DNA of 64,000 nt, from contig NW_003314296.1 in NCBI RefSeq assembly GCF_000143415.4, forward strand, positions 1,091,858-1,155,857, given 5' to 3'. Source of the stretch: Selaginella moellendorffii. Lineage: Eukaryota > Plantae > Lycopodiophyta. The stretch's first letter is position 1, and each line of letters starts with the position of its first letter. The translations under genes were made by a program, and so were the position numbers. Under the pieces are notes generated by a model that saw only the letters and a program-made list of their open reading frames with translations, was not told the origin of the DNA and did no database searches. Of this stretch, positions 1 through 64,000 are shown piece by piece.

Positions 1-333
1 GGGGGGGGGAGGGCGGCACAAAGATTTATCAAGACGGCAGCGCAGCTTCTTGTAGTTAGAGCGACGGCCACAGCAAAATTAGGATGTAATCACACATATA
101 GCATTGATAAATTAATACAATGCATATATGGCAGTGGTGGCAAATTTAAATTACTTAGAAAATAAATATATTTTTATTCCTTTGGCATATTTATTTAGGA
201 TTTAGGTATATTGATCCTTGAGGTAGTAAGAATTAATATAATTTATTAAAGTGGTTAAACAAAACATTAAAGTCTTATCAAAATCCTACTTCATATAAAG
301 TAAGAGCTGTAAACTCGTTTCATATAAGATACC

Positions 334-899
334 TTATCTCTTTCCACTTAAGCTAGCTAGAAAAGAGGTAATTATTTGATAGAAGAGTTTTTAGTGGCTA
401 TTTTATTCCTATTTATCCCCTAAAGTCCTTATCCATAATCACATAAATTACATTCACCCCCCCTTTAGAAATGTTAATGTTTTCATTGACTATTGACTAA
501 TAACCCCTACTGAGACAAGGGGAACTAACACTTTTATTTTCACATTGAATTTACTAATTCTTCCATTATATAAATTAATTATTCCATGTGAGACAAATAA
601 TTATCCACTTGTACTATAGTCCCATGGTGAATACTTTCATCCATAGATGTTCTATAAGAGGAAGGACATACATATAAATGCCTAATACATATAATTTCAA
701 ATTTAGGGGTAAGAATATACTTTACTCAAGGGTATCTTACATTTTAAGTAGTTGCTAATTAATGGGAATTGAACTTGTGCCATTTGCTCCAATATCATAT
801 ATAACACACTTTATCTCTCTCCCTTTAAGCCAACTGAAAAATGGGTAATTACTTGATGAAAAAGATTTTAGTGGCTATTTTACCTTATTTATCCCTTAA
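334..899. repeat. Degenerate ~90-bp direct repeat (334-423 / 811-899) in AT-rich, probably TE-derived DNA
   Basis: TTATCTCT..TTAAGC..GGTAATTA(T/C)TTGAT..TTTTAGTGGCTATTTTA..TATTTATCCC(C/T)TAA occurs twice ~477 bp apart; no credible ORF. Confidence 0.6.
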
Positions 900-2058
900 C
901 GTTCTAAGGATCTACGGTGATAGTATATTTAAATTTCATCCCATGATCAACACTTTAGGTTTTAAAAGATCAAATGTTTTATTTTGTAATGGAATTTTAA
1001 TTTATTTATATTATCTTTGCATATTTATACATATAATAATATTCCTAGAGAGAGTGTGTAGATATCGGCTCTTGCTATAAATAATAATAAATGGTAATTA
1101 AAATATAATAGAGTTGTAAAGTCCAAGTGTATAACTATGATGGCATATACTAATATTAAAATAGTGGAATTTTAATAGTAGTTGGATTAGTTTTAATATG
1201 GACCACTCGCTCATGTATATAAGCTAGGTTTTTGGGGTTAATTAGTATGTACATTTTTATATTCCATTTCTATTTTCTATACACTCACATTAGTGGAGTT
1301 GGGGGGCAACGTTGATTGTCCCCAATGAGTGTTTGGATTTGGATGTAAATCCCACTTTCTTTATAACTTTTTCAATTTTTTCTCTTGTTTTATTTCTTTT
1401 TCATTTATCTTTATGGCAGAGTGGCAGTTTCCTCCTCCTTTGACTCTAAAGAAGCAATTGATGCAATTACTTAATGTTATATAGTTGTAATTGAATAATC
1501 AAACTTAATTGATAGCAACATTCACTACACATAGTATATCTCCTACCCTTATTATTATTCCTTATGTCCAACCAAAGTTTTTTCATAGGAATTTTAAGGA
1601 TGATATATACTATTGATTTGATCACTTTACAATGACTGTCATCTATCATTCTTGGAATGATGCTTAGCATTTGTGTGAATTTCCCACGTCTTCAAAAGAT
1701 AGCATTATAGTGGTATAATGGTTTGAGCTCAATCACTCATGCAGATTGAAGCAATCTCTTAAATGTCTTCAAGTGCATATTTAGACATATTGATGATTGT
1801 GATGATGCCTTTCAACATTGTATTATCTTTGTCAAGGGCCATCTAAGTTAGTGATGAAATTTTGTATTCATTTTTAGAGCCTTTTGCTTTGGAGCAGATC
1901 AAGTTGGGAAAGTTGTAGCTAACACTTCATCAAAATCTTGTAAGACTTGGTATGCATTTGCTCTAACCATCTTTAATGATGCTTTTCAATTGGCACAATG
2001 TTATAAGATATCACCTTTTCCACTTCTCATTGCACATCTTTCAGCTCCACTTCCTATA

Positions 2059-2281
2059 AGATGCCATACCCTGCCGAGAGCAACTCTTTATCGAAGGAAC
2101 CATTAGTGAATACATTCCAAGGAGAAGATGCTTTTATTTCATCAAGTCCTCGCTCACGAGTACAAATGGTAATGGCCCATTTCTGCCATGGCTTTCCTAA
2201 TCTGACTCCTACACCACCATACACCTTCTTGTTCGCGATGCACACTTCATCCTCGCCAGCTTTGCGCTTGAGAGACATCAT
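2059..2281 (-). pseudogene. Truncated RNase HI copy (5' part only)
   Basis: Matches the N-terminus of 27698-28435 up to ..LSAGYG, then homology stops; the catalytic FTDGS reads FTNGS. Confidence 0.85.
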
Positions 2282-2498
2282 TTTGTGTACCCTAAGTTTT
2301 GAGGCCCCAATTTCCAAATGTATAGGTGGCTTTGGTCGTACGAAAACGTTTCGTACTAGGTAGATGCGAACTCGCCACCCTGGAGAAACAGATGAAGAAA
2401 AGCAAAAAAACCCCTGCACTTGTCCAGCCAAAGATGGATTGATCAATTAGCAAACTATGACAGCAACAACAATGAAAAAGTGAAAAGAGGCATTTTCT

Positions 2499-3927
2499 TC
2501 ACAAGATGAAAGCCTTCCACTGTAGTGTCCCTTTTCGCGGCCGCTCGGGAACAGCCTGAGACCATCGTGTGAGATTGGGTAGGGGACCCGTGAAAGCCAT
2601 CTTGTTATTCACTTGATCAAGCTTCCGCCAGTTCACCTGCGGTTCCTTCAACTCGTAAGCGCTTTGAGTATTAGGAAAAAGGGAGAAAAAAAATGTCTTA
2701 CCTCGCCTGGAAATGCCTTTGACATCGCATAAAGAACATGGTTCTCGCCCGTAATTGTGGACTCTAGAGTTTCATCGTCGTCATGTTCACGTCTTTGCTC
2801 TTCCACGCAGTTGATCATGATCCGGCCCCCGGGTCTCAGTCTTTTCCTGAGCTTTAACCATGTCTGTGCCTTGAAGTAACAATCAGGAAAAGATATCAGT
2901 GATCTGGTGCTCCGCAAAGACTAAAACTCTTTCCTCACCTCCTTGAGAACTGGCAGAACATCGCCATTTGAGAATAAATCCACGACAATGCCTGTAGAAA
3001 AGTGAGGTTGAAAGATAAAAAAGAGAGGTTGCAGCGAGCTACCTGCGAATCCACCCTCGGGATCATTTGCATCCGAGAGAGCATCGTCGACGTGAATTGT
3101 AAGCCCTCCACCGTGTTTGTTTTTGCCTTCTAACTCTGACAAGCCGAGATAATCCCTTGCCTTGTCAATTAGCTGCAAGCTTCAACGACGTAAGAGTTTG
3201 CATTGACGGTGTCAAAGAGTTACTCACGATCTCATCAATTTCCCAGCCTATCAATTCTCGCTCCGGCCACAAGTGGAGCAGCAATCGTGCAGCAGTACCA
3301 CCGCCCTGATGATCAAACAGAGTAAAAACCAGGAAAGCTAGGAAGAAATCGAAAAGCTCTTACCAGTCCTAGAATTGCAATGGGACCTCTGGGAATGATC
3401 GGTGGAAGCGAGGAGAACTCGTCCTTCAATCACACAAAGAGTATGAACTTGCTTTTCACTCCTCAAGAAAGGAAGCTATTTACCCAGTATGAACCGACCC
3501 ACACAGAATCCTCCTTGTAAATACTATGAACATTTCCTACATTGGCACGTAAAGCTCTCTCAATCACCACAAAAAGAACCAAATGATCTATAGATGAGAG
3601 AGATTGCTCACCTGTTTGATCCAGCAGCAGCAATCTAGCTCCCGCGAATTCACTGGGCGAATCCCTGGGCACCTCGAGAATCGCAATGGCGTTGTAGAAG
3701 CTCATCATCGAGGTCACGACGGTGGGAGCGGCCGCGGTGGCCTCCAAATCCTCCTCCGTCCATTGCTCCACCGAGAAATCTCTCTTCCTCTTGGACGAGG
3801 ACGCGGCATTGGCAGCAAGACGGTGGCATCTGGGCGCTGCGACTGGAATCGCCGGCAAGCATCGCAATACAAGTGGATTAGACCTAACGAGAAGAAGATC
3901 GAGCACGGGCAAGTGAAGCTCGGCCAT
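2499..3927 (-). CDS. SAM-dependent methyltransferase, spermidine-synthase-like fold, 8 exons, probable transit peptide
   Basis: Spliced exons give GPIAILGL-GGGTAARLLLHLWP (motif I), IVVDLFSNG, RLRPGGRIMINC; GT-AG introns; TGA at 2499-2501. Confidence 0.85.
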
Positions 3928-3985
3928 ATGCTATTACATAATTCTAACCAATAGATAAGCATTACATCAATCGCTCAATGTTTAA

Positions 3986-4059
3986 GGCCTATTAGCTCAG
4001 TTGGTCAGAGCGTGGTGCTAATAACGCCAAGGTCGCAGGTTCGAAACTTGCATAGGCCA
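3986..4059 (+). tRNA. tRNA-Ile(AAT)
   Basis: GGCCTAT/ATAGGCC acceptor stem, A box TAGCTCAGTTGG, anticodon loop CTAATAA, B box GGTTCGAAAC. Confidence 0.93.
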
Positions 4060-4102
4060 TATCGTCCTCTCTATTTAACGAAAAGCCTTCTTTTGCTTCG
4101 AG

Positions 4103-5273
4103 ATGTTGGCCGGGCTGCGCGTTTGCCTCGCTTTCATGTTTCCTGAGAGTTTCGAGTGTGAGGAGCTACCTGACGAGTGCGTCTGCCGGATCTTGGCATG
4201 GCTCCCCATTCCAGACCTTGTCCGCTCCAAGCTTGTATGCAAGCGCTGGAAGTCACTCATTGAGGATGTCACTCCCTGGAGAAGCTTGCCGCGGTTGCAT
4301 GAGTCGTGGTTTGAGCAGTTTCCCCTCTTTCCTCGAGACCTCGTTCACCGGGAGCTTGGGGAGGCAACACCACTTCCCGGTGATCGGATTCCCAACCATG
4401 TAATAGGGAAGGTGGTGTCTCTGGAGATTCACAAAATAGCCACACACCAGGCCGCAGGACGAGTCGGCAAATATCCTAAACTTGCAGCGTCCTTCACCCC
4501 AAGGACCTCTATTCTTCAAGCGCAAGGGCAACTTAAGATGGCGAGCCCTGTGGGGAGAATTACTAGTTGCCAAGATACGACAGGTAACGGAACTAGATCC
4601 ATGCACAGGGTACTTCAAGGTCCTGGTGTTTCTCCTTGGAGATTTTGATCACTACTGGCTATTCAATTCGCTCAGTAGGGAGTGGCGGCGCTGTCAGTTT
4701 ACAAGCAAGAAGAGCATTGATGATCTCGCTGCGGATGACAAGGGACCATGGCTGGGATCTAGTATGTTTGCATCACCTAACAGGCAGTCGCTAAAGATCA
4801 CCGGTAGTCGGGTTGATCTTCTTTACGTGGCTGTGTTTGATCAGGTTTCAGGTTGCTATGACAGGGTCAAGGTGAAGTTTCCAAGCAATCTTTTCTCTTG
4901 TGGCCTGCCTTGTATTGTAGATTACAATGGGAGGTGGATTCTTGTTTCGTCAACTATAAGTGGTGGTTATAAGGTGTCTGCTGCTGCATGGGAACTCGAC
5001 AGGGAGACAACAGATTGGAAACTTTTGAGTGAGGTTTACGTGGGTGACTTGGTGAAGAATGGCGCTCTTGAGTTTGAGTATTTTGTTGTCAAGCATTCCG
5101 TTGTTGTGCGACCAAGTAGGTTATCAGTCTCTCCACCGATGGCCTTCTTCTTCAAGAATAATTCATGGAGTATCTGCAGCAAGTATAACTATAAGACAGC
5201 ATTCACGCTCACACCAGATTTATTTTCAAAGCCTAGAATTTTTTATCAGCCTCGTAGAAACATAGAACCATAG
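4103..5273 (+). pseudogene. F-box gene disrupted by an internal 282-bp inversion (4314-4595)
   Basis: F-box motif LPDECVCRILAWLPIPDLVRSKLVCKRWKSLI and C-terminal half on +; the middle segment is the reverse complement of the intact paralogs. Confidence 0.9.
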
Positions 5274-5299
5274 AAACATGGGTTTCTAAGGCTTCAGCC

Positions 5300-5780
5300 A
5301 AGCTTGCTGTTAATAAAGAAATGCGATGGCAGGCGGATCCACCGTCTCATCGGGCTGATACAATCACTTTGTCTCCAATCTTCTTTACAGATGTACGAGA
5401 CATCAACGACCTTCGGGTAAGAATCCAGCAGCTTAATTGCCAGCATGGTGTCAAGTTCCGTGTCGAAAAACCTCACTGATCGTGTAAGCTGTGCGAATCC
5501 TCGAGCGACTTCAGTTTCTCCTTCTCGGCAAGGTTTTGCTACGAGGAGAGTGACGTGACCGCCGAAGAGCCTCAGCCTTGGATCATTTGCGAATAAAGCT
5601 CGAGTGCCTTCTCGGCTTCACCACTGTCAGTGTATCCCAGCACCATTAGTTCCGGTCACTTCTCAAACCTGCCTTTGCCATCTCTTTTGCTGCCGAGACT
5701 CAATAACAACAACCAAAGTCGCTGCGCTCGGAATTGATGGAGCCGATTCTTCGTCTCCATTCTGTGCATGATAGCCATCC
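5300..5780 (-). pseudogene. Degenerate PLS-type PPR fragment
   Basis: Remnant MVLGYTDSGEAEKALELYSQM; frameshifts and stops; mirror copy at 24215-24670. Confidence 0.65.
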
Positions 5781-5829
5781 TACTATGGTGCAAGGACTTT
5801 GCACCGAATCCGCCAATCTCCCATAAAAG

Positions 5830-6575
5830 TCCACCAGCCTGGAAAGCAAAAGTTTGTAAGATCTTAAGGTGGCTTACATCCTCTGCTTGTTCCAGAGCTC
5901 ACGTTGACGATCCGAGCTCTGTGAGATGGCAAACTCTGTTAACTTTTGAACTGAGAGGTAGTTCGTGTCAATGACGACTTTGGAGTTCTCCAAGTTTGTA
6001 AGAACCCCCGAGATTTCCACCTATACAGTGGATCAAACTAAGCAGTGAGCTCATGAGCTTGTTGAGGATCAGGATCTTAATCTTGCCAGATGGCCTGCAT
6101 TGATCGGTCTGTCTGGAAGTATAGACAGGCAAGTCATTTTCTCCAGGAAGTTGATCATGGTGCGAGATTGTAGATAGCTTTCACAAAGAACGTGTGGAGC
6201 TCTGGCAAAACTTCCGCTTTCGAGAACAAATCCACGACAACACCTGGACAAGAATCACAGCTTCTGAGAAAAGATGATAAAAGAATTTTCATCTCCAAAT
6301 CCTTCCTCCGGATCGTTAATGGCATCCGAAAAAGCGTTGAGCTGAATTGCAAGAGACTCACGAGTTCATGTCATCGATCTCCAATGCTCGCTCGGGCATG
6401 CTCAGTGATCGAGCAGCTCACTCTTGAAACAAAGAAGGTTTTGTAAGAAGAACACGAAAAGTTCTTACCAATCCGAGAATTGTCTTCTGGAATTATTGGT
6501 GGAAGCGAGGAGAACTCATCCTAAAGAACAAACATGAGCTTTAGAACAAACAAAGAGAAGAAAAATTTTAGTCTG
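5830..6575. pseudogene. Deletion-collapsed remnant of the methyltransferase-Tim10-SDR block
   Basis: Short stretches match exons at 31130-31720 (MTase), 32135-32200 (Tim10) and 33010-33330 (SDR). Confidence 0.8.
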
Positions 6576-6599
6576 GTTTTAGGGCTCTTGTTCTTTGCG

Positions 6600-7090
6600 T
6601 CTCCCGGCCGGGCCTCCGATCCGCTCACCACGCCCCACGGATCGTGTAGCACCAGCAGCATTTGCATCCTCATCTTCCAGACGTGGAATCTGGCGCCCCC
6701 GAAGGATTTCTCGCGGAAATGCGGCCTCGGGAGCTTCGATCGGGGAGGATTTCGAGTTGTCAGCGACGGATTGGGGCGTGTCGAGGCTGGATCGCTCCGC
6801 CGGATCATCGCCACAAAATCTCCAGCGGTGCCTGGCACAAACACGAGAGATTTCGCAAGAAATACACGGCGTCGCGTGATTTCACCTCGGCGGCTCGGAT
6901 TCCACATCGAATCGAAGAGAGGAAGGAAGATCGCCTGGAGTTTGAGAAGAAGGACGCGAGAGCACGAGCGAATATTTTGCTCCATCTCGAGGACAGGCAG
7001 CTAATGCAGGTGTGGCACACGACGTCAGCGAAGCAGGCATGGGATCTCCTGGGCGAGATGTTGGGATTTAGGGTTCTAGCGGCCGGATAG
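6600..7090. mobile_element. Ty1/Copia gag N-terminal fragment split by an internal inversion
   Basis: FHVWKMRMQMLLVLHD.WGVVSG on - (about 6610-6700) and EFEKKDARARANILLHLEDRQL..SAKQAWDLL on + (about 6920-7050). Confidence 0.8.
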
Positions 7091-7099
7091 ATAGAAAGA

Positions 7100-8725
7100 A
7101 TGCTAGTGGCGCGTCCACAGCTAGCGCTTTGGCGCAGTGGTAGAGGCTGGAATTCTTCGTCGGTTCCAGCGAGAATTCTGGCCAGGGGAACTCACGCATT
7201 GGGCGAGTACCATGGCACTATCCCGGAGGAGACCGTGAGCACTAGAATCGACGTGTGGCTCTCGGGTCAGCTCCCGCATACCAGTCGAGCTCGCGTCCAA
7301 GACAGCATTCGTAAGGGGCTTGCTCTTGTCAATGGGAAAACCATCACCAAGGTGCGCTTGGCTTTCTTCTAGCTCATTTGCACTTCACTTTCATGCTTTT
7401 TCTTCCATAGATGTTTTTTTCTTTGAGCTAAGCTTTGGATTTCTGGCAGCCTTCGTTTCCTGTCATTGGTGGTGACGAAGTTGTCTGTACGCTCTGCGGT
7501 GCTGCTCCTTTGGAAGCTACCCCTGAGAGAATTCAGCTAGACATTGTTCATGAAGATGATCATGTGATTGTTGTCAACAAGGCTGCCGATATGGTATGTA
7601 GTCGAGAGACTTTCGCTTTGGACCTGGCTAAAAACAAGTTTTCACAGGTTGTGCATCCGGCTCCAGGACATTACGGTGGGACTTTGGTGAATGCTATCCT
7701 CCATCACTGCGGGCTTCCTGCTGTCGAGGTTTCTCTTCCAGTGATGATGGACGAGGAATCCGATGACGATGAAGGAGAGGAGCTGAGTGAAAATGGAGAC
7801 CAAGACTATGAGAAAGATGAAGTTGAGGTACACAAAGCTAGAGGCGAGACTCCTTCAAGATTTCGGGGTCCGAGACCGGTGATAAGGCCTGGGATTGTGC
7901 ATAGACTGGACAAAGGTACCAGTGGACTCATCGTCGTTGCAAAAGTAAGGTAAGACACGTCTTGTGTTACCAGGTTCTGAGTATGCCTTGTTATTGTTAT
8001 TTTCAGGATGAACAGTCCCAGCTGAGTTTGAGCGAGCAATTTAAATCTCGGAAAGTCCGAAGAACCTATCTGAGTCTTACGTGTGGTACACCTTCAACGA
8101 CGAGCGGCCGCATTGAGGCTGAAATCCTTCGTGATCCGCGAGATAGGAAACGCATGACGACGTCAGATACTGTTCCATCCGCCCGAAATGCGCGTTTTGC
8201 TGCAAGCAGGTATGTCGCAACGAGTTTCTTTTGTATCACCATTTCATTTTGATTTCAGGTACAAAGTTCTAGACGTTCTCGCAAATGGTGGTGTGGCTCT
8301 TGTTCAGTGGAAGCTGGAGACAGGGAGAACTCATCAAGTTCGTATTCTTTAATTTCAGGAGCTCTGATACTAAACTGAACCTTCCAGATAAGAGTTCATG
8401 CACGTTACATGGGTTTCCCGCTGCTTGGGGATGATGTGTATGGAGGAACAGTGGGAAAAGCGAATTCGACTCTATTATCCGCTCTATGCGCGACTAAAAC
8501 GAACAGCCGAAAGAAGATTCACGAGTTCACATCGGACATTCGTCGCCCTTGTCTGCATGCCTATAGCCTCGGGTGAGGTTTCGTATAAGAAATTTGCGTG
8601 AGCTAATAAACGTTTTCAGGTTCGAGCACCCTGCCACAGAAAAGTACGTCCACTTCACATGTCCTCCTCCAGAAGACTTCGAGGAGGCATGGACAAGGCT
8701 CCGAGACATGAAACCGGAAGCATAA
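7100..8725 (+). CDS. RluD/RluA-family RNA pseudouridine synthase (S4 + catalytic domain), 7 exons, probably organellar
   Basis: RIDVWLS..SRARVQ (S4), VVNKAADMVVHPAPGH, GIVHRLDKGTSG, LETGRTHQIRVH; exons 7100-7351, 7450-7593, 7648-7944, 8007-8209, 8259-8337, 8388-8572, 8620-8725. Confidence 0.93.
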
Positions 8726-8728
8726 CTT

Positions 8729-11161
8729 TCAGCGTTGGTGGCTTTGGACACCACCGAAGCCTCTCTGGACCATATCATCTAGGAGCTCGCGAGCGTCCTC
8801 ATCGCGATTGGCCTTACGAAACGCATCAATGAGAAGGTTATAAGTCCCGATGTTTGGAACACAGCCCTTCTCTATATACCCGCGAGCTCGATCAAGCATA
8901 CCAGCATTGCAAAGGCCAGTAATCAATGTGGAATACGTTATAGAGTTTGGCAAGCACCCAGGCTCCTCCAGCATCTTTCTATACACTCGACAGGCCTCGT
9001 CGACTTTCTTCTCTCTGCAAAGGCCATCGATAACAGTGGTATACATCACCACGTCCGGGTTACAACGTCTTCTTCGGGCTTCTTCGACGAGCTCCATGGC
9101 TTCACTGGACCGGTTAACTTTACACAGTCCCCGGATCATGATATTGAACGAGACAACGTTGGGAGGACAGTCCATCTCCTCCAGCATGAACTTTCGGGCC
9201 TCCTCCAACTGGTTTGCTCTGCAGTAGCCATCGAGGATGGTGTTATACGTATAGACTGTGGGTGAGCAGCTCTTCCTCCTCATTTCCCCTAGGATATGCA
9301 CAGCGTCACTCAGCCGGTTCTCTCGACAGAGCCCGTCCATCAAGCTCGTGAAAGTCACCACGTCCGGGGTGAGCCCCTTGCGGGTCATCTGGTTGAGAAG
9401 ATCGTACGCATCGTCTAGCCTCGCCAGCTTGCAGAAGCCGTTCATGAGAGTGGTGTAAGTCACCACGTCCGGAGAGCTTCCAGTCTCGGCCATCCTCTCC
9501 AGCAGGTTCATCGCCTCGTCCATCTTTCCCATCCGACAGAAGCCGCTGATGAGGGAGTTGTAAGTCACCGTGTTCGGCATACAGCTGCCGCTCTTGATCA
9601 TCCGACCGAAGAGATCGATCGCCTCCTTGAGCCGGCCTTCCTTACAAAGTCCATCGATCAAGCACGAGTACGTGACAACGTCGGGACGGAAGCCTCTGGC
9701 AACCAGCTGCTCGAATACTCGGAGAGCATCATCCGACTTCTTTGACTTGCAGAAGCCGGTGATGAGCGTGGTATACGTGAAGATATCCGGGATGCAGCCG
9801 CTGTACACCATCTCCTCGAGGAGGTCGTAGGCCTCGCTCGCCCGCTCGGCCTTGCAGAGACCGCTTATCAGGCTGTTGTAAGTCACAGCCGTGGGGACGC
9901 ACTTCTTCCGCATCTTGGACAGCAGCGCCACAGCCTCGTCGACCCGGCCACCTTTGCAGAGCCCGTCGATGAGAACCGTGTACGTGACAACGTTTGGAGT
10001 GAGGTTCCGGTTGGCCATCTCTTCCAGAAACTTTCGAGCTTCGTGGAGCCGGTTCTCGACGCACAGGGCATGGATGACGGCAGTGTAGGTGTAAACGTCC
10101 GGGTGGAAGCCTTTGGAGACCATTTTCCCCAGGAAGATCAAGGCCTGCTCCAGCCGCTTCACCTTGCAGAGTCCCTGGATCAGGCTGGTGTAGGTGACGA
10201 AATCCGCCGAGCAAGAGTTCGTCGCCACCATCTTCTCGTACACGGCCACGGCAGCATCCAGCTTCTTCCCTTTGCAGTACGAGGACACCACCAGATTGTG
10301 GAGCGGGAGTTCCCGGAACTTCTTCCTCGACTCGGTGACAAGCACCTCGGCGTCCTCGATCATCTTGGCCTTGCAAAGCGGACGAACGAGGAGATAGTAG
10401 CTCGTCACGTCCTCGGCAGCCATCTCTACCATCTTCCGGAACAGCAGCTTGGCATCGTCGAACCGGGCCTCCTTGCAGAGAGCGGTGATCTTGGTATTGC
10501 ACTCCGCGGTGTTGGGAGCCACACCTTTGCTCTTGAGATCGACGAGCACCTCGCAGGCCGTCGCGACGTCGCCAAAGCCGTGCAAGATGATCGCGAAAGT
10601 TGACGCGTTTGGGAGCTGCCAGGAGTCGACCATCTCGGACAGGAGCTCTCGGGCGCGATCGTAGAGGCAAGCCCGGAGGAGAACACGCAGGAAGCAGTTG
10701 TAGCTGTAGATGGAGTGGCGGTAGCCGGGCCTATGCTGCGCATACGTGAAGAAGAACACGGCATCCTCGACGAACTTGAGAGCCTGGATGACTTTGCCGA
10801 CGATCTCCGGTGTGAGATCCCCGCTCCACGCGTCTAGAGCTCCGGCCTTGGAGGGATTGGGAGCCGTGGAGCGGAGGATGTGGAGGAGGCTCTCTACTTG
10901 GAGCAAGAGGTCGGGGAACTCGTCCGCGCCGGCCATTCGCGAGAGTCGATTTGGAGGCCTGAGCTTGTGCTTGCTCGAGTCGGGAGATGGAGATTGACAT
11001 GGAAATTCTTCGTGCGATGATGGCGATGGTGTTGCCGAGGCGACAAGAACTGCAGTGGAAGAATGGAATGTTCTTGCTCGAGGAGGGCGATGCCGATAAG
11101 ATGAGACGAGATGAGGACGCGAAGATAAAGATGGATGGAGGAGGGCAGTGATAGCAGCCAT
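8729..11161 (-). CDS. P-class pentatricopeptide repeat protein, intronless, 810 aa
   Basis: Tandem 35-aa repeats PDVVTY..LIDGLCK; Ser/Arg/Pro-rich transit-peptide-like N-terminus. Confidence 0.95.
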   Translation of the reverse strand: MAAITALLHPSLSSRPHLVSSYRHRPPRARTFHSSTAVLVASATPSPSSHEEFPCQSPSPDSSKHKLRPPNRLSRMAGADEFPDLLLQVESLLHILRSTAPNPSKAGALDAWSGDLTPEIVGKVIQALKFVEDAVFFFTYAQHRPGYRHSIYSYNCFLRVLLRACLYDRARELLSEMVDSWQLPNASTFAIILHGFGDVATACEVLVDLKSKGVAPNTAECNTKITALCKEARFDDAKLLFRKMVEMAAEDVTSYYLLVRPLCKAKMIEDAEVLVTESRKKFRELPLHNLVVSSYCKGKKLDAAVAVYEKMVATNSCSADFVTYTSLIQGLCKVKRLEQALIFLGKMVSKGFHPDVYTYTAVIHALCVENRLHEARKFLEEMANRNLTPNVVTYTVLIDGLCKGGRVDEAVALLSKMRKKCVPTAVTYNSLISGLCKAERASEAYDLLEEMVYSGCIPDIFTYTTLITGFCKSKKSDDALRVFEQLVARGFRPDVVTYSCLIDGLCKEGRLKEAIDLFGRMIKSGSCMPNTVTYNSLISGFCRMGKMDEAMNLLERMAETGSSPDVVTYTTLMNGFCKLARLDDAYDLLNQMTRKGLTPDVVTFTSLMDGLCRENRLSDAVHILGEMRRKSCSPTVYTYNTILDGYCRANQLEEARKFMLEEMDCPPNVVSFNIMIRGLCKVNRSSEAMELVEEARRRRCNPDVVMYTTVIDGLCREKKVDEACRVYRKMLEEPGCLPNSITYSTLITGLCNAGMLDRARGYIEKGCVPNIGTYNLLIDAFRKANRDEDARELLDDMVQRGFGGVQSHQR

Positions 11162-11255
11162 GGCACTAGAATGAGTGGAGAACAGTAGAGGTTACCTATG
11201 TCTGCCCGCCATGGCTGGAGCTACATTGTCCAAGCCCTAAGCATTCCAAAATATT

Positions 11256-11329
11256 TGGCCCATGCAGGTTTCGAACCTGCGACCTTGGCGTTATTAGCAC
11301 CACGCTCTGACCAGCTGAGCTAATAGGCC
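11256..11329 (-). tRNA. tRNA-Ile(AAT)
   Basis: Reverse complement GGCCTATTAGCTCAGCTGGTCAGAGCGTGGTGCTAATAACGCCAAGGTCGCAGGTTCGAAACCTGCATGGGCCA; all stems pair. Confidence 0.95.
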
Positions 11330-11426
11330 TTACAGATTGACTAATATCTCTTAAAAATAATAACATCGGCCGTTGGCCTTACGTTGACTTTTACCAACTT
11401 CAAAGAATTTTAGATTTCAGATCAAG

Positions 11427-12824
11427 TCAACCAGAGGTTGAGCTTTTAATTTTGTAGCTTACATCTTCTCCAGATGAAGCGCTAGGACTAGGAGTGCTCT
11501 CCAAATCCAAATCGATCGCCTCGGACTCGGAGCAGGAAGAGCCCGTTGGCTCGTCGTCGTCGGACATGGTTGCACCCTTCTCGGCCATATCTTCGCCATC
11601 TGTCTCGTCCGATGAACCTTCTTCGTCTGAAGAAGACCAAGAGCTTGGTGTCCTGCTCCACGGCGGGCTGGTGCACACAACCTCCTCCTGGCCATCCACA
11701 ATCCCCAGCTTCTGCATTTTGCGACACAGCCTCTCCAAACGAATTTGCACAGACTTCGCGCCACCACGGCACGGAACGTCCATCTCCTCCTCGAACACCA
11801 CCTGAGGATCACAGGACTTGTGCGTCCAGTGCCTCCTCGCAAGCGCAGCCACCTCCGCCGCTCCCCCTTGAATCAGCTGCTGCTTGAAGAAGCCAAACAG
11901 CTCCTCGTCTTCCTCCTCGTCCTCCACCTTGCAGAAGTAAGCCGGGAGAAAGAAAGAAGTGGCCAAGCTCTGCACGGTCCCCGTCTTGGCCCCGTCCCAG
12001 TCCAGAATGCACTTGACATGTCCCGATGCCGGATCCACCAGGACTTGGGTGGGTCCAAAGTCGGGGTGGTGAAGAAAAAAGCCGCTCCCCTCGCGAGATT
12101 CTTGGAACTCGTCCAGCCACCTGAGCAAAATAGCCGCGTTTGCCCGTATCGATTCGCCATACCTGCGGCTGTTTCCGTGCAGCACCATCAGCCCTCCAAT
12201 GTGGTTCCTGGCGTACTCCTTCCACGACGAGTAAGGCCCGGGGCTGAGAGCCCCCACGTCCAGCCCGCGCTCCATCGCCTGGGACACCGGACTCTGCGGT
12301 TCCGGTCCCACGTGGCACGCCCCGGCACAGTCGACCGCCATGCCCCCCATCGAATCCAGCGGGCGGTGGTAGAGCCGGATGGTGATGCCTGCCAAGTCAG
12401 CGAGCACGGTCTTCTTCCACTCCACGCTGGCGCCCTTCCTCCACAGGTCCCACGCCGGCACGCCCTCTGCCACCGGCATAACAGTGAGGTGGGATTTGCC
12501 GCGTGGCGTGTAGGGCAGCGGTGGCGATGCCACGTGGACGGGCCCTGCCACGACCGTCTGTATGCCCAGCCCCGACAGGAAGAGCGTCGCGGCGTAGCCC
12601 GAATCCGCCAGTGCGCTTGTGATGCGGTTCTTCTGACCTGCGAGTGGGAGTCGAATGGCGACGCGCTGATCATCTTTGTGCGCGTCGAGCACAAGATTCC
12701 AACCCCCTATCCCTAGAATGCCGGTAAATTGAACCGCACAACCCAAAATTCTAGAAACCATCCTCTCAAGTTGAGAGGGCATGCAAAGGAAACTCTCAAA
12801 TATCACGTCCCTCAGCTCCGCCAT
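11427..12824 (-). CDS. APH/choline-kinase-like phosphotransferase (protein-kinase-like fold) with acidic Ser-rich tail, intronless
   Basis: GGWN loop, VAIRLP, GPYSSWKEY, FFLHHPDFGPTQVLVD (HxD loop), KCILDWD. Confidence 0.8.
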   Translation of the reverse strand: MAELRDVIFESFLCMPSQLERMVSRILGCAVQFTGILGIGGWNLVLDAHKDDQRVAIRLPLAGQKNRITSALADSGYAATLFLSGLGIQTVVAGPVHVASPPLPYTPRGKSHLTVMPVAEGVPAWDLWRKGASVEWKKTVLADLAGITIRLYHRPLDSMGGMAVDCAGACHVGPEPQSPVSQAMERGLDVGALSPGPYSSWKEYARNHIGGLMVLHGNSRRYGESIRANAAILLRWLDEFQESREGSGFFLHHPDFGPTQVLVDPASGHVKCILDWDGAKTGTVQSLATSFFLPAYFCKVEDEEEDEELFGFFKQQLIQGGAAEVAALARRHWTHKSCDPQVVFEEEMDVPCRGGAKSVQIRLERLCRKMQKLGIVDGQEEVVCTSPPWSRTPSSWSSSDEEGSSDETDGEDMAEKGATMSDDDEPTGSSCSESEAIDLDLESTPSPSASSGEDVSYKIKSSTSG

Positions 12825-13013
12825 CCCTCCAAACCCTAAATGCTATTTGCCCTGTTTCATTAAAGCTGTCTCTAAAGGATCGAACCTGACGTCAGCGCTT
12901 TACAGTCGCATAAAACCTTTTACAATTAAAGGTTATCCTACTGCTCTTTGGGCTGAATCTGATCGGGAGAATCACTTTGGTTTGTACAACAATCAGCTAA
13001 CAAAAAAAAAAAA

Positions 13014-13100
13014 CACCTGATGTGCAAGCAGGTACTCTCTAAGCAGAAACAAATAGATTGCCACCTGATGTGAAAGGAGGTACTCTTTAAGCAGAAACAA
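13014..13100. repeat. Tandem duplication, 48-bp period
   Basis: CACCTGATGTG(C/A)AAG(C/G)AGGTACTCT(C/T)TAAGCAGAAACAA at 13014 and 13062. Confidence 0.8.
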
Positions 13101-13196
13101 CTATCAGTTAGCAAATAGCTAACAAAAAACAAAACACAAACTTTGCCAGAAACAACTATCCATATGCTATATCCAACCAATTACATTAATGTTTAA

Positions 13197-13217
13197 GGCC
13201 TAGTCAGACATAAGCCA
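13197..13217 (+). pseudogene. Internally deleted tRNA-Ile remnant
   Basis: AATGTTTAA|GGCCTA-GTCAGA-CATAAGCCA keeps the tRNA ends and both flanks seen at 3978-4100. Confidence 0.65.
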
Positions 13218-13269
13218 TACCTGTTTCTATTTAACGAGGAAAGGGAAAAGCCTTTTTTTTTGCTTCGAG

Positions 13270-14424
13270 ATGTTGGCTGGGCTGCGCGTTTGCCTCGCCT
13301 TTTTGTTTCCTGAGAGTTTCGAGTGTGACGAGCTACCTGACGAGTGCGTATGCCGGATCTTGGCGTGGCTCCCCATTCCAGACCTTGTCCGCTGCAAGGT
13401 TGTATGCAAGCGCTGGAAGTCACTCATCGAGGATGCCACTCGCTGGAGAAGCTTGCCGCGGTTGCATGAGTCGTGGTTTGTAGACAATAGTTCCATTCCC
13501 TGTCGTATCTTGGCCACTAGTAATTCTCCCCACAGGGCTCGCCATCTTAAGCTGCCCTTGCACTTGAAGAATAGAGGTCCTTGGGGTGAAGGACGTTGCA
13601 GGTTTAGGATATTTGCCGACTCGTCCTGCGGCCTGGTGTGTGGCTATTTTGTGAATCTCCAGAGACACCACCTTCCTTATTACATGGTTGGGAATCCGAT
13701 CACCGGGAACTGGTGTTGCCTCCCCGAGCTCCCAGTGAACGAAGTCACAAGGAAAGAGGGGAAGCTGCTTGTGGATCCATGCACAGGGTACTTCAAGGTC
13801 CTGGTGTTTCTCCCTGCAGAATTTGATCACTACTGGCTATTCAATTCGCTCAGTAGGGAGTGGCGGCACTGCCAGTTTACAAGCAAGAAGAGCATTGATG
13901 ACCTCGCTGCGGATGACAAGGGACCATGGCTCGGATCCAGTATGTTTGCATTACCTAACAGGCACTCGCTAAAGATCACTGGTGGTCGGGTTGATCTTCT
14001 TTACGTGGCTGTGTTTGATCAGGTTTCAGGTTGCTATGACAGGGTCAAGGTGAAGTTTCCAAGCAATCTTTTCTGTTGTGGGCTGCCTTGTATTGTAGAT
14101 TACAATGGGAGGTGGATTCTTGTTTCGTCAACTATAAGTGGTTGTTATAAGGTGTCTGCTGCTGCATGGGAACTCAACAGGGAGACATCAGATTGGAAAC
14201 TTTTGAGTGAGGTTTACATGGGTGACTTGGTGAAGAATGGCTCCCTTGAGTTTGAGTATTTTGTTGTCAAGCATTCCGTTGTTATGCGACCAAGCATGTT
14301 ATCACTCTCACCACCGATGGCCTTCTTCTTCAAGAATAATTTATGGACTAACTGCAGCAAGTATAACTATAAAACGGCCTTCATGCTCACGCCAGATTTA
14401 TTTTTCAAAGCATGCTCTATATAA
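13270..14424 (+). CDS. F-box protein, intronless, 384 aa
   Basis: LPDECVCRILAWLP F-box; SSCGLVC and VGNPITGNW..LP typical of plant F-box-associated propeller domains. Confidence 0.9.
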   Translation: MLAGLRVCLAFLFPESFECDELPDECVCRILAWLPIPDLVRCKVVCKRWKSLIEDATRWRSLPRLHESWFVDNSSIPCRILATSNSPHRARHLKLPLHLKNRGPWGEGRCRFRIFADSSCGLVCGYFVNLQRHHLPYYMVGNPITGNWCCLPELPVNEVTRKEGKLLVDPCTGYFKVLVFLPAEFDHYWLFNSLSREWRHCQFTSKKSIDDLAADDKGPWLGSSMFALPNRHSLKITGGRVDLLYVAVFDQVSGCYDRVKVKFPSNLFCCGLPCIVDYNGRWILVSSTISGCYKVSAAAWELNRETSDWKLLSEVYMGDLVKNGSLEFEYFVVKHSVVMRPSMLSLSPPMAFFFKNNLWTNCSKYNYKTAFMLTPDLFFKACSI

Positions 14425-16164
14425 TAATTTTTTATCGGCCTCCATTTCTCCGTGCATCTCTTCTTTGATGCCTCGCAGGCCTGGATGGCAAGAAGAGAGG
14501 AAAAAAACAAAATAAAACATCCCAGAAGGGCCGTTTGAATTGGCGAACTCTTCGGCCACTCGAAGAAGGATAGTGGATTATTCTTATAGAGAGAGCACGC
14601 TTTATGGTAGTAGGCACCTAAAAATTATTAGCAAAAATAAGTAGAAAACAAACGTAGAAAGAAGCATATGCCATAGTGCATTCACTATTGCAATGTAGAA
14701 CATCGCATACATAAGCGTTTGCATACTAGCAATCTGAAACTGATAAAACACAGCAAGAGTCCTGAGTAATAAAGTAAAAAATAAATCAATTTGTACCTCT
14801 CCTGACTGTGAAAAGAACTCCTAGAAGACCTTTGACAGCTAAGTGATCGCATGCACTGACAGCCCCACTCACCACACTCAACACCTAATGTGAAACAAAT
14901 TAGACATAAATTTGAACATCACACCACAATTAGCTTTGCTGTTGAACATCCCCGAAACAACAGCCCAGCTTTCTTCGTTATCATGTGTGTCCCCGCTTTC
15001 TCCCTTTGTGTGAACAACTCGAATGTTGTTTGGGCCAAGGTGCATTGTCACCTTGACCCGCTCTCTCATCGTATTCCCCTCGCCTTGAGCACGCACAGCC
15101 TCCATGTTCACCTCCATCACCTTCTCATGCCCCCCGGCCAGATAGCTAGGGCTGCCTTACCTCTAACTGGTCCTAGCGCTGTTAGATGTGCCCACCACCA
15201 TGTGGCACTCTATCGCCTCAAACCGGTACCAGTCCTGCATGGCATGCCTTGGTGCCATCAGATGTGGCCACTGCCATGAATCAAGTTGAAGTAAACAGTA
15301 ATCTAAATATGGCACTTTGAAGAGGGAAAAATTGAAATTGGTTGTTCATATGTATATTTCTATATTCTATTCAATCAAACTTGTTTTTCTTGTTGTCAGA
15401 AATTGTGTTTCTAATGACATCAATAGTTTCAATCCTATTGTAAAATATGTCTTTCAAATATCTATTGAATAGTTGATTATTAATTTACATGCTTACTCCA
15501 AGAATTGTAAACTTGGAATCCATAGTTGATGCACTTTAACAATATAATAAAATAAATTAAAACTACAATTATTTGAAAAACTTATTTTTTAAAATTCATT
15601 TTGAAAGTGTTCCATTATTTTGTAATTCCCCACAGTAAAAAATGCAAGATCGTCTTCTTTATTAATGTAAGCAACTAAAAGGGAACACTTGAGAAACAAG
15701 TAAAATTCAAATATAAAAAGTAAGGCCCACGAATAGAGGGAAGGGGCCATGAGTTATGTTTTGATACATATCCAAATGTACTAAAAACAGTTATTAGGAA
15801 TTGAAGAATACTTTTCATGGTGACATAGATTCTCCACTCAGTTTTGACTATGCTATCATAGCAAACAATAGTCTTTAGGACTTAGAATTAATATGTTAAT
15901 TGATAATAATAACAAAATTAGGATACAAATTAGAGTGGTCAACAAACACCATCCACGTGTCAAATATTCAGTATGGGCACCTTGCCAGTTAGCCATTTGC
16001 GTATTTTGAAGACTCAAAAACAACCCCACAACAAACTTGCAAACTTGTTTGCACAGTTTCATGTTTCTTTTATTATTGGGACTGCCAAAACAAAATATAA
16101 ATAGATAAATGCACCAATTTTCAACATGTCACTTTTTTAACATGTATATATATATCCTTCCTCA

Positions 16165-16580
16165 CGGGGAGAAATCCAGCGTGGACACGTTGCTGACAAC
16201 TCAAAATCCTCCCAGATTGAAGTTCCTAGATTTCTCCCGATGCAAAACGAGCAAGGGTGGAGCGATTCAGCAGTGCCAGATTTTAGGTCTGGAAGATGAG
16301 GATGCAATGGGCTATACTATCAATGGCGGATCAAAGGAGAATCTACTTGGAGTTTGAGAAGAAAGACGCAAGAGCATGAGCAAATATATTGCTCCCGGGA
16401 TGGAAGCATCCAACTGACAGAAAAAGACAGGGCTCAGGGGTCCTCTCTTCCTCGCCTTGGTGTTCCTCCCTATCCACCTCTGTATGGTTACTGAGTTGTC
16501 TCCTGAGTTTGCTTCGCCCACCTTTAAAACACTCTTTGTGAAAGCTATCTACAATCTCACAGTTTGAGTTCTTCCAGGCA
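16165..16580 (+). pseudogene. Older, degenerate Copia gag fragment plus methyltransferase scrap
   Basis: GTCTGGAAGATGAGGATGCAA and GGAGTTTGAGAAGAAAGACGCAAGAGCA match the gag copies; CTTTGTGAAAGCTATCTACAATCTC matches 6165-6190 and 23823-23848. Confidence 0.7.
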
Positions 16581-17004
16581 GGGTTGAAACTTTTGGTCTC
16601 GAGAGCTTTTCACCTCGGCCGTAGGGTCCGGGACAAAGCCAGGAAACAAAAAAATTAAAATAAAATTATGAACTCATTAACTTTATTTGTTGACTTGGGC
16701 AGGCCTTGCTTGGTCCCTATCTACATGACAAGCTTTTGGTCATGCTGGAACTGTAAAATTACATCAAATTTAAATCTTTTGTGTCTATAATAATAATACG
16801 GTAGTCAAGGACAAGTTCGATTGACAAGCTTGAATGTTTCTGCTAGGTATTAAAGCACAGACCATGCATTCCCTTCACAGAACTTGGAAACTGCCATCGA
16901 ATTTCTTATCCTAGAAATGGTCTGTTTTGTTCTTTTCACAGGGTGGATCACTGTAGACTCTTGCAATCAAGTTGCAACGAGGCGGTTGGAATGCTCAAAT
17001 TCGA

Positions 17005-17640
17005 GCAACTGGCTTTTCAATTCGCTCAGTATGGAGTGGCAGCGCTGCGAGTTTACAAGCGAGAAGAGCATTGATGATCCCGCTGCAGATGTGGGTCGGA
17101 TCTAGTATGTTTGCATCGACTGAGAGGCGATGATCAGGTTGCCAGCAGCGTTTGACAGATGGTCAGCCTAAAACGATTGTAGCAGGAATCAGGAAACGTC
17201 ACTTGAAATTTTTTCTGAAGTGTTTGAATCCCAACAGCAGTTCTGGAGTTGGACAACAACCTGAGATTCCAGATTGACCTCAGATCCAAGCAATTGGCCG
17301 AGGTCGGGGAATCATCCTGCTCAAGTAGATCATCTAACAAGCAGCTTCCCCTCTTTCCTTGTGACCTCGTCCACCGGGAAGTCGGGGAGGACAAGATAGC
17401 CACACACCAGGCCTGTAACCACCTTCAGGTCTAGTCTTATGCGCCATGCCGGCCTGATTCGATTCGAGGTAGGGTTTTGCTGCCTCAGCGCTGGAGCGCA
17501 TCACACTCCCCGATTCAGGCTTCGCATACAACCTTGTAGCGAACAAGGTTTGGGATCCAAAGATCTGGCAAACGCACTCGTCCGGTAATTCCAGCTCTCA
17601 GGAAACAAGAGGCCGTGCTGCTGCCTTTGACTCCGTTAAA
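17005..17640. pseudogene. Degenerate F-box paralog; 5' part on - (17335-17640), one piece on + (17005-17140)
   Basis: Reverse complement of ELPDECVCQI and RKEGKLL segments; WLFNSLS.EW.RCEFTS.KSIDD on +. Confidence 0.75.
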
Positions 17641-18012
17641 TCTGTCCGCACGAAATGACACCATTTGGGCAGAGACATGGGGGATAATTGGGGAGCTTTA
17701 AAAGATTGGAAAGAGCGCAGCACAATTCTCGTTTCCAAGACTTTGATTTCCTGTCTGTCAGGTGAATTGGAGGAAGCTTGATCTGAACTTCACAGAGTGG
17801 AAAGCTTTCTTCCCCTGAAGAAGATGTAAGCTTGCTTCGGGTGATTGCTACGCCGGGTGATTGGCGCTAGAGGACACGTGGCGTAACGTTGTTTTGGTAC
17901 GAGTCAGCAATATCCGACGTGGCTAATGGTATGGTTAATAAACAAACCATCTCCTTAATTCAAATCGTGCATTGCCCCCAAAAGCTCCAAGAAGCTGAAG
18001 AACCCTAATGCG

Positions 18013-19431
18013 ATGGCGGCAGCAGCGGGGGCGACGGGAGCGACGGGAGCGACGGCACCGGTGGCGGGGGCGGCGGCGCCTGGAGCAGCTGGGGCAGCTG
18101 GAGCGGAGGGGATGGGGACGACAGCAGCAGCCACAGTGGGGAAGGCGGCAGAGCGCGCTGGCAGGCACAGTAACAGTAAGCGCAATAACTCTTACGTTTT
18201 TCTTAGTTTCGTTTTCCTTCGTTGTCTAGGAGCTGTGCAGAAGGAAATCCAACCGGATGTCAGTGCGTCTGACAAAACCCCCTTGCTGAACGGTAAGCTT
18301 GATATAACTGCTGGGCGACAAGACTCTTACGTTTTTTGTTTAGGAAAGGAAATCAGCAGCGAATCCCCACGTATGGCAGATAGATAGTTTAAAAACTTAC
18401 ACTTTTTCCTTGTTTAGGAGTGCCGCCGATTGTGCCGGATCCCGGCTTCTTGGCCAGCGAGGCAAGAGCATTCCATTTCCAACCACTGAGCATCGGTGAG
18501 CTTTTTTTTCTACGAAGTTCTGTCATCTAGGACATTCCTTACCAGATCGACATGAGCCTTTGATCGAGATATCACGTTCGTGGAGCCAGAGGTGGTGGGG
18601 GGCCTGACAGAAGGGCCTTGTATGGCTTGTGCAGCTCTTTAGAGTTGTAATCCCTCCACACCAGGAGGTACTGCCTGCCGACCACCCATCCGAAATGCGC
18701 AGGTGGCTGACGCCTCTTCTCTACACACGCTTGCGGCTGGAAATGGCAAGGGCAAGGTAAAAATATTTCTGTTTGGAATTGTTATGTTATCTTTATGATA
18801 GGTACGAGCGTGCTGAGCTACGGATCGGCGGAGCTTTTCTTGTTGGTGTGAGCGTCTACGTGTTCACTCTCTGTCACTGGGTGTTGAGGACTCACTTCCA
18901 GTGTAAGGTACAGAATGTTTATTTGAATCATAAATGTTTCATATGTATTTTATTTGTAGGCTGTTTTGTGGAGGGTGTGTCTCTACACACCCAGGACTCT
19001 TGCAGTCCTCTACCCAGCCATGTTCATTGTGCCTGGCATTGTGAGCTTTCGCTACTCAGTCTATGCTGCTTTGGGAGGTAAGTGATTTCAACTTTTAAAC
19101 ATTATTAAACATTTGACGCTGTTATTTTTTCTTGAAGTGGTGTGGATGGTGCTGTGTGGGGGTGGCACTGTGGTGGTTGCAGCAGTCAAAGGCTCGAAAG
19201 TTGTTTGGCTGGTGAGCACCACAGGCTTTGGAGCTAGCTACGTTGTCCTAGCTCTCTTGGGGAGGCAGTACATAGCTCCAGTTGCACCTTACAGTGAGTA
19301 TGACCAGGTGTGTTTTCTACAACTTGCTTTCAGCTTTTTTGTTTTTAAAAAGAGTTTTCTTTTTTCCAGCTTGCGAGGACAAATCAAGACCTCTCCCAGT
19401 TTTTGGAGACTCAGTTCCCCCCGGTTGCAGG
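18013..19431 (+). other. Multi-exon gene or pseudogene of unknown family with Ala/Gly-rich first exon
   Basis: Repeated short GT..AG introns; AACCCTAA at 18001 and G-box CACGTG at 17875 upstream; no recognisable domain. Confidence 0.35.
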
Positions 19432-19623
19432 TATGACCACGAGAGAGGGGGTTGCTTACTTCCTACTCTCCCTTGTGTTTCCTATACTTTCTGTTGTGTT
19501 AGCTATTTGGTTGTAGTCATCTCTCCTATTCATACTTTCATATTCATCTCATCAACTAGATATATTCATCCACTCCAATTTTTTCTCACTGAAGTTTGAT
19601 TTTATGGGTGAAGTGATCTTTCA

Positions 19624-19625
19624 TT

Positions 19626-19656
<31 letters not shown>

Positions 19657-19657
19657 T
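19624..19657. repeat. (TTTA)n microsatellite
   Basis: About 8 consecutive TTTA units. Confidence 0.9.
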
Positions 19658-19844
19658 TCAGGTTCTACTACAGCACTGGACCTTGCCGGACTGCTGCCAC
19701 TGGCTCTCGATGGTTGCGGCTCTCGTGAAGAACGGCCGAAACAAAAGGGATGGAAGAAGGGATGGGACTAAAGGAAAAATGTTTAAGGTTGGTCTTCTCG
19801 TCCCTAAAGAACATTGCTGATCCTGAACCGAGTCCCCCATAACT

Positions 19845-20350
19845 CACAGTGGAGCAGGACACCAAGCTCTTGTTCTTCTTCAGACGAAGAAGGCGATTGA
19901 TCACTTCGGCCAGATGATCAAGAGAGGCAGCAACACGGTGACTTACAACTCCCTGGGACAGATGGACGAGGCGATGAACCAGATAACCGAGACTGGAAGC
20001 TCTCCGGACGTACACCACCCTCATGAACGGCTTCTGCAAGCTGACGAGGTTGGACGATGCGTTCGATCTCCTCAACCAGATGAGCGCAGGGGGCTGTGGT
20101 GAATTTCACGACCTTGACGCTGTGCATGTTTTAGGTGAGACGAGGAGAAGCTTCTTATCTACACTCTATACCATTCGCTGCAGACTAAACCAGTTGGAGG
20201 CCTGGAACTTGAGAGGGATTGTCCTCCCAGCGTTGTCTAGTTCAACCCAGGACAGTGTAAAGTGAACTGGTCCAGGGAAGCCATGGAGCTCATCGAAGAA
20301 GCCCGAAGAAGACTGGATGTGGTGTTGTATACCACTGCTATCGATGGCCA
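19845..20350 (+). pseudogene. Chimeric remnant: APH-kinase 3' piece fused to collapsed P-class PPR pieces
   Basis: GTGGAGCAGGACACCAAGCTCTTG.TCTTCTTCAGACGAAGAAGG is the reverse complement of 11618-11662; NTVTYNSL, MNGFCKL.RLDDA.DLLNQM match 9030-9610 inverted. Confidence 0.85.
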
Positions 20351-21067
20351 TTGTGTTGGGTATTTTTCTTTAAAGTTATAAACAAAATTTTTCTTTTGTG
20401 TATGTACATGTAGGTTTTATGTTTGGACTTTGTAAAATTTTATATGTATAATTATCTAATTGTTTATTGAAATAACTTTGTTTTTAAGTTTTGAGACTCC
20501 CTTTTATTTGTTTAAATTTAAAGCTTAAACAACTGCAGAATACAGAAGCATGTCGCCACACATCCACTTCACCGGATTCTTTCATTAGCTAGAGGTGTCG
20601 CCAACTGGCCAGCCCCAGGATGCGGCAGCTAAGTTGGCTGAGCTAAACGAATTTTCATGCCAAAAACCACTGGATGAGACCCATGATTTCACTTGTAAAT
20701 CTGGAAATCTAGGGAAAGATGTCTTATGTGATTTCTTACAGAGCCAGCAATTTGTTTGGATCTTCAGCAGAAAGACTGTTTGTGAGCTCCAAGGCAGGAA
20801 AAGCTAATTCTCTGGGAAGCATTTAGAAGACTTGGTTGTAAAGTGTGGAGACTGCCAAGACGGAATGGAGCTGAATGAAGACTTGAAATTAGTGGCATCT
20901 ACCAGGAAAGAAGCTCCATCTTTATTAGAAGATGAAATCTTCCACACACATCGTCCATGAGTAGGACCTTTTTGGGAGGTGTTTTTGAGAAGAACTCGTG
21001 GCCCCTGGGAAGAATGGCTAAGGTGAAGAAGCTCTGGAGACCATAGAGAGAATGCATCTCCTCTTAT

Positions 21068-21252
21068 ATCACTGCTATTTTTGCTGCTGAAAATGAAGGT
21101 AGTGGTTTTCTTCTTCAGAATTTCAATGATCTTAGTGTTTGAGTTGGATTCACAGATCTGCACTGGACGACCAAGTTACCCTAGCAATATGGTGCCCGAT
21201 TTTGGAGAAGAAAACTACTACCTTCATTTTCAGCAGCGAAAGTAGCAGTGAT
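21068..21252 (+). ncRNA. Candidate MIRNA/hairpin RNA: 54-bp stem, 77-nt loop
   Basis: 21068-21121 pairs with 21199-21252 at every position: 49 Watson-Crick pairs and 5 G:U, no mismatch on +. Confidence 0.6.
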
Positions 21253-21499
21253 GAGCAGGGATAAAGGGAGCAATGCAAGCACAAGCTTTCGAGAAGGAGC
21301 CATTTCTCCACAAGAGGAGCAGAAAAAATGAGAAAACAAAGGAGGCTGCCTCCCATAGATAAAGCTCCATATGGGCACAAACTCTCACAAAAGCTCGCAC
21401 AGACTTTAGAATGCGAAGTGTTTGGTCATAGCTAGCGGCAGTTATGTAGATGACCATGAGGAAAGAGGGTCGACCAAAAGACGAGCAGCAATCCTAATC

Positions 21500-22620
21500 T
21501 AGAGAGCTGTGATTCTCAATAGAGATATAATTCCAAGCATGTTTGCTTTGACACCATAACTAAAGACTTGTTCGATTAGCAAGGAAGAATGAATGCTTTG
21601 GAGCTGCTTGTAACTCTCGGCTTCCAAATAAACTGAGAGCAACAGCCTCGTCAAGATGCCTCATGGGACGTATATGTGCATGATACTGGTCCAAGACGCA
21701 AGCCTTGTGTTCCAGGAGATCACTTTCTTGCTGAGCATCGGAAAGAAAAGAGTGTATTTGCGACCTCCAGATGCCCGTTTAAGGCAAATGTAGTAATCGT
21801 ACCAAATCGGTGGCGTCTTTGATGCTCCAGCACTTCTGGCACATCTATAGAGGAGATTGAAACAAAGCGCTTATATCAGAGACTGGATGACACGGTGCAT
21901 CCTCCTGCCGTGAGCCAAATCTCGCACAATCTCAGCTGCTGCTCGATCTAAAGAGCTCCTCTTGACTCACTAGCACAAATCCTACGCATCAGGCAAAGCT
22001 TCAATGAGGATTCTCCAAATGCCGCCATTCTTTCATCAGTCTCAACCAACCATCATGGCCCGTTTACACATCCTACTGTATCATGAAGCTCTTCAGGTAA
22101 AGATGGTTAATCTGCTCCGATCCATCTTGTCCAAAGATGCACCAAGAGAAGCAAGGAATAATCACAACACACAAGGAAAGGAGAAAGAAACTAATGAGTG
22201 CTCTGGCTCGAGAACATGCAGTCGATCAAGCTATGCTCCAGCAGGAGCGGCGCGATCAACTGTATCACACTCCTGCTTGCGCGCAGGACAGAGATCGATC
22301 CTGTGACTTTCTGCTCCGGAAACAGACGCTCTATCCACTGAGCTACAAGCGCTTTACAAGCACTTTCTAAGCCAGATTTTTGAATTTTATCCGGCGCTGT
22401 CACTTCTTGCGATGCTTTCCCGGCGATCAGCCGGTGCATTCCCAGATGCCGCATGTTTTGAGCCCTAGATAATCTCTTGATAACTTCTTGACAAGCTGAG
22501 AGCATTGTAAGAGAACCCGTGTAGATTTTCCTGCCTTCTTCCACGTTTGAGCACGCGGAGATGGAGCTCACAGACAGCCGCTTGGGTGAGTCAAGCTTTT
22601 GGCTAACTAGAGTCAACGGC
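21500..22620 (-). pseudogene. Highly degenerate PLS-type PPR pseudogene
   Basis: Remnants ISACSNVEEGRKI, KKVISWN, SWTSIMHIY, with many stops and frameshifts. Confidence 0.55.
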
Positions 22621-22859
22621 TATATTGACCACAAGAACATTCGCTAGCATCTTTGACTGATCATTTGTGTTAGTTCGGCCGATGGTTTCTAGGATTTTGA
22701 GCCCGCCTTGGAACCGGTCCAGCCCGAAGAAGACAATGTATACCACTGAAGAAGACGATGGACGTGCGATAGTGCATCGTACTCGCCTTATGTGCCCTTG
22801 CAAATTCCTTGGTGCTAGCTGTGGACGCGCCATTATCATTCTTTCTATCTATCAAGGCG

Positions 22860-23430
22860 CTAGAACCCTAAATCCCGGACTCCTAGAACGCCATGTACAT
22901 GTCGCCCAGGAGATCCCATGCCTGCTTCGCTGACGTCGTGTGCCACACCTGCATTAGCTGCCTGTCCTCGAGATGGAGCTAAATATTCGCTCGTGCTCTC
23001 GCGTCCTTCTTCTCAAACTCCAGGCGATCTTCCTTCCTCGCGGATTCTCCCGGCCGGGCCTCCGATCCGCTCACCACGCCCCACTGATCGTGTAGCACCA
23101 GCAGCATTTGCATCCTCATCTTCCAGACGTGGAATCTGGCGCCCCCGAATCGCTCCACCAAGAACATCGACCCTTGCTCGTCCCTCATCGGGAGAAATCT
23201 TTCCTCCCTGTACGAGCTCTCATCTCTGTGCGGGATTTCTCGCGGAAATGCGGCCTCGGGAAGGATTTCGCGTTGTCAGCGACGGATTGGGACGTGTCGA
23301 GGCCGGATTGCTCCGCCGGATCATCGCCACAAAATCTCCAGCGGTGCCTGGCACAAACACGAGAGATTTCGCAAGAAATACACGGCGTCGCGTGATTTCA
23401 CCTCGGCGGAAAGAACAAGAGCCCTAAAAC
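22860..23430 (-). mobile_element. Ty1/Copia gag N-terminal fragment with premature stop
   Basis: VERFGGARFHVWKMRMQMLLVLHDQWGVVSG..EFEKKDARARANI*. Confidence 0.8.
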
Positions 23431-24170
23431 CAGACTAAAATTTTTCTTCTCTTGTTTGTTCTAAAGCTCATGTTTGTTCTTTAGGATGACTTCTCCTCAC
23501 TTCCACCGGTCATTCCAGAAGACAATTCTCGGGTTGGTAGGAACTTTTCGTGTTCTTCTTAGAAAACCTTTTTTGTTTCAAGAGTGAGCTGCTCGATCAC
23601 TGCTCCCGAGCGAGCATTGGAGATCGATGACATGAAATCGTGAGTCTCTTGCCATTCTCCATCGTGAATGCCACCCCGAGCTCAACGCTTTTTCGGAAGG
23701 ATTTGCAGGTGCCTTGAGATGCAAATTCTTTTATCATCTTTTCTCAGAAGCTGTGATTCTTGTCCAGGTGTTGTCGTGGATTTGTTCTCGAAAGCGGAAG
23801 TTTTGCCAGAGCTCCACACGTTCTTTGTGAAAGCTATCTACAGTCTCGTATCCTGGAGAAAATGACTTGCCTGTCTATACTTCCAGACAGACCATCTGGC
23901 AAGATTAAGATCCTGATCCTGAACAAGCTCATGAGCTCGCTGCTTAGTTTGATCCACTGTATAGGTGGAAATCTCGGTGGTTTTTACAAACTTGGAGAAC
24001 TCCAAAGTAGTCGTCATTGACACGAACTACCTCTCATTTCGAAAGTTAACAGAGTTTGTCATCTCACAGAGCTCAAATCGTCAACGTGAGCTCCGGAACA
24101 AGCAGAGGATGTAAACCACCTTAAGATCTTACAAGCTTTTGCTTTCCAGGCTGGTGGACTTTATGGGAGA
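23430..24170. pseudogene. Deletion-collapsed copy of the methyltransferase-Tim10-SDR block
   Basis: Colinear, same-orientation fragments of 31100-33330. Confidence 0.8.
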
Positions 24171-24214
24171 TTGGCGGATTCGGTGCAGAGTCCTTGCAGC
24201 ATAGTAGGATGGCT

Positions 24215-24670
24215 ATCATGCACAGCATGGAGACGAAGAATCGGCTCCATCAATTGACGAAGATTGCGAACCGAGCACAGCGACTTTGGTTGTTGTTATT
24301 GAGTCTCGGCAGCAAAGGAGATGACAAAGGCAAGTTTGAGAAGTGATCGGAACTAATGGTGCTGGGATACACTGAAAGTGGTGAAGCCGAGAAGGCACTC
24401 AAGCTTTATTCGCAAATGATCGGCTCTTCGCCGGTCACGTCACTCTCCTCGCAGCAAAACCTTGCCGAGAAGGAGCAACTGAAGTCGCTCGAGGATTCGC
24501 ACAGCTTACACGACCACTGAGGTTTTTCGACACGGAACTTGACACCATGCTGGCAATTAAGCTGCTGGATTCTTACCCGAAGGTCGTTTATGTCTCGTAC
24601 ATCTGTAAAGAAGATTGGAGACAAAGTGATAGGCCCGATGTGACGGTGGATCCGCCTGCCATCGCATTTC
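24215..24670 (+). pseudogene. Degenerate PLS-type PPR fragment
   Basis: DCEPSTATLVVVI, MVLGYTESGEAEKALKLYSQM remnants. Confidence 0.65.
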
Positions 24671-24671
24671 T

Positions 24672-25865
24672 TTATTGACAGCAAGCTTGGATAACGCGAT
24701 TCCGAAACTCATGTTTCTCTGGTTTTATGTTTCTACGAGGCTGATAAAAAATTCTAGGCTTTGAAAATAAATCTGGTGTGAGCGTGAAGGCCGTCTTATA
24801 GTTATACTTGCTGCAGATACTCCATGAATTATTCTTGAAGAAGAAGGCCATCGGTGGAGAGACTGATAACATACTTGGTCGCACAACAACAGAATGCTTG
24901 ACAACAAAATACTCAAACTCAAGAGCGCCATTCTTCACCAAGTCACCCACGTAAACCTCACTCAAAAGTTTCCAATCTATTGTCTCCCTGTCGAGTTCCC
25001 ATGCAGCAGCAGACACCTTATAACCACCACTTATAGTTGACGAAACAAGAATCCACCTCCCATTGTAATCTACAATACAAGGCAGCCCACAACAGAAAAG
25101 ATTGCTTGGAAACTTCACCTTGACCCTGTCATAGCAACCTGAAACCTGATCAAACACAGCCACGTAAAGAAGATCAACCCGACCACCGGTGATCTTTAGC
25201 GACTGCCTGTTAGGTGATGCAAACATACTAGATCCCAGCCATGGTCCCTTGTCATCCGCAGCGAGATCATCAATGCTCTTCTTGCTTGTAAACTGGCAGC
25301 GCCGCCACTGCCTAGTGAGCGAATTGAATAGCCAGTAGTGATCAAAATCTGCAAGGAGAAACACCAGGACCTTGAAGTACCCTGTGCATGGATCCACAAG
25401 CAGTTTCCCCTCTTTCCTCGAGACCTCGTTCACCGGCGGCTTGGGGAGGCGACACCACGTCCCGGTAATCGGATTCCCAACCATGTAATATGGAAGGTGG
25501 TGTCTCTGGAGATTCACAAAATAGCCACACACCAGGCCGCAGGACGAGTCGGCAAATATCCTAAACCTGCAGCGTCCTTCACTCCAAGGACCTCTATTCT
25601 TCAAGCGCAAGGGCAACTTAAGATGGCGAGCCCTGTGGGGAGAATTACTAGTGGCCAAGATACGACAGAGAACGGAACTATTGTCTACAAACCACGACTC
25701 ATGCAACCGCGGCAAGCTTCTCCAGCGAGTGGCATCCTCAATGAGTGACTTCCAGCGCTTGCAGACAAGCTTGCAGCGGACAAGGTCTGGAATGGGGAGC
25801 CATGCCAAGATCCGGCAGACGCACTCGTCAGGTAGCTCCTCACACTCGAAACTCTCAGGAAACAT
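24672..25865 (-). CDS. F-box protein, intronless
   Basis: Intact ORF from MFPESFECEELPDECVCRILAWLP; paralog of 13270-14424. Confidence 0.9.
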   Translation of the reverse strand: MFPESFECEELPDECVCRILAWLPIPDLVRCKLVCKRWKSLIEDATRWRSLPRLHESWFVDNSSVLCRILATSNSPHRARHLKLPLRLKNRGPWSEGRCRFRIFADSSCGLVCGYFVNLQRHHLPYYMVGNPITGTWCRLPKPPVNEVSRKEGKLLVDPCTGYFKVLVFLLADFDHYWLFNSLTRQWRRCQFTSKKSIDDLAADDKGPWLGSSMFASPNRQSLKITGGRVDLLYVAVFDQVSGCYDRVKVKFPSNLFCCGLPCIVDYNGRWILVSSTISGGYKVSAAAWELDRETIDWKLLSEVYVGDLVKNGALEFEYFVVKHSVVVRPSMLSVSPPMAFFFKNNSWSICSKYNYKTAFTLTPDLFSKPRIFYQPRRNIKPEKHEFRNRVIQACCQ

Positions 25866-25940
25866 GAAAGCGAGGCAAACGCGCACATCTCGAAGCAAAA
25901 CAAGGCTTTTCCCTTTCCTCGTTAAACAGAGAGGAAGATA

Positions 25941-26014
25941 TAGCCTATGCAGGTTTCGAACCTGCGACCTTGGCGTTATTAGCAGCACGCTCTGACCAAC
26001 TGAGCTAATAGGCC
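25941..26014 (-). tRNA. tRNA-Ile(AAT), probably impaired (C:C in anticodon stem, G1:U72)
   Basis: GGCCTATTAGCTCAGTTGGTCAGAGCGTGCTGCTAATAACGCCAAGGTCGCAGGTTCGAAACCTGCATAGGCTA; A and B boxes intact. Confidence 0.8.
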
Positions 26015-26060
26015 TTAAACATTAAGTGCTTATCTATTGGTTGGAATTATGTAGTAGCAT

Positions 26061-27490
26061 ATGGCCGAGCTTCACTTGCCCGTGCTCGATCTTCTTCTCG
26101 TTAGGTCCAATCCACTTGTATTGCGATGCTTGCCGGCGATTCCAGTCGCAGCGCCCAGATGCCGCATTGCCCGTCTTGCCGCCAATGCCGCGTCTTCGTC
26201 CAAGAGGAAGAGAGATTTCTCGGTGGAGCAATGGACGGAGGAGGATTTGGAGGCCACCGCGGCCGCTCCCACCGTCGTGACCTCGATGATGAGCTTCTAC
26301 AACGCCATTGCGATTCTCGAGGTGCCCAGGGATTCGCCCAGTGAATTCGCGGGAGCTAGATTGCTGCTGCTGGATCAAACAGGTGAGCAATCTCTCTCAT
26401 CTATAGATCATTTGGTTCTTTTTGTGGTGATTGAGAGAGCTTTACGTCCCAATGTAGGAAATGTTCATAGTATTTACAAGGAGGATTCTGTGTGGGTCGG
26501 TTCATACTGGGTAAATAGCTTCCTTTCTTGAGGAGTGAAAAGCGAGTTATGACTTCTTTGTGTGATTGAAGGACGAGTTCTCCTCGCTTCCACCGATCAT
26601 TCCCAGAGGTCCCATTGCAATTCTAGGACTGGTAAGAGCTTTTCGATTTCTTCCTAGGTTTCCTGGTTTTTCTGTGTTTGATCATCAGGGCGGTGGTACA
26701 GCTGCACGATTGCTGCTCCACTTGTGGCCGGAGCGAGAATTGATAGGCTGGGAAATTGATGAGATCGTGAGTAACTCTTTGACACCGTCAATGCAAACTC
26801 TTACGTTGTTGAGGCTTGCAGCTAATTGACAAGGCAAGGGATTATCTCGGCTTGTCGGAGTTAGAAGGCAAAATCAAACACGGTGGAGGGCTTACAATTC
26901 ACATCGACGATGCTCTCTCGGATGCAAATGATCCCGAGGGTGGATTCGCAGGTAGCTCGCTGCAACCTCTCTTTTTTTATCTTCAACCTCACTTTTCTAC
27001 AGGCATTGTCGTCGATTTATTCTCAAATGGCGATGTTCTGCCAGTTCTCAAGGAGGTGAGAAACGAGTTTTAGTCTTTGCGGAGCATCAGATCACTGATA
27101 TCTTTTCCTGATTGTTACTTCCAGGCAGAGACATGGTTTAAGCTCAGGAAAAGACTAAGACCCGGGGGCCGGATCATGATCAACTGCGTAGAAGAGCAAA
27201 GACATGGACATGACGATGATGAAACTCTAGAGTCCACAATTACGGGCGAGAACCATGTTCTTTATGCGATGTCAAAGGCATTTCCAGGCGAGGTAAGACT
27301 TTTTTCTCCATTTCCTAATACTTAAAGCGCTTACGAGTTGAAGGAACCGCAGGTGAACTGGCGGAAGCTTGATCAAGTGAATAACAAGATGGCTTTCACG
27401 GGTCCCCTCCCCAATCTCTCACAGTGGTCTCAGGCTGTTCCCGAGAGGCTGCGAAAAGGGACACTACAGTGGAAGGCTTTCATACAGTGA
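26061..27490 (+). CDS. SAM-dependent methyltransferase, spermidine-synthase-like, 8 exons
   Basis: Inverted paralog of 2499-3927; LGL-GGGTAAR motif; TGA at 27488-27490. Confidence 0.85.
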
Positions 27491-27697
27491 AGAAAATGCC
27501 TCTTTTCACTTTTTCATTGTTGTTTCTGTCATAGTTTGCTAATCGATCAATCCATCTTTGGCTGGACAAGTGCAGGGTGGTTTTTCTTTTCTTCATCTGT
27601 TTCTCCAGGTGGCGAGTTCGCATCTACCTAGTACGAAAACGTTTACATTTGGAAATTGAGGCCCCAAAACTTAGGGTAATCTTCCGAGACGAACAAG

Positions 27698-28435
27698 ATG
27701 ATGGCTCTCAAGCGCAAAGCTGGCGAGGATGAAGCGTGCATCGCGAACAAGAAGGTGTGTGGGGGTGTAGGAGTCAGATTAGGAAAGCCATGGCAGAAAT
27801 GGGCCATTACCATTTGTACTCGTGAGCGAGGACTTGATGAAATAAAAGCATCTTCTCCTTGGAATGTATTCACTGATGGTTCCTTCGATAAAGAGTCGCT
27901 CTCGGCAGGGTACGGCGTCTACTTCCCGTCTGCAGAGGAGTCCCACAAAGGGACGGGCATGGCTGTGCAAATCCCGCAGGAGAACGGCTGGTGCAAAAAC
28001 GGGAACCCTATCGTCGACAGCCTCATCGTGTCTTCGCTCAACATGGAGGTTCTTGCGATACACGACTCCATCGCGGCGGTGCAGCTGTACAGGGCTCGAG
28101 GTTACTGGCAGTCCAACAAGCTGAATATCTACACGGACAGTTTGCAGTCGCTGAAGCTGTTGCAGTTTGCGCAGTGCCGGCCTGAGCACCCCGACTGCAT
28201 CCAGCTCAAGCCGCTCCTGCAGTGCATCGTTGACGCGGCAGCAAAGAGCGGGATGGAGATCCGGCTGTGCAAAGTCAAGGCGCACGACAAGGTATATGAG
28301 AATAATGTAGCGGACGGGCTCGCCAGGAGAGGGCGCCAACTCGAGGGGCGGAAGATCCAGTGGTTCCAGGTAGAAAGGTCTGCTAAGTCGACCAGTGATT
28401 GTGAAATTGTGAAATATAGTGAGATTAAAGTGTGA
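27698..28435 (+). CDS. Stand-alone ribonuclease HI, intronless
   Basis: FTDGS, AGYGVYF, MEVLAI, IYTDS, KVKAH, NNVADGLARRG give the full D-E-D-H-D set. Confidence 0.85.
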   Translation: MMALKRKAGEDEACIANKKVCGGVGVRLGKPWQKWAITICTRERGLDEIKASSPWNVFTDGSFDKESLSAGYGVYFPSAEESHKGTGMAVQIPQENGWCKNGNPIVDSLIVSSLNMEVLAIHDSIAAVQLYRARGYWQSNKLNIYTDSLQSLKLLQFAQCRPEHPDCIQLKPLLQCIVDAAAKSGMEIRLCKVKAHDKVYENNVADGLARRGRQLEGRKIQWFQVERSAKSTSDCEIVKYSEIKV

Positions 28436-28559
28436 TACATTAATAGCTATTTCTCTCCCTTTTTTTTGAAAAGGCTTGTTAACTACCAAACATTCAATAT
28501 AGTGATACATTAATAACTATTTCTCTTCCTTTTTCTTGAAAAGGTGTTAATTTTCTATA

Positions 28560-29375
28560 AAGTCACTATCCCAAATCTAAATCCAGTGTGCTGCAGAAAA
28601 TAGAGAAAAACAAGCTTTACCATGGATTTGTGAACTTAAGTTTGTCACCACAAGCACCATTTTGCTGTAAAGTCATTGTGTAATTAGTTCATTTGTCACG
28701 AAAAGCAGAACTTTGCTAAAAGTCACTGCGCAATTAGTACTAAGTTTGAATCCAAAGAGCTACAGAAAATAGAGAGTTCCAAGCTTTACCATGGCATTGT
28801 GCAATTCTAGCTCATCATGACAAGTAACATTTTGTTATAAAGTCATCAAGTGATTAGTCCAAAGTCTGAATCTAGCAAGCTACAAAAAATAAAGACGATC
28901 AAGTTTTACCATGGCCTCATGCTTGTCACCACAAACAGGGAGAAGCAAGCCTTACCATGGTGTTGTGCTCTTTCAACTTATCACCATAAGTAGCATTTTG
29001 CTTTAAAATCACTGTGTGATTAGTCTTAAGTCTTAATTCAATGAGCTGCAGAAAATAAAGAAGAGCAAGCTTTAATATGGTCCTATGCAATCTAACTCGT
29101 CACCACAAGTAGCATTTTGTTGTAATGTCACCACCAGATTAGTCTGCTCATCATGACAAATAACATATTGCTCCCAAATCTAAATCCAACAAGCTGTAGA
29201 AAATAGGGAAAAGCAAACTTACCATGGCTTTGTGCACTTCAAGCTCATGACCACAAGTAGTATTTTGCTATAAAGGCACAAAATGATTAGTCTAGAGTCT
29301 GAACTGAGCTACAAAAAATAAAGAGCAAGCCTTTATTATGGCCTCGTGCATTTATAGTTTGTCACCACAAGTATT
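28560..29375. repeat. Degenerate ~120-bp tandem repeat, about 7 units
   Basis: CAAGCTTTACCATGG-like core near 28611, 28780, 28900, 28946, 29066, 29214, 29326, each followed by a GTCACCACAAGTAGCATTTTG-like block. Confidence 0.85.
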
Positions 29376-29559
29376 TGTAAGACATAAATCCCAAAGTGGA
29401 ACCCTCATGTGGTAATGGCCAAAGGAAAAGCCTAATGAGTGAACACATTTAAATTAAAAACTCCAACTTAAAAAGTTGAGAGCTAGAGTGGAACTTTTAA
29501 AGAAATGCTTAAAGAATGAGCATAAAGCAAGTGGGGAATGAGTTTTGAAAAAGGCACAA

Positions 29560-29765
29560 AAAAATCAAAATAGAATTTGAGATGGAGTCTAAGATGGAGT
29601 CTAAGGAGTTTGAGATGAAACTCGAGATGGAGTCCGAGGCTAAATTTAAAATTGGATCCAAGATTAAAATTGAGTTTGGGACTAGGATTGGGACTAAAAT
29701 CAGGACCGAGACCAAATTTGAGTTCAAGTTCATGTTTAAGTCTAAATTCGAGTCCGAGGGTGAAA
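29560..29765. repeat. Degenerate hexamer-period simple repeat
   Basis: GAGATG/GAGTCT/GAGTTT/GAGTCC/AAGTTC units in 6-nt phase. Confidence 0.7.
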
Positions 29766-29933
29766 GCCCAAAATAATCATCTCCCAAGACCCTAAGGGAT
29801 TTAATGAATCCCTATAAGATAATAAAAAGATAGAACTAATTTGGTTAGAAAAAGCTAATGTGATAAAGAAGGTTATATTTACGTAGTGATATAACCACTA
29901 AGGAATCTAAAGCTACACTAGCATTCTTTCTGT

Positions 29934-30254
29934 CTATCCGGCCGCTAGAACCCTAAATCCCAAGATCGCCACCAGGAGATCCCATGCCTGCTTCGCTGAC
30001 GTCGTGTGCCACACCTGCATTAGTTGCCTGTCCTCGAGATGGAGCAAAATATTCGCTCGTGCTCTCGCGTCCTTCTTCTCAAACTCCAGGCGATCTTCCT
30101 TCCTGGCGGATTCTTCCGGCCGGGCCTCCGATCCGCTCACCACGCCCCACTGATCGTGTAGCACCAGCAGCATTTGCATCCTCATCTTCCAGACGTGGAA
30201 TCTGGCGCCGCCGAATCGCTCCACCAAGAACATCGACCCTTGCTCGTCCCTCAT
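29934..30254 (-). mobile_element. Ty1/Copia gag N-terminal fragment, open 106-aa ORF
   Basis: MRDEQGSMFLVERFGGARFHVWKMRMQMLL..KKDARARANILLHLEDRQLMQVWHTTSAKQAWDLL; no pol or paired LTRs seen. Confidence 0.8.
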
Positions 30255-30578
30255 CGGGAGAAATCTTTCCTCCCTGTACGAGCTCTCATCTCTGTGCGGG
30301 ATTTCTCGCGGAAATGCGGCCTCGGGAGCTTCGATCGGGAAGGATTTCGAGTTGTCAGCGACGGATTGGGGCGTGTCGAGGCTGGATTGCTCCTGGCGAA
30401 CGACAGGGGGAGCTTGTCGCGCCGGATCATCGCAAACAAATCTCCAGCAGTACCTGGCAGGCACACACACGAGAGATTTCGCAAGAAATTCACACGGCAT
30501 CGCGCGATTTCACCTTTCCATTCCTCTCTTCATCGAATCGAAGAGACGCAAAGAACAAGAGCCCTAAAACCAGTTAAC

Positions 30579-31992
30579 ATGCTACTCGCAATATTTGCTT
30601 GCTTTGTCTGGTGGCCTCTTTTCCCTTCCTCGAGCGATGGGGTCGCCATAGCCGGGTTCCCACTCTCACAGCTGCCCGTGGAGCTTCTTAGGGTAGTGAA
30701 TCCTCCATTGCGATGCTTGCCAGCGATCAATCCGCGTGGATGCCGCCTTGTTCTTGCGGCCAAGCCAGGGAGGGATGGGATTTCCTTGGAGGAGGGATGG
30801 ATCGAGGAAGATTTGGACGCCGCCGGCCCAGCGATTCTCGCGTCCTTGGAGAGCGACTACAATGCCATTGCGATCGTGGAGCTGCCGAGGGATTCGCTGG
30901 CTGATTTCGCTGGGGCAAGATTGCTGCTGCTCGATCAAACAGGTAGGCTAGGGATTATCGCTTTCTTTGTTCATGGATTTCTTGTGTGACTCGAGTCGTG
31001 CTAGGATCTTTGTCAATGTAGGAGATCCTCACAGCGTTTACATGGAGGATTCGATGTGGGTTGGATACTACTGGGTATAGAAATTCTCTTTCCTTTCTTT
31101 GTTCTTATGTAAGCTCATGTGTGTTCTTTAGGATGAGTTCTCCTCGCTTCCACCGATCATTCCGGAAGGTCCCATTGCAATTTTCGGATTGGTAAGAACT
31201 TTTCGTGTGCTTCTTCTTACAAAAATCTTTGTTTCAACAGGGAGGTGGCACTGCTGCTCGATTACTGCTCCATTTGTGGCCCCAGCGAGAATTGATAGGC
31301 TTTGAGATCGATGAACTCGTGAGTCTCTTGCATTTTCCATCCCCGGAGCTCAACCAGTTTTCATGCAGCTGATTGAAAAGGCGAGAAAATATCTTGGCCT
31401 GTCCGAGCTGGAAGGCGAGAATGAACATGGTGGCGGACTGAAAATTCATATCGGAGACGCTTTCTCGGATGCCAATGATCCCGACGGAGGATTTGCAGGT
31501 ACTGTGACATGCAAGTTCTTTTATCATCTTTTCTCAGAAGCTGTGATTCTTGTCCAGGCATTGTCGTGGATTTGTTCTCAAACGCGGAGGTTTTGCCAGA
31601 GTTGCACGAGGTAGAAACAACGTTATGGTCTTTGTGATCTCATAGTTTTAGTTCTTCCAGGTGGAGACATGGTTGAAACTCCGGAAGAGATTGAAACCGG
31701 GAGGCCGGATCATGATCAACTTCGTGGAGAAAAGGAAGCTCCATGGAGATCAAAACAAGCACAACATTCTACGTGCAATGTCTAAAGCATTTCCAGGCGA
31801 GGTAAAGCTTTCTCTTTGTTTTTCTCCTCTAGAGTTTGGAAACAAAACTCTCTCCAGGTGAACTGGCGAAAGATTGATCGAATTAACAACAAAATGGCTT
31901 TCACGGGTCCTCTCCCGGATCTCCAAAAATGGTCTCAGGCTCTTCCCGAGAGGCTACAAAAAGGCACACTCGAATGGAAAGCTTTCGATTGA
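30579..31992 (+). CDS. SAM-dependent methyltransferase, diverged paralog, 8 exons (start codon uncertain)
   Basis: Same exon structure; FGL-GGGTAAR, IVVDLFSN, RLKPGGRIMIN; the ATG used by the paralogs reads ATA here, an upstream in-frame ATG is at 30579. Confidence 0.8.
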
Positions 31993-32023
31993 CAAGCCTT
32001 CTCTCCGGAAAGAAAAAAAAAAA

Positions 32024-32431
32024 TCAATCTCGTCTCGGGGTGGAAAGAATCTGCCCGATAATCGCATTCACCTTCACACAACCAGCGTAAGCACAAGAGA
32101 GAAAAAAAGAGAGCTCTTTCGTGGAGCTGACTTGCCTGTTTATACTTTGAGACGCATCGATCAATGCAGGCCATCTCGCCAAGATTAAGATCCGGATCCT
32201 TGTAACTGTGAGCACAATCCATCCAAAAATGATTTTTTTTTTGGAAGTTTGAAGCTGAGAACTCACTTTTTTCCAATACATTTGTCGCAGCACATTTTGG
32301 TCATTCTGGATCACGGAAAAAAAATCCCCAATAAGCTCGCAGCTGGAACCAATCGAAGAGACTTACTTGGTGTTGAGCTCGACCCAATACCCCAGTTCCT
32401 CGATCACGCCAAGGTCCGTCGTCTTGCTCAT
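32024..32431 (-). CDS. TIM10: Mitochondrial small Tim chaperone Tim10-like, 4 exons
   Basis: Twin CX3C motifs CCDKC and CIDRC; YKDPDLNLGEMACIDRCVSKY; third intron is GC-AG. Confidence 0.85.
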
Positions 32432-32654
32432 TAGAAAGAAAGCTCTTATTAACGGAGAAACCCTAGCCCTAGATTCCAGGAGGCATATGCTTCCATTTGA
32501 AAACGGACAATTTTCGCCGGAAAACACGAAGCACCCTTTTTGTTCTTCCGCAAGATCTGTGTGGCCACGCGCTTTAAAGAACTCCTCGAGGATTTCTCGA
32601 TCACAACGATCTCCTGGAGGAGCTCGAAGAACGCTCTTCGAAGAACCTTGAGCC

Positions 32655-33796
32655 ATGGGCAGCAATCGGTGAGTGGTATTTCTCGTTTCTTCTCGCATCT
32701 CTAACTCCTGGATCGATTTTGCGCGATCGATCGAAGATGGTGGTCGAGAGAGACGATTGCCGTGGTGACTGGCAGCAACAAGGGGCTTGGATTGGCCATA
32801 GCTCGCGGTCTGGCCATGGAGGGCGTGACGACGATCCTGACTGCCAGAGACGAGCTCCGGGGCTGGGAAACCGTGGACTCGCTCAAACAAGACGAGAGAA
32901 TCGATCCATCGCTGATCCACTTCCACCGGCTGGACGTGACAAGCGCCTCGTCGATCCAGGAGTTTGCGAGATGGATCAAAACCAAGTTTGGTGGCTTGGA
33001 CATTTTGGTAAGAACAAGCTCGCGAGCTCACTGCTTAGTTTGATCCATTGTCAAGGTGAACAACGCGGGAATCTCGGGAGCTACTCCGGGAGCTCTCACA
33101 AACTTGGAGAACTCCAAAGCTGTGATTGACACGAATTACCTCGCAGTTCGAAAGCTCACAGAGAGTTTGATCTCGCTCATGCGTCCATCCTCTCACGGAG
33201 CCCGCATCGTCAACGTGAGCTCCGGAACAAGCCGATTGGATGTAAGCCTCCTTCTCCATCTTGAATCCTCCAAAGATCTTACAAACTTCGCCTTCCAGGC
33301 ACTGCAAAACCAAGCTCTCGCCCATAAGATCTCAAACATTGACGAGCTCTCGATGGAAGCCATCGACGAGATAGTCAAGGAGTACCTGGAGGACGTCGAG
33401 CACGGACGGGTCATCGAGAAGGGCTGGTCCAGGATGTTTGGAGCTTACGACTACTGCTTCTCCAAGATAGCTCTCAACGCCTACACGCGAGTTCTGGCGA
33501 GAGATCTCTCCAAACTTCCCGAGGGTCACAAGATCTTCGCCAACTGCATGTGTCCGGGGCTGGCCAGCACGGACATGTCCAGGAACAACGGGCACTCGGC
33601 CGAGGTTGGAGCGGACACGGCCATTTGGTTGGCGTTGCGGCCGGCGATAGAGTCGAGCTCGGGGCGATTCTTCTCCAAGAGGAACGACGTTGGGTTTGAT
33701 CGAATCCCCTTCTACATAGAAAACGTTGCCTACACTTCCGATCTGGAGGACTTCATGGAGTGTATCAGGAAGGTGGAAGCAGCAGCGAACTCGTAA
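32655..33796 (+). CDS. Short-chain dehydrogenase/reductase (carbonyl reductase / neomenthol dehydrogenase-like), 4 exons
   Basis: RWWSRETIAVVTGSNKGLG, VNNAG, VNVSS, YCFSK, CPG. Confidence 0.92.
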
Positions 33797-33904
33797 AAGC
33801 TGGAGAGAAAAAACAAAATGAAAGGAGAGTTAGAACCGAAAAAAAAAATGAACTTTTGCTTGGAAGACTTTCTCTGCCTGTAAAGGTCTCAAAGGTAAAT
33901 GTTA

Positions 33905-35030
33905 AGACTCTACAAGCACTGCCGCTCCCCCTCGTCCTTGAGCCTGCTCGCGAGAACTGCCTTCAGCGCCTTCAACATCTCGTTCGGTCGGCCTCCTCAT
34001 CGAGCTTGAACTCGAAGTTTGCCTCGGCGAAGTCCCTGTAGTAGTCGTTCACCTCCGCGAGATCGTTTTCCAGCAGCGTCTACATGTAGCACTCCTTGCA
34101 GTCGCACATGAAATTCAGGCTCTTGTGCTTGAAAGGATGGCCGCCCTTGATGAAGCTCTTCTCCAGCGTCGATGTCTCGGGCCGCGAAGTAGCAGGTCAC
34201 CTTTAATGTCCGTTTTGCAGAGGAATGGTTGATGAAGCTCGGTGTTGCGAGGTGGAAGAAGCCGCTCCGATTGTAGGACGCCTTGCTGACGATCTCAAAG
34301 GTTCGCTTCACTTCAATGCCTTCCGCCGCTGCTGTCAGTGCAAATCGGCCAATTCTCGGGAGTTGTCCAGTTCGGCCGGAAGGTTTCCATGCCGGGGACT
34401 TCTCGCTCGTCGCCCGCCGCCTCGCAAACGAGGCTGAGAAGCTGCTTGTATACCCGTGGAGATTTCATAGCCATGTCAAGCAGCCGAGCAGCAGCGTCTC
34501 GGTCCCAAGCCGACTCGTTTTCACCCTGCTCGAAGATGACCGCGTTGCTCACGAGCACAAGCTCACCTCGGTTAATCTTTCTCGTCGCAGACGGCCGCCG
34601 GCCACGCTTCTTGCTCTGGTCTCCACACATCTTCACCTCCACCGGGCCAACGTACTCGGCAAGCACTGGAAACTTTGGCTGTTTCTTGCTCTTGCCGTTG
34701 GAATCGCTCCACGCGCGGCTGTCCGGCTTTGCCTGGCAAGTTTCTGGGACTTCTCGAATAGCTAGTCGATGGTTTGGTCGAAATCTCTCAAGAGCTGCCA
34801 CGACCATTCGTAGCGATGGGGCTTGAGCAAAGCAGACGACTTCCGATACACGCTCTTGAGATGGCTGGGATCAGCGCCACTAGCCTGTGATGCGCTCAAG
34901 GCATAGGCTTGAGCAGCGGCCTCAAAGCTCTCGTCTTTGAAGAGCATGTTCCCTGTCGCGGGGTTCATACCTGCATGGAGGCGATCGTCGCCAAAGAAAG
35001 AGAGCACCTCCACGTTCGCCGGATTGTCGA
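33905..35030 (-). pseudogene. Truncated, frameshifted tandem duplicate of the TPR-SET gene
   Basis: LAEYVGPVEVKMCGDQSKKRGR and PSFINHS segments in different frames, with deletions. Confidence 0.88.
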
Positions 35031-35046
35031 CATACTAACCTCGAAA

Positions 35047-37188
35047 TTAAACCGTGATTATTTCCGTGCCTCTCTCGACGATGGCCTTGACAACACGATG
35101 ATCGTCCTGTCTGCCAAGCTTGATCTCCCACTCTCGCTCGATCACGCTCCATGCCGCGTCCTTGTCCCGTGCAAACTCCACCAGAAGTTTCATGTAAGCC
35201 AGATTCGTGTCGCTGGCCGCCGAGAACTTGTGCATCGCGGCCATGATCACCTCCGCCGCTGGGACGCCACCGCCAGGCACCGGCACCGCCGCCCCACTCT
35301 CCACCCTCTGGTAATAGTAGAGGTATAGCGACCAGTGGATCGCTCGCAAGCACTGCCGGTCCTCCTCGTCCTGGAGCTTGCTCGCGAGAACGTCTTCCAG
35401 CTTCTTCACCACCTTGCCAGCCTCGGGATCCTTCTTGAACTGGAACTCAAAGTTTGCCTCGGCGAGGTCCCTGTAGTAGCCGTTCACCTCCACGAGATCT
35501 TCATCCAGCAGCGTCTCGAGGTGGCACTTCTTGCAATCACACTCGAAGGATGCGAGCCTCTTGCGCCTGTAAGGATGGCCGCTATTGATGTAGCAGTGGA
35601 CGAGCTCTTCTCCGGCGGCGATGTCGCGAGCAGCAAAGTAGCAGGCCGAAGTTCCTAGCACCGTCTGGCACACGTTTGGAACGCAGGAATGGTTGATGAA
35701 GCTCGGGAGGAACCACGTCGCGACGTAGATGAGGCCTTTCGAGTACCTCGGATTGAAGGCGGCCTTGCTGACGATCTCACAGGTTCTCTGCACGTCGATG
35801 CCTTGAAGCGCCTCTCTGCCGGTGCTATCAGTGCTGCTAATCGGCCAAGCCTCGGGAGTTGTCCAGTTCGGCTGGAAGATTTCCATGGCAGGGACTTCTC
35901 GCTCGTCACCCGGCACCCCGCAAACGAGGGTGAGGAGCTGCTTGTATGCCCGTGGAGATTTCATGGCCATGTCGAGCAGCCGAGTAGCAGCGTCACGGTT
36001 GCAAGCCGACTGGTCGTCACCACGCTCAAAGATGACCGCGTTGCTCACGACCAGAAGCTCGCCTCGGTTGATCTTTCTTGTCGCAAACAGCCCCCGGCCA
36101 CGCTTCTTGCTCTGGTCTCCACACATCTTGATCTCCACCGGGCCAACGTACTCGGCAAGCTCTGGAAACTTTGGTGGCGCTTTGGTCTCGCTGTCCGAGG
36201 CATCGCTCCACGCACGAAGAAAGCTGGAAATCTCCTGGGCAATGCTGCTGCTGTCCCGGCTTTGCCAGGCGAGCTTCTGGCACTTGATGTAGAGCTCCTG
36301 GATCGCTTGGTCCTTCCCAGCGAAATCTTTCAAGAGCTGGCACGACCAGTCATAGAGATGGAGCTTGAGCAAAGCCAATGCCTTTCGGTAGAGACTCTTG
36401 AGATGGTTGGGATCCATCTCGAGAGCGGCACTGGCAGCATTGATGCAAGCCTCAAATCGCCCCAGCTTGAGGTAGCACGCGGCTTGGTTGGCAAGCGCTA
36501 GCATTCGATCGCGGCTATCATCCTGTGAGGTGATGATCAAGCCATAGGCTTGAGCTGCGGCCTCAAAGCTCCCATCTTTAGTAAGCTTGTTCCCTTCCAT
36601 CCGAATCGTGGAGTGGCTCATACCTCGAAATCTCTGGAGCTGATCGTCGCCAAGGAAAGAGAGCACCTCCACATTGGCCGGATTATCGAGCGCGATGAGC
36701 GAAAGAGTGCCGGGACCAGTTCCTGGATCATCGAGAAGCACCGCCAGATCAAGATTCACACTCAGATCGTCCAGAGGCCTCGCCAGCGTCGGCTCCTTGA
36801 CCGCTACCCTCGCCCCCCTGGGAAATTTCGACCGGACCTCCACGTCCGTGGCACTGCTCGTCGCCGCATGCTTGATCGCGAGCAGCACCGATTCCCCGCT
36901 AGAATCCTCAAGCACCGTGAGTACCTGGACGCCGCCGTCGATCTTGAGCGCATCGGCAGCGAGAAATCCGTGAAGAACACGCCCGGTCGCGCGCGCTCCC
37001 GGCGCGAGATCGCCGATCCGGACAGGAGCTAGGGCGGAGATCGCCGCGGAGGGAATGCCGTGATCATCTTGTACCCGCTGGAGCAGCATCGAGACCAGGA
37101 ATGTAGCCGGATCGAGGCACGCCACATCCTCCGCGAGGGATGGCGTCGCGTCGCTGATCACTGGCGCGCGGGCGAGGCGGAGGATCAT
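35047..37188 (-). CDS. TPR + SET-domain lysine methyltransferase with extra N-terminal domain, intronless
   Basis: TPR helices (ALANQAACYLKLG, KSLYRKA), RGRGLFATRKINRGELL, FINHSCVPN, GEELVHCY, post-SET CDCKKC. Confidence 0.9.
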   Translation of the reverse strand: MILRLARAPVISDATPSLAEDVACLDPATFLVSMLLQRVQDDHGIPSAAISALAPVRIGDLAPGARATGRVLHGFLAADALKIDGGVQVLTVLEDSSGESVLLAIKHAATSSATDVEVRSKFPRGARVAVKEPTLARPLDDLSVNLDLAVLLDDPGTGPGTLSLIALDNPANVEVLSFLGDDQLQRFRGMSHSTIRMEGNKLTKDGSFEAAAQAYGLIITSQDDSRDRMLALANQAACYLKLGRFEACINAASAALEMDPNHLKSLYRKALALLKLHLYDWSCQLLKDFAGKDQAIQELYIKCQKLAWQSRDSSSIAQEISSFLRAWSDASDSETKAPPKFPELAEYVGPVEIKMCGDQSKKRGRGLFATRKINRGELLVVSNAVIFERGDDQSACNRDAATRLLDMAMKSPRAYKQLLTLVCGVPGDEREVPAMEIFQPNWTTPEAWPISSTDSTGREALQGIDVQRTCEIVSKAAFNPRYSKGLIYVATWFLPSFINHSCVPNVCQTVLGTSACYFAARDIAAGEELVHCYINSGHPYRRKRLASFECDCKKCHLETLLDEDLVEVNGYYRDLAEANFEFQFKKDPEAGKVVKKLEDVLASKLQDEEDRQCLRAIHWSLYLYYYQRVESGAAVPVPGGGVPAAEVIMAAMHKFSAASDTNLAYMKLLVEFARDKDAAWSVIEREWEIKLGRQDDHRVVKAIVERGTEIITV

Positions 37189-37227
37189 CGCCTTGTGGAG
37201 CTTAATCTTACATTAATATATGAGACG

Positions 37228-37359
37228 TTGACCAGGTCAACATAGGTCAACATCATTTATTAATAAGGTTTAAGATGAAGCCGGGCAATTCAAATCTGTT
37301 GACCAATGCTGCCAGCAGACTAACAGTCCACGAGGGTCAACCTGGGTCTTCACAGTCAA
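37228..37359. promoter_or_regulatory. W-box cluster upstream of the TPR-SET gene
   Basis: TTGACY or its reverse complement at 37228, 37235, 37245, 37299, 37335, 37354. Confidence 0.55.
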
Positions 37360-39102
37360 CAGCCTTTGGTAGTTATTCCCGAAGAGCGATTGCTGCCAGT
37401 CGGGCTCGTTATAATCGGCCTCGTTGAAATACGCCCACGAACCCGGTGTGAGATCCCTCAACTGGGCATTTGCGGCGGTCAACCGATCCATCCTCTCGCG
37501 GATCGACGCTCCAATCGCCGGCGAATCCAGCGAGCTGGGCGAGGATGAACTAGGCGAGCTCGACGAATTGGAACTGGAAGGGCTCGCGAACGAGGAGGAA
37601 TCATCCCAGGAGCTCTCGGCGGTGATGTGCCACAACGCTTGCCTCCAAGCGGGATTCACCGCGACTGCGTCTCCAGCCCCCGCCACCGCCGCGCCGCCGC
37701 TCACCGCCACGCCCAGGATCGCGTTGCTCGTCGCGTTGGATTGCAGCAGCGTGACGAGCGCGTCGCTGATCTCGCCACCGGAGCTCTCGATCGCGCTGGC
37801 GGGGACGAGGCGGGAGATGAGCACTCGATTCGTGCCGAGATCGTCGTTGCAAATCCCCCTGGCGCTCGGGTAGAACGAGCACATCGTGTCGTTGTACCAC
37901 TCCAGGAAGCTGGGATACGATCGCACGCCGCCGCCCACCGCGCGGACCGTGGCGTTGTGACGTGCGATCCACTCCAGGAACGATCCAAAGCTCTGGTCGT
38001 GGAACGCGGTGGTCTGGTTGAGCGCGTGGTAGCGGAGAGTCAGCGAGGTGCCGCCCATCACGAAGTAGCCCGCCCAGCCCTGGCGGTACAGCGCGGCGCT
38101 AAGCTGGGTAAACTGGCCTATCAGCTGGCGGTAGCTCCCCACGCCGCTGGCGGCAAGCACGTGTACCGCCGAGAGAATGTTGCTCGGCGCCGGGAACGTG
38201 CGATGTACCGCCGCGGTAACCACGCCGAAGGTGCCGCCGCCGCCGCCGCGTAGCGCCCAGAAAAGGTCCCGGTTAACGCACCGGTTGGCGTACCGCACGG
38301 TACCACCGGGCGTCACAATCGTGAACTGGAGCACGTTGTCGGCGGCGAGGCCGTACGCCGCGGGGCTGTGCCCACCGCCCTGTACGTAACCGCCGGCGGT
38401 AGCCACCGAGGAGCTAAGCGCGCCCACGACGAGCTTCCCTTGGGCGTGGGCGGCGGTGTAGAGCTCGCGCCACTGGACGCCAGCGCCCACCTCCACTGCC
38501 GAGGCGCCGCTGGAATGGGGATCGCAGCCCTCCTCGACGAATTCCTCGCTGAATTGGATGCTCTTGAGATTGTGCGTCCAAATGCTGAGCGATCCACGCG
38601 CGAAGCTCCGCCCGAGGTAGTCATGGCCCGTGCTCTTCACCACGATCCGCAAGAAATGCTGCCGGGCGAAGTGGATGGCGGCCTGGACCTGCGAGATGGA
38701 GGAGACGTTGACAGCGAGCACCTGGGAGCACGATGACGCCGAGGGCAGCGCGGTACCGTTGGGCGGGAGCGGGCAGCTCTGGGTGCCGTAGGCCTCCCAG
38801 TTTGGGTGCTCCACTTGGGTGGAGCGCCACGCACTGTCGTGCCAATTGGCCCGCGCGGTGGCGCACTGCGCGGTACCGTCGGCGTCATAGCAGGGTGACG
38901 CTGGTGGGCGGACCTGGATGAGCGCGCCGCCCACTGTGAGATTGAATCGCTCCCAGTGCTTGGCGTTTGGGAAGCACGATTGATCGGCAGTGCAGCGGCA
39001 TCTAGTGGCGGCGATTGCAGCGGGCAAGAGGAGGAAGAGCGCGAGGAGGAGGGATTTGCGAGTAGATCGATCACACATTGCTTCGTTCCACGCAAGGATC
39101 AT
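37270..39102 (-). CDS. Secreted FAD-linked oxidoreductase (VAO/BBE family), intronless; start at 39102 or 39078
   Basis: Signal peptide; KSTGHDYLGRS, GGYVQGGGHS, DLFWALRGGGGGTFGVVT, AYFNEAD..W..FG.NYQRLL..K..VDP. Confidence 0.9.
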   Translation of the reverse strand: MILAWNEAMCDRSTRKSLLLALFLLLPAAIAATRCRCTADQSCFPNAKHWERFNLTVGGALIQVRPPASPCYDADGTAQCATARANWHDSAWRSTQVEHPNWEAYGTQSCPLPPNGTALPSASSCSQVLAVNVSSISQVQAAIHFARQHFLRIVVKSTGHDYLGRSFARGSLSIWTHNLKSIQFSEEFVEEGCDPHSSGASAVEVGAGVQWRELYTAAHAQGKLVVGALSSSVATAGGYVQGGGHSPAAYGLAADNVLQFTIVTPGGTVRYANRCVNRDLFWALRGGGGGTFGVVTAAVHRTFPAPSNILSAVHVLAASGVGSYRQLIGQFTQLSAALYRQGWAGYFVMGGTSLTLRYHALNQTTAFHDQSFGSFLEWIARHNATVRAVGGGVRSYPSFLEWYNDTMCSFYPSARGICNDDLGTNRVLISRLVPASAIESSGGEISDALVTLLQSNATSNAILGVAVSGGAAVAGAGDAVAVNPAWRQALWHITAESSWDDSSSFASPSSSNSSSSPSSSSPSSLDSPAIGASIRERMDRLTAANAQLRDLTPGSWAYFNEADYNEPDWQQSLFGNNYQRLLTVKTQVDPRGLLVCWQHWSTDLNCPASS

Positions 39103-39171
39103 CTTCTTTCTTCCTTTCGGCTTGGATCTTTTTAAAGCGTTCTCCCGCGCCATGACATTAGAATGATCTAT

Positions 39172-39301
39172 CGACCATTGACTAACGACATTGAACAATG
39201 TACAGTGGACTCGCTGACCATCGTTGACGAGTGACCATTGACTAACTAGTCAACGACATTGATCAAAGGGACCACAGTGGACTCGCTGACTAGCGTTGAC
39301 T
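39172..39301. promoter_or_regulatory. Tandemly duplicated W-box-rich element upstream of the FAD oxidoreductase
   Basis: GACCATTGACTAAC..ACAGTGGACTCGCTGAC..CGTTGAC twice; TTGACT/AGTCAA at 39178, 39238, 39248, 39296. Confidence 0.6.
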
Positions 39302-41849
39302 AGTAGGACTCCACGTAAATGTTGGAGAGTAGGACGTGGGAGGAGCCACACTCTTGTGGAGTTCGCTCAAGAACAAGCTCCTCGAGAACCCTCGCGCGAT
39401 CAAAGTCGTGGTGGATCTTACACGCCCCCAGCAGCGTCGTCCACGCCAGTGGCTCCGGCTCGAATGGCATCGTCTCCACGAGCTCCTGCGCTTGATCCAG
39501 CCAGCCCGCGCGGCCGAGAAGATCCACCAGGCACACGAAGTGATCCATCTGGGGCGCGATCTCCCACTCGGCGGCCATGGACGTGAAGCACTCGTGGCCG
39601 CTGGAGACGAGGCCCGAGTGGGAGCACGCCACCAAGATGGTGATGAAAGTCACGTCGTCCGGCTCGGCACCGTCGAGCTCCATCCTCCTGTACATTTCCA
39701 TGGCTTCCTCGGCGTGGCCGTGCTTCGCGAATCCCACTATCATCGCCGTCCAGGACACCAAGTTCTTATGCTCCATCCTGTGGAAGATCCGGCTCCCTTC
39801 GTCCAGGAAGCCACACTTGGCGTGTAAGTTCACGATCGCGTTCTCCACCACAATGTTCTTCCTCGTCATCGCCTCCAAGTTGGCGTTGGAGTGGAGATGG
39901 CGGAGGAGTTCCTTGGCCTGGTTTAAGTCTCCCAGGTTCGAGCACGCTGCTAGAACCGCGGCGATGGCTCCTTGATCCGGCTCCACTCTTTCCGTCTCCA
40001 CCATTCTTTTGTAAAGATCGATGGCTTGCCTTTCGCGTCCAGCTTGAGTGTATGCCGTGAGGAGGATGTTCCAGCTGACCACCGTTCGGGAGCTTTCGTC
40101 CATGGACTCGAAGAACTTGCTCGCTTCCTCCAGGCTGCCACACTTTGCGTACATGTTGAGCAGTGAGTTCTGGACGAGCTCCGACTTTATCATCCCGGTC
40201 GCCACTGCTCGGCTGTGGATCTCTTTGCCGTCTTCAAGGTCGAAGCACGAGCCGAGAACAGCAGCCAGAGTGACGCTGTTTGGTTCTATCTCCCCGTCGC
40301 GAAGCATGCTCTTGTAGAGTCCCATGGCTTCGCGGTGATAGCCTTCCTGAGTGTAAGCTGCGATCATCGACGTCCAGGCGACCACGTCTCTGAGCTCCAT
40401 GCTATCAAACACCCGACGAGCTTCTTCGGCCCTGTGGCACTTCGCGTACATGTTGACGACCGCGGTCTCCAAGTTTCTATCCGGAAGAAGACTCTCAGCT
40501 CTGGCTCGCTGGTGGATCGCCCGGCCGTGTTTCAAAGCTCCAACGTTGGCACACCACCCGAGCAAGCAAATCAAAGTCACTGCGTTGCCACGGACTCCTT
40601 GAAGCTCCATCTCCCGGAACAAATCCAGTGCCTCCGCAGCCTGGTCTTTCCCACCAAAGTGTGCGTAAGCTCCGAGAAGAGCGTTCCATGACATGATGTT
40701 CTTCTCTTCCATCCCGTCGAAAACTTTCCTGGCGTCCAGCAAGCCGGCACAGTTCCCATACATCGAGACGAGCGCAGTCCCGAGCGCTGGATCCCGCAGA
40801 TCCAATGAAGTCACTCGGGAGTGAACTCTTCTGCCTTGATCGAGATCGCCCAGGACCGAGCAAGCACTGAGAACGCTTACGTAAGTCACGCTGTTTGGTT
40901 CCACGTCCATCTTGCTGTAAAGCTCCACAGCGTCTCTAGCTCTCCCGCTGTGAGTGTAAGCCGTGATCATCGACGTCCAAGTGATCACGTCCCTGCGCTC
41001 TATCCCATCGAAAACTTTTCTCGCCTGATCGATCCTCCCGCATCTCGAGTACATGGTGATGAGAGCGTTCCCGAGAGGACCATCCGGTTGGATCTTCAAA
41101 GCAGCAATCCTTGCGTGGATTCTTTCCCCGAGCTTGAGATCGCCCAAGCTGGAAATCGCTGTGAGGACTGCCACGAATGTGATCTTGTTGGGCTCTACAT
41201 CCATTCTCTGATAGAGCTCCACTGCCTTGTGAAAATGCCCAGTCTGGGCATACGCTGTGAGCATCGCAGTCCAGGACACCACATTCTTGCGGGAGATCCC
41301 ATCGAAAACTTTCTCGGCCTCTTGCAAGCTCCCACACCTGGCATACATCGTCACAAGGGCCGCCTCTAGAGAAAGATCCGATTCCCTCCTAGACGATCGG
41401 ATTCGCGAGTGGACCGATCTTCCCTCGGCCAAGAGCTGCGAATTTCCACAGGCGCCCAGCACGCCCAGCAGCGTCACTCGATTCGGCTCCACGCCCTCGG
41501 AATCCATCCTCTGATAGAGATCTAGCGCCTCTCTTCCCTGTCCGGCCTGAGAATACCCCGAGACCATCGCATTCCACGACACCACGTCCTTCTTGGCCAT
41601 GGAATCGAATGTGGATCGCGCTTCTTCCATGCTGCCGCACTGGCGATACATCTGGATGAGGAGATTTCCCAAGAACGTGTTGCCGCCATAGCCATGGCGG
41701 AGGAGATGGCGGTGGACGCGGCGGCCCTCCTCGATCGCCTTGGCGGCGCCGCAGCATTGGATGAGAGACGCGTAGAGTGATGATCCTCCCACCTGGATCG
41801 CTTCCAGGCGCTCCAATCCATCCTTGATGGAAAGAAGGGTTCTACGCAT
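39300..41849 (-). CDS. PLS-class PPR protein ending in an E domain, no DYW; probable organellar RNA-editing factor
   Basis: P-L-S triplets (DVVSWNAM, VEPNRVTL, ALVTMYARCG); C-terminal WTTLLGAC..VLLSNIY. Confidence 0.93.
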   Translation of the reverse strand: MRRTLLSIKDGLERLEAIQVGGSSLYASLIQCCGAAKAIEEGRRVHRHLLRHGYGGNTFLGNLLIQMYRQCGSMEEARSTFDSMAKKDVVSWNAMVSGYSQAGQGREALDLYQRMDSEGVEPNRVTLLGVLGACGNSQLLAEGRSVHSRIRSSRRESDLSLEAALVTMYARCGSLQEAEKVFDGISRKNVVSWTAMLTAYAQTGHFHKAVELYQRMDVEPNKITFVAVLTAISSLGDLKLGERIHARIAALKIQPDGPLGNALITMYSRCGRIDQARKVFDGIERRDVITWTSMITAYTHSGRARDAVELYSKMDVEPNSVTYVSVLSACSVLGDLDQGRRVHSRVTSLDLRDPALGTALVSMYGNCAGLLDARKVFDGMEEKNIMSWNALLGAYAHFGGKDQAAEALDLFREMELQGVRGNAVTLICLLGWCANVGALKHGRAIHQRARAESLLPDRNLETAVVNMYAKCHRAEEARRVFDSMELRDVVAWTSMIAAYTQEGYHREAMGLYKSMLRDGEIEPNSVTLAAVLGSCFDLEDGKEIHSRAVATGMIKSELVQNSLLNMYAKCGSLEEASKFFESMDESSRTVVSWNILLTAYTQAGRERQAIDLYKRMVETERVEPDQGAIAAVLAACSNLGDLNQAKELLRHLHSNANLEAMTRKNIVVENAIVNLHAKCGFLDEGSRIFHRMEHKNLVSWTAMIVGFAKHGHAEEAMEMYRRMELDGAEPDDVTFITILVACSHSGLVSSGHECFTSMAAEWEIAPQMDHFVCLVDLLGRAGWLDQAQELVETMPFEPEPLAWTTLLGACKIHHDFDRARVLEELVLERTPQECGSSHVLLSNIYVESY

Positions 41850-41898
41850 ACAAAGGGGGAAAAAAGATTTTAGGGTTTATCAGTTTCTAGGGCAGGGA

Positions 41899-44455
41899 AT
41901 GGGACGCCACAGCTCGGAGGACAGGCATCGATCGCGCAGGTACGACAACGAAGCGGAAGATAGAGCTAGGAAGTCCAGGAAATCGAGGCGCAGCGATTCC
42001 AGCGATGATTCCGAGCGCGAGGAGAGGAGGAGGAAGCGGAAATCCGTGAAGAGGAGAAAGAGAAGAGACGAGAGCTCTGGCTCGGAGATTGAATCCGATG
42101 GAGAAGATCGGAGGAAGAGGCATAGAAAATCGAGGCGCGACGAGAGCGATGCTTCTTCCAGCGATGATGAAGGGAGAAAGTTTACTGAGGAAGAACTTAA
42201 CGAGTACCTTGTGAAGAAAGCTCAAAGAAAGGTACTACAATTTTTTTTTTCTTTCTTCTCTGCATGACTTTGATTTGTCATATGTCCAGGCGGCCAGGGT
42301 AGCGAAGAAGCTTAAAACGCAGACTGTGTCCGGCTATTCCAACGATAGCAATCCTTTTGGAGACTCCAACTTGACTGAGAAGTGAGTGAAGTTTATTCGG
42401 CATTTTCGGTTTGGAGTTGATTGTTTTTCGCGGTTTTGAGTTGATTTTTTTTCGCAGGTTTGTGTGGAGGAAAAAAATAGAACGTGATGTAGCAAATAAG
42501 AAGATGGACTTGAAAGATCTCTCCGTGAAAGCGGAGAAACTGCGCCAAAAAGAGCGGATGGTAAGATGATACGGTGTTACTCTCCTGGCTGCTACTAAAA
42601 CGAACTCCTGTTTCTGCAGAGAGAAATCGAAAAGGTTAAGAAGAGACGAGAAGAAAGGGCTATAGAAAAGGCTCAACATGAAGAAGAAATGGCCATGCTA
42701 GCGAGAGAGCGAGCAAGAGCAGAGTTTCAGGACTGGGAGAAAAAGGAAGAAGAGGTTTGTTTTTTGATATCATTGTTTTAAAGTCAAATCTAACATTTTA
42801 TTGTGGATTGCAGTTTCATTTTGATCAAAGCAAAGTGCGTGCTGAGATTCGCTTGAAGGAAGGCCGGGCAAAACCAATTGATGTTTTGTCCAGAAATCTA
42901 AATTCTCCCGACGAGTTTGATATTGCCATAACGGAGCCATATAAGATATTCAAGGTTTTTAATCTGTTTTTCGATTTTCGTCTTGCTCAACCATTCTTTG
43001 CTTTCAGGGACTTACCGTCAGAGAGATGGAAGATCTCCGTGACGATATTCGAATGCATCTGGAGCTAGACAGGACAACACAAACGCACATTGACTTTTGG
43101 GAGGCCATGATGGTTGTTTGCGACTGGGAGCTAGCAGAATCACTTAAAAAGGATGGAGTTGATAAAGCTAGAGTTCGTGGTGAAGAGCCCGGTCAAGAGC
43201 TGATGGCGGACGATTTTGGACTACACAAGAGCGTTGATCCGGACGTCAAGACTCTTCTTCATAACATGAGCTATCGCCAACTGGAAGAAGAACAAGTGAA
43301 GATTGAAGAGCAAATGCGGTCTGGATCAGCGAAGATTGTCGAGTTCTGGGAGTCCTTATTGAAGAGGTTGCAAATCTTCAAAGCCAAGGTACGCACAAAG
43401 TTCATTTCCTTCTCACAATTGCTAACGAAAATTACAGGCTCGCCTACGAGAAATATACTCGGATGTACTTCAGCAGCACTTGCAACGTATCGATGAATCC
43501 GAAATAAACAAGATTTCAAACGAAGATGAGGAGGAAGCGATGGTCACAGAAGAGCTAAACAGGTCTCCAACACCTGAGGTTGAGCCTGAAGTATACGACG
43601 ACGACGATCCAGGGTCATTTTCTCCTCAACTGGTTCATGACTATGAAGCTGACGAGATTGTGGATCCCGAGACCGACAGAGCAGAACTTGTAAGCACTAA
43701 AACCTGTTTTTTTTTTTTTTTTTGGTTTCATTTCATGTGTGACTTGGATTCTTCCGTAGGAACGCAAGAGGGCTGAAGTTCTTGAGGAGCAACAAAAGAG
43801 GTTACAGGACGCCTCTGGTCCCAGCGAAGAGGAAAACATCGAGCACGAGAGGGCAATTGCCTTGAAGGCAATGGGAAATATGGAAGAAGGCGATGCCATA
43901 CTTGGATCCGGGGCAGAGGTCAATCTGGAATCTCAGGTACGTAGAACTTCTGTTTTCGATATATTGATGCTAGGCTTCCGCCTTTGCAGGTTTACTGGTG
44001 GCACGATAAGTACCGCCCGAGAAAGCCCAAGTATTTTAACCGAGTCCACACGGGCTACGAGTGGAACAAATACAACCAGACGCATTATGACCACGACAAT
44101 CCGCCGCCGAAGATCGTCCAGGGATACAAGTTTAACATTTTCTATCCCGACCTCGTTGACAAAACGAAGGCACCGACTTATGCGATCGAGAGAGATGGAA
44201 GCAGCGGGGAGACGTGCCTCATCAGATTTCACGCAGGCCCTCCATACGAAGATATTGTGAGTGATTTGTTCCTCGTTGTTTTCTTGTTTGTTTTTTGGTT
44301 TCCGTGTTGCTAAGATGGTGTGTGTGTGTTTGCAGGCTTTTCGCATTGTCAACAAGGAATGGGAGTATTCACACAAGAAAGGCTTCAAGTGTACATTCGA
44401 GCGAGGTATCCTTCATGTTTATTTCAACTTTAAGAGGTACCGCTACAGGAGGTGA
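41899..44455 (+). CDS. CACTIN: Cactin (spliceosome-associated), multi-exon
   Basis: GYSNDSNPFGDSNL, FHFDQSKVRAEIRLKEGRAKPID, KYRPRKPKYFNRVHTGYEWNKYNQTHYD, NFKRYRYRR*. Confidence 0.95.
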
Positions 44456-45960
44456 TGAGATCCTCGTGAGAAAGATGTGTAAGCAAACGCGCTATGCAAA
44501 ACTTTTGACAGATCGCTCTCGCTGTACGTAAGAAAGCAAAAAATTGACATAAATGGAGTCAAGATCACAGGCTTGATGGATGTATTCCAAAAAAATGCGA
44601 AGCTTTTGAATGGAGCCAAGAAGTTGATGGGTATCACTTGCTTACACTTTCCTGCCACTGGAAAATGAAAATGCCCACCACTCTTTCATTCAAGTAGTCC
44701 GCTTTCTTTCCATTTTCTGGAAGGCAAGACCCACGCTCACTCGTTGCTCTTGCTTCGCTTGCTTGATGCTACAGTTTTGTTCCCTCCATTCACACTCGAA
44801 AATTTAAATTCCTTTCTTGGCGCGCGACCTTGGCTTTCGCTATGATCCATCAAAATCCAAGAGATTGCTTTCGCGCTACGCTCAGTCCCTTGTGTAGCTG
44901 ATCTGGTAGTACCAGAGTAGAGTTATTAGTGGACAGAGAGTGGACACCCACAAGAGCAATCATGCCCAGCTTTAAATCTGGCCTTTATTCTTGCTTGCCA
45001 GTTAGTGTTGTTAGTTGTCTAACTAACACAAGATGATCGATCATCCATAAACCCCAAATGTGCGAAATTTATCTAGAGAAGAAACAATGTCTCGTTTATT
45101 GTGCATGCCCATGAGATCTAAATTAAAACCATATATGAGATTGTTGATTAATCTCTCCCATCAAGTTTATGCTATCATCTCATGTTTGACATTGACAAGG
45201 TTTTGCATGGAAGCATGTTTGTTACGCTTCGAATTGCACGAGGATCAAGAACACTTCAACCTCGCAGAACAGCAGAAAATGTTTAATATGTTCAAGCATC
45301 AACTGGTGCTTATATAAAAAATTTCTTAAAGAAAAAAGCCACACTCTCAACAAGAACAGCAGCTTTCTTGTTTAAAAAGTGATGAAAAAAACTCTCTCCA
45401 GGTACCCTCTCTGAAATGAAATAGACCAACACCAACAACTACACAACAAGCAGCAAATTCAGAAAAACAGGTTTGGAGTCAAAGTGAGAGCAGCCTTTTG
45501 TCAGTGCTGGCCTGAATTCTGAATCATCCTGTAGTGCCAATTGCACTAGAGAGGAGAGTCAACCAATCCAAGTGAGAGCAAGAAAAAACAAGAGAAAGAA
45601 ATCATACATATACTTGAGAGCAGACAATGGTTGGATGCAACTTGGAAGGAGCCTCTTCTCTATTTTATCCTTCTTTTTACTGCTGCTGGGTTGTTGTAAC
45701 TTGCAAGTATTGCCAGAACTTTTACCACTGGTTCTTCAGTTCAGTTCAGAAGTTACTGAGGAACCACTGCTTGATTGATGTTGGTGAAGTGCTGACTTTC
45801 TTCATCAATGATCCATTTAATGGATCTCTCCTGCTGTTGTCTGTTAGCTGCTTGAATTCATGAGCGATCCTTCCTGGATCTCTTGCACACTTACCTTGAT
45901 CTTCGGGAAGTAGAATTTGATTACCCACGAAGACGATCGATCGAGATCATAGAGCAAGCG

Positions 45961-47094
45961 TCAAACCAGCCTATGCCAGAAGAGCTCCGTGAACACCTCC
46001 ATGATCGTCGCATGGAACTCCGGCGGGTTGAGCGAGAGATAGCGCTGGAGGAGCTCCCGGAATTCGCTCATCTTCTCCAATCCATTCGCGGCGCTCATCT
46101 CCAGCATCGAGTCCTTGTAGTCTCGGTATGGATCCACCGAGAACTTGGCCACCGCCACCCCTCCCACTTTCTTCTCCGCTGGGATCTTCTCGTGAGCTAG
46201 AACACCGCAATCGCAATTGCCGCAAATGGAAGACGAAACCATCTTCTTTGGCTGCTCCTTCTCCTCCAGCTCCAGCTCGCCGATCTTTGACGAGCAATCG
46301 GGCGATGGGAAGTGCTTGTCACCGGCGCTCTGGACAGATCTGATGTAGTGATCGAGGGAGAAGAAGGAATCATCGAGAAAATGGCCACCAGAAGCCACCG
46401 GAGGGGCAATGAAGACATTCTTGGAAGTGGCCTCCAAGCGATCCACCAGGAACTCGGAGCTGAAGCGATCCTCGTCGAGGCATCTATCGTCGCCGCTGGC
46501 AAAGGAGAGCTCCTTGTCCCACGAGTAGTGATTCTGATCGTCGGCAGCCGAGGAGGAGGTGCTAAGGCGGTATCGCGAGGACGAGCAAGATCCCGAGTCG
46601 GCCTGATCACTCATCACTGGAGCCGTCTCCTCCCTCGCGAGCTTCTTCTTGCTCTTCTTCTTCAAGATCACCTTCTTGGTGACGAAATCGTCACCGACCT
46701 GCGTGACGATGTTCCAGGACTTCTCTTTCTCCCAAATTTCGTCGCTCTCGGCCTTGTTCTTAGCGCTCTTGGCCGAGATCTTCCTCTTGCCCTGGATTTG
46801 GAACTTGTAGCTGTCGACGACCATCCCGGCGGTGCTAACCGCGCAGGGATTGCAAGCCAGGAGGAGGAGCTGATCCAGCCCCGCCGATTTGCCGCAATGC
46901 TGCTTGTTGCCGATGAATGCCGGTCGCGATTTCTCGTATTTCGCCATGGAGAGCGGCTTGCTAGGCGGCGAGCTCCTGGAATTGGAGGAATCCCTCCTAG
47001 CCCTGTACCTAGATTTGAGATAACCGAGCGAGAAACACTTCCTTGTTAGCCGGAAAGCGCGCAATCGCTGCAAAGCCAGCCTTAGCCGCCTCAT
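45961..47094 (-). CDS. OFP: OVATE family protein, intronless CDS
   Basis: C-terminal AVAKFSVDPYRDYKDSMLEM..ELLQRYLSLN..HATIMEVF OVATE domain. Confidence 0.92.
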   Translation of the reverse strand: MRRLRLALQRLRAFRLTRKCFSLGYLKSRYRARRDSSNSRSSPPSKPLSMAKYEKSRPAFIGNKQHCGKSAGLDQLLLLACNPCAVSTAGMVVDSYKFQIQGKRKISAKSAKNKAESDEIWEKEKSWNIVTQVGDDFVTKKVILKKKSKKKLAREETAPVMSDQADSGSCSSSRYRLSTSSSAADDQNHYSWDKELSFASGDDRCLDEDRFSSEFLVDRLEATSKNVFIAPPVASGGHFLDDSFFSLDHYIRSVQSAGDKHFPSPDCSSKIGELELEEKEQPKKMVSSSICGNCDCGVLAHEKIPAEKKVGGVAVAKFSVDPYRDYKDSMLEMSAANGLEKMSEFRELLQRYLSLNPPEFHATIMEVFTELFWHRLV

Positions 47095-47560
47095 TGATTG
47101 CTACACGCCAAGCGCAACGAGACGATCAAAGCGAGCACAGCCAGTGTTCTAGCAAAGATTCTTCCGCAAATCCATCCTCCCTGAGCAAGCGAACACGCCG
47201 CGATCACAGACAAGGCGTCAGTGAGCGAGCCGCGCAGGGAAGGAAGAGCCCTAGCTACGCGCACACACAAAAAGAGACAGCTCTATAGCGTCGCAGAGAC
47301 CGTATGCTATGGCCCAATGTGTACGGTGTGGTCCCCAAAAACCATTTGAATTCTCCCGCGCAACGTGCCGCCCTAAAAAAACGTGTGCGTGTCCGTGATA
47401 CGAAGTGGCGATCATCTTCTCTTTTTGACTCTTTTGGCGCGTCGTGTGATCCAATTCAACTCCCTTGGATTTTTATTTCGGATAAATTAGATGGAGTGTT
47501 TCTTCGCAGAAGAATCTAGGCGATCATGGCGTTTAGATCCAAGAGCCCTAACCCTAGAAT

Positions 47561-47860
47561 TCAATTGCGCGCTCCCGCCCTCTGCCGAGATCTTGCCACG
47601 TGTCGGGATCTGGTGATGAGCGCGCTGGTGAGCGCAAACATGCCGTGGACGCGCTTGAGCTTGCCGCTCCGGGCGAGCGATCGCAGCTGCCTGGCCAGCG
47701 ATCGCCGGAATTTCTTGGGGAGATTGGGGCCATACTTGCGCTTGATTCGGTGGAGGATCGCGGCGCTGCTGATGCCGCGCTTGGATTCCAGAAGCGTCGC
47801 CAGGATCAGCATAGGGATTTTAGGGATTCTCTTCCTCTTCCTCCTCCTCTTGCGCTTCAT
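47561..47860 (-). CDS. Arg-rich linker-histone (H15 winged helix) protein, protamine-like; alternative in-frame ATG at 48034
   Basis: MLILATL..KRGISSAAILHRIKRKY..LPKKFRRSLARQLRSLARSGKLKRVHGMFAL matches the plant H1 globular domain pattern; 21 R + 12 K in 99 aa. Confidence 0.8.
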   Translation of the reverse strand: MKRKRRRKRKRIPKIPMLILATLLESKRGISSAAILHRIKRKYGPNLPKKFRRSLARQLRSLARSGKLKRVHGMFALTSALITRSRHVARSRQRAGARN

Positions 47861-48404
47861 TCCCTTCCAGATCACTCGCTTCCTTTGTAATTTCACCCTG
47901 GATCGTCCTCTAGAGCTCTCCTTTCTCCTCTTTCTTGCTCCATGGTACTCGATATAGATCCGGCGTCCACGCCTGCCATCGCCAGGCAAGGGAATCAAGC
48001 ACGCATTTAGGGTTTGTCGGGAAGCTCCGGTCATCCTCGAAAGAGAGATTTGGAGGGAGAGGGATCCAGTGACATGGCATTGGATTAGGGTTTGGGGCTC
48101 TTCGATCTCCGGCAATCGATCGGCCGCGCCACGAGTTCCAGCCAGCAGCGATGATCATGGGCAGTGCACAAGAGTTTCGAGTGTGGGGTAGCATGGGACC
48201 GCCGGATGGAACTGTTTGTGGGGTCATAGATCTCTGTGGACATATGCTGGTATACTGTCGCTATCTGCAATGCGCGACGACTAATAGGTGGAGCGCAACT
48301 ACGCTCCCGAGAGATTGTTGTGGCAGCTTTCTGATCACTCCCGGAGGCCTGTCATGGGCGATTGAAATTCGGGCTTGGGTTCGTGGTTTCTGGGGCGATC
48401 AGGG

Positions 48405-51400
48405 ATGAAAGGGCCCGACGCCACAGCTAGAGGCGGACAGAGTGAGCACCACGATGATGCCTCCAAGCAATTGGTACCATTCTACAAGCTCTTCGCATTT
48501 GCCGATAGGCTGGACTACCTTCTCATGTTTCTGGGAACCGTGGGAGCGATTGGAAATGGTCTCGCGATGCCCTTCATGACTCTCATCCTGGGCCAAGTCA
48601 CGAATGCGTTTGGAAACAATTTTGGCGACCCGGGGAAGCTCTTTGATGCTGTCTCTCAGGTATGGGATTCATCTGTTTTTTTCTTGTTCGTTTGATTTCT
48701 TTTTGCTGACTATGACGAACAGGTCGCCGTGAGATTCCTCTATCTTGGCGCTGGCGCAGCAGTTTTATCATTTTGTGGTATGGATGGATTGTTTCCTCCG
48801 AAGAGGTCTCACTGTTTTTATATCCATACAGAGGTTGCTTTCTGGATTTGCACCGGTGAAAGGCAAGCCACTCGCATCAGGAGTCTCTATCTGCAAGCAA
48901 CTTTACGTCAAGATGTTTCGTTTTTTGATAAAGAAACGAATACCGGGGAGGTGATCGAGCGTATGTCGGGGGACACTGTTTTGATCCAAGATGCCATTGG
49001 AGAGAAGGTTTGGATCTTTTTCATTCTTTTGGAAGTTGGTCATTGTTTTTTTCTTGCGCAGGTAGGAAGGTTCTTACGGTTTGTAACAACGTTCGTCGGT
49101 GGATTTGCTCTGGCCTTTATCAAGGGCTGGAAACTTACACTCGTGATGATGTCGACTTTGCCTCTGCTGGTTGCTGCAGGAGCTACACTCGCTATACTTG
49201 TTTCGAAAATGGCTGGAAGGGGTCAGGTTGCGTACGCTAGAGCCGGAAATATAGTAGAACAAGTTGTCAGTGGCATCAGAACGGTATGGTTTGGATTTTT
49301 TTGCACTGTAATCACATTTCTCCTAACAATCTGAAGCTTCTATCAGGTTGCATCTTTCACAGGAGAGATTAAGGCTGTGGAGGACTACAACAGTGCCTTG
49401 AAAGATGCATATAATGCCACCATTTTTCAGGGTCTAGTCTCTGGATTGGGGATGGGATTTGCTCTGTTCACGTTCTTCAACAGCTATGCTCTGGCGTTAT
49501 GGTATGGCTCAAGGCTAATTATCAATGAGGGGTATAGCGGGGGTACAGTTCTGAATATAATCATTGTCGTTCTTCTAGGAGCAATGTAAGTGTTTGATAT
49601 GCTTTCAAGCTTTGGCGTTAACTTTTTATTCCTTTTGTGCAGGTCTTTGGGTCAGGCTTCACCTTGTATCGGGGCGTTTGCCGCCGGTCGAGCTGCTGCA
49701 TATAAAATGTTTCAGGTTATCAACCGGACACCACAGATTGACTCTTTCGATACGAGTGGGATTACGCCCGGAACACTCAAAGGAGATATCGAGTTTCAAG
49801 ACGTAGATTTTGCTTATCCAGCCAGACCAGAGGTTCAGATATTCAAAAAGTTTTGCCTTAAGGTACCTGCTGGAACAACGGCTGCTTTGGTGGGGGAAAG
49901 TGGAAGTGGAAAGTCTACTGTTATAAGCTTGCTGGAGAGGTTTTATGATCCAAGCGGAGGTCAAATTCTTCTCGATGGTTACGACGTGAGAGCGCTACAA
50001 ATTCAGTGGCTGAGACGTCAGATTGGGCTTGTGAGCCAGGAGCCTGTTCTATTCGGTGCATCTATAAGAACAAATATCGCTTATGGAAAAGATGGTGCAA
50101 CGAACGAAGAGATATTACTTGCGGCCCAGCTCTCTAATGCTTCGAAATTCATCAACAAGATGCCAGAAGTAAGTTTTGATAAATCGTTTTCTTTCCTGAG
50201 TAACTCTAGTAATTCTCACAGGGATTCGACACACAAGTTGGAGAGCAGGGGACGCAGTTATCTGGAGGACAGAAACAGCGAATCGCTATTGCTAGAGCTA
50301 TTATAAAGAATCCTCGTGTTTTACTACTTGATGAAGCAACGAGCGCCTTGGATGCTGAATCCGAACACGTAGTTCAAGAAGCTCTTGACCGGTTCATGGT
50401 CGACCGCACAACAGTTGTAGTTGCTCATCGTCTCTCTACGGTAAAGAATGCGTCTCTCATATCTGTGGTACAAGATGGAGCCATTATCGAGTCAGGTACG
50501 TATCCCGAGTCTTCTGCGCCAGTGTCTTAAGATGACTATCTTTTCCAGGTACACATGTTGAGCTGCTTAAAAATCCCGACGGTGCATACTCTCAACTTAT
50601 CCGACTTCAAGAAGTGCACGAAGAAAGTGCTCCAGCAGTCGATCCCGATCAGGTAGCAGCTCCAAATGAACGGGCTCTGAGTAGAAGCGGCAGCAAAAAT
50701 TCTTCGGGACGGTGGTCGGGACGATGGTCTTTTGGCAGTAGAAGGAGCCGCACGTCATTCTCGATCAGGAGATCGGGCGGGGCCGCCCCCGAGATGGAGT
50801 TTGTGGAGCTCGAGCCCAGACGAAAGCGTTTCTTATTTTGCTTTCGCTCTGAGACGAGCGAGGACGTTGAAGCGGGCAGGGACGCGGACCCCAAGGATGT
50901 CTCTATATTTCGAGTTGCAGCTCTAAACAGGCCAGAACTTCCGATACTTATTTTCGGATCAGTGGCCGCAGTCGCTCACGGAATAATTTTTCCAGCCTAC
51001 AGTCTGTTACTATCGAGTATGCTGGCCACGTTCTTCGAGCTCGACAAACACAAAGTCCGAACCGAGTCAAACTTCTGGGCGCTGATGTTCGTCGTGATGG
51101 CTGCTGGCAGCATCGTCGTTTGTCCTTCTAACTTGTTCTCATTTTCAATAGCGGGTAGCAGGCTGGTTAATCGTATCAGGCAAATAACTTTTTCGAATAT
51201 CATCCGACAGGAAGTCTCGTGGTTTGATACACCGGAGAACTCAAGGTACATTTCATCTTTAAGTCTCCAATCCAGCTTAACTTTCGCGTTGATCAGCGGT
51301 GCCATCGGTGCCCGGCTTTCGTCGGATGCTGCTAGTGTTCGAGGAATGGTAGGAGACTCTTTGTCCTTGGCCGTGCAAAATGGATCAACCGTTGTTGCGG

Positions 51401-52869
51401 GGCTTGTAATTGCATTCACTGCAGACTGGCAGCTAGCTCTTCTCGTCCTGGCAATGGTGCCTGTTCTGAGCATTGTCGGCCTTCTCCAAGTCAGGTTGAT
51501 GACGGGCTTTAGCGCTGACGCCAAGGTAGACATTTCCTGCTTCTATCTTGTTTAATCTGTGAGCGTTTTCTTTTAGACCACGTACCAAGAAGCGAGCCGA
51601 ATTGCAACGAGCGCAGTGAGCAACATTCGCACCGTTGCATCGTTTTGTGCGGAGAAGAAGATGCTGGAACTGTACAAGCAATCGTGCAAGAAGCCTCTGG
51701 CCAATACTGTTCGCATTGGATATATCAGTGGTGCTGGTCTTGCCATCTCCACTCTCGTGCAGTTCGGTTCGCAAGCTCTCATCTTCTGGTATGGTGCCCG
51801 CCTCGTCCGCCAGGGAAAGACAGAATTTAAGAACGTTTTTAAGGTCCTTGGAAGTTTTCACCTTTTCGTTTTCTTCTTGGTGCTCATGATATTCTTTCCA
51901 CTGACAGGTGTTCTTTGCTATCATCTTCACTGCTCTTAGTGTCTCCCAGACACTGGGACTAGCTCCAGATCTTTCAAAGGTGAAAGCTTCCGTCGCTTCG
52001 ATCTTCGCTACCATCGATAAGAAGTCCAAGATCGACGCAGCAGACCCTTCAGGAAGAGAGTTAGAAGATCTCAAGGGCCATATTGACTTTCGGCACGTTA
52101 GCTTCCGGTATCCTACCAGGTCTCACGTACCGATTTTCCACGACCTGAGCTTCTCCGTTCGAGCAGGGAAGGTAGTGTTTTCCTCTCTCTCTCTTTTTGT
52201 TTTCTTACTTCGAGTTTCTTGCCTCAGACATTGGCTCTAGTCGGAGAAAGTGGCTGTGGGAAATCAACAGTGATTTATCTCCTAGAGCGATTCTACGATC
52301 CCGATGGAGGCCACATCTTGGTAGACGGCGTCGACATCCGAAAGCTCCAGCTCCGATGGCTTCGCCAACAAATCGGTCTTGTCAGCCAAGAGCCGATTCT
52401 CTTCACCGGAACCATCCGCTCAAACATCTCGTATGGAAAGGACGGCACTGTGACTGACGAGGAGGTAGTGAACGCTGCGGTGGCCTCCAACGCTCACGAG
52501 TTCATCACGAGCCTCCCAGACGGCTACAGCACACAGGTTGGCGAGCGAGGAATCCAACTCTCGGGTGGACAGAAGCAGCGGATCGCCATCGCCAGGGCTA
52601 TCATCAAGCAGCCCAAGATCTTGCTGCTGGACGAAGCCACCAGCGCTCTCGATGCCGAGTCGGAGCACGTCGTCCAGGCGGCGCTCGACCGGATCATGGT
52701 GGACAGAACAACCATCGTCGTCGCGCACAGGCTCACGACGATCGTCAATGCGGACATGATCGCGGTGGTGAAGAATGGATCGATCGTCGAGAAAGGGAAG
52801 CACTCGGACTTGGTGCACGTCGAGGGAGGAGCTTACGCCTCGCTCGTCAAGCTCCATGCCGCGGCTTAG
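48405..52869 (+). CDS. ABCB: Full-size ABCB (MDR/PGP) transporter
   Basis: Two TMD-NBD halves: GESGSGKS and [27 protein letters not shown]. Confidence 0.96.
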
Positions 52870-52882
52870 ACATCCCACGGCT

Positions 52883-52989
52883 ATTATTTAAACTATGAAT
52901 CCAACGGTAGAGTTTTGTTGGTTTAATCTGTCGGTGGTGAGAAATGAATGAATCTGACGGCTCTTATTAAACTATGAATCCAACGGTAG
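52883..52989. repeat. Short duplicated element AAACTATGAATCCAACGGTAG
   Basis: Two exact copies ~79 bp apart between ABCB and the sugar transporter. Confidence 0.7.
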
Positions 52990-53500
52990 GGATTTTCTAT
53001 TTTCAGGTGACTATGGATTGACGGCTATGATTTGTTCTGGGCGGTCTTTTTGGCGCGACGCTATAGAGTCCAGACTATTCGGAAAAGAACAAATATCCGG
53101 CCATGCGGCGCAATGGAATAGTGCCACGTCGGAAGGTATCCACGTGTCACGCAAATGCTGGGCAGACACGTGGTCGGACGAGAATATCCCGCACCGCGAA
53201 CCAAGGCGTGATGCCACCTCTCTTTGTCCCGAGGAAGTATTTTGTTTCGATGCTAGGGCAGCGTTCAGATCGTCGACACGCTCACGGAATCTCTTCTTCC
53301 TGCTTGGAAAATTTCGATCCAGCGATTCTTCCATCCATCGATCCACCGCCAGGTTTTCGTGTTCTTGCGATCGAGGAGCGCGGTCATGCCAGGATAATGC
53401 AGCCACGCAATCCCGATCTTCATCGATTGAGCAGCGCTTTTCTCCTCGCCAGGGCTTAGGGTTCTTGAGCTAGCTTCTCCTTCTCTCCCTCACGCGTCAA

Positions 53501-56176
53501 ATGCAAGGCGCTACAAAGATCGCATTGGCAGCTGCGCTTGGAAATCTTCTCCAGGGTTGGGACAATGGCGCCATCGCCGGTGAGTGATCAAACATTCAAG
53601 CCAGCTTTATGTATGGCATCCATTTTTCTCTCTCTCATTTCGGCATAGCTTCCTTTAGAACCATCATTTCATGTTTTCTTTGCGATTTTGCTTTCTCGAA
53701 TGTTTTATTCTTGTCACTAACGTGTATCTCTTGATCTTGCTAGCTTTCTGTTTCCATTTCTCATGTCCTTCTTTGCGATTTTCTCGATTGATTTCTTCTT
53801 GTCACTAACGTCTTGATCTTAGGTGCACTGCTTTATATCAAGCCAGAGTTCCATTTGGAAGACAAGCCCACTATTGAAGGCTTCGTTGTGGCTTCCACGC
53901 TCCTTGGAGCTGTATGTAGCACAGTCTGTGCTGGTCCAGGGGCGGACTGGCTTGGAAGGAAGCTGATGCTCATCTTATCTTCGGCACTTTTCTCAGTAAG
54001 CTCGTGCGCTATGCTCTGGTCGCCAAGCGTCTACGCGCTCATCGCCAGCCGGTTTCTCGTGGGGACTGGCATTGGACTGGTCGTGACCATCGTCCCGATT
54101 TACATCGCTGAGACGGCTCCGTCGGAGATCCGAGGGCAGTTGGCAACTTTTCCACAGCTCCTGGGATCTGGCGGGCTGTTCGTCGTGTACATTATGGTGT
54201 TCTTCCTGTCGCTAACGGCGGATCCCAGCTGGAGAATGATGCTGGGAGTTTTGCTCATCCCAGCTCTTCTGTACCTGGCGCTGGTGATATTTTACTTGCC
54301 CGAATCGCCAAGGTGGCTCGTAAGCAAAGGCCGGATGCTGGAGGCTAAGTATGTTCTACAGCGGCTACGCGACAGAGACGACGTTTCAGGCAAGTATTTG
54401 CTTGTTGACTTTTTTTTTGTCTTGTGACTGATCCTTTGTTTGACAGCGGAGCTCGCTCTTCTTGTCGAGGGTCTCGGTGTCGGTGGTGAGGCATCACTCG
54501 AGGAGTGGCTACTCAAACCCGCACCGGAAGACGTGCTCGAAAACGGTGTCCCGCAAAAACACGAGTCTCAAATCAAGCTTTACTCACCCGAGGAAGGTAT
54601 CGCGTGGATTGCCACCCCAGTCGTAGAAGAACCGGCTGGCCACTCGCTTGTGCCAACCTTCCCCAGCTTTAGCATGAAGAGCGTCCATCTCATGGATCCT
54701 CTTGTGCAACTTATCGGAAGTGTACAGCAGACTCAGGAACACCACCAAGCCGTTGAAGGACTCGAGCGTGATTATCCCGAGGAGCCACATTTCAAGGAAG
54801 AGGAGGACAAGCCACGCGATAATGGCTACGAGTCAGACATGGAAGAAGGGATGGTGGGAAATCTCGACGAGTCGAACCTCGAAGCGCCGCTACTTCACAA
54901 GCGGTCTGGCGTGTCAAGCAGGGACAACTCGGGAGCCTTTGAGGACGTGGAACAGGGACATGAAACAGTGCCGGAAAGACGAGGAAGTAGAAGCAATCTG
55001 GTTTCTCGTGGCAGTATGCACCATGGAAGCATGCCGGAGTCTCTTGGAAGTGTGGGAATCGGAGGTGGATGGCAACTGGCCTGGCAATGGTCTGAGCCCG
55101 AGCAGGGAACGGGGCATACAGAGGAAGGCGGCTTCAAAAGAGTTTTCTTGCTGCAGGAGGCAGTGGACGCGTCTGGCCGAATTGTTGGATCTACGGCATC
55201 GTTACCAGGAATTGCCGAAGGGGACTCTATTCCAGCAGCAGCCATAGTTGGACACCCAGCGCAGTCGATGAGGGATATCATCGGTGAGGCTCCAGTTGGC
55301 CCTGCCATGCTGCATCCTACGCAGACAGCTACGAGCGGGCCTGCGTGGTCGGACATATTTGTTGGCGGCGTCAAAAGAGCTCTTATCGTTGGCTTGAGCT
55401 TGCAAGTCTTACAGCAGGTATGATTTTTTTCTTTCTTAAGTTTCGTCCTTGATGTATCCGAGCTTTTACTTCTCGTTGTTTGCAGTTTAGTGGCATCAAC
55501 GCTGTGCTCTACTTCATTCCACAGATTCTCCAGCAATCTGGACTAGCTGTTTTACTCTCGGACGCTGGTATCAACGCGAACTCGGCGTCTATACTAGGAA
55601 GTGCCACCACGTCCTTGCTCATGCTTCCATGCATTGTGTTGGCCATGCGCTTGATGGACCATTCTGGCCGTCGGTGAGTAGATGCTTTCGCTAGCACGAG
55701 GCTTTTGAGATTTGACGCTTTGGTTTAACAGGCAGTTGCTGCTTTCAACGCTTCCGGTGTTGTTGCTGGCACTGGTGGCCGTGACATTCTCAAACAACTA
55801 CCTCCGTGCTGGGCTCGTTCAGGCAGTCATTTCCTTCCTCAGCGTGACGCTCTACGCTTGCTCGTTCGTGATGGGATTTGGGCCGATCCCAAACATCCTT
55901 TGCTCGGAGATATTTCCAACAAGGGTCCGTGGCCTCTGCATAGCAATGTGCCAGGCCACATTCTGGGTGTGCAACATCATCGTCACGTACCTCTTCCCGA
56001 TTCTCCTCGTCCGACTCGGCCTGGGAGGAGTCTTCAGCCTGTTCGCATTGGTTTGTCTCGTGTCGTGGATTTTCATCTTCCTCAAGGTCCCGGAAACGAA
56101 AGGGCTGCCTTTGGAAGTCATCTCGGAGTTCTTCGCTATGACCGATCGCCTCGAAGCCAAGAAATCGTCAACTTAA
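53501..56176 (+). CDS. TST: Tonoplast monosaccharide transporter (TMT/TST, MFS with long central loop)
   Basis: GNLLQGWDNGAIAG, PESPRWL, GIGGGWQLAW, QQFSGINAV, PNILCSEIFPTRVRG, PETKG. Confidence 0.95.
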
Positions 56177-56921
56177 GCGCAGGTAACTTGCACTGGAGAG
56201 TTTTCGGTTTTAACTTGTGCATAGTTTATCCAGGAAAGATGGAAACACATCTTTTTCACTCGAGTTTAGGGAGTTTACGTATGTTCGTACATATAGTAAC
56301 GAAATAAGAAAACGATGATTGATTCTTGATTTATAGTCTGGTCTGGGTAAGTCAATCCTCTTCTTCCTGACATTAATCACAGGCAGGTGGGAGCTCTATC
56401 CATGCGATCTCTCTGTGCAGCAAAACTCGCTTTCTTGTGAGAGAAGGCTTTTGTACTTTGGCAAAGAAAAAGGTACCAAGCTTTCAAAAGCAAAAGAGAG
56501 TTTGTTGGTTTTTAACATGGAGCTGCTGTTTTCGTGCAGGATTGTCGCTATGGAGTAGTAACTTTCAAGCCAGGAAGCCAGGGAGGTGAGAACTTTGCTT
56601 TTTCTCTTGTTGTTCTACAAACTTAGCAACTTAATTTCGCAGCTAGGAGAAGACGACGCGGAAGATGCGAAATAAGGAGAGATTGCTGGTAATATATCTC
56701 TCCCTGCTCTAGTCTGCGATTCTGCTGTCCTTGGTTCTTCATTACGCGCCGTTACAGCTTTTATTTTTGGTTCTTCACCTCTTGCGAAGAAATTCAGTTC
56801 CTTCTTTTGTTACAGAAATTCATTGCGCCTCGCTCACCCACCGAGCACACAAGGCGAAGCGACTCGCGAACGACTCAATCCCACATGACGATGGTGGAAG
56901 GACGCATGGGATGAATTTGTC

Positions 56922-57512
56922 ATGGACAGCATCAGCTTGAGAAGCCACATCCTCGTCGAGCAGTCGGGCCTTGCAAGGATCCCAGGTTCGCTCTTCTTAA
57001 GTTCCATTCATTTTTTTTGCGAGTTCTTTAGATAGCTCCTTTTTTTTTCTCGCACAGGGAGTCTCGAGTCCCGAGATGAGCCTCGAGCGTCACAGTCCTG
57101 TCGGATTTGCCTGATGGGCGTGGAGCAGGAGTGGATCCAAATGGACTGCGCTTGCAAAGGTGAGCTTGCCATTGCTCATGTCGACTGCGCGGTGCGGTGG
57201 TTTAGCATCCGAGGGAACTCCTCGTGTGACGTTTGCGGCGAGGCCATCGGCAATCTCCCCGCCCTCTCCCCGCGCAAGCCCTGCTACCAGCAGCAAGATC
57301 AAAGCTATCCCGTGGTGCTCGACCAAGACGATGACGACTACTATGATCCCATAGACAGGTATGCTCTAGCGGGCGATCCATCGATCGATCGTCTTGCTAA
57401 CACAAGTGGCCTCTCCTTGGGCAGCTCTTGCAGTAAGATCGCAGTGCTGGTTGCGAGCTCCACCATCGGATTCTTCAGGCAAAAGCTCCGAGCCTTGGCA
57501 GAGTTCCCGTAG
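56922..57512 (+). CDS. RING-CH (RINGv) domain protein; ends uncertain
   Basis: CRICL..CACKGELAIAHVDCAVRWFSIRGNSSCDVC (C4HC3); intron 56986-57057 joins in frame. Confidence 0.75.
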
Positions 57513-57563
57513 GGGCCATTGAATGCGCATGAAACTGGTTTTTTTAAATGCGACGGTAGGATT

Positions 57564-57712
57564 TGCGACACGTGTTCTCCTGGATGGAGCCAGCTGTCTG
57601 CGAACGTGGCGACACGTGTACGCTTGAGTGGGCCAGCTGTCTGCGAAAGGGGGTCAGGAATTCGACACGTGTGAGGCCAGCAGTGCGACGCGTGTTTGCT
57701 TGAATGGATCCA
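57564..57712. repeat. ~44-bp degenerate tandem repeat with ACACGTGT and CAGCTG palindromes
   Basis: CGACACGTGT..GCCAGC(TGTCTGCGAA) three to four times. Confidence 0.75.
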
Positions 57713-57847
57713 GTCAATCTCAGTCAGTTTAAAGTAGTCGAACTTTATAGAATTGCGAGTTTCATGTTTATAGTCAACGCAAAAAAAATCATACAGAACA
57801 TTGCGAGAACGGAAACAACCAAAGAGAACGCTGGATTCTCGCGATGA

Positions 57848-59508
<1,661 letters not shown>

Positions 59509-59610
59509 TCCAACAGATCATCCGCGCGACGATCGCTGGCGATTGATACCTGCGCGACGATGTCCCAGACCCTAGAAAAATTTCCCTCCTCCCCGGGAGA
59601 GGCGGAGCCA

Positions 59611-59668
59611 TTATATACCTATGCGAGCTATGGCGATTCATGTTGCATAGGAAGTCTCTAGAATATTC
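59611..59668 (-). promoter_or_regulatory. TATA box and heat shock element of the HSF gene
   Basis: TATATAA (59617-59611); GAAgtCTCtaGAAtaTTC (59651-59668). Confidence 0.7.
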
Positions 59669-62209
59669 TCGCACCCGCTAGAGCCCTAAGACAGTCGCCG
59701 GCCAGCTGGATGCAAATATCTCCCGACCGCGATACGTGGAAATATCTTGGCGGCACAGTTGCGCACGTGTCAAGATCTCAAACGTCCGTTACAGAAAAAA
59801 CCTAGCACAATAGCGGTATACATGCTTTTGGATGCCAATGGGCGGGTAGCACGGGAGGGAAGATATGGGAGTGACAGGTCTATGCATGCAAGTCTCCATT
59901 GATCGGCTCGCGCCATGACAGAGCTCAGCCGCCGGGTACGCAAGGTGTCTCTGTGTCTTGCAAACCATGGCTAAACTCAAGCAGCAAAAGAGCGTGTTTC
60001 CAGCAGCAGTGGAGGATCAGTAAGAACACACTTGGATCGCTTGGGTGGCAGGGATATACTTTAGGGGAGAAACTAAAATCTTTGATGGACGGGTTGACCC
60101 ATCCATTCTATGGACTAAAGTGGACTAAAGTGAAAGGAGAAAGTCAGAGAAAGAACGCATGAAGTTGAATGGGCATAATTATTTCAATGCAGTAAGAGTT
60201 TGAATGCTGAGTTACCCAGTGACTTCTAAGGTCGTCGTGAGATGTCTATGGGTTTTCGACGTTCCAGAATGCATCGCTTTGCGGTGAGGATGCCAGCTTT
60301 GGAGCTGGCAGCCATGTCTGAAGCCATGGCAATGTAATTTTGCGATTCAAGAATATTTTATTCAATGGAGTGTGAAAAAAGTTCCAAAGTGACTTCTAAA
60401 ATCGTTTCGTTTCGTTTCATTCTAGGTGGATTTTTCTTTTTTTTAATGTTAGAAAAACACTGCTACAGGACTCTTCTGTCCAGTTTGTTGTCAAGCCCCT
60501 GTCAAGCGTGGTCAAGGGACGCAATCCTTTTACTTTGGCTTTTCTGAGACTGATGTTAAGTAGCATGGCCCGCAATCAGAAGGACATCGTGCAAAACCGC
60601 TGCCTTCGTCGGGTGTTGTTTTCTTTTGTGCTCTACTGGCCGGTCTGTAAATCTCACGAAAACACAAACCAGTCGAGTTGATCATAACAACAGGAATGAT
60701 GGTGATCCTCAAGTTGGAGGTGGAATGTAGGAGATGTCTTAGCTTGAAGCAGATGGTGTTAGAGTTTCATTTGAAGTTGGCAACGGTGTGGTTCAAGGAT
60801 GGCCAGCAGCTCTTGGTGGAGGTGTGTTGTATTCACCAAGTCAAATGTGTTCTTTTGTGTTGAAGTAGAATTGGGAAGTCGAGGAGTGGTTCTGCAGCTC
60901 GCTGTTGGTTGTAAGCTATGCAATCTTGGACAAATTCGACAGTTTTGATCGCTTGAGCGCATAAGTAGCAAATTCGTCCCTCCCAAAGCACTTTGCATAT
61001 GTCCCAAGTGCCAAGCTCAGAGTGAAGATGGTGGTAGCCTGTTCTGTATTGTGCCAAAATTCTGCGATGTTTCCGTCCCATGGGTCAATAGTAATTGTCC
61101 GATCCTTGTTGACTGTGGTGGAACTTTTGATCTTGATCCGCACCTTGGAGCCACCATTCAAATGCTCATTCAAGCCAGTGTGCTGGGACATAGGCAATGT
61201 TTCATCAAGCAGAGTGTCAAGATCCATTCCACGATATGTTGTTCACAAGCAAAGTTTTTGCCACTACCCTTGTCCAGTTGTGTCTGCAAGGTCAATGGTA
61301 GCATAATTCTCTCGCATAATTCTTTGGCGCATCAGGTTCAGAAGGTATTGTATTGTGTTCATCTAGATCGGGAGCATACCAGATTCCAGATCATGATCGC
61401 AATGGCACCTTGTTGCAACCAAAAGATTTAGTTGCTCCATTTTCTTCCATACAGTTTGTCACGTGAACCTTTAGTTGAGGGAATTATATCTCAATTGCAA
61501 AAGAATATTTGCAACCCTAGACCAAGTCATGAGCTACCTCATAAATGCTACCTCCCTCATCAACCAGGAATCCTGTCTGACTCAACAAAAGACTTGTTTT
61601 CATTAATTCGTTCATTACAAGGTACCAATGAGACCCACGGATTATAGTAAGCTGTTTTGATGATCTGGTGAGCTGTTTTGCCACTTGCTGGTGCTCACCA
61701 AGCTCTTCATTGGTGCTGACATGTTTGTTCTTTCTCTTAAATAACGTTGTTCCTACAGATTGACGTTGCTGACTGCATGAGCAGTGCATGCAAGCTGGTG
61801 CTGCTGGCATCATGGCTACTAGAAGAAATAGTGTGTAGTGGTAGCAAGACATGATACTCCAATACTCTCACCAGTTGAGCAAAGGTGTATCACATTCTCC
61901 TTAAGAGCAGCATTGTTCCACAAAATATCAAAAGTCATCATTTGAAACTCAAATGCATAAGCCGATGCAATTTTAAAGCTTTGGCACAATGCCCTGCTCC
62001 AGAATATTCGACCACCCGCCTAAAGAATATCACTCTAATATTCTGTCCTACATTTGCGGGCCAGCGGACGGCTCCCGAGCGCGGTACGTGGACATATCTT
62101 GGCGGCATGGTTTCTTACAATTGGCTAGCACAAATAGTAGGTTAGCTATATAGAGTATATGATTGTTAAGCACAAAATACAAATAACCAAAAGAGAAAAC
62201 GCTAGAACG

Positions 62210-63142
62210 CTAGAAGAAGAGTTGGCTCCACACGGAGCTTTTGAGATTGGAGTAGAGGTTGTAGAGGGAGTACTGCTGGAGCTTGGCGACTTGGTACCAG
62301 GTGTTTAGAACAACGTTGTTCTTGTCAGTCCCAGAGAAGGTGACAGTGATCCCAATGCTGCAATCCACTCGGCCGCCGCGATGCCTGCAATGCGAGAGAC
62401 GAACGGCGCAGTCGCCGCTCTTGAGGCACACGAAATCGTCGCGGCCGTCGGAGCACGACTTGCAATCGTTGCCCTTCCAGAGCATGTTGATCAATCGGCC
62501 CTTGCGGAACTCGAGCACCTGGAAGAACGGGGAAAGAGGGGCGCGAGATGTTTATAAAGATCCTGTGTGATCTTGAAAGAGAAGCTCACCAGGGTGAAAC
62601 TTGTGACGATCTTCTCGTTGTCTCCGACGAAATGTGGCTTGGATCTGGCACCGAATCGGCTCCCCGCGTAGCTGACCATGTAGAGTTCGTTTCCATTGTC
62701 CTGAAAAGATCACCACGCAGTGAGAACAAACAAAGAACGGCGAGAAAACCAAGAACAATTTCACACGAAGTTCCCATTGATCTAGCCAGATCCGCAAGGA
62801 ATGCGAGCGACTTACAGCATTGAGGGTGCTGGTATCGTTGACAGTGAGCAAGCTGATCTCGTCGACCCTTGGCCGGAACGCCGCGATCCGGCCGCTGTAG
62901 AGATTGCTCAAGCGGCGATCGCAGGGCGAGAGCTGGGAGCGGCCGAGGAAGAAGGAGGAGTTGCTGCTAAACGCCAATCCAAACGTGAATCCATCCAGAA
63001 CCTGAACCCTAGTGTCGCCACACGGATTGAACACCGGATTCGTGTCCACGGCCGCATTGATCGATTCCAGCATCGCCATCGCCAGCGCTAGCGCCACAAC
63101 GAGGAACCTCGCCCCGCTCCTCCCCCATGGAAGAATCGCCAT
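62210..63142 (-). CDS. Conserved plant secreted protein of unknown function (Expp1-like), 3 exons
   Basis: Signal peptide; DTNPVFNPCGD..DGFTFGLAF, SPCDRRL, FRPRVDEISLLTVN, FSGTDK, QQYSLYNLYSNLK. Confidence 0.85.
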
Positions 63143-63448
63143 AAACACACACTCACTACAGCTGAGAATAGGGTTAAGACATTGATAAAGAATTAAACTT
63201 ACATATGTGCAAGAATATACTTTGGCATCCTCTTCATCCCATCCAAATCAATATCAATATCAATATATTGATATTCACATCAATATCAATCAATATCATC
63301 TCTAGAGCAGATAAATATATTAGGAATTTTATTAACTCAAATCTAGACCAGATTTATACAAATCACAATCACAAAGGTGGAAGACAAAATACAGGAGCAC
63401 CATTTTCATTTTTTATGAAATTATTCATTTCTCTTTGCGATGTCCTTA

Positions 63449-63681
63449 CTTGATCCTTTACTCCAGTATTACATGTTGTAACTAATACAGTATCATACAT
63501 TTCAGCACTACAAGAACTTAGAAAACCACCGCCAGACACTAAATCCCCTTCATGATTTCCATAAACTCTGTTGAGATCTAAATACTCGTCTTCAAAATCT
63601 GGCGGACACCTAACATGGACCCATTGCCTAAAGAAAGCAATTTCTTTGCAGGTGAATTTAAAATCTCGACACACCTCTCCC
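63449..63681 (-). other. Possible internal exon of an unidentified gene or TE extending beyond the window
   Basis: Open frame bounded by TTTTTTGGCAG and CAA|GTAAGG; no recognisable domain. Confidence 0.3.
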
Positions 63682-64000
63682 TGCCAAAAAAATAAAAATA
63701 AAAATAATTAATGCTAAAACAGAAAAATAATAACACTTACAGCAACATAATTATAATAGGTGAAAAGCGTCAATGCAAAAACTAATTTCAAAGCAGCATT
63801 CATACTTGTTACTATGCTATTATGCTAATGGCAACATAACCAATATTATTTATCACAACTCAGTAAGAACAAAGAAAGTGGGCTTGAACTATGCTTCTTA
63901 AGCAAAGTGGCCTTTAACTATGCTTCGTTTTTAAAAAGAAAAAATAAAGAAAGTTAATGTACACAAACCACCAAAATGGAACATAAAAATTGATGCCTAT

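Follow-up and report, generated by a model that had tools for sequence, protein, structure and literature searches.

Two intronless genes that lie side by side in the Selaginella moellendorffii genome, one encoding a FAD-linked oxidase and the other a TPR-SET protein, probably came to their present positions by separate routes. In the reading we favor, the oxidase belongs to a family acquired as a whole in the distant past, the SET gene is native to plants, the adjacency of the two is accidental and the TTGACY (W-box) clusters found near both start codons are real and arose partly by micro-duplication. The first-pass annotation had instead taken both genes to be fungal-type acquisitions wired into a plant defense circuit.

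A gene-dense stretch of plant DNA

The window, a stretch of 64,000 nucleotides, was assigned to the nuclear genome of S. moellendorffii by identity to Selaginella proteins, and the region lies on a 1.77-Mb scaffold. The flanking genes are those typical of plants: two PPR genes, two F-box genes, an Ovate gene, an SDR gene and an ABC transporter gene. The upstream neighbor of the oxidase is an intronless PPR gene of 849 codons (39300-41849, minus strand; open reading frame and PPR family matches, E 1e-95), the product of which is a typical plant organelle RNA-binding protein. This gene is clearly transcribed, with a stranded RNA depth of 5-12 and a contig depth of about 80. The spacer that separates the PPR stop codon from the first oxidase ATG (39154-39304, minus strand) contains a two-copy tandem repeat with four TTGACY sites and is followed by the intronless oxidase gene, annotated as encoding 627 residues (37270-39153, minus strand; open reading frame, Pfam and homology). 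An AT-rich spacer (37189-37269, minus strand; GC 0.36) with three TTGACY sites then leads to the intronless gene for a 713-residue protein composed of an OB fold, TPRs and a split SET domain (35047-37188, minus strand; open reading frame, Pfam and trees), beyond which lies a decayed SET pseudogene that lacks its 5' end (33751-35031, minus strand; tblastn). The gap between the SET and oxidase open reading frames is exactly 81 bp and both are on the minus strand, which confirms the earlier description of two co-directional intronless reading frames at that spacing. The region is an ordinary gene-dense Selaginella stretch with three unrelated intronless minus-strand genes and one dead gene copy.

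The two genes had also been singled out as GC-rich. They are GC-rich but not distinctively so, GC3 being 0.80 for the oxidase and 0.72 for the SET gene versus 0.71-0.76 in the neighboring PPR and Ovate genes. High GC content, the lack of introns and top matches in fungi are also what fungal contamination or a misassembly would give, but there is next to no chance that the sequence is something other than plant DNA. Plant-specific genes stand on both sides within the 1.77-Mb scaffold, the repeat upstream of the oxidase extends into the coding end of the PPR gene, at least eight further scaffolds carry oxidase paralogues, as do ferns, and RNA from Selaginella runs covers both the oxidase and the SET genes. 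With plant genes at its flanks and an upstream repeat held in common with the end of the PPR gene, the oxidase gene is physically integrated in the host chromosome.

The oxidase and its fungal relatives

The oxidase reading frame is open from 39198 to 37270 on the minus strand and offers candidate ATG codons at 39153, 39102 and 39078. Sequence prediction finds the N-terminus to be signal peptide-like, and initiation at 39102 or 39078 would produce a canonical signal peptide. Eight N-glycosylation sequons are present and, around residue 503 (counting from the ATG at 39102), there is a serine-rich insert of low complexity. RNA contigs cover 37256-39107, and the gene is weakly transcribed. Matches to FAD_binding_4 (PF01565, E 9e-19) and BBE (PF08031, E 3e-11) both pass the curated Pfam cut-offs, and the protein is a VAO/PCMH flavoprotein with a BBE domain.

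Among proteins of known structure, its best relatives come from Myceliophthora thermophila, namely the secreted VAO-type flavoprotein oxidases MtVAO615 and MtVAO713 (PDB 6F72/6F73 and 6F74; PMC6017366), to whose subclass it belongs and which match over the full length (6f72, E 7e-58; 6f74, E 4e-57) with oxidase residues 32-502 and 544-596 aligned, the cysteine-rich N-terminal extension included. In these enzymes FAD is held by an 8-alpha-N1-histidyl link to His157 (MtVAO615) or His159 (MtVAO713) (PMC6017366), and the aligned histidine is kept in the TGHDY motif of the Selaginella protein. MtVAO615 has a second link through Cys222 (6-S-cysteinyl), whereas MtVAO713 has Ser231 and is monocovalent (PMC6017366). 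The Selaginella oxidase resembles MtVAO713 rather than MtVAO615 in having serine at this position and is therefore predicted to hold FAD by one link only. The glutamate of its YFNEAD motif aligns with Glu519, the atypical active site residue that replaces the usual VAO catalytic tyrosine, and a valine aligns with Val225, the small oxygen gatekeeper. Hence, the cysteine-rich extension, histidine, valine gatekeeper, glutamate, secretion signal and abundance of N-glycosylation sites are all common to the Selaginella and Myceliophthora proteins. The Selaginella protein differs in being encoded by a plant genome, in its only moderate identity and in the serine-rich insert near the C-terminal third. 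The activity reported for MtVAO615 and MtVAO713 is on ricinoleic acid and is weak (PMC6017366). By analogy, the Selaginella protein would be a secreted, N-glycosylated flavoprotein oxidase with FAD bound via a single histidine, and probably oxidizes an alcohol-type substrate outside the cell with release of H2O2.

The classical plant BBE-like enzymes (reticuline oxidase, the THCA and CBDA synthases, Phl p 4, AtBBE-like proteins and PpBBE1) share with the oxidase the VAO/PCMH fold and the FAD_binding_4 plus BBE composition, and also carry the covalent histidyl-FAD predicted for it. However, the substrate domain and the active site constellation differ, and the similarity to these enzymes, at E 1e-14 to 1e-21, is confined to the FAD domain (roughly residues 125-310), as against the full-length matches of about 1e-57 to the fungal structures. 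Membership in the plant BBE-like radiation was rejected on the grounds of this partial alignment. The earlier judgment that the protein is closer to fungal secreted FAD-linked oxidoreductases than to plant BBE-likes was therefore correct.

A search in which 8000 word-sharing candidates were scored gave 1764 matches, and the best 120 of these were considered. The top matches outside Selaginella were fungal proteins of 37-41% identity, and no classical plant BBE-like was present among the 120. Plant matches among these best 120 came only from Selaginella, Adiantum, Ceratopteris and Ceratodon, a range of lycophytes, ferns and one moss among the matches listed, and this word-filtered search placed no seed plant or algal member among them. 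The nearest Atlas clusters are from Ascomycota. As judged from its distribution over all fungal phyla, and also rotifers, the family is centered on fungi. Selaginella has at least 11 distinct paralogues (near-identical copies were dropped), which form one clade with the fern sequences (SH-aLRT 90; unrooted tree). That plant clade falls within a group of Mucoromycota, Basidiobolus, chytrid and bdelloid rotifer sequences (SH-aLRT 97; unrooted), which stands apart from Dikarya in an unrooted tree with weak deeper branches. A single clade containing all of the plant copies, the moss sequence included, was not rejected (AU p = 0.35).

This pattern fits either an ancient acquisition of the family as a whole or differential loss rather than a local transfer. 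The proposal of a local horizontal acquisition does not survive, since this copy is one old paralogue of a lycophyte and fern family and not a new arrival. Most likely an early-diverging fungus was the donor and an early vascular or land plant the recipient, more than 400 million years ago, after which the family expanded. Both the direction and the date of transfer are inferred rather than shown directly, and the direction is unproven because the tree is unrooted and its backbone weak. That same lack of a root and of a resolved backbone leaves some room for vertical descent, in which an ancient eukaryotic family was lost from seed plants, most bryophytes, green algae and most animals. This would agree with the single plant clade that was not rejected, with the fully plant-like codon composition of the oxidase gene and with the occurrence of the family across all fungal phyla and rotifers. 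We consider it unlikely, given the many independent losses needed, the lack of algal and seed plant members among the best 120 matches and the supported grouping of the plant clade only with early-diverging fungi and bdelloid rotifers, apart from Dikarya. Bdelloid rotifers are known for the uptake of foreign genes.

Ancient acquisition has reported precedents: the review PMC12448838 lists, from Richards et al. 2009, fungus-to-plant transfers into bryophytes and lycophytes. Those cases resemble the oxidase in involving fungus-centered families restricted to non-seed plants and genes fully adapted to the host genome. A full-text literature search, the coverage of which did not extend to Richards et al. 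2009, gave no description of the oxidase family as a published case.

The TPR-SET gene and its decayed copy

The SET protein matches the Pfam SET family (PF00856, E 2e-14) plus TPR, and contains NHSC at residue 499, GEELV at residue 526 (the motif also read as GEEL..Y or GEE..Y) and the post-SET CDCKKC at residue 550, in columns that are invariant in the alignment. By the SET domain, NHSC, GEE..Y and post-SET cysteine cluster of its sequence, it qualifies as a SET-domain lysine methyltransferase. Pfam gave no zf-MYND match, and without a MYND zinc finger the protein differs from a canonical SMYD. The Arabidopsis protein ATXR1 has likewise been described as SMYD-like and lacking the zinc finger (PMC4521844). 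Among solved structures the SET domain is best matched by SMYD2/3, over the C-terminal half only, and the TPR module matches those of co-chaperones. A domain model of the N-terminal block (pLDDT 85.6) has an OB fold, the best structural match being the OB domain of TTC5 (TM 0.52, E 1e-5, identity 18-19%). Conserved between plant and fungal TPR-SET proteins but not covered by any Pfam family, this block is thus identified by the model as a TTC5-like OB fold. As in TTC5/Strap, the OB domain adjoins the TPRs, but the OB/TPR order is reversed and the likeness is one of structure only, at 18-19% identity.

The N-terminal block had been read as a fungal feature. The likeness to fungal TPR-SET proteins is real in that fungal, rotifer and plant members share the whole architecture, this block included. 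It does not point to fungi, however, the OB fold being common to plant and fungal members. An exhaustive search with cluster look-ups found the closest relatives in Diphasiastrum, Adiantum, Cryptomeria, Ginkgo, Ceratodon, Marchantia, Riccia and Lactuca. Plant TPR-SET proteins such as Marchantia 'MpATXR5' and Cryptomeria 'methyltransferase FGSG_00040' (names as given in their sources) have the same order of OB, TPR, split SET and post-SET elements. A C-terminal helical region and the NHSC, GEE..Y and CxCxxC motifs are features kept in common with both the plant TPR-SET and the SMYD-type proteins.

In the trees, a 65-sequence clade (SH 99) includes the Selaginella SET protein of the window and every labeled plant sequence, a branch with SH-aLRT 81 has all 24 labeled plant sequences on the same side, and a green algal cluster that contains Micromonas is adjacent to the plant clade (94). 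The protein itself lies within a Selaginella plus Adiantum clade (SH-aLRT 98), nested among homologues from lycophytes, ferns, gymnosperms, bryophytes and angiosperms. On these sequence relationships the SET gene is native to plants, a member of a divergent lycophyte and fern subclade of a family found across Viridiplantae. Given the plant relatives, the grouping of all 24 plant sequences and the algal cluster beside them, the fungal-type assignment of this gene must be abandoned. Nesting in a broad Viridiplantae clade including algae had been named beforehand as evidence against it, and this is what the tree gave.

The SET RNA is of low depth and in the sense orientation, and the protein has no signal peptide. 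The domain order suggests a lysine methyltransferase in which an OB fold is followed by a three-TPR module of the co-chaperone type and a SMYD-like split SET domain. Most likely it is a non-histone methyltransferase that docks on its partners, which are inferred, through the TPR and OB modules.

The tandem SET pseudogene reported earlier is indeed a decayed, 5'-truncated copy (33751-35031). By tblastn, SET residues 167-667 map to 35031-33751 in three frame segments, and the copy starts at the equivalent of residue 167, the 5' end being missing. It contains at least two frameshifts, four in-frame stops and a 33-residue deletion in the TPR region. NHSC has become NHSS, and the catalytic and post-SET cysteines are lost. 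Part of the pseudogene shows 83-86% identity to other paralogues but only 74% to the SET gene beside it.

TTGACY clusters and the pairing of the two genes

The window as a whole has 62 TTGACY sites versus 75 expected. The reported clusters, six sites near the SET ATG (37228-37359) and four near the oxidase ATG (39178-39301), are present, and a first-order Markov simulation scored as sites per 135 bp never exceeded four. Three of the six sites assigned to the SET promoter (37299, 37335 and 37354) belong to oxidase coding sequence at its 3' end, within the last 30 codons (37299-37359, no strand assigned). The three in the 81-bp spacer are made up by a tandem repeat of 10 bp and a palindrome, TTGACC/GGTCAA. 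This spacer also has a TATA-like run that precedes the SET ATG by about 30 bp. In the spacer upstream of the oxidase, the four TTGACY sites lie in a two-copy tandem repeat of 60-72 bp, which carries additional TGAC cores as well; some are arranged as palindromes. The distal copy supplies the PPR stop codon. The four sites are not independent because they come from the two-copy repeat. A transcriptome-like contig covers 39121-39272, and part of the 39154-39304 spacer may be PPR 3' UTR or oxidase 5' UTR.

In 144 kb of Selaginella DNA we found nine separate clusters of at least three TTGACY sites, and one four-site cluster falls entirely within coding sequence, in an oxidase paralogue. Clusters therefore arise in real DNA at a base rate well in excess of the random model. 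The six-site cluster is the densest in the 144 kb. Neither the closest oxidase paralogue nor one SET paralogue has an upstream cluster. Both clusters sit at the two short upstream spacers and some sites are palindromic, a placement that fits designed cis-modules rather than chance adjacency. We conclude that the clusters are real, derive partly from micro-duplication and may be WRKY sites.

A stronger claim would be that these are working W-box modules, bound by WRKY factors, and that pathogens or elicitors induce the oxidase gene, the SET gene or both, irrespective of where these genes came from. Both clusters exceed the Markov null, and the TTGACC/GGTCAA and TTGACTA/TAGTCAA pairs and the duplicated 60-72-bp unit resemble known multi-W-box promoters of WRKY targets. 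Low basal expression in untreated RNA data is as expected of inducible genes, and a secreted H2O2-generating oxidase is plausible as a defense product. On the other hand, three of the six sites are coding and the other four stem from one duplication, clusters of three to four sites are frequent in the genome (one being in coding sequence), the two paralogues noted above lack them and the upstream cluster may in part be PPR 3' UTR. Moreover, the TGAC core is also bound by TALE homeodomain and bZIP proteins. We regard functional modules as a tentative possibility, the less expected outcome but one of some weight.

None of the four paralogue loci that were inspected shows the pairing of the two genes. 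In the untreated RNA data sets both genes are transcribed at a low level and are detected independently, the oxidase without SET in data set X5 and SET without the oxidase in X15. The oxidase is predicted to be secreted and the SET protein lacks a signal peptide, so no direct partnership is expected. Hence the adjacency looks accidental in a compact genome, rather than a co-transferred or co-regulated module. Two microbial genes, possibly acquired together and wired into a WRKY-controlled pathogen response circuit, would account for the fungus-centered oxidase family, the TTGACY clusters directly upstream of both start codons and the architecture, N-terminal block included, shared by fungal, rotifer and plant TPR-SET proteins. 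This is very improbable, with the SET protein inside the land plant clade and the green algal cluster outside it, the oxidase a member of an old multi-copy lycophyte and fern family, the pairing unconserved and the genes separately detected. The idea of two foreign genes forming a WRKY-wired defense module fails on a native SET gene, an unconserved pairing and soft motif evidence. A reduced version, in which an anciently acquired fungal H2O2-producing oxidase came under WRKY control via micro-duplicated W-boxes and the SET gene shares the switch by convergence, is improbable but less so. One W-box module would then have been cut from the tail of the neighboring PPR gene, and the locus would illustrate the recruitment of a foreign enzyme to plant immunity in an early-diverging lineage.

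In the reading we favor, of an old acquired oxidase family beside a native SET gene, the fungal-type character of the oxidase is shared by the entire gene family rather than peculiar to this locus. A by-product of the analysis is the recognition of an OB fold in the conserved N-terminal block of TPR-SET proteins. If the fungal origin holds, the oxidase family would join the short list of fungus-to-plant transfers from the early colonization of land, and seed-free vascular plants would possess a set of secreted oxidases of the MtVAO615/713 subclass.

Gene content and setting of the locus

The region surrounding the oxidase and SET genes is gene-dense with a GC content of 56-62%. ORF scanning placed an 849-aa PPR ORF (39300-41849), the oxidase ORF (37270-39198, with in-frame ATG codons at 39153, 39102 and 39078) and a 713-aa SET ORF (35047-37188) on the minus strand, the last two separated by 81 bp. 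Pfam detected FAD_binding_4 and BBE domains in the oxidase and SET and TPR domains in its neighbor. A tblastn search with the SET protein located a broken SET copy (35031-33751), also on the minus strand. The features described in the first-pass annotation (the ORFs, the 81-bp gap, the TTGACY clusters and the SET copy) were all confirmed in the sequence.

The region is plant nuclear DNA rather than contamination. A word-index search identified Selaginella moellendorffii proteins encoded on a 1.77-Mb scaffold as a 100% match, and the other large ORFs of the window encode a second PPR protein, two F-box proteins, an Ovate-family protein, an SDR and an ABC transporter (Pfam). Contamination was ruled out by the Selaginella match together with these plant-gene neighbors. 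The window also contains an RNase H-containing ORF (27698-28435) and AT-rich blocks of 31-40% GC (1-2000, 14001-16000 and 28001-30000), which suggests transposon remnants separating gene clusters.

The SET protein and its broken copy

A word-index search for the SET protein yielded little, and one with an alignment of SET homologues (A1) gave chiefly TPR noise without adding relatives; an exhaustive search gave 2454 matches. In cluster look-ups the best full-length relatives were all from plants: Diphasiastrum (38%), Adiantum, Cryptomeria, Ginkgo, Ceratodon, Marchantia, Riccia, Calypogeia and Lactuca, plus other Selaginella paralogues. FastTree put all labelled plant sequences within one clade of 65 sequences (SH 99). 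In a mixture-model tree 24 plant sequences fell on one side of a branch (support 81) adjoined by a cluster containing Micromonas (94), with the window protein inside a Selaginella-plus-Adiantum clade (SH-aLRT 98) and a fungal and a dipteran sequence placed elsewhere. The dipteran TPR-SET protein, that of Pseudolycoriella hygida (P0212), lies outside the plant clade. The SET gene, for which a microbial origin had been proposed, thus nests with plant sequences next to a green-alga cluster and is a native plant gene. The N-terminal block that had been read as a fungal mark is conserved in plant as well as fungal sequences (A1).

No Pfam family covers this N-terminal domain, which is conserved between plant and fungal TPR-SET proteins. 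Residues 45-192 (window 36613-37056) were modelled as an OB fold (pLDDT 85.6), the best structural match of the N-terminal model being the OB domain of TTC5/Strap (TM 0.52, E 1e-5), likewise a TPR-plus-OB protein. An OB fold, most like that of TTC5/Strap, is a confident prediction for this domain. The TPR module resembles those of Hsp70/Hsp90 co-chaperones, and the SET core resembles SMYD2/3; Pfam found no MYND finger in the window protein. The SET catalytic motifs are intact. From this architecture we infer a putative non-histone lysine methyltransferase that would be recruited via its TPR and OB modules.

The broken copy covers SET residues 167-667 in three frame segments (tblastn). Pairwise alignment with the SET protein showed that it begins exactly at the DNPANVEVLSF motif, and thus the OB domain and promoter are missing. 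The same alignment showed 33 residues deleted from the TPR module, four in-frame stops, NHSC changed to NHSS and loss of the post-SET cysteines. A SET pseudogene is indeed present (33751-35031), but parts of it are 83-86% identical to other Selaginella paralogues versus 74% to the adjacent SET gene, which argues for an old paralogue fragment rather than a fresh tandem copy. Stranded RNA reads covered the pseudogene segment 34297-34512 at a depth of about 5. All of these reads have G>A at 34419 and loose ends at 34512, and a few link 34512 to 36136 with 17 other letters between. The reads probably derive from the other haplotype or from a paralogue that is expressed, and not from the pseudogene itself.

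Gene adjacency and the W-box clusters

The first-pass annotation proposed that the two adjacent genes form a candidate defence module. At three loci no oxidase lay less than 10 kb from the SET homologue: those of a Selaginella paralogue (L001), the Diphasiastrum homologue (L002) and a second Selaginella SET locus (L005). Nor was a SET gene found near the oxidases at L003 (the closest oxidase paralogue) or L004, which lies on the same scaffold as L005 but 1.36 Mb away. A conserved linkage was therefore rejected on the basis of these loci. At L005 (8026-9600 and 12038-13888) the neighbors of the SET paralogue P0168 are a divergently oriented GMC-type FAD oxidoreductase on one side and, 49 bp downstream on the other, a 616-aa gene having no Pfam match.

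Read mapping was confined to 5951 nt and to RNA and transcriptome-like runs. Stranded raw RNA depth was 0.1-1.3 over SET, 0-0.9 over the oxidase and 5-12 over the PPR ORF. Run X15 contained SET and lacked the oxidase, the transcriptome-like assembly X5 contained the oxidase and lacked SET, and X1 had both. Nothing argues for binding of the two proteins to one another, as one product would be secreted and the other not. Given that the genes are unlinked at the other loci inspected, that their RNAs were detected independently and that only one product would be secreted, we treat the adjacency as a coincidence in a compact genome. With SET native and the pairing not found at the other loci, the two-gene defence module is unsupported.

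The window contains 62 TTGACY sites versus 75 expected. Six are clustered at 37228-37359 and four at 39178-39301, and no first-order Markov simulation yielded more than four sites in 135 bp. The clusters assigned to both genes are thus present, but half of the six sites are coding and the four come from one tandem repeat. Sites 37299, 37335 and 37354 fall within the final 30 oxidase codons, and the 81-bp spacer owes its three sites to a 10-bp tandem repeat and a palindrome. A two-copy tandem repeat (60-72 bp), the distal copy of which contains the PPR stop codon, supplies the four sites upstream of the oxidase. Nine separate clusters of at least three sites occur across 144 kb of Selaginella DNA. 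A four-site cluster at L004 falls within the coding sequence of the oxidase paralogue, where it arises from Gly-Gln codon pairs. No TTGACY cluster was found upstream of the closest oxidase paralogue (L003) or the SET paralogue (L001). The coding sites, the repeat-derived sites and the nine clusters in 144 kb weaken the case for cis-elements made from motif counts. The clusters are genuine as sequence and could act as cis-elements, for which motif counts alone are insufficient.

Further clusters in the window lie at 22589-22658 (four sites) and 11337-11430 (three sites). The latter occupies a short spacer between two minus-strand ORFs, one of 465 aa having no Pfam match and a PPR ORF (8729-11161), and is comparable in position to the clusters upstream of SET and the oxidase. 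The PPR ORF at 39300-41849 ends in LLSNIYVESY followed by the stop, within an apparent E1-type C-terminal motif (window 39274-39304 and 39300-39420). Its stop sits exactly at the start of the 60-72 bp tandem repeat, which provides the stop codon, and the event that made the spacer may also have cut the PPR tail short.

Family and origin of the oxidase

Among the best 120 matches, those outside Selaginella were led by fungi at 37-41% identity (Calcarisporiella, Basidiobolus and Mortierella), followed by ferns, one moss and bdelloid rotifers; no seed plant appeared among these 120. In a search of solved structures MtVAO615 and MtVAO713 matched the full length (E 1e-57), whereas plant BBE-like enzymes matched over the FAD domain only (E 1e-14 to 1e-21). 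The residues of that alignment were compared with those described in the MtVAO615/713 structure paper (PMC6017366). The FAD-linking histidine is retained, as are the valine oxygen gatekeeper and the unusual active-site glutamate, whereas Cys222 of MtVAO615 is replaced by serine, as in the monocovalent MtVAO713. Translation from the ATG at 39102 or 39078 gives an N-terminus resembling a signal peptide, and the protein has eight N-glycosylation sequons. Judged from its sequence, the protein would be a secreted monocovalent flavoprotein oxidase of the MtVAO615/713 subclass. At L004 (9989-11725 and 12016-12685) the annotated 717-aa P0023 joins an intronless 578-aa oxidase paralogue to a downstream SWEET gene (MtN3_slv); this looks like a gene-model fusion and not a genuine fusion protein.

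No account of this family in plants, as a case of horizontal transfer or otherwise, was found in the full-text literature searched (Richards et al. 2009 lay outside that search). Bdelloid rotifers have fungal-type oxidase members (P0027, P0032, P0063-P0091) as well as a TPR-SET family of full length; each of the two families seems liable to surface in unexpected animals.

Trees were built with FastTree (120 sequences) and a site-heterogeneous PMSF model (44 sequences). FastTree set the window gene and P0010 apart, but a separate origin was rejected because the site-heterogeneous tree joined them to the other Selaginella and fern copies. In that tree, which is unrooted with weak deep branches, all Selaginella and fern oxidases form one clade (SH-aLRT 90) that groups with Mucoromycota, Basidiobolus, a chytrid and the rotifer clade (SH-aLRT 97), apart from the Dikarya clades. 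The moss oxidase falls outside this group, yet a single all-plant clade was not rejected (AU p = 0.35), and an independent transfer of the moss copy is supported neither way by this test. Codon composition is plant-like (GC3 0.80 versus 0.71-0.76 in neighboring native genes). The fungal-type assignment of the oxidase was upheld by its full-length match to MtVAO615/713, but the gene belongs to an old plant gene family and is not a local arrival. One Selaginella copy is sister to the fern genes, and hence several paralogues are older than the lycophyte/fern split. The most economical reading is an ancient fungus-to-plant transfer of the oxidase family.
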